NCBI GenBank assembly: GCA_034723395.1
Contig: JAYEOW010000028.1
Coordinates: 1-39,468, forward strand
Length of the DNA: 39,468 bases
From: Candidatus Margulisiibacteriota bacterium
GTDB lineage: Bacteria > Margulisbacteria > WOR-1 > O2-12-FULL-45-9
Direction of reading: 5' to 3'
Part shown: piece by piece, positions 1 through 39,468 of the stretch
Layout: each line of letters starts with the position of its first letter
Numbering within the stretch: the first letter of the stretch is position 1
Notes under the pieces: model-generated
Seen by the model: the letters and a program-made list of their open reading frames with translations, nothing else
The model's database searches: none
Told to the model about the DNA's origin: nothing
Translations under genes and position numbers: made by a program

Positions 1-19
1 ATACAGTTGTCTTTGCCAT
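1..19 (-). CDS. 5' end of an unidentified gene running off the left edge (MAKTTV...)
   Basis: Minus strand reads AAAGGAGG (27-34), 7 nt, then ATG GCA AAG ACA ACT GTA; only 6 codons are visible. Confidence 0.6.
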
Positions 20-134
20 CGTATTGCCTCCTTTATTTTTAATCCCTGGTAATGATTTTACCAGTTTTGAGGCTTGCGATGGCTTTTTCTTTCCTGTCAT
101 TTTGCACACCTTATTTTACGTTATCCTCGGGGCA

Positions 135-170
135 GTCTCTCGACTCGCCACTTCGTGGCTCGCTCGAGAC
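135..170. repeat. REP-like palindrome (CTCGAC...GCTCG family) with an inner GCCAC/GTGGC hairpin
   Basis: GTCTCTCGACTC-GCCACTTCGTGGC-TCGCTCGAGAC; same core as the copies at 2172, 4064, 9244, 24521, 39119. Confidence 0.7.
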
Positions 171-185
171 AAGGGAGGTAAAAAG

Positions 186-812
186 ATGAAAAAAATTATT
201 GTTTTGTTTGTTTTTCTGAGTTTTCTTTGTTGTGGATATGTTGGTGCTGCAAACACATCGGGCGTAGAATCAAATCAAATTGAAGGACTAGCAGTGCCTG
301 GAATAGAGGATCTGGAGGCCGCGCCAAAGACCATGCCGGTGAAGCCAAGGCATGGAGATGTTTCAAGGCGAAGAAAGCTTAAGATTGGAGCCTATACTGC
401 CTTGATTAGATGTAAATATAATGGAAAAGCTATTGAATCTAAATTTGATGTGTATGTGCGAGATAAAGATACAGATAAAGATATCTTTTTAGAAAGCCAA
501 GTTAGCCCTGTCTCAGAAGGCGGGACTATTGGGTTTAACAGGTTTGTGGTTTATAATGACAAGCATTATTATATTGCTGTAAGATCCATAAACCCAGTTG
601 ATTCTTCTGATCCTGTTCTTGAGTCTTTTACTACAAACCCCTTAGCCCCAGTTTATTCTTCTGGTGATGTTTTTGCTATTGGAGCAGTTGACTTGCCTGT
701 AAAAAATGGAGTTGGAAGTGAATCTATCACATTGAAATTGATAAGAGATGATGCGCCTATTGATATGAATGGACAGCAACCGGATCCGAGTTCCTTTGAT
801 GATCTCCTATAG
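186..812 (+). CDS. Hypothetical exported protein (208 aa)
   Basis: GGAGGT Shine-Dalgarno (SD) before ATG 186, a better start than the TTG at 24; MKKIIVLFVFLSFLCC signal-like N-terminus; no recognisable domain. Confidence 0.7.
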   Translation: MKKIIVLFVFLSFLCCGYVGAANTSGVESNQIEGLAVPGIEDLEAAPKTMPVKPRHGDVSRRRKLKIGAYTALIRCKYNGKAIESKFDVYVRDKDTDKDIFLESQVSPVSEGGTIGFNRFVVYNDKHYYIAVRSINPVDSSDPVLESFTTNPLAPVYSSGDVFAIGAVDLPVKNGVGSESITLKLIRDDAPIDMNGQQPDPSSFDDLL

Positions 813-873
813 GGAAACGCGACAACAACAACACTGGCGCCTTAAAAAAAGATTCTAATAGATTTATGGCTTT

Positions 874-919
874 AGCCCTCGTGGTGAGCAAAGTCTAACC
901 ACGGAGGCTTTTCTTTTTT
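874..919 (+). terminator. Hairpin plus T-tract (probable intrinsic terminator) built around a REP-like copy
   Basis: AGCCCTC-GTGGT...ACCAC-GGAGGCT followed by TTTCTTTTTT, between convergent genes. Confidence 0.6.
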
Positions 920-1976
920 ACAGCTTCCGATAGCGGGTGCTGCGGCCCAAGCCGATGCGCTCTATTTTTTTAAATGACAATAATTTGTTAAGCGCTTGAT
1001 TGACGGTGGGTCGAGCGACTTTTGCTTTTTTGGATATTTCTATAGGGGTTGCCTCGGTAACGGATAACAGATATTGCCAGACTGCTAATTGTTTTGGTGA
1101 AAGTAGCTTTTCAATGTTTTCAGCCGATAATAAATCCACGGCCATTTTTGATTGATCTAGGAACACAGATAAAAAGAAACCCAGCCAGGGGATAATATTC
1201 TCATGTTTGGTTTTAAATGTCTTCTGGCTTTTTCGCAAAGCCATATAATATTCGGGTTTGCTATCCTCAACCAATTTCTCGTGTGAAACATAGGGTGCAT
1301 ATAAGTATCCTTCTTTTAATAAAAGCAGGTTTGTGATTATACGCGACAGCCGTCCGTTGCCGTCTTCAAATGGATGGATGTTCAAGAATTCAACTATAAA
1401 GTTGCCGATTATTAAAAGCGGGTGGTGTTTCTTTTCTTTGAGTGTATTTTGCGTCCATTCAATTAGTTCCAGCATCTCTTTGGGCGTAAGGTATGCCGGA
1501 GTTGTGTCAGAGAGTGTTCCAATCGGCTTGCCCGAAGCATCAATCATCATCACTTTATTTTCTTTGTTTTTGTATTCTCCGCGGTGAGATTTGTCTTTAT
1601 CAACATGTTTCAGCAGTTCTTTATGAAAGTGCAAGATTGTGCTTTCGGAAAATCTGATATGTCCCCAGGCATCGAATACATTGCGAAGCAGTTCATAATA
1701 GCCCTTAACTTCTTGTTTATCACGATTGGAGAATTTTTGTATGCCGATGCCTTTCATCATCTTTTCAACATCACTGTCTGCCAGATGTGCTCCTTCTATT
1801 CTGGTGGATGCGCCGGTCGAGGTTATGAGGACAGACTTTTTCAGCCGCCCAAGTATCTGAGGGCTTAGTTTTGCTCCCGCGATCCATTGTCCCTTCAGCT
1901 CATCAATCCGGGCAATTTCATTCCAGATGTCAGAGGAGATATCTTTTAGTCTTTTATTAAAACGATGGCCTGGCAT
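918..1976 (-). CDS. Fic-domain protein (putative AMPylase) with C-terminal HTH
   Basis: Canonical Fic motif HPFEDGNGRLSR; STRIEG inhibitory-type motif; C-terminal winged-HTH-like segment; AAGGAG SD. Confidence 0.9.
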   Translation of the reverse strand: MPGHRFNKRLKDISSDIWNEIARIDELKGQWIAGAKLSPQILGRLKKSVLITSTGASTRIEGAHLADSDVEKMMKGIGIQKFSNRDKQEVKGYYELLRNVFDAWGHIRFSESTILHFHKELLKHVDKDKSHRGEYKNKENKVMMIDASGKPIGTLSDTTPAYLTPKEMLELIEWTQNTLKEKKHHPLLIIGNFIVEFLNIHPFEDGNGRLSRIITNLLLLKEGYLYAPYVSHEKLVEDSKPEYYMALRKSQKTFKTKHENIIPWLGFFLSVFLDQSKMAVDLLSAENIEKLLSPKQLAVWQYLLSVTEATPIEISKKAKVARPTVNQALNKLLSFKKIERIGLGRSTRYRKL

Positions 1977-2043
1977 ACTAAGTCTCCTTATATTCTAACT
2001 ATATAAGATTATATAAGATTATGACGGCCAGGGCAAGCTTTCG

Positions 2044-2064
2044 ATGGTTCGACAGGCTCACCAC
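2044..2064. repeat. REP-like palindrome, inverted relative to the copy at 881-902
   Basis: ATGGTTCGACAGGCTCACCAC versus the reverse complement of 881-902, GTGGTTAGACTTTGCTCACCAC. Confidence 0.7.
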
Positions 2065-2171
2065 CTCGGGGGCTTTTTCTTTTTTAAGGAAAAATCAAGG
2101 GTGGGGCAGAAGGGATTATAAAAGGTAATCAGGGGTGGAAACAAAGAATTTAAAATATACCCCTGATTCCC

Positions 2172-2196
2172 TCCCTCGACGGGGCTCGGGACGAGC
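2172..2196. repeat. REP-like palindrome
   Basis: TCCCTCGACGGGGCTCGGGACGAGC; very similar to 39227-39250. Confidence 0.7.
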
Positions 2197-2233
2197 TTGA
2201 TCTTCCCTGCTTACCCCTGATCCCAATTAGTCC

Positions 2234-2263
2234 TTGACACTTTTCCTTTAATCATTGTATAAT
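2234..2263 (+). promoter_or_regulatory. sigma70-type rRNA promoter
   Basis: Perfect TTGACA (2234-2239), 18-nt spacer, TATAAT (2258-2263), about 200 nt upstream of the 16S. Confidence 0.85.
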
Positions 2264-2381
2264 AACATCACCGAAACGAAAGGGGGGTATTTAGTGAATT
2301 TCGGACGGCCGGTTTTGCGGTCATGAACCTTCGAGTCTCCCTCCACTTTTCTTTTCACAAAGAAATTTCTCCAATAGGTTA

Positions 2382-2420
2382 GAACTTTGAAAACTAGACA
2401 GCGAGAATTATTGATGCGAG
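2382..2420 (+). promoter_or_regulatory. boxA-like antitermination site and 5' arm of the 16S processing stem
   Basis: GAACTTTGAAAACTAG resembles boxA; 2385-2407 pairs with 4105-4126 and 2411-2420 pairs with 4054-4063. Confidence 0.7.
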
Positions 2421-2468
2421 TCTTTGTATCAATTACTTTTTTTGTTTCAATTTAAGAGCTAATTCAAA

Positions 2469-3955
<1,487 letters not shown>

Positions 3956-3979
3956 TAAGGAGTTAACGTTCCTTAAGTG

Positions 3980-4033
3980 TCCCGACGACATTATATAAAT
4001 AATGGAAAGTCGGGATCCCGATGAAAATCGGGA
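3980..4033. repeat. Two adjacent TCCCGA(C/T)...(G/A)TCGGGA palindromes
   Basis: TCCCGAC (3980) / GTCGGGA (4009) with inner CATTAT/ATAATG, then TCCCGAT-GAAA-ATCGGGA. Confidence 0.6.
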
Positions 4034-4063
4034 GAACATAGCTTCAGGTCGATCTCGCATCAA

Positions 4064-4104
4064 GTTCCCCCGAGCGAAGCCGATTTATCGGCTGAGTCGA
4101 GGGG
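4064..4104. repeat. REP-like palindrome inside the 3' arm of the 16S processing stem
   Basis: Reverse complement CCCCTCGACTC-AGCCGATAAATCGGCT-TCGCTCGGGG has the same architecture as 135-170. Confidence 0.7.
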
Positions 4105-4131
4105 TTCTCGCGTCTAGTTTTGAAAGATATT

Positions 4132-4169
4132 AAAGCGTACATTGTATTTATATGATGTACGCTTTTTTT
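4132..4169 (+). terminator. Intrinsic terminator of the 16S transcript
   Basis: AAAGCGTACAT / ATGTACGCTTT stem running into a T7 tract. Confidence 0.85.
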
Positions 4170-4185
4170 ATGTTAAAATAATCGA

Positions 4186-5025
4186 ATGAGAATACTATCC
4201 GTTTTAGTTTTACTGAATTTGCTGATCTCTTCGGTCTGTGGATTGGGCATTGTTACAAGCCCGAAAATTGCCTGGCAGGGGAAAGTCTTGAAGGTAAAGT
4301 TGATCTCTGCTGAGGGGATATCAAGCGTAAAAGGTTCGTTCCTGGGCCGAAAATTCCCCTGTTATAGGAAAGGTGATGATTACCGCGGGATCATCGGGGT
4401 GCCGATCAACCAGAAACCGGGCTATTATGACCTTAGATTAATCGTCACCAAAGACGATGGGAGTATCGTAACCCTAGAAGAAAAGATGAAATTATGGCCT
4501 ACGAGGTTTCCCTTCTCAAAGTTTTGGTTAAAACCTTCCCGTAACAAGCTGCGTTCTCCAAAGATCGTGAATAATGAGTGGGGGCGGATCGAAAAAGTCT
4601 TGATCGCAAAGGATCCAAAACAGCGCTGGGAAGGGAAATTCATCAAGCCGCTCGATAGTATAGTAACTCAGGGATTTGGTCATCGGCAGATTATAAATGG
4701 CCGGAGGGCGGGGAGCCATCGCGGGGTCGATTACCGGGCGAAAATAGGGACGCCAATCAAGTCCCCAAATAATGGTGAAGTCGTCTTTGTCGATAAGTTG
4801 AAGGCATTTGGTGGAACTTTGGTAATAGACCATGGGCAGGGGATCCATACCCTTTATTTTCACCTGTCAAAGATCGTGCCCGAGGTCGGGGATGAAGTAA
4901 AAAAAGGGGAGATAATCGCGCTTTCTGGGAATTCCGGGGTCTCTTCGGGCCCGCACCTGCATTGGGGAATGTCGGTGCATAATCTAAGGGTTGACCCCGA
5001 TCAATGGGTGAAATATGACATCTAA
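4186..5025 (+). CDS. M23-family metallopeptidase (peptidoglycan endopeptidase-like), exported
   Basis: Signal peptide; zinc motifs HRGVD and GPHLH; IDHGQGIHTLYFHLS. Confidence 0.9.
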   Translation: MRILSVLVLLNLLISSVCGLGIVTSPKIAWQGKVLKVKLISAEGISSVKGSFLGRKFPCYRKGDDYRGIIGVPINQKPGYYDLRLIVTKDDGSIVTLEEKMKLWPTRFPFSKFWLKPSRNKLRSPKIVNNEWGRIEKVLIAKDPKQRWEGKFIKPLDSIVTQGFGHRQIINGRRAGSHRGVDYRAKIGTPIKSPNNGEVVFVDKLKAFGGTLVIDHGQGIHTLYFHLSKIVPEVGDEVKKGEIIALSGNSGVSSGPHLHWGMSVHNLRVDPDQWVKYDI

Positions 5026-5452
5026 CAGGAAACTGGCAACTGGCAACAGGCGACACATTTTAAGAATTATAGATGCTAATACCAATCGAGCTGTAGAAGG
5101 TCTAAGGGTAATAGAGGAAGTGGCCAGGTTTATTCTTAATAAAAAGTTGTTAACGAAGCAGCTTAAGAACATGCGCAGCTGTTTGCGGCAGGCGGCCAAA
5201 GAGATTGATCCTATCCTCGGACGAAAAGTCCTGAAAGATGTCGGCAGGAAGAGCTATACAAAAAGTGAAAAGAAAAGAAGCTCGGTAAAAGATGTTTTTA
5301 CCGCGAACGCAAAAAGAGTTCAGGAAGCTTTAAGGGTGTTGGAAGAATTTGCCAAGCTGTCCGATCCAAAGTTAGGGAAGATATATAAAGATGAGAGATT
5401 TAAGCTGTACGCAATAGAAAAAAAAGTTACGCGTGCTTTGCCAGTATCCTAG
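5015..5452 (+). CDS. Stand-alone ThiD2-like domain (N-terminal domain of cyanobacterial-type ThiE)
   Basis: RIIDANTNRAVEGLRVIEEVARF and ANAKRVQEALRVLEEFAKL...RFKLY motifs. Confidence 0.75.
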   Translation: MTSNRKLATGNRRHILRIIDANTNRAVEGLRVIEEVARFILNKKLLTKQLKNMRSCLRQAAKEIDPILGRKVLKDVGRKSYTKSEKKRSSVKDVFTANAKRVQEALRVLEEFAKLSDPKLGKIYKDERFKLYAIEKKVTRALPVS

Positions 5453-7613
5453 CCGCGAGTTCGGGGTTCCCCGCTTCTTCGATCAGCCGTACAAAATTCC
5501 TTAACTGCTCTTTTTTGACCGCCGGGGGGATGCTTTGCAAGGTCAGGAAAAGCTGTTTGTGGTCGGTGTCTGCCTTCAGGGTCGATTTAATATCCCTGAT
5601 CTTATTCTCCGGATTATCGGGTTGGGCCTGGTTGGCGGTGAGAAAGCTGTAGGCGTATCGGGTGTAGAAGGTGACCAGGGGCAAAGCGTAATTTGGATCG
5701 TTCCGGCGCGCCGCCTCGTTGATTGGGCTGGGGATCATGTTCCAGATGATATTATTTTGTCCTCTCAGGATATCAATGGCCCTTTGGGCGGAAAAAAGGT
5801 TGCTGCGGGTGACTTCTGTCACCAGAAATTCGGTAAACTTATCAGCATTGCGGAAAGATCTTTCGCCAGACAGCTTGTCTCCCTTCGCTTCAATATAACG
5901 TGTAAGATTATCAAAGAAGGGGATCCGAATGTATTCTATCTCGTCCCTGCCGTCGATTTTTTCTAGATCATGGAATAAAACCATGGTTTCTGTTGTAGGG
6001 TATTTTCCATCCCTTAATAATCCCATTAATTCCTGAATTTTAGCGGCAATAAACACAAGTGCTTTTGCGTCCTTGCTGGTTAGCGTTCCCGTATCCCTTT
6101 GGTATTTATTTGATTTTGCGAAGGAAAGGATGGTTTCTCTGATTTCTTCGGGGATGCTTTTATCTGCAAAAACAGGGATTTTCCCCAGGTCGGCTTCGAG
6201 AACGCTCCTTACCGCTTGCAGGGCCAGGGATTTACCTAGTTTCCCCTTGGCAACGGTAAAACTTTCCGCTTGGTTGTATATGCCTGGGGGAAGATTTGCC
6301 GGTTCAGACAGCCTGTCATACACATATGTCAGTAGAACGTCGATACCCTGACGGCTTTGGACGGCTTCATGGATAATAGGATTTAATACCCGCGAGGACA
6401 AATCTCTCATTTTTATTCCAAAAAAGGCCAGGATAGGTTTGTACCACGAATATTGCCGGTCATATTCCTGTAATAACTGCGGAAGAGCTTCGGGAAGCTG
6501 GTTTAAGATACCTGAAATAACTTTTACTTTCGCCTGGTCGGCTTCCTGCTGTGCCCCCTTGATAAAGGAATTGTGGTAGGCATTCTTCAGTTCGTTGACC
6601 AGCGTGGGGATCAATCCCGGATCGGCCCGCAGAAGGCTCGCTGCCAGGCGGATAGAATTGTCGACCACGTCATTTTTTTCATTTTTAGAGCGCAGATCTA
6701 CTGCGGTCTCCAGCAGCGCGGGCATGCTCTCGCGCGGCGTTTCTTTAAGTACCTCTTTGACGACATCCCGGCCTTTAGTTCTCGTGACTACGGCCGAGGT
6801 CATAATTTCGCTCCGGGTATTTATAGCATTTTGGGTTATTCTGATCACATATCCCTTATCGATCATTGCTTTAAGCGCTGCCCGTTCTTCGTCGCCTTTT
6901 TCCTCCCTGAGCTTATCTCTTGCCCTTTTTGTCTGCCGGTTCTTGTCCGCTTCGATCTCCACCGCCTCGATCCGCTGTTTTTCGAAGGCCACACGCATAG
7001 TAATATTTAAAAAATTGACAGTTGCCGTGAATCGCTGTTCTTGTTTTTGTTGTTTGTTGTCAGTATCCAGGTTTTTCCTTAGCCTGGCCATCATTAGGTT
7101 CATTGTGTACATGAAGTAGCGGAGGTTGTTCCCGGTTGTCAGGAAGTTGATGGTCCTTTGGTTGGTAATGTTCCCTTTGATAAATCTTTCAGCGGCTTCA
7201 TAAGTGGACCGATGGAAGCTAAATTGCGGGTCGCAGAGTTCGCCGTAAAGATAGAAAAGATTAACCTGATAAAGCTCCAGCCCTTTGTTCATCATTCTGT
7301 AAGGGTCGGAAACTAACCTGGTCAACCCATCAAGAAAACGAGGACGAAAGTCAATTTGCGGAACTCCTGCGCAATTTAATATCGAACTATAACGATGCGA
7401 AAATCCGGTCCACAACGTCGAATGGTTTCTTCCAAGCGGGGGGCGAAACCGGATGGCCTTTCTGGTGGCAGGGCGATAACTGCGGGGAGAAAAGGAGTAA
7501 GCCCTTCTGGCAAGGACGGAACGGCCGTTTTTCCTACTGGAGGTCCTGCGTTTCCACCAGTTTTTTATTCTGGTGCGCCATGAAATATTTGTATTTTTTA
7601 TCGCTTTTGCCAT
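5427..7613 (-). CDS. Large hypothetical, probably helical protein (728 aa)
   Basis: Long uninterrupted ORF; very basic N-terminus; charged coiled-coil-like stretch; no family recognised. Confidence 0.75.
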   Translation of the reverse strand: MAKAIKNTNISWRTRIKNWWKRRTSSRKNGRSVLARRAYSFSPRSYRPATRKAIRFRPPLGRNHSTLWTGFSHRYSSILNCAGVPQIDFRPRFLDGLTRLVSDPYRMMNKGLELYQVNLFYLYGELCDPQFSFHRSTYEAAERFIKGNITNQRTINFLTTGNNLRYFMYTMNLMMARLRKNLDTDNKQQKQEQRFTATVNFLNITMRVAFEKQRIEAVEIEADKNRQTKRARDKLREEKGDEERAALKAMIDKGYVIRITQNAINTRSEIMTSAVVTRTKGRDVVKEVLKETPRESMPALLETAVDLRSKNEKNDVVDNSIRLAASLLRADPGLIPTLVNELKNAYHNSFIKGAQQEADQAKVKVISGILNQLPEALPQLLQEYDRQYSWYKPILAFFGIKMRDLSSRVLNPIIHEAVQSRQGIDVLLTYVYDRLSEPANLPPGIYNQAESFTVAKGKLGKSLALQAVRSVLEADLGKIPVFADKSIPEEIRETILSFAKSNKYQRDTGTLTSKDAKALVFIAAKIQELMGLLRDGKYPTTETMVLFHDLEKIDGRDEIEYIRIPFFDNLTRYIEAKGDKLSGERSFRNADKFTEFLVTEVTRSNLFSAQRAIDILRGQNNIIWNMIPSPINEAARRNDPNYALPLVTFYTRYAYSFLTANQAQPDNPENKIRDIKSTLKADTDHKQLFLTLQSIPPAVKKEQLRNFVRLIEEAGNPELAARILAKHA

Positions 7614-7724
7614 TTTTCATTTTCCCGATATCCGGATACACTTTTCCAATACATATATCGTCAGTTTTCTTGATAAATTTCACGTTTTTTGGTAGAATGA
7701 CCAAGTTTAGAAAGGAGCAAAAAA

Positions 7725-8783
7725 ATGGGAAAAAGTTATAAGATCGCGGTAATTGGCGGGGATGGGACCGGGCCGGAGGTTGTAGCCGAAGGATTAAAGG
7801 TTTTAAAGGCGGCTTCAAATAAATATAAGTTCGATTATAAGCTGGAGGAATTTGATTTTTCCGGTAAAAGATACCTTAAGACCGGGGAACTGGTCAGCGA
7901 TAAGGATATCGAAAAGTTAAAAGGGTATGATGGTATCTATCTTGGGGCAGTGGGGGATCCCGATGTAAAACCGGGAATTCTAGAACACGGGGTTCTGCTC
8001 CGTATTCGCTTTGCGTTGGACCAGTATATTAATCTGCGTCCAGTGATCCTTTATCCAAATGTTGATACCCCAATTAAGGATAAAGGGCCGAAAGAGATCG
8101 ATTTTGTAGTCGTCCGCGAAAATACCGAGGGGCTTTATGCCGGGACCGGCGGTTACCTGAGAAAAGGGACCAAAGATGAGATCGCTACCCAGGTTTCGGT
8201 CAATACTTATAAAGGTGTTGAACGCTGCCTCCGTTATGCGTTTGAATACACCAAAAAGCGCAATCGACGGAAACAGCTGACCCTGGTCGGTAAGACCAAC
8301 GTTTTAACTTATGCCTTCGATCTCTGGGAAAGAACTTTCCATGCGATGGGCGATAAAGAATATAAAGATATTAAACGCGAGTATGCTCACGTAGACGCGA
8401 CCTGCATGTGGTTTGTTAAGAATCCGGAGTGGTTCGACGTGATCGTGACCGATAATATGTTCGGCGATATCATTACCGACCTGGGTGCGATGATCCAGGG
8501 TGGGATGGGGATCGCTGCCGGAGGAAATATTAATCCCGAAGGCGTATCGATGTTTGAGCCGATCGGCGGCTCGGCCCCGAAATATACCGGAAAGAACGTG
8601 ATCAATCCTTTAGCTGCGATCGGCGCGCTGCAGATGCTGCTCGAAGAGCTTGGAGAATCAAAAGCGGCGGCGGATGTTGAGAGCGCGATCAAAAAGACCT
8701 GTTTAAAGATGAAATCGATGTCGGCGGGCAAAATGGGGATGTCGACGACTGAAGTCGGCGATACGGTTGCGGCTAGCGTTTAG
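7725..8783 (+). CDS. leuB: 3-isopropylmalate dehydrogenase (isocitrate/isopropylmalate dehydrogenase family)
   Basis: GDGTGPEV, VVRENTEGLY, NMFGDIITD, EPIGGSAP; next to leuCD; AAGGAG SD. Confidence 0.9.
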   Translation: MGKSYKIAVIGGDGTGPEVVAEGLKVLKAASNKYKFDYKLEEFDFSGKRYLKTGELVSDKDIEKLKGYDGIYLGAVGDPDVKPGILEHGVLLRIRFALDQYINLRPVILYPNVDTPIKDKGPKEIDFVVVRENTEGLYAGTGGYLRKGTKDEIATQVSVNTYKGVERCLRYAFEYTKKRNRRKQLTLVGKTNVLTYAFDLWERTFHAMGDKEYKDIKREYAHVDATCMWFVKNPEWFDVIVTDNMFGDIITDLGAMIQGGMGIAAGGNINPEGVSMFEPIGGSAPKYTGKNVINPLAAIGALQMLLEELGESKAAADVESAIKKTCLKMKSMSAGKMGMSTTEVGDTVAASV

Positions 8784-9279
8784 CTTTTAGGTATTTAATC
8801 AATCCGCCTGCTTTAATGATCTTTTGCATGAATGGCGGGAATGGCTGCGCGTAATATTTGGTCTTTAGCGTGACATTTTTTATCTCACCGTTAGCCAGGT
8901 CGACTTCAATTGTGTCACCTTCATGGATCTCTTCGGCAGCTTCTGGTGATTCGAGAATTGGTAGGCCGATATTAATTGCGTTCCGGTAGAAGATACGAGC
9001 AAATGATTTTGCAATTACTGCCGAAACTCCAGCCGCTTTTAGCGCGACCGGCGCGTGTTCCCTGGATGATCCGCAGCCAAAGTTCTCGCCGCCGATAATA
9101 AAATCGCCTTTCTTCATCTTATCGACCCATTCGGGATCGGCATCCATCATTGCGTACTTGGCCAGCTCATCCGGTTCGGATGTATTTAAATATCTTGCGG
9201 GGATGATCAGGTCGGTATCTACGTTATTGCCGAATTTCCAGGCCTGTCCTGAGCTTTGTCGAAGGACTTTACCTTTCAT
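8773..9279 (-). CDS. leuD: 3-isopropylmalate dehydratase small subunit with an 8-aa REP-derived N-terminal insert
   Basis: WKFGNNVDTDLIIPARYL, NFGCGSSREHA, SFARIFYRNAINIGL; start taken at ATG 9279. Confidence 0.92.
   Translation of the reverse strand: MKGKVLRQSSGQAWKFGNNVDTDLIIPARYLNTSEPDELAKYAMMDADPEWVDKMKKGDFIIGGENFGCGSSREHAPVALKAAGVSAVIAKSFARIFYRNAINIGLPILESPEAAEEIHEGDTIEVDLANGEIKNVTLKTKYYAQPFPPFMQKIIKAGGLIKYLKAKR
9244..9267 (-). repeat. 24-nt REP-like palindrome in frame within leuD (VLRQSSGQ)
   Basis: GTCCTTCGACAAAGCTCAGGACAG between MKGK and AWKFG. Confidence 0.8.
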
Positions 9280-9742
9280 TTTTTTTCTTCCTTTTTTTTG
9301 CAATAGAAAGCAGTTCAAGATCTGCTTTATCCATTGAACGATTTGAAGCTTTTTTTGCTTTGATTAATTCATCCAGACCTATAACACAAACTTTGTTTTT
9401 TCCATATTCATCTGATATTTTGTTTTTCCACACTTCCTTAAACGAGCATCCTTTTATTGAAGTGATAAGATCGATCCTTACCGGCGCAACCCCCAGCTGA
9501 ATAACTTCACGCTGCTTAATAAAATCTGAAGCGGATAAATTCATGCTTTCAAAGCCGAAGTCTTTTAACGCTTTGACTATTTTGCGTCCATTTTCTTTTG
9601 TTGGTTCAATGAGGATATCAAGATCTTTAGTGTAGCGTGGTTCTGCATGGAGGCCGACTGCATAAGCCCCGACGATACAATACTTAACCTTGTGTTTGTT
9701 TAACAATCCTAAAAACTCTTCGAAGTCCTTTTCCTTTCTCAT
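9269..9742 (-). CDS. Nucleotidyltransferase-fold protein (DUF6036/AbiEii-like small NTase)
   Basis: IVGAYAVGLHAEPRYTKDLDILI and KKASNRSMDKADLE motifs. Confidence 0.75.
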   Translation of the reverse strand: MRKEKDFEEFLGLLNKHKVKYCIVGAYAVGLHAEPRYTKDLDILIEPTKENGRKIVKALKDFGFESMNLSASDFIKQREVIQLGVAPVRIDLITSIKGCSFKEVWKNKISDEYGKNKVCVIGLDELIKAKKASNRSMDKADLELLSIAKKRKKKNER

Positions 9743-9890
9743 ATTTGCTCCCTTTGAATTTATAGTAAATATCTCTGAGGCACTGCATTGTATCCCATTT
9801 TTCTCTTGCTGACATTTGTAGATAGTCTTCTATGTCTGCCTCCTCGGCCGCTTTAAATGATCTGAATTTTTTTATCCATAGCTTCTTCAT
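9684..9890 (-). CDS. Small hypothetical protein paired with the nucleotidyltransferase
   Basis: 68-aa ORF; ATGA overlap with the leuC stop; overlaps the NTase start. Confidence 0.65.
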
Positions 9891-11167
9891 AGATCCTCCG
9901 GGCTGATAATTCGTCCAGCAATGGCCGAAGCAGCAGCAACCGCAACATTTGAAAGATAAACTTCAGATTTTGGATGGCCCATTCTTCCCACAAAGTTGCG
10001 ATTAGTAGTCGCGATCGCTTTTTCACCTTCGGCCAGAATTCCCATATGTCCGCCGAGACAAGGTCCGCAGGTAGGGGTAGAAACCACCGCGCCGGCCTTA
10101 ATAAATGTTTCGGTCAGCCCTCCTTTAATCATTTGAAGTTCGATCTTTTGCGTTGCGGGAATAACCAGAAGGCGGACGTTTGGATTTACTTTCTTACCTT
10201 TAATGACCTTTGCCGCGATCCGCATATCTTCAATTCTTCCATTGGTGCACGACCCGATCACCGATTGGTCGATCTTTACCCGGCTGCATTTACTGACAGG
10301 TTTGGTGTTGCTGGGAAGATGGGGGAAGGCAACCTGCGGTTCGATCTTTGAGACATCCCAGTTGTAAACTTTTTTATATATTGCTCCGGGATCCGATCTT
10401 AATGACGAATTCCGAATGACGAATGACGAATTAATGTTTTTTATCTTATTTTTAAGATACTGATAGACTTTTATGTCAGGTTCAAATATCCCGTTCTTTC
10501 CCCCTGCCTCGATCGCCATGTTGGCTATGGTAAGTCTTCCTTCAACCGAAATGTTTCGAATAACCGGACCGGTGAATTCCATCGACATATAGCGGGCGCC
10601 GTCGACGCCGATCATTCCGATTGTGTATAGGATTAGATCTTTAGGCTCGACCCATTTGCCGAGTTTGCCGCGATAAATAAACTTAAGCTGTTCTGGAACC
10701 TTAAGCCAAACCTCTCCGGTAGCCATCGCGGCTGCCATGTCAGTCGATCCTACGCCGGAAGAAAAAGCTCCCAGCGCGCCATAGGTGCAGGTATGGGAAT
10801 CGGCACCGATAACCAGGTCTCCGGGTTTGATTGCGCCCATTTCAGGGAGTAGGGCATGTTCGATCCCCATAGAGCCGATCTCAAAGAAGTTTACGATCCC
10901 GTATTTCTTCGCGAAATGGCGCATCATCTTAACCTGTTCGGCCGATTTAATATCTTTAGCCGGGGTAAAATGATCGGGAACCAGATAGATTTTTTTCTTA
11001 TCAAATACTTTTCTTACCCCGATCTTCTCGAACTCTTTAATCGCCGTAGGTGCGGTAATATCATTTCCGAGCACAACATCAATTTTACAGCTAATTAATT
11101 GTCCCGGTTCAATCTTCTTGAGCCCGGCATGTTTAGCGAGTATTTTTTGGGTTATGGTTTGTGCCAT
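9887..11167 (-). CDS. leuC: 3-isopropylmalate dehydratase large subunit
   Basis: [40 protein letters not shown]. Confidence 0.95.
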
Positions 11168-11187
11168 GGTTCAAATATTCTATATGA

Positions 11188-12189
11188 TTATCTTTTAGAG
11201 GTCAACTGACCGCAAGCCGCTGAGATATCCTGGCCCAAACTGAACCTCCGGGTGACTAAAATGTTTGCTTTCCTTAATGCCGATTCCAGGCGATCGATGT
11301 TCCCCGTGATAAAGGGGGAAGAATGATGAGGATTATAAGCAATGAGATTAACATGGCAATCGAACTCCCGGGCGATCTTGATCAGTTTTTTAATATCTTT
11401 TTCGCCGTCATTGATCCCTTTTAACACAACATATTCGATCATTACCCTTCGTTTGGTCTTTTTCTGATAATCCTGGATCGCGATTATGACCGAATCGATC
11501 GGGGCCAATCCTTCGTATTCGATCAAGGTACTCCTCATCTGGTCAAAAGGGGATACCAGCGACCAGGCGAGGCGGAACTGACGCTTTTCGTCCGCCAATC
11601 TTTTTATTCCGGAGATGATGCCGATAGTAGAAATGGAAATCCTGCGCGCGCCGATATTCAATCCGCATTCATCGTTTAATATATAGGCTGCTTTGATCAC
11701 ATTGTCGTAATTAAGAAAGGGTTCGCCCATCCCCATAAAGACGATATTTGAGACCGTACTTTTTTTAGCAAAGAAATAAGCCTGCGAGAGGATCTCTCCT
11801 ACGGTTAGGCTCCGCTTAAAGCCCATCGCCCCGGTAGCGCAGAAGCTGCAGCCGATCGCGCAGCCGACCTGGGTCGATACGCAAACTGTTTTGCGGTCTT
11901 TCCGGTGGTCCATAAACGCGGTTTCGACCCGTTTATTATCCTTTAATACAAAAGCCGCTTTTTTTATCTGTTTCCCTTTTTGGAGTTTATCCAGCTCGAT
12001 ATCGGAGATGAAGTACTCTTTCGCCAGCTTTTCGCGCTCTTCTTTCTTGATAGTGGATAAAAGATTAAGGTTGGTCTTTAATTTCTTATGGATAAAGGTA
12101 AAGATCTCCTTAGCCTTGAACTTTTTCATCCCAAGGCCGGCACAGATCTCGATCAATTCAGCTAGTGTTAGTTCTTTTAAATCGTGCAC
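11188..12189 (-). CDS. rlmN: RlmN/Cfr-family radical SAM RNA methyltransferase
   Basis: CVSTQVGCAIGCSFCATG (CxxxCxxC), MGMGEP, GQDISAACGQL. Confidence 0.88.
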   Translation of the reverse strand: MHDLKELTLAELIEICAGLGMKKFKAKEIFTFIHKKLKTNLNLLSTIKKEEREKLAKEYFISDIELDKLQKGKQIKKAAFVLKDNKRVETAFMDHRKDRKTVCVSTQVGCAIGCSFCATGAMGFKRSLTVGEILSQAYFFAKKSTVSNIVFMGMGEPFLNYDNVIKAAYILNDECGLNIGARRISISTIGIISGIKRLADEKRQFRLAWSLVSPFDQMRSTLIEYEGLAPIDSVIIAIQDYQKKTKRRVMIEYVVLKGINDGEKDIKKLIKIAREFDCHVNLIAYNPHHSSPFITGNIDRLESALRKANILVTRRFSLGQDISAACGQLTSKR

Positions 12190-12216
12190 ACTAGCATTTT
12201 AGCATAGATTCGATAG

Positions 12217-13665
12217 CTATTGCCGTGTAAACCAGGTCTCCTCGCCGTTACGCTGACCATCAGCCGATTCGGAAACCGGAACAATATAATATGTTTCCGG
12301 AGTTACGGTGCTGATCGTGGCGGTAAGGGTAGAGGCCGCTGGCACATCGGTTACCGGGACTGCATAGGAATTGGTTGGTACGCCATAGGGAGCACTCCCT
12401 TCGCAGGTGCCGACCGTTACCGAATAGGTTAGGCCGCTCAATAGATTTCCATCCTCATCCAGCGGTTTACTAAAGACAATCTGCAGTGAATTTGAGTTGT
12501 AAGTTACCGGATCGCTGTTTACCCCTTGGGTAGAAGGCATAGTTATAGTGTTGTAAGTATTGATCTTTGACCAATCCGTCATTACATAAGCAGTACTTAT
12601 AAAAAAGTCCTGATAATTGCCTGCCCCGTAGTGGACGCGTACGGTGAATATGTCGCCAACGTTCATGATCGCTTTGGGAATCAGGAGAACAGTCCATTCG
12701 TTATTTGTAAGAGTAGTCGTCTTGTAGAGATTGTAATTTACGCTGCTCCAAAGTGTACCTTCGGATGGATAGCTTTCTGGTGATCCGATTGAATCTGAAT
12801 TCCAGATGATGGCTGCGTTAGCGATCGAGGCGGGGACGCCGACTACTTCGACGCTAACGATCTCATTTAATTTGCCACTTTTTGGGACAACATGGATGCG
12901 CATTAGAATAATATCTTCGGCGGGAGAAGTGGTCCCATGGTCGGCCCAAATGTTGCTGGAAATGTAAACCGTTTCAATCGTATTGCTAACAACGGTTGCT
13001 GAAGTTGGATTGGATGCGATCCCGTTGCGGATCCCGTCGTTATCTTCGTCAGCGTCAAACACGTTTGGAATACCATCCTGGTCGATGTCTGCCCCTGTGC
13101 GGTTGGTGATCCCGCTTTGTTCGGTTTTTCCATCGTTGCCTGCGCCCTGAGGAACTCCGTTGGTCGCGACCGCGGTTGCGTCCGCATTAGCAGAGTTCGG
13201 CACAGTTGATGGTTGTGCCATCGATTTTGAGCTGTCTAATACAATTGACCCAAGGTCGGTGTCGGAAGAAAGGTCGATCCCGGTGACGACCTCGGAACTT
13301 GAAGTGTCGCCGACCATAACGATCGGGCCGAAATATTGGGAATCACTGTCGATCAGGCTGACTTCATAGGAAACTCCGGAAGGGACGCTGACCGAAAAAT
13401 CTCCGGAGCTATCGGTGTTGCCATAGTATGTTTGTCCGGTTGCATTATCAACCGCGACAACATTGTAATTCGAAACGGCAGCAAAACTTTTTATTCCGGC
13501 GCTGCTGATGGTGCCGGTCGCGATTGAGCCGGAAAGGGCTATGCTCGGTGCGCTTGGAAGGGTTGTGGTAGTCGCGTCACCGGTCTGTTGTCCGCAGCCC
13601 AAACTGTAGAGCATTATCATCGAAGCCATCGACAGGATCATTCCAAAAATCACTACTTTTTTCAT
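12217..13665 (-). CDS. Ser/Thr-rich surface lipoprotein with DxDxDG calcium-binding-like motifs
   Basis: Start at ATG 13665 after AGGGG; hydrophobic leader ending in the lipobox SLG-C; DIDQDGIPNVFDADEDNDG. Confidence 0.75.
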   Translation of the reverse strand: MKKVVIFGMILSMASMIMLYSLGCGQQTGDATTTTLPSAPSIALSGSIATGTISSAGIKSFAAVSNYNVVAVDNATGQTYYGNTDSSGDFSVSVPSGVSYEVSLIDSDSQYFGPIVMVGDTSSSEVVTGIDLSSDTDLGSIVLDSSKSMAQPSTVPNSANADATAVATNGVPQGAGNDGKTEQSGITNRTGADIDQDGIPNVFDADEDNDGIRNGIASNPTSATVVSNTIETVYISSNIWADHGTTSPAEDIILMRIHVVPKSGKLNEIVSVEVVGVPASIANAAIIWNSDSIGSPESYPSEGTLWSSVNYNLYKTTTLTNNEWTVLLIPKAIMNVGDIFTVRVHYGAGNYQDFFISTAYVMTDWSKINTYNTITMPSTQGVNSDPVTYNSNSLQIVFSKPLDEDGNLLSGLTYSVTVGTCEGSAPYGVPTNSYAVPVTDVPAASTLTATISTVTPETYYIVPVSESADGQRNGEETWFTRQ

Positions 13666-13726
13666 TTTATTTCCCCTTTCATAATCATTCAATAAATTCT
13701 ATGATTATGTTAGAATGGTGATAATT

Positions 13727-15004
13727 ATGACACAGAGATTAGAGGCGTTAAAGGGGAATATTACCGAAGCGATGAGGCAGGTCGCGGGGGACGAGGGACG
13801 GGCGCCGGAAGAGATCCGCGCGGGGATCGCTCAGGGAGTGATCTCGATCCCATTTAATCCGCTGCACAAAAATTGCAGGGCGACAGGCGTAGGCAAAGGC
13901 TTAGGCACCAAGGTGAACGCCAATATCGGGACCTCCGTGGATTTTCCCAATCTTGAAGACGAATTAAAAAAACTCGAGTCCGCCTTAGATGCTAAGACCG
14001 ATTTTGTGATGGACCTTTCAACCGGCGGCGATATTACCGCGATCCGTAAAGCGGTCCTCAAAGCGTGTCCGGTCCCGCTCGGGACCGTTCCGGTCTATCA
14101 GGCGATCGTCGAGGATAAGATGACCCCTGAAGGGATGTTTGATGTGGTCGAACAGCAGGCGCAGGAAGGGGTAGATTTTATGACCATCCACTGCGGGGTA
14201 ACCCTTGAAACGATCGGTCGATTAAAAAAACATCCGCGTTTAATGGAAGTCGTTTCCCGCGGCGGCGCTCTGATGATGAAGTGGATCCTGGATAATAAAG
14301 AGGAGAATCCGTTTTACAAATATTATGATCGATTATTAGAAATTTCCCGCAAGTATGATATTACGCTTTCATTAGGTGATGGGATGCGGCCGGGGGCGAT
14401 TGTCGATGCCGGTGACCAGGCACAAATTCAAGAATTAGTTGTTTTGGGGGACCTGACCGAAAGGGCCTGGAAAGCGGGGGTTCAGGTTATTATAGAAGGG
14501 CCGGGGCATGTCCCGTATGACCAGATCGTATCCCAGATCAAGATGCAGAAAGAGATCTGCAAAGGAGCGCCGTTCTACGTTCTCGGACCGCTGCCGACTG
14601 ACGCTGCCCCAGGATACGATCATATTACCGCAGCCATTGGCGGCACATTGGCTGCGTCTGCCGGCGCCGACTTCTTATGTTATGTAACTCCGACCGAACA
14701 TTTAGGGCTGCCAAACCCGGAGGATGTCCGCGAAGGGGTGATCGCTTCGCGGATCGCCGCTCACTGCGCGGATATAGCAAAAGGTATTCCCGGGGCCAAA
14801 GATTGGGATATTGAAATGTCCAAAGCCCGTAAAGAGTTGAATTGGGCCAAACAGATCGAGCTGGCGATCGACCCCAAGAAAGCTAAAGAAATTTATTCCA
14901 GAAGAGAACCTTTATCCTCCGAAGCTCGTAAGAGCGAAGGAGGATGTTCGATGTGCGGTGAATTCTGCGCGATGAAAGTCTCGACCGAAGCGCTGAAAAA
15001 GTAA
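13727..15004 (+). CDS. thiC: Phosphomethylpyrimidine synthase (short ThiC/Bza-family form)
   Basis: KVNANIGTS, MDLSTGG, SRGG, LSLGDGMRPG, EGPGHVP, PGYDHIT, C-terminal CSMCGEFC. Confidence 0.9.
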   Translation: MTQRLEALKGNITEAMRQVAGDEGRAPEEIRAGIAQGVISIPFNPLHKNCRATGVGKGLGTKVNANIGTSVDFPNLEDELKKLESALDAKTDFVMDLSTGGDITAIRKAVLKACPVPLGTVPVYQAIVEDKMTPEGMFDVVEQQAQEGVDFMTIHCGVTLETIGRLKKHPRLMEVVSRGGALMMKWILDNKEENPFYKYYDRLLEISRKYDITLSLGDGMRPGAIVDAGDQAQIQELVVLGDLTERAWKAGVQVIIEGPGHVPYDQIVSQIKMQKEICKGAPFYVLGPLPTDAAPGYDHITAAIGGTLAASAGADFLCYVTPTEHLGLPNPEDVREGVIASRIAAHCADIAKGIPGAKDWDIEMSKARKELNWAKQIELAIDPKKAKEIYSRREPLSSEARKSEGGCSMCGEFCAMKVSTEALKK

Positions 15005-15015
15005 CAACGCCTCTC

Positions 15016-15044
15016 TTGACAAAAAACATTTTTACAAGTAAGAT
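15016..15044 (+). promoter_or_regulatory. sigma70-type promoter of the lipid cluster
   Basis: TTGACA, 17-nt spacer, TAAGAT; GGAGG SD before ATG 15134. Confidence 0.7.
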
Positions 15045-15133
15045 TTTCGTTGTTGTATTTTTGCAGAAAGTCAGCCTCGTTTTTTGTCTGACCTTTTTTG
15101 CTTTTCATTAAAATAATATAGATAGGAGGAATC

Positions 15134-16279
15134 ATGGATTTTTCACTTGACGAGAACCAGCAAATGTATGTGGGTTTGGCTAAGGATTTTGTTAAAAAGG
15201 AGATACAACCCAAAATATTGGAGCTGGATAATAAGCACGACTTCCCGCGCGATATCATGAAGAAAGCATGGGAAGTGGGGTTTATGAACCTGTGTGTTTC
15301 GGAAGAATATGGTGGATTAGGGGCCGATCCGATTGCAATTGCATTGATTGTCGAGGAAATTGCTTATGGATGTTCTGGTATTGCAACGTCGGTTATGTGC
15401 AATGATTTGGCAAATGCGGTAATTGCAATCCATGGCAGCCATGAACAAAAGGAAAAGTTTTTAAAACCCTTTACAGAAAAACCACTTCTTTCAAGCTTTT
15501 GTTTGACTGAGGCGGAGGCGGGATCTGACAATTTGGCCATGACAACTTTTATCAAAAAAAGGGAAGATGGCAAGTATGTATTAAATGGGACCAAGCAATT
15601 TATTACCAATGCTACATATGCTGACCAATATTCGGTTTTTTGTAAGCTTAGTAGTGTAAAATCACAATTAATGTCTTGTGTTATTGTTCCCAAAAATCCA
15701 GAAGAAGGAAAAGTTATCCCTGGAAAACCCGAAGCCAAATTAGGGCAACATCTTTCAAATACAGCAGAAGTTACTTTCGAGGATGTTGTTGTTGATCCTT
15801 CTCAAATTATTGGGAACCGACGCTTAGGTTTCAAATATTTAATTGACGTTCTTGATTATTCAAGGCCTATGATCGCGGCCATTGGAGCTGGGATTGCGCG
15901 CAAGGCTTATGATCTTACTTTAGAATATACAAAAAATAGAGTCCAATTTGGTACGCGCATTTGTGATATGCCTGTTGCGCGTGAAACCTTAGTTAAGATG
16001 TACAATAAAATGAGAGTTGCTCAAGTTATGACCCAATACTCTGCTTGGAAACTCAAAGAAAATCATGAAGATAAAGGAATCTATGCTTCACTAGCAAAAA
16101 ATATGGCTGCTGAAGCCTGTATTTTCAATGCTAATGAAGGCCTACATTTACATGGAGGTTACGGATTCACTTCAGAATATGAGATTTCAAAATTGGCCCG
16201 TGACGCGCATATTATTGATATTTATGAAGGTACGCGCGAGGTACAAACCATGATTCAAGGGCGGGAGTTAGTTTCTTAG
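15134..16279 (+). CDS. Acyl-CoA (possibly acyl-ACP) dehydrogenase
   Basis: FCLTEAEAGSD, NGTKQFITN, RVQFG, HGGYGF, IYEGT with the catalytic Glu. Confidence 0.92.
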   Translation: MDFSLDENQQMYVGLAKDFVKKEIQPKILELDNKHDFPRDIMKKAWEVGFMNLCVSEEYGGLGADPIAIALIVEEIAYGCSGIATSVMCNDLANAVIAIHGSHEQKEKFLKPFTEKPLLSSFCLTEAEAGSDNLAMTTFIKKREDGKYVLNGTKQFITNATYADQYSVFCKLSSVKSQLMSCVIVPKNPEEGKVIPGKPEAKLGQHLSNTAEVTFEDVVVDPSQIIGNRRLGFKYLIDVLDYSRPMIAAIGAGIARKAYDLTLEYTKNRVQFGTRICDMPVARETLVKMYNKMRVAQVMTQYSAWKLKENHEDKGIYASLAKNMAAEACIFNANEGLHLHGGYGFTSEYEISKLARDAHIIDIYEGTREVQTMIQGRELVS

Positions 16280-16281
16280 CT

Positions 16282-16938
16282 GTGGAAATATTTATAAATG
16301 ATGAAGAATTATCAAATGTTAGTTTTGGTAATAGCACTTATCAGAAAAAAATAATCGATCAAAAAGCGGACGCCAATTGGGTTTGCAGGTTGCCGCACGG
16401 ACCGATGAAGATGCTGGACCGGGCGTGGTATGATTTTGAAAAAGGCAAAGGCAAGTATGGCAAAGGCTATCTGCGCGCTGAAAAAGACATAACCCCTGAC
16501 GACTGGTATTTTTATGCCCATTTTCTGGGTGATCCTGTAATGCCCGGGACAATTGGGATCGATGGTTGTTATCAATGCTTGGGGACAACTCTTTTGATCA
16601 TGGGCTGCAAAGGAGTTGCGCGTGCCCTCGCAGGGAAATTTGAATATACAGGGCAGGTTTTAACCAGTGTCAAGAAAACTGTATATCGTATGGATATTAA
16701 ACGCTTTTTTTCAAAACCTTCTCCATTATTAATTGCGGATGTAGACTATTTTAAAGATGATGATAAAGAGCCTATTTATAAATTAAGAGATGCCAGGATG
16801 GGTTTTTTTAAAGAGGGGGAGCTGGAGAGATCGCCTGCTTACCGACCGGACTGGAACAAAGTAAAAGAAAAAGCTTTGGCAGAAATTGATGCGAGTAGAG
16901 AGTACTATCTTAAGAATTTTGGGAAAGAAGGCTATTAG
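16282..16938 (+). CDS. fabA: FabA-type 3-hydroxyacyl-ACP dehydratase/isomerase with terminal extensions
   Basis: RLPHGPMKMLDR and HFLGDPVMPGTIGIDG (His/Asp dyad as in FabA), GQVL. Confidence 0.8.
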   Translation: MEIFINDEELSNVSFGNSTYQKKIIDQKADANWVCRLPHGPMKMLDRAWYDFEKGKGKYGKGYLRAEKDITPDDWYFYAHFLGDPVMPGTIGIDGCYQCLGTTLLIMGCKGVARALAGKFEYTGQVLTSVKKTVYRMDIKRFFSKPSPLLIADVDYFKDDDKEPIYKLRDARMGFFKEGELERSPAYRPDWNKVKEKALAEIDASREYYLKNFGKEGY

Positions 16939-16940
16939 CA

Positions 16941-17849
16941 TTGTATATAAATTGTCTTAAGAGCTATTTCCCAGATGAGATTTTAGATAACCGTTTTTTT
17001 GAAGAACGTCTTGATACGACAGATGACTGGATTGTTTCAAGGGTGGGGATAAAAGAACGCCGCAGATGTAATAATGATCAGCCCACACTTTTTTTGGGTG
17101 TTAATGCGGTAAGCCAGATTCCCAAGGAGCACTTAGAAGGAGTTGATTGCCTGGTAGTTGGGGTGTCGATTACCCAGTGGCAGATCCCGGCTACCGCCAA
17201 TCTTATTGCAGAAAAGCTTGGATTAGATGGTATTCCATGTTTTGATGTGCGTGCGGCTTGTAGTTCTTTTGTTTATGGGCTTAGGGTTATTAAGGGGTTG
17301 TTAGCTACCGGGTTTAAGAAGATTTTATTTGTTGTGCCTGAAGCCTACACAAGTGTGGTTGATTATAATGACCGTTCGTCATCAGTATTATGGGGAGATG
17401 GCGCCATAGCTTGTGTTATTTCTGGACAGGCACAAGGGCTGGAAGTTCTTGACCTGCTTATAAACTCAAAATCTTCCGGAGCCTACAAGGTGGCTGCCCG
17501 GGTAGGAGGTTATTTTTTTCAGGAGGGGACTAAGGTCCAAAGTTTTGCAGTGCGCTATAGTATAAAGGTTTCGCAGGAGATGCTCTCTAGAAATAATGTG
17601 TCCAGTATCGATTATCTGGTACTGCATCAGGCCAATTTGGTGATGATGAAGTCTGTCGCAAAAAATTTGGGGATAGAGGAGAATCGTCTTTTACATAATA
17701 TCGAACGCTATGGGAATACAGGGGCGGTGGGAGCCGCCTCGGTGCTTGCTGAAAATTGGGAAAAGGTAAAGGCCGGCGAGAAAGTGCTTATAACGGTGGT
17801 CGGGTCAGGACTTTCATGGGGATCAGTGTTGCTTAGGAAAAAAGGATAG
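16941..17849 (+). CDS. fabH: Ketoacyl-ACP synthase III family protein
   Basis: DTTDDWIVSRVGIKERR, AACSSF, HQAN, YGNT (Cys-His-Asn triad), GSGLSWG. Confidence 0.85.
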   Translation: MYINCLKSYFPDEILDNRFFEERLDTTDDWIVSRVGIKERRRCNNDQPTLFLGVNAVSQIPKEHLEGVDCLVVGVSITQWQIPATANLIAEKLGLDGIPCFDVRAACSSFVYGLRVIKGLLATGFKKILFVVPEAYTSVVDYNDRSSSVLWGDGAIACVISGQAQGLEVLDLLINSKSSGAYKVAARVGGYFFQEGTKVQSFAVRYSIKVSQEMLSRNNVSSIDYLVLHQANLVMMKSVAKNLGIEENRLLHNIERYGNTGAVGAASVLAENWEKVKAGEKVLITVVGSGLSWGSVLLRKKG

Positions 17850-17872
17850 ATAAAACATCATGTTTTTGACTC

Positions 17873-17902
17873 TTGATTTAATGTGTAAGGAAAGTATATA
17901 AT
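17873..17902 (+). promoter_or_regulatory. Internal promoter upstream of fabZ
   Basis: TTGATT, 18-nt spacer, TATAAT, 7 nt before ATG 17910. Confidence 0.55.
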
Positions 17903-17909
17903 ACATGAA

Positions 17910-18389
17910 ATGTTGTTAAAACCAACTGATATATTGCCGCAGCAGCAGCCCTTTTTGTTTTTGGACGAATATGTCGAGTTGGACGCAAAGCACTGTCTTG
18001 CAAAATATACGTTTAAGAAAGATGAGTGGTTCTTTTCCGGCCATTTTCCCAATAACCCGGTAGTTCCCGGGGTTGTGTTGATCGAGGCTATGGCCCAGGC
18101 GGGCGTGGTAAGTATCGGGATATTTAATCTTGCCCAAAAGTATAATATTCCTTTTGCTGAAGTAAAAAATCAGCGTTTGGCATTGTTTACCAAGGTAAGG
18201 GAGGTTGAGTTTTTGGAAACGGTCAAACCTGGAGAAACTGTGTTTATTTCATGTCACCAGATATTTTACCGTTTTAATAGGTCGGAAACAGTTGGAGAAG
18301 TATATAAAATGGTGAATGGGGAAAGGAGGATCGTTTGCACTCATAAAAGTATATTCGGCCAAGGAGTAAAAATTGTTAAGGGAGGGTAA
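17910..18389 (+). CDS. fabZ: FabZ-type 3-hydroxyacyl-ACP dehydratase
   Basis: LPQQQPFLFLD and GHFPNNPVVPGVVLIEAMAQ (His/Glu dyad). Confidence 0.85.
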   Translation: MLLKPTDILPQQQPFLFLDEYVELDAKHCLAKYTFKKDEWFFSGHFPNNPVVPGVVLIEAMAQAGVVSIGIFNLAQKYNIPFAEVKNQRLALFTKVREVEFLETVKPGETVFISCHQIFYRFNRSETVGEVYKMVNGERRIVCTHKSIFGQGVKIVKGG

Positions 18390-18391
18390 AA

Positions 18392-18649
18392 ATGGAAAGA
18401 AGTGAAGTCATTAAAGGTTTAAAAGAAATTTTGGCTCCTTATTTGGGAGTAGAGAAAGATAAGTTAGAGGCAGCGGTCGAGACAACTGATATTAATAACG
18501 AACTGGGAGTAAAATCAACCGATACAGTAAACATTGTTTTGGATTTGGAAAACAAATGGGACATAGCTTTCGAAGATGAAGAGATTGATGGGTTAAACGA
18601 AGTAACTATCAAATCTGTTACTGATCTTGTTATGTCAAAAAAATCTTAA
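18392..18649 (+). CDS. Acyl carrier protein with a non-canonical LGVKST attachment motif
   Basis: 85-aa acidic protein; ELGVKSTDTVNIVLDLENKWDIAFEDEE aligns with DLGxDSLDxVELVMxLEExFxIxIxDEE. Confidence 0.85.
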   Translation: MERSEVIKGLKEILAPYLGVEKDKLEAAVETTDINNELGVKSTDTVNIVLDLENKWDIAFEDEEIDGLNEVTIKSVTDLVMSKKS

Positions 18650-18661
18650 GGAGTAACTTGT

Positions 18662-19945
18662 ATGGCTGATGTTGCAATTGTCGGGATGGGGGTTGTTAAT
18701 TCGCTGGGCAATGATCTGAACACCTTTTCTGAAAGTCTTCAGCAGGGGAAAATTGGCTATAAAACGATTCCGCTTCACGAGCAGTTAAATTTCAGGTCAA
18801 AAATTGCCAGTTATCCGGATGAGTCTAAAATCGATTACCAATCTTACGGAATAAAAATGCAGGATCTCTTAAGCTGCGATGATGTTGCCAGGTTTACTCT
18901 GGCGGCGGCTTCCCAAGCGGTTAGACAGGCCGGCATAAGTGAGGAAATGCTCAGGAGCCCTGATTGTGGGGTTTTGATTGGTTCCGGCTTGGGCGGGGGG
19001 AATGAATTTGCCGATCTTACTTTTTTATTGACCAATAGGCAACCGGTCTTTACAAAAGAGAAGAAGTGGAAGGTAGTTAATCCCAGGCCGAGAAATGTGG
19101 GGAGCCATAAAGTAGATTCCACCATGGCTTCTACTTGTTCGGCAAATACCTCGGTGTTCTTTAAAACCCAGGGGATGGGGGAGTCTTTAAGTTCTGCCTG
19201 CAGCACAGGTCTGGGAAACATTGGATATGCCTATCGCATGATCAAACACGGCTATCAAAAACGGGTGATATGCGGGGGGTCCGAGACCTCTTGTTGGAAT
19301 GTTGCCGCGGGCTTTGATGCTATGATGGTATTGTCTCCTACCGGTTCGCTTTCCCTGTCGGGAGAGAGGAGTGGTTTTGTAGCTGGAGCGGGGGCCGGCA
19401 TAGTTGTTTTGGAAGAACTTCAAAGCGTCCTGGATAGAGGGGCCAAACCCCTTGCTGTAATCAAGGGATTTTACAGCGGTTGCTGCGGCAGTGGGAATAT
19501 GACGGCTCCTTCCAGGGAGGGCCAGATTCGTTGTGTCGAAGGCGCCCTGGCGGATGGGCACCCAAATTGGGAAAGCAAGTTTGGGAAGGGCTGGAAACCG
19601 GATATCGTAAAATTACACGGCACCGCTACTCCTACCGGCGACGCAATTGAAGTCAAGTCGGTAGTTGAGTGTTTTGGTAAGGAAGGTTATCATTTAACCG
19701 CTCCCAAGGCTTTATTCGGCCATTTATTAGGAGCAGCCGGGTCAGTGGAATTAATATGCGCGGTGGATATGCTGCAGAAGGGTTATGTGGTTCCAAATAT
19801 TAATTGCGACCCTCTCGACCCTGAGTTGGAGTTTGTAACCCACCTCATCCCCAGGAAAATTGTTAAAGGGGATTTTAAGACCGCACTTTGCATATCTTTT
19901 GGTTTTGGCAGCACGAATGCCGGGATGATAATTGAAAAGGTATGA
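18662..19945 (+). CDS. Ketoacyl-ACP synthase I/II (FabB/FabF family)
   Basis: SSACSTG, HGTATPTGD, KALFGHLLGAAG (Cys-His-His triad), SFGFGSTN. Confidence 0.9.
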   Translation: MADVAIVGMGVVNSLGNDLNTFSESLQQGKIGYKTIPLHEQLNFRSKIASYPDESKIDYQSYGIKMQDLLSCDDVARFTLAAASQAVRQAGISEEMLRSPDCGVLIGSGLGGGNEFADLTFLLTNRQPVFTKEKKWKVVNPRPRNVGSHKVDSTMASTCSANTSVFFKTQGMGESLSSACSTGLGNIGYAYRMIKHGYQKRVICGGSETSCWNVAAGFDAMMVLSPTGSLSLSGERSGFVAGAGAGIVVLEELQSVLDRGAKPLAVIKGFYSGCCGSGNMTAPSREGQIRCVEGALADGHPNWESKFGKGWKPDIVKLHGTATPTGDAIEVKSVVECFGKEGYHLTAPKALFGHLLGAAGSVELICAVDMLQKGYVVPNINCDPLDPELEFVTHLIPRKIVKGDFKTALCISFGFGSTNAGMIIEKV

Positions 19946-20706
19946 GCCGTTACCTTCGGGCCCTTTTACGGCTGCAGTCTTTTCTTTCCTGGATTTTTTG
20001 TGTTCTCGTTTTTGCTCCTGTTATTTTGGTAATTTCCCGTTTTTATTCTATCAAGGTTTACGGAAAAGGTAATTTAGGTAATCTTAAAGGGCCTTTGATC
20101 ATCGTAAGCAATCACCTCACCTTGATCGACTCATTATTTATTGGATTTGTAGTGGCTTTTCCGCAATCATATTGGAAGCCGCGGCGGCTAACCTGGCATT
20201 TGCCCGAAGCTACAAATTATTCCAGAGGGATGCTTGCCCCGTTGGTTTGGCTCGGCAGATCCATCCCTATTTTGAGGAACGTGCCGCCCGGGGAGCAAAA
20301 ATCGGCAAAGGATAAAGTTATCTGTGTTCTTAAAAATAAGGAATTAATTCATATCTTTCCTGAAGGGACCCGGAGCCGGACCGGTAGAGTTGAGAGCTTC
20401 ACCAACGGCATTGGCAGGATATACATGCGAGTGCCGGATTGCCGAGTCCTTCCTGTGTATATCAGGGGGAGTGAAAATGTTTTGCCTGTTAATTGCAAGT
20501 TCCCTAAGCTTTTTAAAAAGATCGATATCGTTATTGGGAAACCCCAAAAACTGGCGTCTGAACAAAAAGGGCTAAGGGCTGCAGTTGATATTTCTGAACA
20601 AATTTATGCTATTTTAAAAGGTATGGAAAATGAGTATTTTGAGGGCAAAATGTACAGGGCCTCGGAAATAATTGGGGAGAACACAGGTTGTGAAGATATT
20701 AATTAA
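19942..20706 (+). CDS. PlsC-family lysophospholipid acyltransferase
   Basis: NHLTLID (HxxxxD), FPEGTRS, N-terminal hydrophobic helix. Confidence 0.88.
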   Translation: MSRYLRALLRLQSFLSWIFCVLVFAPVILVISRFYSIKVYGKGNLGNLKGPLIIVSNHLTLIDSLFIGFVVAFPQSYWKPRRLTWHLPEATNYSRGMLAPLVWLGRSIPILRNVPPGEQKSAKDKVICVLKNKELIHIFPEGTRSRTGRVESFTNGIGRIYMRVPDCRVLPVYIRGSENVLPVNCKFPKLFKKIDIVIGKPQKLASEQKGLRAAVDISEQIYAILKGMENEYFEGKMYRASEIIGENTGCEDIN

Positions 20707-21409
20707 TGCCATAAAATTTTTGCAGGTCTTTTGTGTGATTGTTTACGCTTATATTGCGCGGCCGTACCATCTCTTTGTTTATTATTTTGACCGGAGAGCG
20801 TATTATCGGGCTATCCATTCCAGTTCTAAGTTTATTCTTTTTTGCCTGGGCATCAGGGTTTCACTTTTTGACCCAAAAAACATACCCAAACCCGGCGGCG
20901 CGTATTTGATTGCTGCCAACCATCAGAGCTATATGGATAGTAATATTTTATCGAGTTTGATCCCCTGTGTTTTTATCCAGCGCCCGGTCTCATATCTCCC
21001 GGGTATTTCCTGGCATTTTGGCAAGATGTCATTAATCATTAAGCGTGACAGTCCTGCCAGTATTATCAAGGCTGTTCGATATGTAAAAAAAGTGGCTATT
21101 GATCAACAGACTCCAGTTGTCATGTTCCCCGAATCTACACGTAGTGTCGATGGGTCTCTTGGAAATTTACGGTTGGGGGTTGCAACGATTGCAAAAAATT
21201 TAAAGATACCAATTTTACCTATCACTATCTTCAATTCCAGAGAAGTTTTAGCTAAAGGCAAGGCTATTCATGATGCTGGCGCTGTTTACGTCGCAGCTCA
21301 AAAACCAATTGATGGGAATTATGTGCAAAACCATTCCGTTGAAGAAATAACCGGGGAAATTAGGGCGAGGCTGCAGGCCGGCCTGGATTCTATTGGCCAG
21401 AGAATTTAA
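20672..21409 (+). CDS. Second PlsC-family acyltransferase (start uncertain)
   Basis: NHQSYMD, FPESTRS, PILPITI. Confidence 0.85.
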   Translation: MGRTQVVKILINAIKFLQVFCVIVYAYIARPYHLFVYYFDRRAYYRAIHSSSKFILFCLGIRVSLFDPKNIPKPGGAYLIAANHQSYMDSNILSSLIPCVFIQRPVSYLPGISWHFGKMSLIIKRDSPASIIKAVRYVKKVAIDQQTPVVMFPESTRSVDGSLGNLRLGVATIAKNLKIPILPITIFNSREVLAKGKAIHDAGAVYVAAQKPIDGNYVQNHSVEEITGEIRARLQAGLDSIGQRI

Positions 21410-21411
21410 TT

Positions 21412-21768
21412 ATGACTTTTGCGGTTGGGAATGATATAGTATTTATTCCGGACTTTGAAAAAAGCCTTTCCGAGCCTTTTAAAAAGCGGGTGTTTTCCGA
21501 GCTCGAAATTGATCAGATAGAAAAATACAAAGCCTGTCCGCTTATAAGGTATGCCAGCACCTGGGCAGCCAAAGAATCCGTGGTTAAGGCGCTCAGGCAG
21601 GTCTTTGACGGGGGATTGGGCCTGGCCTGGAAGGATATCCAGGTTATTAGGGAAAACAAAATACCCGGGGTACGGATATTAATGCCCCGCTATTCACAGT
21701 TATCTTTCTCTTTATCCCTCAGCCATGATCGTGACTATGCTTTCGCGGTGGTTGTTTTAAAAAAATGA
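21412..21768 (+). CDS. acpS: Holo-ACP synthase (AcpS-type phosphopantetheinyl transferase)
   Basis: VGNDIV, WAAKESVVKA, SLSHD; 118 aa. Confidence 0.88.
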   Translation: MTFAVGNDIVFIPDFEKSLSEPFKKRVFSELEIDQIEKYKACPLIRYASTWAAKESVVKALRQVFDGGLGLAWKDIQVIRENKIPGVRILMPRYSQLSFSLSLSHDRDYAFAVVVLKK

Positions 21769-21833
21769 GAGCCCCGGCTGAAGCTCTCAAACAATAGCTG
21801 AAATTACTCCTCTTTATTTCTGATAAATACTTG

Positions 21834-22436
21834 ATGACTTTTAATATTTGTCCGCCAGCAAATTCATATGTCCGTAGGAAAATACTCCCTTTCTATGCTC
21901 AAAAAAGGGCGCGAATAAGGAGGCCTCTTATAGAACGCGCGCGCGAGGCCAGGGATAAACTGGCCATTAATTATTCCCAGGCGGTCGATTATTGGTGGCG
22001 CGAAGAGTTCCAGCTGGGGGGGGGGAATATATTTTCAATTAAGAACGAAGCGAAAAACGCCGATGGAAAACAGATCTCTCTGGTCATTTCGCATTTCGGA
22101 TCGATCTTTCAGGATTCTGATGTCCAGATCAGGTGCAGGGAATCGGGAGCCAGAGATTATACGGCTGTTATTGACGCTACCCCTTTTGGCGGTGACAAGA
22201 TTTTTCATATCCGGTTTGTGGTGGTACGCAATAATTTGATCGATCTGGCATCAATCCGTTCGGAAGCTAAGGGCTATGGAGGAAAAGGATTGACCGCGCT
22301 TTATAATTTTGCCAAGGATATCGGATGCCGCGAGATCATCTACACTCCCAAGGATGATAGCGCCCGGCGGTTCTATTTACATATGGATTTTATTAGTGCG
22401 GCATCACAAGACCTTTTTAGGCTTCGGATTTCATAG
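21834..22436 (+). CDS. Hypothetical protein with a C-terminal GNAT-like fold
   Basis: KGYGGKGL...ARRFYLHMDF resembles GNAT motifs A and B; start at ATG 21834 or TTG 21831. Confidence 0.5.
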   Translation: MTFNICPPANSYVRRKILPFYAQKRARIRRPLIERAREARDKLAINYSQAVDYWWREEFQLGGGNIFSIKNEAKNADGKQISLVISHFGSIFQDSDVQIRCRESGARDYTAVIDATPFGGDKIFHIRFVVVRNNLIDLASIRSEAKGYGGKGLTALYNFAKDIGCREIIYTPKDDSARRFYLHMDFISAASQDLFRLRIS

Positions 22437-22457
22437 AACTCATGCTATAATTTTCTC

Positions 22458-23426
22458 GTGAAACTCTCTAAATTAGGCGAATTTGGGCTGATCGAAAAGA
22501 TCAATAATATCATCGGAGAACCGGCCAGGAAAGCGGTCCTCGGCATCGGCGATGATACCGCTGTTATTGAAATTCAAAATTCTAATATCGAAATCCTAAA
22601 TAAATTCCAATTTACAAAATCCAAATATCAGTTGTTAACAACTGATACAATGGTCCAGGGTGTTCATTTCAGGTTAAAAGGCACCTCTTTTTATGATCTA
22701 GGGGAAAGAGCGCTCGCGATTAATATTTCCGACATAGCTTCGATGGGCGGGAGCCCGACCTATGCTTTGGTGACGATCGGAGCGAATAAAAACTTTTCGG
22801 TCGAAAAGATAGAGGAGCTTTACAAAGGTATCAGGGACCTGGCAAAAAGGTACAAGATCGGCGTTGTCGGCGGCGAGACGGTCGGCTCTCCAAAAGAATT
22901 TGTGATCAGCATTACTTTATTGGGCGAGGCCGGGAAAGAATATTTGCTTACGCGTTCGGGGGCGCAGGTCGGGGATTCGATCCTGGTGACCGGCAACTTT
23001 GGCGGGCCGAAAGCGGCGAAATTCGATATCGGTAAGTCAAAATTAAATGTTCGTTTGAAGGAAGCGGACCTGATTGCGAAGTCAGGATTGTGCACTTCGA
23101 TGACCGATTCAAGCGATGGGTTGGTGCGGTCGGTCGTGGAGATTTGCAGGAAGAGCAACTCTGGGGCAAGGTTATACGCGGATTGTGTGCCGATCGCCAA
23201 GAAGGCGAGGCTTAAACAGGCGCTTTACGGCGGAGAGGAATATGAGCTCGTTTTTACCGCGCCGGAAGAAAAGGCCAAAGAGTTAAAAAGCCTTATCTCG
23301 AGAAAAAGTAGGACAAAGGTCTCGATTTGCGGGAAGATCGTTCCTGATTACGGCGAAGTGAAAGTTGTTAATATGCAGGGGAAAGTAAGCCCTATTTTAT
23401 CTGCCGGGTTTGAGCATTTTAAATGA
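22458..23426 (+). CDS. thiL: Thiamine-monophosphate kinase
   Basis: LGEFGLI, GIGDDTA, NISDIASMGG, DSSDGL, GGEEYEL. Confidence 0.92.
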   Translation: MKLSKLGEFGLIEKINNIIGEPARKAVLGIGDDTAVIEIQNSNIEILNKFQFTKSKYQLLTTDTMVQGVHFRLKGTSFYDLGERALAINISDIASMGGSPTYALVTIGANKNFSVEKIEELYKGIRDLAKRYKIGVVGGETVGSPKEFVISITLLGEAGKEYLLTRSGAQVGDSILVTGNFGGPKAAKFDIGKSKLNVRLKEADLIAKSGLCTSMTDSSDGLVRSVVEICRKSNSGARLYADCVPIAKKARLKQALYGGEEYELVFTAPEEKAKELKSLISRKSRTKVSICGKIVPDYGEVKVVNMQGKVSPILSAGFEHFK

Positions 23427-24550
23427 TAAATAAACGAAGAATGATCAATAAATTTAAACAATTGGTAAAGATCGACAGCCTTTCTTTGCGCGAGGGAAAG
23501 GTGATGCGATATTTGATATGTGAGATGAAAGCCTTGGGATTGAAACCGTACTTTACGGGTAAGCCGAAGAATGGCGAAGTTGCTAATTTGATCGTTGATG
23601 TTCCAGGCAGGGGAAAGAAAAGCCCTTGTTTCCTGCTTAACGCCCATGTGGATACCGTTTCACCCGGAAAAAATATCAAGCCGATCGAGAAGGGGAATTT
23701 TATTACATCTGACGGGACGACTATTCTGGGAGCGGATGATAAATCAGGGGTTGCCGCTATACTTGAGATCTTGACTGTGTTAAAGAAGAAAAAAAGAGAG
23801 CATCCGCCCATACAGGTTGTTTTTACTGTTGCCGAAGAGATCGGATTGATTGGGGCAAACTCACTCCCCAAAAATATCTTATATGCCGATTATGGAATAG
23901 TATTTGACAGCGGGGGAGTTGAAGACATCGTTTATAAAGCTCCGTCCCAGGTTAATTTAACGGCGACGGTGATCGGAAAATCTGCCCATGCCGGGATCCA
24001 TCCTGAAGAAGGAATTAATGCGATCAAGGTTGCTTCGGAAGCGATCGCCAAAATGAAGTTTGGGCGGATCGACAAAGAGACGACGGCAAATATCGGGTTT
24101 ATTAAGGGGGGCAAAGCAACCAATATTATTCCGGACGAAGTCCAGATAAAGGGCGAAGCGCGCAGCCACGAGCCTAAGAAACTAAAGAAACAAATCGGCC
24201 ATATGAAGGGTGTGCTGACTAAGACCTGTAAAAAGTTTGGAGCTAAAGTGAAGATCGAAACTAAACTTATGTATCGATCGTTTGAAGTTAAACGATCTTC
24301 TAAAATATTAAGATTGGCGTTATCTGCGCTAAAAAGGAACAAAATCAAGCCGAAATTAAAGCAGACCGGCGGCGGATCGGACGCGAATGTTTTTAATGGA
24401 TATGGGATTCCATCAGTTATTATGGGATCTGGAATGAAAAATGTGCATACGACATCAGAAAAACTAGTGATAAAAGATCTGATTAAAGGAGCAGCAGTAG
24501 TTCTTGATTTGATATGTGAGGCCCCTCGACAGAGCTCGGGGCAAGTGTGA
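23423..24550 (+). CDS. M20-family (peptidase T-like) metallohydrolase
   Basis: AHVDTV, GADDKSG, AEEIG, GGGSDAN, VHT. Confidence 0.9.
   Translation: MINKRRMINKFKQLVKIDSLSLREGKVMRYLICEMKALGLKPYFTGKPKNGEVANLIVDVPGRGKKSPCFLLNAHVDTVSPGKNIKPIEKGNFITSDGTTILGADDKSGVAAILEILTVLKKKKREHPPIQVVFTVAEEIGLIGANSLPKNILYADYGIVFDSGGVEDIVYKAPSQVNLTATVIGKSAHAGIHPEEGINAIKVASEAIAKMKFGRIDKETTANIGFIKGGKATNIIPDEVQIKGEARSHEPKKLKKQIGHMKGVLTKTCKKFGAKVKIETKLMYRSFEVKRSSKILRLALSALKRNKIKPKLKQTGGGSDANVFNGYGIPSVIMGSGMKNVHTTSEKLVIKDLIKGAAVVLDLICEAPRQSSGQV
24521..24545 (+). repeat. REP-like palindrome encoding the peptidase C-terminus (APRQSSGQ)
   Basis: GCCCCTCGACAGAGCTCGGGGCAAG. Confidence 0.8.
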
Positions 24551-24551
24551 T

Positions 24552-25091
24552 ATGAGAGAAAAAGAGACCAAGCGGGAAAAGATATATAAAGGGACCCTGC
24601 TGGGTTTAAGGAGAGATACGGTTAAGCTGCCGAATGGAAAAAGTTCGACCAGGGAGATCGTGGAGCATCCGGGGGCAGTTGCTGTAGTGGCGATAACTAA
24701 AGATAAGGAGCTAGTTTTAGTCCGCCAATTCAGGAAGCCGACCGAGCAGGTATTGCTCGAGATCCCTGCCGGTGTTCCAAAGAAAGATGAAAAGCCGGAT
24801 GTCTGCGCAAGAAGGGAACTTGAGGAAGAAACCGGTTTCCGTGCCAAAAAGGTTAAAAAAGTTTGGGAAGGCTACGCGTCTCCCGGATATTCGGACGAGC
24901 TGATCCAGTTTTGCGTTGCTGAGGACATGACTAAGCTTAAGCAGAATATGGATGAAGATGAGTTTATCGAAGTAGATATTGTAGATATAGATGCCTGTTT
25001 TGATATGTTAAAAGCGGGGAAGATCCGTGATAACAAGACGATGGTCGGGATCACCCTGGCGGAAATGTATATAAATGGAGAAATATCTTAA
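24552..25091 (+). CDS. nudF: NUDIX hydrolase, ADP-ribose pyrophosphatase type
   Basis: REIVEHPGAVAV, LEIPAG...ARRELEEETG, SPGYSDE; start taken at ATG 24552. Confidence 0.85.
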   Translation: MREKETKREKIYKGTLLGLRRDTVKLPNGKSSTREIVEHPGAVAVVAITKDKELVLVRQFRKPTEQVLLEIPAGVPKKDEKPDVCARRELEEETGFRAKKVKKVWEGYASPGYSDELIQFCVAEDMTKLKQNMDEDEFIEVDIVDIDACFDMLKAGKIRDNKTMVGITLAEMYINGEIS

Positions 25092-25950
25092 AGACTTTCT
25101 GGATTTTATAAAGATCGAACGCGGTTATTCGGAGAATACCGTCAAATCTTACCAAAAAGATCTTAATGATTTTACAAAATATTCTAAGATAAGAGAGTCG
25201 CGATATGTGAGACGTGATATTATAAAAACCTATCTTGAATATTTATACGATAACGGATTCTCAGTCTCATCTGCCGAAAGAAAGCTCGCCTGCCTAAAAT
25301 CATTTTTTAAATATTTTTTACGCGAAGGAAAGATCGATAAAGATCCGACCGGGGATATTAAACTTCCCAAGAAGGCGAAGCGTTTGCCAAAGGCTTTAGG
25401 GATTGGCGAAACTATCCGCTTGATCTCTTCACCGCGCGAAAAAGATCATATCTCGATGCGCGATGCGGCGCTGCTCGAAATGTTATACGCCACCGGAATG
25501 CGCGCTTCTGAAATAGTCGGATTGGATATCGCCGATATTAACCTTTCGGTATCATTCGTTCGCTGTTTAGGGAAAGGTTCTAAGGAGCGGATCGTTCCGA
25601 TCAATAAAGTTACGCTAAAGGCGATCAAGGTCTATCTTGAAAAAGGGAGGTTGGAGTTCCCGCAAAAAGATGATAAGGCGCTATTTTTAGATAAGAATGG
25701 AAAACGTTTGGGACGCCAGGGACTATGGTACATAATTAAAAAATATGTTAAGAAGTCGGGGGTAAAAGGAAAAACTTCTCCGCATACTCTTCGCCATTCG
25801 TTCGCTACCCATCTTTTAGAAAAAGGAGCTGACCTGCGTTCGGTCCAGGAGATGCTGGGGCACGCGGATATCTCGACCACGCAGATCTACACTTCGGTGT
25901 CGCGCGAGAGGCTAAAAAGAGTGTATAATAAAGCGCACCCTAGGGCTTAA
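25075..25950 (+). CDS. xerD: Site-specific tyrosine recombinase XerD
   Basis: YATGMRASE, GKGSKER, SPHTLRHSFATHLL, LGHADISTTQIYT, HPRA C-terminus. Confidence 0.9.
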   Translation: MEKYLKDFLDFIKIERGYSENTVKSYQKDLNDFTKYSKIRESRYVRRDIIKTYLEYLYDNGFSVSSAERKLACLKSFFKYFLREGKIDKDPTGDIKLPKKAKRLPKALGIGETIRLISSPREKDHISMRDAALLEMLYATGMRASEIVGLDIADINLSVSFVRCLGKGSKERIVPINKVTLKAIKVYLEKGRLEFPQKDDKALFLDKNGKRLGRQGLWYIIKKYVKKSGVKGKTSPHTLRHSFATHLLEKGADLRSVQEMLGHADISTTQIYTSVSRERLKRVYNKAHPRA

Positions 25951-25952
25951 CT

Positions 25953-26579
25953 ATGATCATATTATTTTATATATTAATTGCGTTTGTCCTTTTATATTCG
26001 ATCATCCTGCACGAGATGGCGCACGGCAAGGTTGCCGAGATGATGGGGGATGATACCGCGCGGATGTACGGGCGGCTGACCTTAAACCCGATCCCGCATC
26101 TCGACCTCTTTGGGACTATGCTGCCGATCTTCCTTCTAATGAGCGGATCGCCGATCGTCTTTGGCTGGGCCAAGCCGGTGCCGATCAATCCGCATAACTT
26201 TACCGATTATAAACGGGGGATGATCTGGGTAAGCGCTGCGGGGATACTGACCAACCTTTTAGTCGCCTGGATACTGGCGACCATTCTTAAGCTTATCCCG
26301 ACCAATACCGATCTTTTATATATATTTGCGAGAGCATTAGCTTTTGGCGTCCGCATTAATATTGTGCTGGCGATCTTTAACCTGATCCCGATCCCGCCGC
26401 TGGACGGTTCCAGGCTCCTTTCGATGTTTCTCCCTTCCGAATACTCCGAGTATATCTACCGGATGGAGCCGTACGGATTTTTTATCCTGTTATTCGTTTT
26501 GATCTTCCCGCCAACGCAGGCGCTGCTTTGGGGAGCGATAAATTTTGTTTATAACCTAATGATGTTTAATTTGTTTTAG
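25953..26579 (+). CDS. Site-2 protease (M50 family)
   Basis: HEMAH and FNLIPIPPLDG; multiple transmembrane segments. Confidence 0.92.
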   Translation: MIILFYILIAFVLLYSIILHEMAHGKVAEMMGDDTARMYGRLTLNPIPHLDLFGTMLPIFLLMSGSPIVFGWAKPVPINPHNFTDYKRGMIWVSAAGILTNLLVAWILATILKLIPTNTDLLYIFARALAFGVRINIVLAIFNLIPIPPLDGSRLLSMFLPSEYSEYIYRMEPYGFFILLFVLIFPPTQALLWGAINFVYNLMMFNLF

Positions 26580-26591
26580 CGGGGGGATGGG

Positions 26592-27761
26592 ATGTATACT
26601 TTACTGGAATCATTAGAAAAATTTGGGATGAACCTGGGGCTCGAAAGAGTGACCTATCTTTTAAAGCGCTTGGGCAACCCGCAGAACAAGTTCCAATCGA
26701 TCCATATCGCGGGGACCAATGGAAAAGGCTCGACCGCCGCGGTTGCCGCTTCGATCTTAAAAGAATCGGGCTATAAAGTGGGTCTTTATACCTCTCCGCA
26801 CCTGTTTGACTTTACCGAAAGGGTAAAGGTTAACGGTAAAAATATATCTAAGGCCGAATTTAGCAAAGGTCTGAATCTGATCGAAAAGATCGTGAAAAGG
26901 CATAAAGAGAAACCGACGGTTTTTGAGGTATTGACCGCGCTTGCATTCTGGTACTTTGCCAGGAAAAAGGTCAAATATGCGGTGGTTGAGACCGGTTTAG
27001 GGGGGCGTTTGGATGCCACTAATGTACTAAAACCGCTGGTGACGATTATCACCAATATCGACTACGAGCATGCCGATATCCTCGGCCCCAGTTTGGAGAA
27101 CATCACCGTGGAAAAGGCTGGGATTATTAAGCCAAAAACAGCGGTAGTGACCGCGGAGAATCGTTCCGGGCTGGTAAGGATCATAAAGCGGAGCTGTGAT
27201 GATAAGAAATGCACGCTGGTTCAGGTAGAAGCAGAGCAGCCCGAATTAGTGAGCGGATTGTTTGGTCCCCACCAAAAAATGAATGCGGCCTGCGCTATAT
27301 CCGCGATTCGTTTAGCGTCGATAAAGTTGACGCCGAAGGCGGTCGAAAAGGGGCTCAAGAACGTCAACTGGCCGGGGCGTTTCCAGGTGTTAAAGAAGAA
27401 GCCGCTGATCATTGTGGATGGAGCGCACAACCCGGCGGGGGCGAAGGCGCTTAGGTTGACGATTAACCACGAGTTCCCGCGCAAGTACACGATTATTTTT
27501 GGCTGTCAGGAGCGGAAGGACTTTGAAAATATTATCCGCGAGCTTGCGCCGATCACCAAAAAGGTAATCATAACCAAATCATCACATAAGTATGCCGCCG
27601 ATCCCCGCTATCTTTACAACCATTTTCGGAGGCATAAATACCCCATGTCGGTCACTTATTCGGTCAAAGAGGCGGTAAAGGAGTGGGATCGTAAAAGTCC
27701 GCTTTTAGTTTCCGGCTCTCTCTTCCTGGTGGCCGATAGCTTGAAGTTGCTATCACGGTAA
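26592..27761 (+). CDS. folC: Folylpolyglutamate/dihydrofolate synthase
   Basis: HIAGTNGKGS, YTSPHL, ETGLGGRLDATN, WPGRF, DGAHN. Confidence 0.95.
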   Translation: MYTLLESLEKFGMNLGLERVTYLLKRLGNPQNKFQSIHIAGTNGKGSTAAVAASILKESGYKVGLYTSPHLFDFTERVKVNGKNISKAEFSKGLNLIEKIVKRHKEKPTVFEVLTALAFWYFARKKVKYAVVETGLGGRLDATNVLKPLVTIITNIDYEHADILGPSLENITVEKAGIIKPKTAVVTAENRSGLVRIIKRSCDDKKCTLVQVEAEQPELVSGLFGPHQKMNAACAISAIRLASIKLTPKAVEKGLKNVNWPGRFQVLKKKPLIIVDGAHNPAGAKALRLTINHEFPRKYTIIFGCQERKDFENIIRELAPITKKVIITKSSHKYAADPRYLYNHFRRHKYPMSVTYSVKEAVKEWDRKSPLLVSGSLFLVADSLKLLSR

Positions 27762-27802
27762 TATTTCTTTAATATCCCCCTCAATAATAGTATAATCTGA
27801 AT

Positions 27803-29407
27803 ATGCCCGCACCCAGACAAATTCTATCTTTAATCGACCGCTTTGATCAGCATACCGCCGCCGCGGGTGGCGCTAAAATAGAACTTAACGACCGTTTTAA
27901 GCAGGCGCTTGAGCTTCTTGAGAATACCGGGCGAAACGTTTTTATAACCGGCCGGGCGGGCACCGGCAAATCGACCCTTCTGGAATATTTCCGCCTGATC
28001 ACTAAAAAGAGGATTGTAGTGCTTGCTCCGACAGGGGTCGCGGCCTTGAACGTCAAAGGCGAGACCATTCACTCCTTCTTTCGTTTCAAGCCCGACATCA
28101 CTCTTAATAAAATAAAGAAGATCAAATTCAAAAAGGGGAAGAAAAATATCTACAAGGGCGTTGACGCGGTCGTAATCGACGAAATATCCATGGCGCGGTC
28201 GGACCTGCTTGACTGTGTAGACAAATTTCTCCGCTTGAACGGACCGAATCGAAATAAACCCTTTGGCGGGGTGCAAATGATCTTTATCGGCGACCTTTAC
28301 CAGCTGCCTCCGGTGGTGACCGGGCAGGAAAAGGGGATATTCAAAGGGCATTACGATAGCGAGTATTTTTTTGACGCCAGGAGCTTTTCCGAACTTGACA
28401 TGGAATATATCGAGCTGGAAAAGGTCTACCGCCAGAAGGACGAAAAATTCATTGCCCTGTTGAACGCGGTCAGGAATAATTCGGCCGGGGACAAAGAGAT
28501 CGCGCTTTTGAATAAGCGGCTTGACCCGGATTATGAGCCGAAGGATGAATATCGCATTTGCCTGACCCCGACCAACCGCATGGCAAAAGAGATAAATGAG
28601 CGGAGGTTGGCGCGGCTTAAGGGGAAAGCGGTCGTTTTTCAGGGGGAGATAAGGGGAGATTTCGAGCTTAAGCGGCTGCCGACCGAACGGGAACTGGCAC
28701 TGAAGAAAGGCGCGCAGGTAATGATGCTCAACAATGATTCGATGCGGCAATGGGTCAACGGCACTCTGGGCGTGGTTAGTGAGATCGGGGACGGGGTGGT
28801 GGAGGTCGAGCTTGAAGACGGCGGCTCGGCGATAGTTGAGCCTTATAAATGGGAAATTTTTCATTTTACTCTTGACGGCAAGGGCGGTCTCGCGACCGAG
28901 CCGGTCGGTTCTTTTACTCAATTGCCGATGAAGCTTGCCTGGGCGGTGACCATTCACAAGAGCCAGGGAAAGACCTTTGACCGGGTAATTATCGATCTGG
29001 GGCGCGGGACGTTCGCTCACGGCCAGCTTTATGTGGCCCTGAGCCGCTGCCGGTCGCTTGCCGGCATAGTTTTGAAAAAACCGGTCAAGAATGGACATAT
29101 ACTCATGGACTGGCGGGTGGTGAGGTTTGTGACCGGTTATCAATATCAATTATCGGAGAAGAGGTTTTCTTTTGAAGATAAGATCGCTTTGATAGAAGGA
29201 GCGATCAAAAACAGGCGCGGGCTGGAAATAACTTACCTGAAGGCGCAGGATGTGAAGAGTAAAAGAACGATCGAGCCGCTGGAAGTCGGCGAAATGGAAT
29301 ACAAAGGCAAGCCCTTCATCGGGTTAAGGGCCTTTTGCCGCCACCGCAGGGAAGAAAGATGCTTTCGGGTGGACCGTATGCTGGAAATAAAAGAGGTTGA
29401 CCTTTAG
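27803..29407 (+). CDS. PIF1-family SF1B helicase with C-terminal WYL domain
   Basis: GRAGTGKS, APTGVAA, IDEISM, GDLYQLPPV, AVTIHKSQG, YVALSR; C-terminal RTIEP...LRAFC..R.EERCFRVDRM WYL pattern. Confidence 0.9.
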   Translation: MPAPRQILSLIDRFDQHTAAAGGAKIELNDRFKQALELLENTGRNVFITGRAGTGKSTLLEYFRLITKKRIVVLAPTGVAALNVKGETIHSFFRFKPDITLNKIKKIKFKKGKKNIYKGVDAVVIDEISMARSDLLDCVDKFLRLNGPNRNKPFGGVQMIFIGDLYQLPPVVTGQEKGIFKGHYDSEYFFDARSFSELDMEYIELEKVYRQKDEKFIALLNAVRNNSAGDKEIALLNKRLDPDYEPKDEYRICLTPTNRMAKEINERRLARLKGKAVVFQGEIRGDFELKRLPTERELALKKGAQVMMLNNDSMRQWVNGTLGVVSEIGDGVVEVELEDGGSAIVEPYKWEIFHFTLDGKGGLATEPVGSFTQLPMKLAWAVTIHKSQGKTFDRVIIDLGRGTFAHGQLYVALSRCRSLAGIVLKKPVKNGHILMDWRVVRFVTGYQYQLSEKRFSFEDKIALIEGAIKNRRGLEITYLKAQDVKSKRTIEPLEVGEMEYKGKPFIGLRAFCRHRREERCFRVDRMLEIKEVDL

Positions 29408-29467
29408 GATTTGACTTTTAATCTTTGCTGGTATACGCTTGTATACAAAAGAATATGAGAGGAAGGT

Positions 29468-30499
29468 ATGGGTAATTCAGGAAATTTAGCGCCTCGGGAA
29501 TCGGATTTTTTACTTTACACGGCTCCGGATGGAGATGTCCGCGTGGATGTTTTTTTTCATGGTGAAACTGTCTGGCTGACCCAAAAGCGGATGGCCGAGC
29601 TTTTTGGGGTTGAGGTTAATACTGTTAACTATCATTTAAAAGAAGTGTTTAAAAGCGCGGAATTAAGCGAAATATCAGTTATTCGAAAATTTCGAATAAC
29701 TGCCGCGGACGGCAAGACATACGAAACGCAGTTTTACAATCTGGACGCTATTATTTCGGTCGGCTACCGCGTAAATTCGGAAAAAGCGACAAAATTCCGC
29801 ATCTGGGCTACACAAATGCTCCGCAATTATATTATCAGGGGATTCGCGCTGGATGATGAGCGGTTAAAAAACGGACTTCATTTTGGGAAAGACTATTTTG
29901 ACGAGTTGCTGGAAAAAATACGCGAGATCCGGGCCAGCGAGCGCCGTTTTTATCAGAAAATTACCGATCTTTACGCGGAAGCAAGCATTGATTACGACAA
30001 AGATTCCGAAATAACGCAGAAATTTTATAAAACGGTCCAAAATAAGCTCCACTGGGCGATTACCGAAAAAACCGCGGCGGAACTGGTTGCGGAGAGGGTG
30101 GACAACGCCAAACCGAAAATGGGACTAACCACGTGGAAGAACGCTCCCAAAGGGAAAATCCTGAAGCCGGATGTGGCGATTGCCAAGAATTATCTCCGGG
30201 AAAGCGAACTTTCCGATTTAAACCGGATTGTTACCATGTATCTTGATTACGCGGAGAATCAGGCGAAGAAGCAGCGGGCGACGACCATGAAAGATTGGGC
30301 GGAGAAGCTTGACGCGTTCCTGGAATTTAACGAGTATGAAATACTGGATAATCCCGGCAGGGTTTCTCATGAAGTGGCCAAAAAATTAGCTGAGGAAGAA
30401 TTTGAAAAATATCGCGTCTGTCAGGATCGCGAATTCATATCCGATTTTGACATTGAAACAAAAAAGTATTTGAACGCGGATGACAAAAAGAGGGAATAA
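29468..30499 (+). CDS. RhuM-family DNA-binding protein
   Basis: VWLTQKRMAELF, YNLDAIISVGYRVNS, FRIWAT, IREIRASERRFYQK. Confidence 0.9.
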   Translation: MGNSGNLAPRESDFLLYTAPDGDVRVDVFFHGETVWLTQKRMAELFGVEVNTVNYHLKEVFKSAELSEISVIRKFRITAADGKTYETQFYNLDAIISVGYRVNSEKATKFRIWATQMLRNYIIRGFALDDERLKNGLHFGKDYFDELLEKIREIRASERRFYQKITDLYAEASIDYDKDSEITQKFYKTVQNKLHWAITEKTAAELVAERVDNAKPKMGLTTWKNAPKGKILKPDVAIAKNYLRESELSDLNRIVTMYLDYAENQAKKQRATTMKDWAEKLDAFLEFNEYEILDNPGRVSHEVAKKLAEEEFEKYRVCQDREFISDFDIETKKYLNADDKKRE

Positions 30500-30506
30500 T
30501 CCGGAC

Positions 30507-30680
30507 ATGACGGCACCCAAACAAATTCTATCTTTAATCGACCGTTTTGAGCGGAATATCGAGGCTTATAAATCGGGCCGCTATAATGAGGCCCAGATCA
30601 GGAATGAGTTTATTAATCCTTTTTTCGAAGCGTTGGGGTGGGATGTTTATAATGAAGAAGGGCGCGCCGAGGTTTTATGA
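30507..30680 (+). pseudogene. N-terminal stub of a restriction-modification enzyme (HsdR_N / type IIG-like)
   Basis: YNEAQIRNEFINPFFEALGWDV is typical of the nuclease-domain start of fused RM enzymes; stops after 57 codons, overlapping the cas3 ATG. Confidence 0.7.
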
Positions 30681-32905
30681 AGGAAGCTCAAACTTTATAT
30701 TACGCGCACAGTTTGCCGGAGAAGCCGCCGTCGGAGTGGCAGGGGTTGAGAGAGCATTTGGTTGGTGTGGCGGAGAGAGCCAAGATGTTCGCGGAAGAGT
30801 TTGGAGCAGAAGAATTGGCTTATGTGGCGGGGTTGTTGCACGACACCGGTAAATATTCGGATGATTTTCAAGGTAAGCTTAGGGGAAAGCGCATAAGGGT
30901 TGACCACTCAACTGCCGGGGCGAAAGAAGCTAAAAAACGCTATAAGTTTTGGCAATTAATTTCATACGCAATTGCTGGACATCATGCTGGATTGACGGAC
31001 TTTATTGGGGCAGGGGATGACTCATCACTCGATGCGAGATTGAATAATGATAATCTGCCTGATTATGGCGCCTTTGAAAAAGAAATTGTTAAGTTATTGC
31101 CGGAACAATTAAAAATCCCCAGACTTAAAAACGCCAATAAATCAGAAATGGAATTTGCCTGTTATATGCTTATTCGAATGATTTATTCCTGCCTTGTTGA
31201 CGCGGACTTCCTTGATACGGAGATGTTTTATGAGAAGGAGAAGGCTTTTAGAAGAGAGAATAAGATTAGTTTTAAGGAGCTAGAAAAAAAATTAATGGAA
31301 TATCTTGCTTCTGAATTTTCAGGCGCGAGCAAGTCTGTTTTGAATGTTGAGCGCACAAAAATATTGAATGCTTGCTTGAAAAAAGCAGGATCAAAACCAG
31401 GATTTTATACTCTTACCGTGCCTACTGGCGGAGGGAAAACATTTTCGTCGTTAGCATTTGCATTAAAGCATGCAGTTGTAAATGGCCTTAAGCGGGTGGT
31501 GTACGTAATTCCTTATACAAGTATTATAGAACAAAATGCCAAGGTATTCAGAGATGCGCTTGGTGAAGAATGTGTTCTGGAACATCATAGTAATTATGAT
31601 TATAAAGAAGGGTCGGATAATGAGACTGAGAACGAATATAAAATGAAACTCGCGGCGGAAAACTGGGATATGCCTGTTATTGCCACAACCAATGTTCAGT
31701 TTTTTGAATCACTTTTTTCAAATAGGCCGGGAAGATGCCGAAAACTTCATAATATTGTTAATAGTGTCATCATTTTTGATGAAGCTCAAATGTTGCCCAC
31801 AAAATACCTAAAGCTGTGTATTTGTGCTTTGGGGGAATTAATTAAAAACTACAATTGTTCGGTTGTGTTTTGTACGGCTACCCAACCGGCGCTATTTGAT
31901 GATCCCCCGGAAGGGTTTGAGCTGCCCGAGGGGATGAGGCCTCTCGAAATTATTGAAAATCACAATAGACTATATAATAAATTAAGAGCCGTGAAGACAA
32001 AATGGATAGGAGAGCTTAAAAACGAAAAATTAGGGGAAAGGATCGCTAAAAACAAGCAGGCTCTCTGTGTCGTTAATACGAGAAAAATGGCGAGAGAGCT
32101 TTATGATTGGTTGAAAGACAAGGGGAAACCCGATAGTTGTTATCATTTAAGCGCAGCCATGTGTCCTGCTCACAGGGCAGATAAAATAGCAGAGATAAAG
32201 AATCGCCTGAAAAACAAAAAGCGCTGTATTGTTGTTTCTACTCAACTTATCGAGGCGGGTGTTGATATTGATTTTCCTGTGGTTTACAGGGAGTTAGCAG
32301 GCATAGATTCTATAGCCCAGGCCGCAGGCAGATGCAACAGGGAGCGAAAGATTAAAAAAGATGGAAAGGTGTTTGTTTTTAAGCCCGTGGGCGGGAAAGC
32401 GCCTCCGGGATTTATAGCGAGGACCGCAGGGGTAACAAATGAGGTTTTAAGCATTAATAAAGGATCAGATGTATTAAGTCTTAAAAATATTAAATACTAT
32501 TTTGAAAAGTTGTATTCTATAGATGCGGATGGATTGGATGGGAAGAATATATTGCGGAATATAAAAAGCAGCGGCGGAAGAATGGAATATCCTTTCAGGA
32601 CTATCTCTGACGATTTTAACCTGATTGATAAGAATACTTATACGCTAGTGATTAGATATGATTCCAAGTCTGAAGAAATTTTAAATAATGCATCTTTTTC
32701 GCTGTTTCCATGGTCCTTTGCAAGAAAACTTCAGAGATATACAGTGCAGGTATATAAACCGGATTACGATAAGTTGTTAAAAAATGGAAAGATCAGGAGC
32801 ATTAAGGATGTTTATTCTGTTGTTGAGAAAGACTGCTATTCTCCTGATTTTGGTGTTAATGTGGAGGACTCTACCGGGAAGGTCCCGGCAGATTATATAA
32901 TTTGA
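30677..32905 (+). CDS. cas3: CRISPR-associated HD nuclease/helicase Cas3
   Basis: YAHS, HDTGK, HHAGL, LVDADFLDT, PTGGGKT, DEAQ, QAAGRCNR. Confidence 0.96.
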   Translation: MKEAQTLYYAHSLPEKPPSEWQGLREHLVGVAERAKMFAEEFGAEELAYVAGLLHDTGKYSDDFQGKLRGKRIRVDHSTAGAKEAKKRYKFWQLISYAIAGHHAGLTDFIGAGDDSSLDARLNNDNLPDYGAFEKEIVKLLPEQLKIPRLKNANKSEMEFACYMLIRMIYSCLVDADFLDTEMFYEKEKAFRRENKISFKELEKKLMEYLASEFSGASKSVLNVERTKILNACLKKAGSKPGFYTLTVPTGGGKTFSSLAFALKHAVVNGLKRVVYVIPYTSIIEQNAKVFRDALGEECVLEHHSNYDYKEGSDNETENEYKMKLAAENWDMPVIATTNVQFFESLFSNRPGRCRKLHNIVNSVIIFDEAQMLPTKYLKLCICALGELIKNYNCSVVFCTATQPALFDDPPEGFELPEGMRPLEIIENHNRLYNKLRAVKTKWIGELKNEKLGERIAKNKQALCVVNTRKMARELYDWLKDKGKPDSCYHLSAAMCPAHRADKIAEIKNRLKNKKRCIVVSTQLIEAGVDIDFPVVYRELAGIDSIAQAAGRCNRERKIKKDGKVFVFKPVGGKAPPGFIARTAGVTNEVLSINKGSDVLSLKNIKYYFEKLYSIDADGLDGKNILRNIKSSGGRMEYPFRTISDDFNLIDKNTYTLVIRYDSKSEEILNNASFSLFPWSFARKLQRYTVQVYKPDYDKLLKNGKIRSIKDVYSVVEKDCYSPDFGVNVEDSTGKVPADYII

Positions 32906-32915
32906 GGAGGCTTTT

Positions 32916-33611
32916 ATGGGATATGGAATAAAGCTTAAAGTGTGGGGAGGATATGCCTGTTTCACAAGACCGGAGATGAAGGCGGAGAGGGTTAGCTATG
33001 ATGTTATGACTCCTTCTGCGGCGCGAGGTATTCTAGAAGCAATATACTGGAAGCCAGCTATAAAGTGGGTAATAGATAAAATTCATGTGCTTAGCAAGAT
33101 TGGATTTGATAATATCCGCAGGAATGAAGTGAGCGGCAAAATATCTCAGAGCAATGTTAAAAGGGCTATGGAAGGGAAGGGGGTTACTCTTTATCAGTCC
33201 ATAACTGATGAGCGCCAGCAAAGGGCATCTATGGTATTGAAAAATGTCGCTTATATCATAGAAGCGCATTTTGAGATGACCGCAAAGGCAGGAGAAACCG
33301 ATAATCCGGAAAAGCATTATAATATTTTCTTGCGCAGGGCAAGGACTGGGCAATGTTTTCATCGGCCCTATCTGGGTTGCAGGGAATTTCCGGCATCTTT
33401 TGAATTGATTGAAAAGGATACTAAATTGCCGGAAACCGCGTCTGAATTGAAAGGGACAAAAGATCTTGGGTGGATGCTGTATGATATGGAGTTTAAAGAT
33501 GAGAGGGCCGTTGGCATATATAGAGAAATAAGGCCTATATTTTTCAGGGCAGAGATGAAGGACGGAATAATAAATGTTGCGAAACAGGCGAAAGACGAGG
33601 TGAAAAGATGA
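32916..33611 (+). CDS. cas5c: Type I-C Cas5 (crRNA-processing)
   Basis: ACFTRPEMKAERVSYDVMTPSAARGILEAIYWKP, PYLGCREF. Confidence 0.96.
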   Translation: MGYGIKLKVWGGYACFTRPEMKAERVSYDVMTPSAARGILEAIYWKPAIKWVIDKIHVLSKIGFDNIRRNEVSGKISQSNVKRAMEGKGVTLYQSITDERQQRASMVLKNVAYIIEAHFEMTAKAGETDNPEKHYNIFLRRARTGQCFHRPYLGCREFPASFELIEKDTKLPETASELKGTKDLGWMLYDMEFKDERAVGIYREIRPIFFRAEMKDGIINVAKQAKDEVKR

Positions 33612-35389
33612 TTTTAAGAGTGCTTTATGATTATTATCAGACATTGGTAGCTGATCCGGAAAGCGGAATATCACAAATCGGATATAGCAAAGAAAAAGTG
33701 AGCTTTGCCTTATTAATAAATAAAAAGGGAGATTTAAAAGATATAATTGAATTAAGGGAAGGCAAAAAGCCAATCTTAATGGATGTGCCGCAGCATGCCA
33801 AAAGGACCTCTGGTGTATTGCCTTATTTTATTTGTGACAATCCTAAATATATACTTGGCACAGGGAAAACCTACTATGAGCAATGCGCTAAATTGCACAA
33901 TGATATTTTGAAAGATGTTAATGATGAATCTGCGGCTGCAGTATTAAGATATTTTGAAAAATGGGGCTCAAAACAGGCAAAAAGCAATGCTCTTATCAAA
34001 GCGCACAAAGACAGCCTTGAAAAGGGTGGAAACATAGTATTTACGGTAGCTGGCATTAAAGGATATGTCCATGAAAAAAGCAAAATAAAAAAGGCGTGGA
34101 AAAAATACTTGTCCTTCGCCCCTCAAAAAGGGATTCGAGGACAATGTCTTATTACGGGAGAAGAAGCCGAGTTGTTAGAAGTGCATGACAGTGTTAAGGG
34201 GGTTTGGAATGCCCAATCATCCGGCGCTGCTATTATATCGTTTAACAAAGAATCTTTTGAATCCTATGGAAAAAAACAAAGTATTAACGCGCCTGTTGGG
34301 AAAGAAGCTGCTTTTGCGTATATTACAACTTTGAATTACATGCTTAATCCGGCTTCGATGCAAAACATTCAGATCGGTGATGCTACGACCGTGTTTTGGG
34401 CGGAAAAATATGGGACAGAGCAGGAAGAATTGTTTTACGCGCTTTTTAACCCGCTTGATGTTGAAGAAAGAAAAGGTCTTGCGGAAGAGGCTGGCAAGAA
34501 TGCGAAAAACGGTAGAAAAGGAGAAAAAAGGAAAACACGATTGAACGATCCGAGGACAATTAGCAGGATGAGAGATTTTCTTGGGAGAGTCGCTTCCGGG
34601 AAAGGGTTGAAAGACATTCGCTGGTATGACCCGGATGTGAAGTTTTATGTGCTGGGACTTTCGCCAAATGCCGCAAGGATTTCGGTTCGGTTCTTTTACA
34701 CGGACACATTTGGCAGGATAGTGGAACGGATTAAACAACATTACGCTGATATGCTGGTAGAGAGACAATATAAGAATGAAAGCGATGCGATTGCTGTATG
34801 GCAGTTGCTCAGAGAAACCGCCGTACAAGGGAATTTCAAAAATATTCAGCCGGCTTTTTCTGGCGGATTAATGAGGGCGATTTTAATGGGTGGCATTTAT
34901 CCTGTTGCCGTTTATCAGGCAATTATTGCAAGGATTGGGATTGATAAGAGTGTTAATAGGAACAGGATGGCGTTCTTAAAAGCTTATTTGCAAAGAAAAA
35001 ATCGAATTGATAAAAAAGAAGGAGGTGTAACAATGAGCTTGAATAAGGAGGAAAGAAATGTTGGGTATTGCCTTGGCCGATTGTTTGCATTGTTGGAAAA
35101 GGCGCAGTTGGACGCTTCACCTGGGATAAACGCTACGATTAAAGATCGGTATTTTGGTACGGCTTCATCATCACCCAAGGCCGTATTTCCGTTTTTGCTG
35201 AGATTGGGACAGCATCATATCAAATACGGCAGGTTTACCGATAAACAGATCGGGGAGGTAATGGTGATGGTCGGAAGCGAATTTCCGGCACATTTAAATC
35301 TGGATGATCAGGGGAGGTTTATGTTGGGTTATTATCACCAGAGAAATGCCTTGTATAAGAAAAAAGAAGAAGTTAAATCGGATAAATAG
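33608..35389 (+). CDS. cas8c: Type I-C Cas8c (Csd1)
   Basis: CLITG, SFNKESFESYG, GDATTVFWA, LGLSPNAARISVRF, GRLFALLEKAQ. Confidence 0.95.
   Translation: MILRVLYDYYQTLVADPESGISQIGYSKEKVSFALLINKKGDLKDIIELREGKKPILMDVPQHAKRTSGVLPYFICDNPKYILGTGKTYYEQCAKLHNDILKDVNDESAAAVLRYFEKWGSKQAKSNALIKAHKDSLEKGGNIVFTVAGIKGYVHEKSKIKKAWKKYLSFAPQKGIRGQCLITGEEAELLEVHDSVKGVWNAQSSGAAIISFNKESFESYGKKQSINAPVGKEAAFAYITTLNYMLNPASMQNIQIGDATTVFWAEKYGTEQEELFYALFNPLDVEERKGLAEEAGKNAKNGRKGEKRKTRLNDPRTISRMRDFLGRVASGKGLKDIRWYDPDVKFYVLGLSPNAARISVRFFYTDTFGRIVERIKQHYADMLVERQYKNESDAIAVWQLLRETAVQGNFKNIQPAFSGGLMRAILMGGIYPVAVYQAIIARIGIDKSVNRNRMAFLKAYLQRKNRIDKKEGGVTMSLNKEERNVGYCLGRLFALLEKAQLDASPGINATIKDRYFGTASSSPKAVFPFLLRLGQHHIKYGRFTDKQIGEVMVMVGSEFPAHLNLDDQGRFMLGYYHQRNALYKKKEEVKSDK
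35033..35389 (+). CDS. cas11c: Cas11c small subunit translated from an internal start in cas8c
   Basis: AAGGAGGTG SD (35019-35027), 5 nt before an in-frame ATG; 118 aa; known arrangement in I-C systems. Confidence 0.75.
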   Translation: MSLNKEERNVGYCLGRLFALLEKAQLDASPGINATIKDRYFGTASSSPKAVFPFLLRLGQHHIKYGRFTDKQIGEVMVMVGSEFPAHLNLDDQGRFMLGYYHQRNALYKKKEEVKSDK

Positions 35390-35401
35390 GAGGTAATTTA
35401 A

Positions 35402-36271
35402 ATGAGAGAAGCAATTAAGAATAGGTATGAGTTTGTTGTTCTGTACGATGTGGAAAACGGGAACCCAAACGGAGATCCGGACGCGGGGAATATGCCGAGA
35501 ATTGATTATGAGGCAGGCAACGGCATTATTACGGATGTGTGCATCAAAAGAAAAGTTCGAAATTATGTCGAAATAACTAGGGATGGGGAAAAGGGCTTTG
35601 ATATTTATGTGAAAGACGGAGCGATTTTAAACAATAAAAATTTGGAGGCATACAAGGTAAATAAGATAAAACACAAAGAGAAAGAATTGCCCAAAGATGA
35701 AGAACAGGCGAAGAAAATTACGGCTTATATGTGTGGTCGGTTTTATGACATCAGGTCCTTTGGCGCGGTCATGACAACTAAGGTGAATTGCGGGCAGGTA
35801 AGAGGGCCGGTTCAATTCGCGTTTTCAAAAAGTATAGACCCTATAGTTCAACAGGAAGTATCAATAACAAGAATTGCGGTAACGGACGAAAGCGATAAGG
35901 CTGCGGCAACCGGTCATACCATGGGAAAAAAATTTATTGTTCCTTATGCCCTTTACCGCATGGAAGGATACATCTCGCCGTATTTTGCCAAACAGACCGG
36001 ATTTGGCGAAGAAGATAAGGATTTGCTATTCGAAGCGCTTATGAACATGTTTGAGCATGACCGGTCGGCCGCGCGCGGCAAAATGTCGGCAAGAAAACTA
36101 TGGGTTTTTAAACATGACACTGAACTTGGTAACGCCCCGGCGAACAAGCTTTTTGATGCTATAACTATTAAGCGTAAAAACGAATCGGTGCCAGCAAGAG
36201 CTTTTTCTGATTATAAAATCGAAAAAATTGGAACAATGCCTAAGGGGGTAGAGATCGAAAAACTTTTATAA
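35402..36271 (+). CDS. cas7c: Type I-C Cas7 (Csd2)
   Basis: NGNPNGDPDAGNMPRID, TDVCIKRKVRNY, GQVRGPVQ, HDRSAARG. Confidence 0.96.
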   Translation: MREAIKNRYEFVVLYDVENGNPNGDPDAGNMPRIDYEAGNGIITDVCIKRKVRNYVEITRDGEKGFDIYVKDGAILNNKNLEAYKVNKIKHKEKELPKDEEQAKKITAYMCGRFYDIRSFGAVMTTKVNCGQVRGPVQFAFSKSIDPIVQQEVSITRIAVTDESDKAAATGHTMGKKFIVPYALYRMEGYISPYFAKQTGFGEEDKDLLFEALMNMFEHDRSAARGKMSARKLWVFKHDTELGNAPANKLFDAITIKRKNESVPARAFSDYKIEKIGTMPKGVEIEKLL

Positions 36272-36915
36272 TGTACTCCGAAGACAACTACATAATGCTC
36301 TCCGCCCTCCAGCATTACGCTTTCTGCCCCCGGCAGTGCGCCTTGATCCATCTTGAAGATGCGTGGAATGAGAATGTGTTCACGGCCGAAGGGCGGGCGA
36401 TGCATGAGAGGGTCCATGATGATGAGCGTGAATCGAGGCGCGGCGTAAAGATCGAACGGGGGATGTTACTCGAATCCAAAAAATACGGTTTGAAGGGAAA
36501 AGCCGACGTTGTTGAATTCTATGCGGGAGAAAAAGGGAAATTGGTCCCTTTTCCAGTAGAATATAAGCGTGGCAAACCAAAGCCTGATAATAGGGATAAA
36601 GTTCAATTATGCGCGCAGGCACTATGTCTTGAGGAAATGACTGAGGAACCCGTAAAAAAAGGGGCATTATTTTACGGGAAAACCCGTCGCCGGCTTGAAG
36701 TCTCTTTTGATCAGGCTCTGCGTCGGGAAACTATTGAAATGGTAAGCAAATTACGTGAAATGCTCCGTTCGGGAATAACCCCCAAAGCGAAGTATTCGTC
36801 CAAATGCAGGTCGTGTTCATTAAACGACCTATGCATGCCTAAAATTGCTTCCAGAAGCAAGTCCGTAAAGAAATACGTCAAAGAGATGGTCAAAGAGTCG
36901 TGCGAAAATACCTGA
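36271..36915 (+). CDS. cas4: Cas4 nuclease
   Basis: LSALQHYAFCPRQ, PVEYKRG, QLCAQALCLEEM, C-terminal CxxCSLxxxC. Confidence 0.96.
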   Translation: MYSEDNYIMLSALQHYAFCPRQCALIHLEDAWNENVFTAEGRAMHERVHDDERESRRGVKIERGMLLESKKYGLKGKADVVEFYAGEKGKLVPFPVEYKRGKPKPDNRDKVQLCAQALCLEEMTEEPVKKGALFYGKTRRRLEVSFDQALRRETIEMVSKLREMLRSGITPKAKYSSKCRSCSLNDLCMPKIASRSKSVKKYVKEMVKESCENT

Positions 36916-37931
36916 ATACTTTGTTTGTTACTACGCAGGGCGCCTATTTATCAAAAGAAGGCGAAACGGTGGTAGTTAAGATTGATGGGGAGAAGAAGCT
37001 GCAATTACCGATTATTACGCTTGATGGGATAGCTTGTTTTGGCCAGGTAAGCATGAGCCCATATCTTATGGCGTTTTGCGCGGAAAAGAACGTTGCCGTA
37101 TCTTTTCTTTCCGAGTACGGCAGATATCTTGCCAGCGTTTACGGCAAAATAAAAGGCAATGTGCTTTTGCGAAGGGAGCAATACCGCAAAGCCGACGATC
37201 TTGCTTTTTGCGCGGGAATGGCAAAAACGATGCTTTCGGGGAAATTCGTTAATTGCAGAACAGTGCTTCAGCGAACGTTGAGAGATCACAAAGAAAAAGT
37301 GGGCCAGGATGAAATTAAGTCGGCTTCGCGGAAAATAATTGAAAACATTGGTCAGCTTGATAAATGCGGCGATCTTGAAACGCTGCGCGGCCTGGAAGGG
37401 GATACGGCGCACGCGTATTTCGGGGTGTTCGATCATCTTATTGTGAGGCAGAAGAAACATTTTTCTTTTAGCGAGCGCAATCGCCGGCCGCCGCTGGATA
37501 AAGTCAATTGCTTGCTTTCTTTTATTTATACGCTGATTATGCACGATATTAGATCGGCGCTTGAAACGGTCGGGCTTGATTCTTATGTTGGTTTTTTGCA
37601 CAGGGATAGGCCTGGCCGCGCGGGGCTGGCGCTGGACATGATGGAAGAATTTCGCCCATTTATCGGGGATAGACTGGTTTTATCTTTGATCAACAGGCGC
37701 CAGGTGGATAACAAAGGATTTAAAAAATCAGAATCCGGTGCGGTTGTTATGAAGGACAAAACGCGCAAAATTGTTTTAGAAGCGTATCAGAACAGAAAGC
37801 AGGAAGAGATCGAACATCCTTATCTCAAGGAAACCGTATGTGTTGGGATATTGTTTTATGTGCAGGCTTTGTTGTTGGCACGTTATTTGCGTGGGGATAT
37901 CGATGGCTATCCCGTGTTTGTTTGGAAATAA
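36900..37931 (+). CDS. cas1: Cas1 integrase (I-C)
   Basis: LNTLFVTTQGAYL, LRGLEG, RRPPLD, LALDMMEEFR. Confidence 0.97.
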   Translation: MRKYLNTLFVTTQGAYLSKEGETVVVKIDGEKKLQLPIITLDGIACFGQVSMSPYLMAFCAEKNVAVSFLSEYGRYLASVYGKIKGNVLLRREQYRKADDLAFCAGMAKTMLSGKFVNCRTVLQRTLRDHKEKVGQDEIKSASRKIIENIGQLDKCGDLETLRGLEGDTAHAYFGVFDHLIVRQKKHFSFSERNRRPPLDKVNCLLSFIYTLIMHDIRSALETVGLDSYVGFLHRDRPGRAGLALDMMEEFRPFIGDRLVLSLINRRQVDNKGFKKSESGAVVMKDKTRKIVLEAYQNRKQEEIEHPYLKETVCVGILFYVQALLLARYLRGDIDGYPVFVWK

Positions 37932-37949
37932 TTCGGTGGGGTTAAATCA

Positions 37950-38240
37950 ATGATGGTTTTAGTAAGTTATGATGTGAAAACATCGTCAAAAGGCGGGCCA
38001 AGACGCCTTAGTCGTGTGGCCAAAGAATGCAAAAATTATGGGATGCGAGTTCAGTATTCCGTGTTTGAGTGTAAGGTCGATCCGGCGCAGTGGGTTGTGC
38101 TAAGGAAGAAATTTATTGATATTATCGATGAAAAAAAAGATAGCCTTAGATTTTATTTTTTGGGTTCGAATTGGCAAAAAAGAGTGGAGCAGATCGGCGC
38201 AAAACGGGCGGTTGATACCGAAGGGACCTTGATAATCTAA
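37950..38240 (+). CDS. cas2: Cas2
   Basis: VLVSYDV, RVQYSVFEC, DSLRFYFLG. Confidence 0.97.
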   Translation: MMVLVSYDVKTSSKGGPRRLSRVAKECKNYGMRVQYSVFECKVDPAQWVVLRKKFIDIIDEKKDSLRFYFLGSNWQKRVEQIGAKRAVDTEGTLII

Positions 38241-38411
38241 TAATTTGCGAACGGATAGCTAACGATGAGCGAGAAGGACGTTCGCACTAATCATAATAGG
38301 CGCGAAAAATGTTTTTGTTAAGGGAAAAATGCTGTAATGATGTATTTCCGAATACGATTGTAAGATCATTTGGGAGATTAATTGTTTTTAATTTTCTCCT
38401 CTTAAATGACA
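38241..38411 (+). promoter_or_regulatory. CRISPR leader with inverted repeat
   Basis: AT-rich non-coding region between cas2 and repeat 1; TGCGAACG (38246-38253) / CGTTCGCA (38279-38286). Confidence 0.75.
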
Positions 38412-39042
38412 GTCGCTCCCTGCGCGGGAGCGTGGATTGAAACTAATCCTAAATCCATTCCCCCACAACCTGAAAAACGTCGCTCCCTGCGCGGGAGCGT
38501 GGATTGAAACCCGGTAAAGAAGTAACAATTGATGGTGTGGTTTAGTCGCTCCCTGCGCGGGAGCGTGGATTGAAACTAAATATCGCATAGCTAATTTTCT
38601 GATCAACTCGGGTCGCTCCCTGCGCGGGAGCGTGGATTGAAACTTGAGAGATAGTGCAAAGAAATTATAGGAGGATTGTCGCTCCCTGCGCGGGAGCGTG
38701 GATTGAAACTTTGAAGGGAAGCGATAAGCCTGATAGTTTACGGTCGCTCCCTGCGCGGGAGCGTGGATTGAAACATTGATGTTAGCTGGCGCTCCTATTC
38801 AGCCTCACGGTCGCTCCCTGCGCGGGAGCGTGGATTGAAACGTAACGGCAATGGATTTAAGTGTTTCATATAATCCTGTCGCTCCCTGCGCGGGAGCGTG
38901 GATTGAAACAATCCGGGGGCTGTGCTTCTTTAACGACCACCCCCGTCGCTCCCTGCGCGGGAGCGTGGATTGAAACACGTGATAATAAGTGTGTTAGCCA
39001 ACAAGGATTAGTCGCTCCCTGTGCGGGAGCGTGGATTGAAAC
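38412..39042 (+). CRISPR. Type I-C CRISPR array: 10 repeats of 32 nt, 9 spacers of 33-36 nt
   Basis: GTCGCTCCCTGCGCGGGAGCGTGGATTGAAAC at 38412, 38479, 38545, 38612, 38678, 38743, 38810, 38878, 38945 and 39011 (last copy has one C>T change). Confidence 0.99.
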
Positions 39043-39118
39043 CATCTGCCATTCCCTCTATTTTTCAGTATAATTTCACCTAATAAATCCTGTTCCGGTC
39101 GCTTCCCATCCATGGCTG

Positions 39119-39259
39119 GCCCCGAGCTCCGTCGAGGGGCTTGTCCTGAGAGAGCGCAGCGAATCGAAGGGCTTTTCCTGTCAATGGATTAGGTCCATAA
39201 GCCCCGGTTGCCATCCCCTCTCTTAATCCCTCGCCAAGCTTGGGACGAGCAAGAGAGGG
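39119..39259. repeat. Cluster of REP-like palindromes downstream of the array
   Basis: GCCCCGAGCTCCGTCGAGGGGC (39119), GTCCTGAG...ATCGAAGGGC (39143), and TCCCTCGCCAAGCTTGGGACGAGC (39227) nested in CCCTCTCTT/AAGAGAGGG. Confidence 0.7.
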
Positions 39260-39348
39260 AGGGGTGAGTTGTGTGGTATAATTTGAATATGCCGACTTTT
39301 ACCTGAGCCATATTGAGGGCTGCTCGCAAGAAGGAGCTGAAAAGCAGG

Positions 39349-39468
39349 ATGAAAAAAATCAGTAAAATTAAGGTCCAAGGGTTGGAAATTGTTACTTTTG
39401 AAAAGAACGCCCTGGATTTTATTTCCCTGACCGATATTGCCAGATACCGGGGTGTCGCCGAAAGTGAC
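39349..39468 (+). CDS. KilA-N domain protein, 5' part (runs off the window)
   Basis: Manual translation MKKISKIKVQGLEIVTFEKNALDFISLTDIARYR...; D(F/Y)ISLTDIAR is typical of bacterial KilA-N proteins. Confidence 0.7.
   Translation, partial: MKKISKIKVQGLEIVTFEKNALDFISLTDIARYRGVAESD

Follow-up and report, generated by a model that had tools for sequence, protein, structure and literature searches.

A proposed accessory fatty-acid synthesis cassette in a Margulisbacteria genome and its candidate acyl-CoA dehydrogenase-type enoyl reductase

Nine genes of an uncultured anaerobic Margulisbacterium may together form an accessory fatty-acid synthase. It would probably make unsaturated chains and use an acyl-CoA dehydrogenase family flavoprotein (ACAD) as its enoyl reductase; from comparative sequence evidence, we give this reading an even chance. 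The genes lie in a 39,468-nucleotide stretch of DNA (the window) from a metagenome-assembled genome that is 97% complete. Among the steps of bacterial fatty-acid synthesis, enoyl-ACP reduction varies most; its enzyme is a major antibiotic target, and four structural classes are known. An ACAD-type enzyme would be a fifth, would explain fatty-acid synthesis in Syntrophales that lack any known reductase, and would tie the way anaerobes build lipids to flavin-based electron transfer, from which energy might be recovered. The cassette may in addition be a route by which bacteria other than Proteobacteria make unsaturated fatty acids anaerobically. More tentatively, at somewhat under an even chance, we posit that ACAD-family flavoproteins constitute a further enoyl-ACP reductase class beside FabI, FabL, FabV, and FabK in strict anaerobes from two or more phyla, fed by an electron-transfer flavoprotein (Etf) that possibly bifurcates to yield reduced ferredoxin in each cycle, and that in the Margulisbacterium the ACAD serves as the matched reductase of an acquired unsaturated-fatty-acid module.

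Layout and gene content of the cassette

Open reading frame calls and Pfam/NCBIfam searches place nine genes at 15134-21768, all on the plus strand and tightly packed, with intergenic gaps, in gene order, of 2, 2, 60, 2, 12, -4, -35, and 2 nt (Table 1). A sequence-only reading of the window had described such a co-oriented, packed cluster with every catalytic motif intact, which the reading frames and the catalytic residues read from their translations bear out, and it had correctly placed the ACAD gene 2 nt upstream of a FabA-type gene (the former ends at 16279, the latter starts at 16282). It had also reported the lack of FabG, FabD, and an enoyl reductase, and indeed no ketoreductase, malonyl transferase, or known enoyl reductase is encoded inside the cluster. 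Calling the cluster self-contained was an overstatement: a self-contained type II synthase would unite ketosynthase, ketoreductase, dehydratase, enoyl reductase, malonyl transferase, and ACP, and here the ketoreductase and malonyl transferase are missing; FabG and FabD are encoded once each in the genome, in the primary fab operon on contig C29. The promoter, described as strong, comes down to a single consensus match (10 of 12) of a class that is not enriched, with 21 matches in the region versus 15.8 +/- 3.8 in shuffles. The hairpin behind the last gene has its T-run on the minus strand only, and its role as a plus-strand terminator is putative.

Table 1. Genes and putative control signals of the cassette (window coordinates)
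Feature	Position	Strand	Evidence and remarks
Promoter-like site TTGACA-17-TAAGAT	15016..15044	+	consensus match, ~90 nt upstream of ACAD start
Ribosome site AGGAGG	about 15123	+	good match, precedes ACAD start
Acyl-CoA dehydrogenase family flavoprotein, 381 aa	15134..16279	+	PF02771/PF02770/PF00441; candidate enoyl-ACP reductase
FabA-family 3-hydroxyacyl-ACP dehydratase, possible isomerase, 218 aa	16282..16938	+	PF07977; N- and C-terminal extensions
FabH-type ketoacyl-ACP synthase III, 302 aa	16941..17849	+	PF08545/PF08541
FabZ-type dehydratase, 159 aa	17910..18389	+	PF07977; catalytic His45/Glu59
Dedicated acyl carrier protein, 85 aa	18392..18649	+	weak ACP matches, best 37 bits
Elongating ketoacyl-ACP synthase, 427 aa	18662..19945	+	PF00109/PF02801
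PlsC-family acyltransferase 1, 254 aa	19942..20706	+	PF01553, 66.1 bits; HLTLID at residue 58, FPEGTRS
PlsC-family acyltransferase 2, 245 aa	20672..21409	+	PF01553, 63.5 bits; HQSYMD at residue 84
AcpS-type phosphopantetheinyl transferase, 118 aa	21412..21768	+	PF01648; TIGR00556 62.6, above cut-off 45.35
10-bp GC-rich hairpin	21766..21789		directly 3' of AcpS

The ACAD has a three-domain architecture with every domain above its cut-off (103.9, 76.1, and 124.3 bits), and its catalytic Glu365, invariant in 10 orthologs, lies in a YEG motif that aligns with the YEG of 1UKW and of pig MCAD. Its best NCBIfam match, AcrC, reaches 289.8 bits, far short of the 640-bit cut-off, and its best PDB match is 1UKW/MCAD (244 bits), followed by Bcd (213) and CarC (194). 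A reductive ACAD of the Bcd/AcrC type would combine an equivalog score with adjacent etfAB; here the score is low and the window has no etf gene. The NCBIfam models MbtN, PigA, and RedW match at 40-179 bits, all far below their cut-offs, and the prolyl-ACP dehydrogenase structure 4IRN at 140 bits. Genomic context argues for an ACP-bound substrate rather than a CoA thioester.

FabA enzymes have a dyad of the His70/Asp84 type, where FabZ carries Glu instead. In the FabA-like protein, compared with proteobacterial FabA along the active-site strip, the dyad is His80/Asp94, invariant in 16 family members. Both curated FabA equivalogs score below their cut-offs (PRK05174, 123.6 against 124; TIGR01749, 120.9 against 238), while a tree rooted on FabZ, built from a quick search and a small sample, unites the FabA-like proteins in one clade (SH-aLRT 99) and groups the window type with proteobacterial FabA and Marinimicrobia (SH-aLRT 98). 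The enzyme, encoded by the sole FabA-type gene of the genome, probably also isomerizes trans-2 to cis-3 intermediates.

Among the remaining proteins, the FabH type has both KAS III domains and the triad Cys107/His229/Asn258, scores slightly below the cut-off of subfamily model NF006829 (236.5 versus 249), and is 30% identical to the FabH of the primary operon; the FabZ type reaches 79 bits with FabZ models, under their cut-offs. Aligned with five orthologs and the housekeeping AcpP, the ACP carries Ser42 in an invariant GVKSTD motif (KST, not DSL). The ketosynthase has the invariant triad Cys180/His319/His354 of an elongating enzyme, and assignment to FabB (KAS I) was rejected at 248.6 bits with PRK07967 (cut-off 630). 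Neither FabB nor FabF fits its position in a tree, in a clade apart from seven FabB and two FabF-type sequences that it shares with accessory-cassette ketosynthases of Myxococcota, Chloroflexota, Bacteroidota, Verrucomicrobiota, and Brocadiaceae. It is the only elongating ketosynthase of the cluster, which has a FabH and no second ketosynthase-like gene or chain-length-factor partner and does not show the aryl-polyene or type II polyketide-like pattern of a ketosynthase/chain-length-factor pair with ketoreductase and no enoyl reduction. Both acyltransferases exceed the PF01553 cut-off and contain an HX4D motif; orthologs of the first in loci L092 and L096 are 59-60% identical, and one of the second in L092 is 50% identical. 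A second AcpS is encoded on contig C51.

The reductase slot and ACAD-fab linkage across genomes

The primary fab operon is separate and canonical, and, besides the only FabD and FabG, it encodes the genome's FabK-like protein and only EtfAB. The FabK-like protein scores 199 bits with TIGR03151, below the cut-off of 453, and its best PDB match is Thermotoga maritima FabK; EtfAB is ferredoxin-fused and AcrAB-like, resembling acryloyl-CoA reductase subunits. The search for FabV was run without a positive control. Searches of the 97%-complete genome for ECH_1, for a genuine 3-hydroxyacyl-CoA dehydrogenase, and for a thiolase came back empty, and this lack of beta-oxidation genes would account for both of its ACADs, the only two, lying inside fab clusters. 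Neither an ETF:quinone oxidoreductase, a possible acceptor for an oxidative ACAD, nor a membrane desaturase was found in the genome. The cassette is cargo in a variable slot flanked by thiC and thiL, and it is mosaic: its ACAD is closest to Syntrophales cassettes, its ketosynthase, FabH, and FabA to Myxococcota and Chloroflexota cassettes.

The linkage that the sequence-only reading proposed to check holds, since the ACAD is conserved with fab genes both in close metagenome loci and in Syntrophales. In all 10 close loci (L087-L096), it lies directly upstream of the FabA-like gene, and L088/L089, L090, L092, and L096 retain the full gene order of the window; L093 and L096 each have two cassette-type ACAD copies. 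Among 80 Syntrophales loci fetched with an orthologous ACAD (58-64% identical to that of the window), the commonest order, ACAD-FabH-FabA-FabG-FabZ-KS-PlsC, is complete in 47, and at least one fab gene adjoins the ACAD in 75 of 79. There the ACAD adjoins FabH, not FabA, which comes next after FabH. Like the window, the Syntrophales cassette joins the ACAD to FabH, FabA-type, FabZ-type, ketosynthase, ACP, PlsC, and phosphopantetheinyl transferase genes. Unlike the window, it adds FabD-like and FabG-like genes, and the window ketosynthase, FabH, and FabA are only 31-34% identical to their Syntrophales counterparts, with the ketosynthase in a different clade. A literature search found no publication describing this ACAD-led cassette.

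In Syntrophus buswellii DM-2, the cassette encodes FabD-like, KSIII, ketosynthase, ketoreductase, two dehydratase, PlsC, and phosphopantetheinyl transferase proteins plus the ACAD, the sole gene remaining for the reductase step; for its ACP, the one BLAST match lay in the related locus L247. Just three adh_short_C2 proteins are encoded in its complete genome, each of them FabG-like; neither FabI nor FabL turned up, and neither did any FabK-type protein. Because the only two PF07977 genes (FabA/FabZ) of this genome are those of the cassette, bulk fatty-acid synthesis, with its need for an enoyl reductase, must run through the cassette there.

Homologous cassettes fill the same slot differently. 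In the Myxococcales cassette L058 (FabH 43%, ketosynthase 42%, and FabA 41% identical to the window), the gene immediately before FabA encodes a FabL-like SDR, in the place that the ACAD has in the window, and Bacteroidota and Verrucomicrobiota cassettes contain a FabI-like SDR; every cassette with an ACAD of the window type lacks an SDR reductase. The slot is not obligatory, since L168, the homologous cassette of Chloroflexota, lacks any reductase gene. No etf gene was found inside or beside any ACAD-type cassette examined.

Proposed cycle and rival readings

In the cycle that we favor, AcpS would activate the variant ACP, letting the cassette run on its own carrier protein; FabH would start the chains, and the ketosynthase would extend them with malonyl units, while the lone FabG and FabD of the primary operon would presumably serve the cassette too for keto reduction and malonyl loading. 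Dehydration would fall to the two hot-dog enzymes, FabZ-type and FabA-type, and at one chain length the latter would probably also turn the trans-2 double bond into cis-3, giving rise to cis-unsaturated chains. Each cycle would be closed by the ACAD, reducing trans-2-enoyl-ACP with electrons plausibly supplied by the EtfAB of the primary operon, and the two PlsC-family acyltransferases would pass finished chains to a membrane glycerolipid. This last step, already proposed as loading of a special lipid, agrees with the context of related loci: L090 and L092 lie among PlsC, CDP-alcohol transferase, CarS-like, MGDG synthase, and DAG kinase genes. A role in unsaturated chains is suggested by the His/Asp dyad and FabA clade of the FabA-like protein, its uniqueness in the genome, the lack of a desaturase, and the cyclopropane-fatty-acid synthase genes adjoining the cassette in L090 and L092.

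The sequence-only reading had offered two roles for the ACAD. One, reverse action as the enoyl reductase that the cluster lacks, agrees with the comparative evidence: replacement in the slot, fab linkage in two phyla, and a Syntrophus genome in which no FabI, FabL, or FabK was found. Several observations count against it: the primary operon already has a FabK-like protein, and a cassette that must borrow FabG and FabD could borrow a reductase as well; no etf gene accompanies the ACAD-type cassettes examined; the best solved relatives are oxidative medium-chain dehydrogenases, ahead of Bcd and CarC; and the paired ACAD copies of L093 and L096 hint at more specialized roles. The literature search found no demonstrated case of an ACAD reducing enoyl-ACP and no characterized pathway matching the cluster. 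The other role, a two-protein FabX analog in which the ACAD would oxidize a saturated medium-chain acyl-ACP to trans-2-enoyl-ACP for isomerization to cis-3 by the FabA-type enzyme and extension to an unsaturated chain by the ketosynthase, we consider quite unlikely. The adjacency that inspired it stands (2 nt in the window, 10/10 close loci), medium-chain dehydrogenases are the closest solved relatives, passages of PMC8626469 have the Helicobacter pylori dehydrogenase/isomerase FabX working on acyl-ACP, and relatives of the genome lack the cassette, which makes it an add-on, as expected of an unsaturation module. However, FabA-type dehydration already yields trans-2-enoyl-ACP, making a dehydrogenase unneeded, and in Syntrophales the ACAD keeps company with fab genes generally (75/79 loci), with FabH between it and FabA in 47/80, in a cassette that has a ketoreductase, two dehydratases, and no other reductase. 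Oxidation of an acyl thioester, moreover, needs a high-potential acceptor (about -10 mV), but the genome has no ETF:quinone oxidoreductase, and its sole Etf is ferredoxin-fused and acryloyl-CoA-reductase-like.

The ACAD could instead be a tailoring enzyme that sets or removes one double bond (e.g., alpha,beta or gamma,delta) in a chain built by the cassette, yielding an unusual acyl lipid that might be conjugated or polyunsaturated; we consider this unlikely. ACP- or PCP-dependent ACADs exist in secondary metabolism, and the private ACP, phosphopantetheinyl transferase, and acyltransferases are as in specialized lipid pathways, with the double ACADs of L093 and L096 pointing the same way; yet the MbtN, PigA, and RedW matches are far under their cut-offs, the single elongating ketosynthase has no chain-length-factor partner, and bulk synthesis by the S. 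buswellii cassette needs an enoyl reductase. It is very unlikely that the ACAD acts on a CoA thioester to make a FabH primer (e.g., crotonyl-CoA to butyryl-CoA, as Bcd does) rather than on ACP intermediates: the best NCBIfam matches are CoA enzymes (AcrC, 290 bits), FabH accepts acyl-CoA primers, and the Syntrophales ACAD gene adjoins FabH, but the genome has no crotonase match, real 3-hydroxyacyl-CoA dehydrogenase, or thiolase to supply enoyl-CoA, and S. buswellii would be left with no enoyl reductase whatever.

Relation to known systems

The closest precedent for the ACAD as matched reductase is the fabI-fabN-fabO cluster of Enterococcus faecalis, where, according to passages of Dong and Cronan 2022 (PMC9671860), a reductase is kept with its matching isomerase and KAS I, apart from the main operon with FabK. 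In both systems, a small operon apart from the main one groups known (E. faecalis) or candidate (window) enzymes of enoyl reduction and dehydration/isomerization with a KAS-I-like synthase for unsaturated fatty acids, but the window's candidate reductase is an ACAD flavoprotein rather than FabI, its candidate isomerase is of the FabA family rather than FabZ-like as FabN is, and it adds its own ACP, AcpS, FabH, and acyltransferases. The E. coli-type FabA/FabB branch likewise sets a FabA-family His/Asp enzyme by an elongating ketosynthase, plus a FabZ-type dehydratase; in the window, the ketosynthase falls outside the FabB clade, the ACP is private, and the FabA-like protein is extended at both ends and slightly or far under equivalog cut-offs.

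For the reductive direction, passages of PMC5691135 and PMC12630350 describe Bcd-EtfAB, CarCDE, and AcrABC, in which anaerobes use ACADs together with an electron-transfer flavoprotein to reduce enoyl-CoA. The window ACAD shares with Bcd, CarC, and AcrC the family, the catalytic Glu, and the proposed reduction of an enoyl thioester, in a genome whose Etf is acryloyl-CoA-reductase-like, but its substrate would be ACP-bound, its cassette has no etf gene, and its equivalog scores are far below cut-offs. H. pylori FabX, which acts on acyl-ACP according to parts of PMC8626469, is similarly a flavoenzyme connected with unsaturated fatty-acid synthesis of the anaerobic type; it belongs to the NMO/FabK family, carries FMN and a [4Fe-4S] cluster, and unites oxidation and isomerization in one protein, whereas the window enzyme belongs to a different family and more likely works reductively. 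A FabX-type NMO identity with a [4Fe-4S] cluster was rejected for the cassette enzyme, which Pfam assigns to the ACADs. The NMO protein that the genome does encode, in the primary operon, matches FabK and FabX about equally (153 versus 149 bits).

The cassette and its host genome

The cassette lies on one entire contig of a 1.68-Mb, 55-contig genome that is 97% complete. Its nine ORFs are separated by 2, 2, 60, 2, 12, -4, -35 and 2 nt, and ORF calls, Pfam/NCBIfam assignments and residue alignments bear out the sequence-only reading of a nine-gene cluster whose catalytic residues are all intact. The "strong promoter" of that reading did not hold up, being one consensus match, no more than expected by chance; a good ribosome-binding site precedes the start of ACAD, the acyl-CoA dehydrogenase family flavoprotein. 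A hairpin after AcpS was rejected as a plus-strand terminator since its T-run lies on the minus strand only. The cassette ACP keeps its serine within an invariant GVKSTD motif, versus GADSLD in housekeeping AcpP, and a complex predicted from two ACAD copies and this ACP scored 0.27 (mark 0.32). An aryl-polyene-type cluster is ruled out by the single ketosynthase (KS), the presence of FabH and the lack of a CLF; a role in biotin (pimeloyl-ACP) or lipoate synthesis was likewise rejected, as no bio or lip genes lie nearby and the acyltransferases and glycerolipid neighbours point to a membrane lipid.

The cluster had also been called self-contained, which fails for FabG and FabD: each has one copy in the genome, in a separate canonical fab operon on contig C29, so the cassette must borrow both, although it is a second system nonetheless. 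A generic SDR is the sole further adh_short_C2 protein in the genome. The C29 operon also holds the genome's one EtfAB and, between acpP and fabF, a FabK-like NMO-family gene, which bears on whether a known enoyl reductase (FabI, FabK, FabL or FabV) exists elsewhere. Its product scores 199 bits with the FabK model (cut-off 453) and about equally against the solved structures of FabK (153 bits) and Helicobacter pylori FabX (149 bits). A known-type enoyl reductase is thus probably, not certainly, present; the protein may be a reductase or a FabX-like desaturating enzyme, which bears on the role of ACAD-EtfAB in that operon. FabV was matched neither here nor in Syntrophus buswellii, and its positive control likewise matched in no genome. 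The genome encodes just two ACADs, 35% identical and each in a fab cluster; membrane desaturase and cyclopropane synthase were not found in it. The third ACP-like ORF, on contig C36, is 26% identical to AcpP and, with the adjoining further PlsC-like acyltransferase gene, may form another private ACP-acyltransferase pair.

Features of the window, of other contigs (C) of its genome and of related loci (L); positions without a prefix are in the window
Feature	Location	Strand	Basis
Nine-gene cassette	15134-21768	+	ORFs, Pfam, NCBIfam
Gene 1, acyl-CoA dehydrogenase (ACAD)		+	Pfam, NCBIfam
Gene 2, FabA-family hot-dog protein		+	Pfam, NCBIfam
Gene 3, FabH		+	Pfam, NCBIfam
Gene 4, FabZ-type hot-dog protein		+	Pfam, NCBIfam
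Gene 5, ACP, low-scoring		+	Pfam, NCBIfam
Gene 6, elongating ketosynthase		+	Pfam, NCBIfam
Genes 7 and 8, two PlsC-family acyltransferases		+	Pfam, NCBIfam
Gene 9, AcpS		+	Pfam, NCBIfam
Hairpin after AcpS	21766-89
201-aa ORF between AcpS and thiL	21831-22436
16S rRNA gene, full-length	2469-3954
M23 peptidase	4186-5025
Xer-type recombinase	25075-25950
Type I-C CRISPR-Cas set	27803-37931
Primary operon, plsX-fabH-ACAD-etfB-(ferredoxin-fused) etfA-fabD-fabG-acpP-(FabK-like NMO)-fabF	C29
NMO gene (L001)	C29:8165-9124
FabZ fused to LpxA	C17
Third ACP-like ORF	C36:7518-8485
Second cassette-type ACAD copy	L096:220-1377
Thiolase and CoA-transferase region	L096:1553-7258
Module adjoining cassette	L090:17117-20637
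Six-gene mini-synthase, Pedobacter sp.	L177:8430-12500
Brocadiaceae KS region	L188:13-4102
thiC-thiL cargo, 474-aa protein	L334:6783-8207
thiC-thiL cargo, 310-aa protein	L337:4791-5723	opposite

Relatives of the cassette

The FabA-like protein has few relatives: by word-indexed search, 16 family members (57-100% identity) turned up among 5.8 billion proteins, and the phylum's 145 other genomes gave one match, inside a 1303-aa ORF; as a single query against genome contigs it returned no relatives, and an alignment query was needed. In a metagenome scan, ACAD stood directly 5' of the FabA-like gene in all ten close loci (L087-L096), and the order ACAD-FabA-FabH-FabZ-ACP-KS-(acyltransferases)-AcpS is retained in L088/L089 (two records of one sequence), L090, L092 and L096. 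One to three PlsC-like genes lie 5' of the cassette in L087-L091, and orthologues of the window's two acyltransferases, AT1 and AT2, lie 3' of it in L092 (AT1 only in L096). Membrane-lipid genes surround the cassette in L090 (5', a lysyl-PG-synthase-like domain, PlsC, CDP-alcohol transferase and CarS-like genes; 3', cyclopropane-fatty-acid synthase and DAG kinase) and in L092 (5', four PlsC, CarS-like, MGDG synthase and cyclopropane synthase genes). In L096, yceD-plsX-fabH-ACAD-etfB follows directly 3' of the cassette and encodes proteins that share 55-78% identity with primary-operon products of the window's genome, and a further contig of Candidatus Margulisiibacteriota (L167) encodes a KS 82% identical to the window's.

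Two of these loci carry further genes. 5' of the cassette, L096 encodes the archaeal-style trio of a FabH/HMG-CoA-synthase-like protein, thiolase and an OB-fold protein of the DUF35/ChsH2 type, as well as four subunits of CoA-transferases and another cassette-type ACAD copy. The cassette of L090 adjoins what may be a module for aminolipids or sphingolipids, consisting of a GNAT-domain protein, an ACP-sized small ORF, another ketosynthase and an aminotransferase of class I/II.

Scanning with ten aligned cassette ACADs brought in 80 loci of the orthogroup, all from Syntrophales or unclassified "Deltaproteobacteria" (58-64% identity), 47 of which show the order ACAD-FabH-FabA-FabG-FabZ-KS-PlsC. 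Where the ACAD match was full, at least one fab gene adjoins it in 75 of 79 loci; in the other four ACAD stands alone, on contigs possibly cut short. The dehydrogenase is thus conserved with the fab genes, a point on which the sequence-only reading had hung. The complete genome of S. buswellii DM-2 carries the operon FabD-like-ACAD-FabH-FabA-FabG-FabZ-KS-PlsC-PPTase; a histidine kinase and a sigma-54 activator lie upstream of it, and MlaE/MlaD lie downstream. An ACP between KS and PlsC was seen, by blast, only in related locus L247. Both PF07977 genes of this genome lie in the cassette, which must therefore serve bulk fatty-acid synthesis. Its three adh_short_C2 proteins all have FabG models as their top match, and no FabK-type protein was found in the complete genome, which on gene content leaves ACAD as the sole candidate for enoyl reduction, the FabV search having had no working positive control.

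The window's ACAD is 61% identical to that of Syntrophus, whereas its FabH, FabA and KS are 31-34% identical to the Syntrophus proteins and 41-43% to Myxococcota and Chloroflexota versions. Judged by these identities the window's cassette is a mosaic, with ACAD near Syntrophus and FabH, FabA and KS nearer the other two phyla. Homologous cassettes were found by a ketosynthase-alignment scan and synteny analysis. In Myxococcales (L058, identical to L169; identity to the window's proteins 43% for FabH, 42% for KS and 41% for FabA) the order is PPTase-FabL-like SDR-FabA-FabZ-ACP-FabH-KS, a fatty-acyl-reductase-like gene comes next, and the FabL-like gene directly 5' of FabA occupies the exact position of ACAD in the window. 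A FabL-like gene precedes KS in Kofleriaceae (L170); the Chloroflexota version (L168), AcpS-FabA-FabZ-FabH-KS, has no reductase; and about 70 Sphingobacteriales loci, Verrucomicrobiota and some uncultured Bacteroidota show FabG-like-(FabA-like)-hot-dog-ACP-KS-FabI-like-AcpS. The reductase module looks to have been swapped between cassettes, a flavoprotein in anaerobes and NAD(P)H-dependent SDRs in other lineages. A quick-search tree of 25 rows joins the window's KS to these accessory-cassette synthases (SH-aLRT 97) and separates their clade from FabB, FabF and the KS of Syntrophales. With FabZ as root, a tree of hot-dog proteins places every FabA-like protein in one clade (99), in which the window's type and its Bacteroidota relatives group with proteobacterial FabA (98).

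The compact six-gene mini-synthase of the Sphingobacteriales and Verrucomicrobiota loci (L171-L246), made up of a FabG-like protein, a hot-dog protein without Pfam match, ACP, KS, a FabI-like protein and AcpS, occurs in cultured Pedobacter, Mucilaginibacter and Daejeonella; its function is, to our knowledge, undescribed, and the literature searches gave none. In a Brocadiaceae MAG (anammox family), the gene for an accessory-clade KS is trailed by those for a methyltransferase, for AcpS and for an outer-membrane protein of the FadL type.

A possible role for the dehydrogenase

As the best reading, we posit that the cassette encodes an accessory type II synthase in which (i) synthesis would run on the private ACP, (ii) FabG and FabD would be borrowed from the primary operon, (iii) the FabA-type enzyme would introduce a cis double bond, (iv) ACAD would reduce trans-2-enoyl-ACP, the single EtfAB supplying the electrons, and (v) the PlsC-type enzymes would attach the product to a glycerolipid; for this chain as a whole, we regard the case for and against as evenly balanced. 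The unsaturation role, unproven, is suggested by the FabA-clade placement and the His/Asp dyad, and by the lack of another FabA or desaturase together with the cyclopropane synthase genes adjoining the cassette in two related loci. Step (iv) takes up the proposal that the dehydrogenase runs in reverse as the missing enoyl reductase, against which stand the FabK-like gene in the same genome, the absence of an etf gene from every cassette examined, higher ACAD scores against oxidative MCADs than against Bcd, the reductase-free Chloroflexota cassette, duplicate ACADs in two loci and the lack of biochemical precedent.

The other proposal of the sequence-only reading, that ACAD and the FabA-type enzyme together form a two-protein FabX analogue, appears distinctly improbable: a FabA-type enzyme has no need of a dehydrogenase, the orthologous ACAD of Syntrophales adjoins FabH in a cassette otherwise without a reductase, and the window's genome yielded no electron outlet, ETF:quinone oxidoreductase included. 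That ACAD acts as a dehydrogenase to tailor a special lipid is unlikely, and that it is a CoA enzyme preparing the primer very much so; ECH_1 and thiolase have no match in the genome and 3-hydroxyacyl-CoA dehydrogenase is represented by short Rossmann-fold fragments only, so CoA substrates would not be supplied by β-oxidation or butyrate fermentation.

The proposed scheme has its nearest functional precedent in fabI-fabN-fabO of Enterococcus faecalis, which joins a matched reductase with an isomerase and KAS I, separate from the main fabK operon (PMC9671860). For CoA thioesters, reductive ACAD-Etf systems are established (PMC5691135, PMC12630350). Searches of full texts outside subscription journals gave no ACAD acting as an enoyl-ACP reductase, no ACAD-FabA pair and no cassette of this kind. 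On the predicted role of ACAD, the cassette would be a type II fatty-acid synthase whose reductase is non-orthologous.

The insertion site and other features of the window

Two further genomes from this family (L334, L337) have thiC, then 1.1-1.8 kb of unrelated cargo, then thiL-M20-Nudix-Xer-M50, the series that also stands 3' of the cassette in the window. Since the same flanks enclose other cargo, the cassette and an unconserved GNAT-like ORF fill a variable thiC-thiL slot, and across related genera the gap seems to serve as a site of variable insertion. The window holds a reduced, mosaic form of the cassette in a second phylum, at a variable chromosomal slot. GC content (42.7% in the cluster versus 45.3 +/- 2.3% in the genome) is uninformative as a sign of transfer, since values this low occur in 11% of windows of equal size. 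The 201-aa ORF has no Pfam or NCBIfam match and was rejected as a cassette member for want of a homologue in any related locus; an Atlas structure search offers GNAT-like folds (TM about 0.5), a lead only.

The solitary 16S rRNA gene is followed by the M23 peptidase gene; as this is protein-coding and no tRNA was found anywhere in the window, the 16S gene is not trailed by tRNA or 23S, which looks like an unlinked rRNA arrangement. In front of the CRISPR-Cas set, which comprises cas3, cas5d, csd1/cas8c, cas7, cas4 and cas1, are encoded a RhuM-family protein and a WYL-domain helicase of the PIF1 type.

Follow-up and report, generated by a model that had tools for sequence, protein, structure and literature searches.

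In the canonical AcpS-AcpP pairs (B. subtilis 1F80, E. coli 5VCB), the interface is electrostatic, with Arg14/15, Arg21/22, and other residues of the transferase set against Asp35, Asp38, and Glu41 of the acyl carrier protein (ACP). In B. subtilis, ACP Asp35/Asp38 are the partners of AcpS Arg14, according to passages of PMC3447402 and PMC3107222, both citing Parris et al. 2000. A strongly negative ACP surface is preferred by AcpS, as stated in part of PMC12551638, and E. coli ACP carrying D35N or E41A is reported in a section of a preprint (bioRxiv 10.1101/2025.01.28.635281) to go unmodified by E. coli AcpS in vivo and to stay apo. A different arrangement is found in the actinobacterial fas1-acpS loci (M. 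tuberculosis Rv2524c/Rv2523c; C. ammoniagenes PPT1/AcpS; structures 3NE9/3NFD, 3HQJ, and 4HC6), where a gene for a group I phosphopantetheinyl transferase (PPTase) lies beside the synthase that it serves and the enzyme acts on an ACP domain within a type I megasynthase. Passages of PMC6152951 describe co-transcription of acpS and fas1 in M. tuberculosis and state that this FAS I is not activated by E. coli's own AcpS; canonical AcpM is activated by PptT rather than by AcpS, according to a passage of PMC5302061 that cites Zimhony 2015.

The eukaryotic type I counterpart is fungal FAS (2WAS/2WAT, 2UV8), whose PPT, fused into the alpha chain as a domain, is dedicated to one carrier, as is proposed below for the cluster AcpS. 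Two further systems resemble the present locus. E. coli O157 AcpT with ApeE/ApeF, studied by De Lay and Cronan, is said to be an in-cluster PPTase for its own ACPs in an accessory FAS-like lipid cluster; AcpT is Sfp-type (group II), unlike the group I enzyme considered here. The rhizobial acpXL-fabZXL-fabF2XL-fabF1XL-lpxXL cluster has a specialized ACP, its own FabZ and ketoacyl synthase (KS), and an acyltransferase that delivers a special acyl chain to lipid. To our knowledge, this cluster lacks its own PPTase.

The window, by which we mean the whole stretch of 39,468 nucleotides that was analyzed, belongs to the 1.68-Mb genome of a Margulisiibacteriota bacterium. It carries a nine-gene accessory type II fatty-acid-synthase-like set, encoding an acyl-CoA dehydrogenase (ACAD), FabA-like, FabH-like, and FabZ-like proteins, an ACP, a KS, two PlsC proteins, and an AcpS, as follows.

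15134..16279, + strand: acyl-CoA dehydrogenase family flavoenzyme, 381 aa, the cluster's first gene (Pfam Acyl-CoA_dh_N/M/1).
16282..16938, + strand: FabA-like hotdog dehydratase, 218 aa (Pfam PF07977, 107 bits).
16941..17849, + strand: FabH-like ketoacyl-ACP synthase III, 302 aa (Pfam ACP_syn_III, ACP_syn_III_C).
17910..18389, + strand: FabZ-like dehydratase, 159 aa, within the conserved core (Pfam PF07977).
18392..18649, + strand: type II acyl carrier protein of divergent sequence, 85 aa, with Ser42 in G-V-K-S-T-D-T-V-N and without the D-S-L motif (ORF, profiles, alignments, Atlas model).
18662..19945, + strand: elongating ketoacyl-ACP synthase, FabB/FabF-like, 427 aa (Pfam ketoacyl-synt, ketoacyl-synt_C).
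19942..20706, + strand: PlsC-family acyltransferase 1, 254 aa (Pfam PF01553).
20672..21409, + strand: PlsC-family acyltransferase 2, 245 aa (Pfam PF01553; NCBIfam AGP_acyltrn domain).
21412..21768, + strand: phosphopantetheinyl transferase of the AcpS type (group I), 118 aa, a member of the G-N-D-x-V-x-[IL]-P-x-F subfamily that has Asp14 instead of Arg14 (ORF, Pfam, alignments, tree, model).

As in the actinobacterial loci, the group I PPTase gene lies beside the synthase, but its neighbors encode discrete type II enzymes, the cluster contains no type I FAS, and the presumed partner is a free-standing type II ACP rather than a megasynthase domain. Pfam annotation places neither FabD nor FabG in the cluster. 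The FabA-like dehydratase scores 123.6 bits on the NCBIfam FabA model NF003509 (cut-off, 124). Read off the translations, the FabH-like protein has the motifs AACSS (Cys), HQAN (His), and GNTG (Asn), and the KS has a Cys motif (SACSTG) and two His motifs (HGTATP and GHLLGA).

The same genome contains a complete housekeeping system. Its AcpP, which reads LGADSLDTVELV with the site G-A-D-S-L-D-T-V-E, sits in a full FAS II operon (plsX-fabH-ACAD-etfBA-fabD-fabG-acpP-fabK-fabF), and PF01648 has only two matches in the genome, a canonical AcpS (contig C51) reading GIDIIEIGRI, with Arg14, and the cluster AcpS; the two are 28% identical to each other. The presence of a canonical AcpS, a canonical AcpP, and this operon makes the cluster a second, accessory system. 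Set against the housekeeping enzymes, the ACAD is 35% identical to that inside the fab operon (contig C29), the FabH-like protein is 30% identical to FabH, and the KS is 31% identical to FabF of its own genome, compared with 34 to 44% to the KS of related modules in Sphingobacteriales.

Translation of the ACP ORF, which contains ELGVKSTDTVNIVLDLE, agrees with the site as first read in the preliminary description, with Lys41 at position -1 relative to Ser42, Thr43 at +1, and Asn47 at +5; the D-S-L of type II ACPs is thus replaced by K-S-T. The protein scores 19.9 bits on PF14573 (cut-off, 32), is not reported by PF00550 at an E value of ≤0.01, and falls below every NCBIfam ACP cut-off (best, 37.2 versus 71). 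In an Atlas model, it is predicted to have the four-helix ACP fold with the Ser opening helix II, and the model superposes on PP-binding clusters with a TM score of 0.89, which speaks for an ACP fold only. In the alignment covering both clades in which the protein occurs (A2, 41 rows), Ser42 is invariant and Thr43, Asn47, and Ile48 are each conserved in at least 90% of rows, while position 41 is Lys in the Margulis type and Pro in Sphingobacteriales. At the family level, Asp(-1), Leu(+1), and Glu(+5) have been lost, giving the consensus [K/P]-S-T-[D/E]-x-[V/I]-N. K-S-T is found in all 29 ACP homologs of 70 to 100% identity, the window's own included (28 GVKST, 1 WVKST), which indicates that the deviations are conserved and not chance. 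Over positions -1 to +13 of helix II, the net charge is -1, compared with -5 for the genome's AcpP.

A K-S-T site is presumably also present in fungal FAS ACP, a resemblance that the first reading of the DNA had pointed out; a literature text search found the motif in no paper. The best PDB sequence matches to the whole ACP are type II ACPs (E value, 3e-5), and no FAS-I chain is among the best 60 of 87 matches, all of which are type II and mitochondrial ACPs. A search with residues 31-63 (42 matches) likewise gave only type II and mitochondrial ACPs and no FAS-I chain. A ladderane/anammox-type ACP was considered and dropped, the host being a Margulisiibacteriota and the nearest modules lying in Sphingobacteriales.

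The cluster AcpS starts MTFAVGNDIVFIPDFEKS, reads G-N-D-I-V-F-I-P-D-F, and contains STWAAKES; Asp at position 14, also reported from the first reading, is borne out, and its column holds Arg in 113 of 151 rows (the window AcpS plus 150 library representatives). The protein matches PF01648 over its full length (48 bits; cut-off, 25; profile positions 1-111 of 111) and TIGR00556 (62.6 versus 45.35), whereas it scores below the cut-offs for canonical housekeeping AcpS (TIGR00516, 45.9 versus 59.8; NF000831, 50 versus 124) and carries Asp14. In alignment A1 (39 rows), G6, N7, D8, V10, F15, S18, K54, E55, K59, and H105 are invariant, so that the catalytic and ligand residues D8, E55, K59, and H105 are present in every row; position 14 is variable. 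We take the catalytic and Mg/CoA-binding residues in B. subtilis AcpS numbering to be Asp8, Glu58, and Lys62. The window pair shares with the canonical pairs the folds, the AcpS size, and equivalents of catalytic Asp8, Glu55, and Lys59, and differs in the loss of Arg14, in Lys/Pro, Thr, and Asn at ACP positions -1, +1, and +5, and in a helix alpha1 that is predicted to be broken at residues 19-20 in an AlphaFold2 model of the AcpS (pLDDT, 94.8). The net charge of the cluster AcpS is +4, compared with +11 for the genome's canonical enzyme, and its subfamily signature is G-N-D-x-V-x-[IL]-P-x-F ... R-Y-A-[ST]-T-W-A-A-K-E, with Arg14 lost.

The closest relatives of the cluster AcpS, in sequence as in fold, are PPTases that act with type I fatty acid synthases, the nearest solved structures being the yeast FAS PPT domain (2WAS/2WAT), C. 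ammoniagenes AcpS (3NE9/3NFD), and C. thermophilum FAS. The fungal PPT domain is the best PDB sequence match (E value, 1.3e-6) and is among the top folds, although it lacks I-P-D-F (aligning as L-I-T-S-I). Foldseek with the predicted structure gave 90 PDB matches at an E value of ≤0.001, which among the matches listed are AcpS or FAS PPT chains; ranks 1-8 are FAS-I-type PPTases, including 3NE9/3NFD (TM score, 0.84 to 0.86), with a modest gap to ordinary AcpS (E value, 6e-10 versus about 1e-7; TM score, 0.86 versus 0.75 to 0.83). The actinobacterial enzymes are the best Foldseek matches, yet they are only about 28 to 29% identical to the cluster AcpS. They share with it I-P-[DG]-F in place of x-x-R-I, together with W-A-A-K-E (alignments to 4HC6 and 3NE9); the early remark that I-P-D-F recalls mycobacterial AcpS was right, since the IPDF of M. 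tuberculosis AcpS falls on that of the cluster enzyme, and IPGF is what C. ammoniagenes PPT1 has at this position. AcpS-type enzymes form homotrimers whose active sites lie where subunits meet. A predicted complex of three AcpS copies, CoA, and one ACP, with the proteins given as alignments, scored 0.70, compared with 0.69 for a control partner and 0.53 when the AcpS was replaced.

The module is not confined to the window. The core FabZ-ACP-KS-...-AcpS is found in at least 71 Sphingobacteriales loci, and FabZ-like orthologs lie directly 5' of the ACP in both Margulis-type and Sphingobacteriales loci. By BLAST, a KS lies 5' of AcpS in 71 of 79 Bacteroidota loci, and an orthologous ACP (32 to 42% identity) is present in 66 of the 79; of the eight loci lacking a KS, seven are on contigs that end <1.1 kb 5' of AcpS. 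In two loci, Pfam annotation gives the order FabG-like ketoreductase, then FabZ-ACP-KS-(enoyl reductase-like SDR)-AcpS (L043, with SDRs in L065 too). The Margulis-type loci L007-L009 read FabZ-ACP-KS(-AcpS), and the PlsC paralogs stand in tandem 5' of AcpS at locus L012 too. A metagenome scan with the ACP returned three close loci only, all short, with AcpS in L009 alone. Among 146 genomes from the window's phylum, only two have the ACP module, one of them being the window's own, which limits the K-type clade to three usable pairs. In the tree, AcpS of the Margulis type (9 rows; SH-aLRT, 81) and of the Bacteroidota type (90 rows; SH-aLRT, 98) form sister clades, the former not nested in the latter, and the tree singles out no donor for any transfer. 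Among cultivable bacteria, the module is widespread in Pedobacter and Mucilaginibacter, and a literature search found no paper describing it.

From these comparisons, we propose that the two proteins are probably the dedicated AcpS/ACP pair of an accessory type II FAS-like cluster and that their interface is largely non-electrostatic. The cluster ACP has Lys and Asn at the equivalents of E. coli ACP D35 and E41, and on sequence grounds its loading by a canonical AcpS is unlikely; it is in this direction only that the sequence evidence points. The Arg-rich housekeeping AcpS would then be unable to load the cluster ACP, which would be why the cluster brings its own AcpS-family transferase. Recognition would run through a remodeled, largely polar and hydrophobic helix-alpha1/helix-II interface rather than one swapped salt bridge, with AcpS Phe15 and Ser18 (invariant) and ACP Thr43, Asn47, and Ile48 (nearly invariant) as candidate interface residues, and AcpS position 14 would need only to be non-basic. 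The holo-ACP would bear a specialized acyl chain made by the cluster KS and dehydratases, with FabD and FabG probably supplied by the housekeeping operon, and the PlsC-type acyltransferases would hand this chain to a lipid acceptor.

Several observations weigh against a dedicated pair. Because the cluster lacks FabD and FabG, its odd ACP must still work with the housekeeping enzymes, and insulation is therefore incomplete. A search of four Sphingobacteriales genomes showed no short AcpS-type gene besides that of the module (further PF01648 matches there are frames of 88, 158, 190-234, and 1424 aa), so the module AcpS could also serve AcpP and would then not be dedicated. The Foldseek preference for FAS-I-type over ordinary AcpS is, again, a modest one, and among the PDB matches listed nothing in the ACP sequence brings it especially near to the ACP domains of FAS-I. 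Finally, Arg14 and Asp(-1) were each lost on one branch, so that their co-occurrence amounts to a single evolutionary event and not to repeated covariation.

The lack of another short AcpS in those Sphingobacteriales genomes is also what would be seen if the AcpS were unselective, the odd ACP site being tuned instead to the cluster KS, dehydratases, or PlsC, or repelling housekeeping partners, and the transferase co-traveling so that the module works in any host, hosts with Sfp-type PPTases included. Occurrence in two distant phyla and in so few genomes of the window's phylum fits such a self-sufficient, transferable unit, as does an ACP position -1 that differs by clade (Lys versus Pro) while the AcpS N-terminal motif is constant. 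We nevertheless consider this explanation unlikely: loss of Arg14 and a less basic N-terminal part would be unexpected in an enzyme unselective toward acidic ACPs, and the relatives of known function are selective.

The preliminary description had proposed a co-evolved, insulating pair based on a reciprocal charge swap. Of this proposal, a second ACP/AcpS beside the canonical one and an ACP without the canonical recognition residues have held up, and the swap has not. It would have ACP Lys41 and AcpS Asp14 form a co-evolved salt bridge that replaces Asp35-Arg14 and acts as an insulating specificity switch. The premise that Bacillus Arg14 touches acidic ACP residues agrees with the passages cited above (PMC3447402 and PMC3107222), position 14 of the cluster AcpS aligns to the Arg14 column, the pair is K/D in the window and in locus L009, and no Margulis-type member with a known ACP partner has a basic residue 14. 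However, covariation of ACP position -1 with AcpS position 14 was checked and none was found. Among 68 co-located pairs, K/D occurs twice and P/D 44 times (44 of 66 in Sphingobacteriales), so that Asp14 is partnered mostly with Pro(-1), and Pro is paired with another residue in the remaining 22 (P/N 6, P/G 4, P/E 3, P/V 2, P/H 2, P/T 2, P/Q 1, P/S 1, P/I 1). A related Margulis genome (G113) combines Lys(-1) with Gly14, and the seven Margulis-type AcpS have D, D, D, G, G, G, and E at position 14 against Lys in 29 of 29 ACPs. The column is unconserved, with at least 32 changes over 100 in-group tree rows, and helix alpha1 of the Margulis-type clade has no other conserved acidic residue (alignment A1). 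An acidic residue is kept at +2 (Asp44; Glu in Sphingobacteriales), which would face Asp14 under canonical geometry. With mostly P/D pairs, K/G also present, and a variable position 14, the reciprocal K/D swap fails the covariation test that the preliminary description had itself set, lack of covariation being among the outcomes that it named as refuting, and we regard the salt bridge as improbable.

It is more improbable still that the two AcpS are redundant paralogs, the second kept for dosage or regulation, with either enzyme loading either ACP and the differences reflecting neutral drift in a genome that is small and evolves fast: broad specificity is frequent among AcpS enzymes, and many foreign ACPs are modified by E. 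coli AcpS, but the deviations are fixed in 29 ACP and >100 AcpS homologs from two phyla, the genome's two AcpS are only 28% identical, and D35N or E41A alone blocks canonical AcpS, as the preprint section reports.

Carrier proteins are hubs, and the match between PPTase and carrier decides whether a pathway can move to a new host. The ACP/AcpS pairing described here is conserved in two bacterial phyla. Under the dedicated-pair explanation, AcpS specificity would have been re-tuned by remodeling of the whole interface and not by one charge swap, which would correct an attractive but wrong design rule, and a compact AcpS-type enzyme serving a non-D-S-L type II ACP would, if confirmed, offer a useful additional channel alongside AcpS/AcpP and Sfp. 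More tentatively, and with the odds against it, GNDxVx[IL]PxF AcpS and [K/P]ST...N ACPs might constitute a natural, fully orthogonal type II pair with a non-electrostatic interface and an evolutionary link to type I FAS PPT/ACP parts, moving between phyla in a self-sufficient mini-FAS that makes an undescribed lipid in Sphingobacteriaceae and some Margulisbacteria. The abundance of the module in cultivable genera points to an uncharacterized lipid pathway that is open to genetics.

The carrier protein and the AcpS lie among nine genes on one strand (15134-21768), as identified by ORFs and by Pfam and NCBIfam matches, and their translations bear out the preliminary description of a K-S-T ACP site and a D-I-V-F-I-P-D-F AcpS with Asp at position 14:

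18392-18649, plus strand, ACP, 85 aa; N-E-L-G-V-K-S-T-D-T-V-N-I-V-L-D-L-E around Ser42
21412-21768, plus strand, AcpS, 118 aa; N-terminus M-T-F-A-V-G-N-D-I-V-F-I-P-D-F, residue 14 Asp; also S-T-W-A-A-K-E-S

The gene order is acyl-CoA dehydrogenase (ACAD) family, FabA-like dehydratase, FabH-like ketosynthase (KS) III, FabZ-like dehydratase, ACP, FabB/F-like KS, two PlsC-family acyltransferases and AcpS. Inspection of the translations showed that Cys-His-His of the KS and Cys-His-Asn of the FabH-like protein are both intact. In the Pfam search of the window, the AcpS gave a full-length match to PF01648. The ACP is divergent, scoring above no curated ACP cut-off among the Pfam and NCBIfam profiles, and it retains the ACP fold, its Atlas model reaching TM 0.89 against PP-binding clusters. 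The cluster is flanked on one side by thiC (13715-15004) and on the other by a 201-aa ORF (21831-22436, plus strand), which matches no Pfam or NCBIfam family and lacks homologs among the fetched loci, and then by a thiL-like gene. Two large window ORFs, of 728 aa (5427-7613, minus strand) and 491 aa (12217-13692, minus strand), match no family, or do so only below the cut-off (CarboxypepD_reg, 22 bits). A few kilobases downstream of the cluster are a XerC/D-like tyrosine recombinase (25075-25950, plus strand) and a PIF1-family helicase with a C-terminal WYL domain (27803-29407, plus strand).

The genome containing the window (1.68 Mb, 97% complete) has exactly two PF01648 matches by profile search: the cluster AcpS and an AcpS on contig C51 whose motif, G-I-D-I-I-E-I-G-R-I, carries the canonical Arg14. 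Three PF00550 ACPs are also encoded, one of them a textbook AcpP (L-G-A-D-S-L-D-T-V-E-L-V) within a complete housekeeping operon (plsX, fabH, ACAD, etfB, etfA-ferredoxin, fabD, fabG, acpP, fabK-like, fabF). Considering that a canonical AcpS, AcpP and a full operon are present elsewhere in the genome, the cluster in the window constitutes a second, accessory system. Because the cluster has neither fabD nor fabG, its ACP must still handle some housekeeping enzymes, and its insulation cannot be complete. In the housekeeping operon (contig C29, L108:1428-10670, minus strand), the ACAD and EtfB/EtfA genes lie between fabH and fabD, and EtfA has an N-terminal 2x[4Fe-4S] ferredoxin domain; together they may act as a bifurcating unit of the butyryl-CoA dehydrogenase type that is linked to fatty acid synthesis. 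The cluster ACAD is 35% identical to this one, and Etf genes are absent from the cluster. Another FabZ-like match (30% identity, tblastn) is on contig C17. The other two ACP genes, on contigs C36 (8240-8506, minus strand) and C50 (3660-3920, plus strand), encode the sites G-V-D-S-L-L and N-F-D-S-I-D, and a weak PlsC-like match lies ~400 bp away from the C36 gene. With the divergent cluster ACP, the three PF00550 ACPs make four in this genome.

In B. subtilis, AcpS Arg14 is described as pairing with ACP Asp35 and Asp38 (PMC3447402; PMC3107222; both citing Parris et al. 2000), which upholds the premise that Bacillus Arg14 contacts acidic ACP residues. The E. coli interface is reported to set AcpS Arg15/22/26/30 against ACP Asp35, Asp38, Glu41 and Glu47/48, and a single ACP change, D35N or E41A, to leave the ACP apo in vivo (bioRxiv 10.1101/2025.01.28.635281). 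The cluster ACP has Lys at the Asp35-equivalent position and Asn at the Glu41-equivalent position. Its net charge is -10 overall and -1 in the -1 to +13 window around the Ser, compared with -5 in AcpP, while the net charge of the in-cluster AcpS is +4 versus +11 for the housekeeping enzyme. These differences are consistent with the preference of AcpS for ACPs with strongly negative surfaces, as reported in PMC12551638.

Within its phylum, the cluster ACP is present in only 2 of 146 genomes, seven more matches (31-34% identity) being ordinary ACPs. K-S-T is found in all 29 ACP homologs at 70-100% identity, the window's own included. Six close AcpS homologs (59-64% identity) are followed by more than 100 at 43-51%, the named ones from Pedobacter, Mucilaginibacter, Daejeonella or Pelobium. 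Scanning species genomes gave 224 relatives; the best 80 are one Margulisiibacteriota MAG and 79 Bacteroidota, nearly all Sphingobacteriales. Among these best 80, a KS lies upstream of AcpS in 71 of the 79 Bacteroidota loci, and an ortholog of the window's ACP (32-42% identity) was found in 66. The cluster KS is 34-44% identical to the KSs of the Sphingobacteriales modules versus 31% to its own genome's FabF. By Pfam, one such module (L043) comprises a FabG-like KR, FabZ-like protein, ACP, KS, FabI-like SDR and AcpS (SDRs also checked in a second, L065); downstream, L043 has an alpha/beta hydrolase and L065 a PlsC-like acyltransferase. Sphingobacteriales may have no AcpS-type enzyme other than that of the module.

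In a related Margulisiibacteriota MAG, five tandem ORFs of ~245-266 aa lie immediately upstream of AcpS (L012:71-3780, plus strand), four of which match the window's PlsC1 or PlsC2 by BLAST; the window has two such genes. At a metagenome locus (L009), AcpS comes after the KS with no acyltransferase between. In Mucilaginibacter-type loci (L038, L040, L051, L058, L059, L060, L063, L072 and L084), an ORF of ~2,000-2,200 aa lies ~3.2-3.9 kb downstream of AcpS (for example, L038:13612-20196). Its KS domain is 23-29% identical to the window's KS, and it may be a linked megasynthase.

The preliminary description had proposed that Lys at ACP position -1 and Asp at AcpS position 14 are a reciprocal charge swap. 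We scored both positions wherever the two genes are co-located, excluding loci with just one gene on the contig and locus L010, which has an unrelated D-S-V ACP and no AcpS.

Co-located pairs, ACP -1/AcpS 14 (total, 68)
P/D: 44
P/N: 6
P/G: 4
P/E: 3
P/V: 2
P/H: 2
P/T: 2
P/Q: 1
P/S: 1
P/I: 1
K/D: 2

The proposed swap does not survive this comparison: P/D accounts for 44 of the 68 pairs and K/D for 2, and a related Margulis MAG (one genome listed as both G113 and G150) combines Lys(-1) with Gly14, on two contigs. In the Sphingobacteriales ACP site, x-T-P-S-T-E-[LM]-I-N-I, Pro precedes the Ser. Position 14 reads D, D, D, G, G, G and E in seven Margulis-type AcpS proteins, and it changed at least 32 times across the 100 in-group rows of the AcpS tree (116 rows, 16 of them outgroups). 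In the AcpS alignment, F15 and S18 are invariant and position 14 is not among the conserved columns. These observations indicate that Asp14 did not evolve as a counterpart to Lys41. ACP position 41 is itself clade dependent, while Thr43, Asn47 and Ile48 are nearly invariant. The conserved AcpS signal is loss of Arg14 with avoidance of a basic residue there, and this is accompanied in the ACP by loss of Asp(-1), Leu(+1) and Glu(+5). Since each loss falls on one branch, this is co-occurrence and not repeated covariation. Across the window's AcpS and 150 representatives, column 14 contains R in 113, D in 10, S and E in 6 each, N in 5, Q in 3, H, T and A in 2 each, K in 1 and a gap in 1. The only Arg14 in the G-N-D...I-P-x subfamily belongs to the library representative P0151 (I-P-R-L), on a long branch within the Margulis-type clade.

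In the PDB, the cluster AcpS has its best sequence matches in the PPT domain of yeast FAS (2WAS/2WAT, E = 1.3e-6) and in PPT1 of C. ammoniagenes (3NE9; I-P-G-F), followed by B. subtilis and M. tuberculosis AcpS; the last aligns I-P-D-F to I-P-D-F, in agreement with the mycobacterial likeness first noticed. Its AlphaFold2 model (pLDDT 94.8) has helix alpha1 in two parts (residues 12-18 and 21-27) and is closest in fold to C. ammoniagenes AcpS (TM 0.84-0.86), the PPT of C. thermophilum FAS and yeast PPT, with ordinary AcpS enzymes close behind (TM 0.75-0.83). A K-S-T motif may also occur in fungal FAS ACP. PDB sequence searches found no special likeness of the cluster ACP to FAS-I ACP domains.

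Context and conservation thus argue well for a probable dedicated carrier and activator, with an ACP that the housekeeping AcpS is unlikely to load; the reciprocal Lys/Asp mechanism fails the covariation check that the preliminary description itself suggested. We found no description of the module or AcpS subfamily in open-access full-text literature. A comparable situation is known from M. tuberculosis, where acpS and fas1 are reported to be co-transcribed and FAS I expressed in E. coli without M. tuberculosis acpS carries no phosphopantetheine (PMC6152951), and where the D-S-L-type AcpM is said to be activated by PptT and not AcpS (PMC5302061, citing Zimhony 2015). There, likewise, an I-P-D-F-type AcpS is co-encoded with a non-standard carrier and set apart from the standard system. 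Such insulation thus has a precedent, and the novelty of the present case lies in its setting, where the carrier is a free-standing type II ACP within a type II module.
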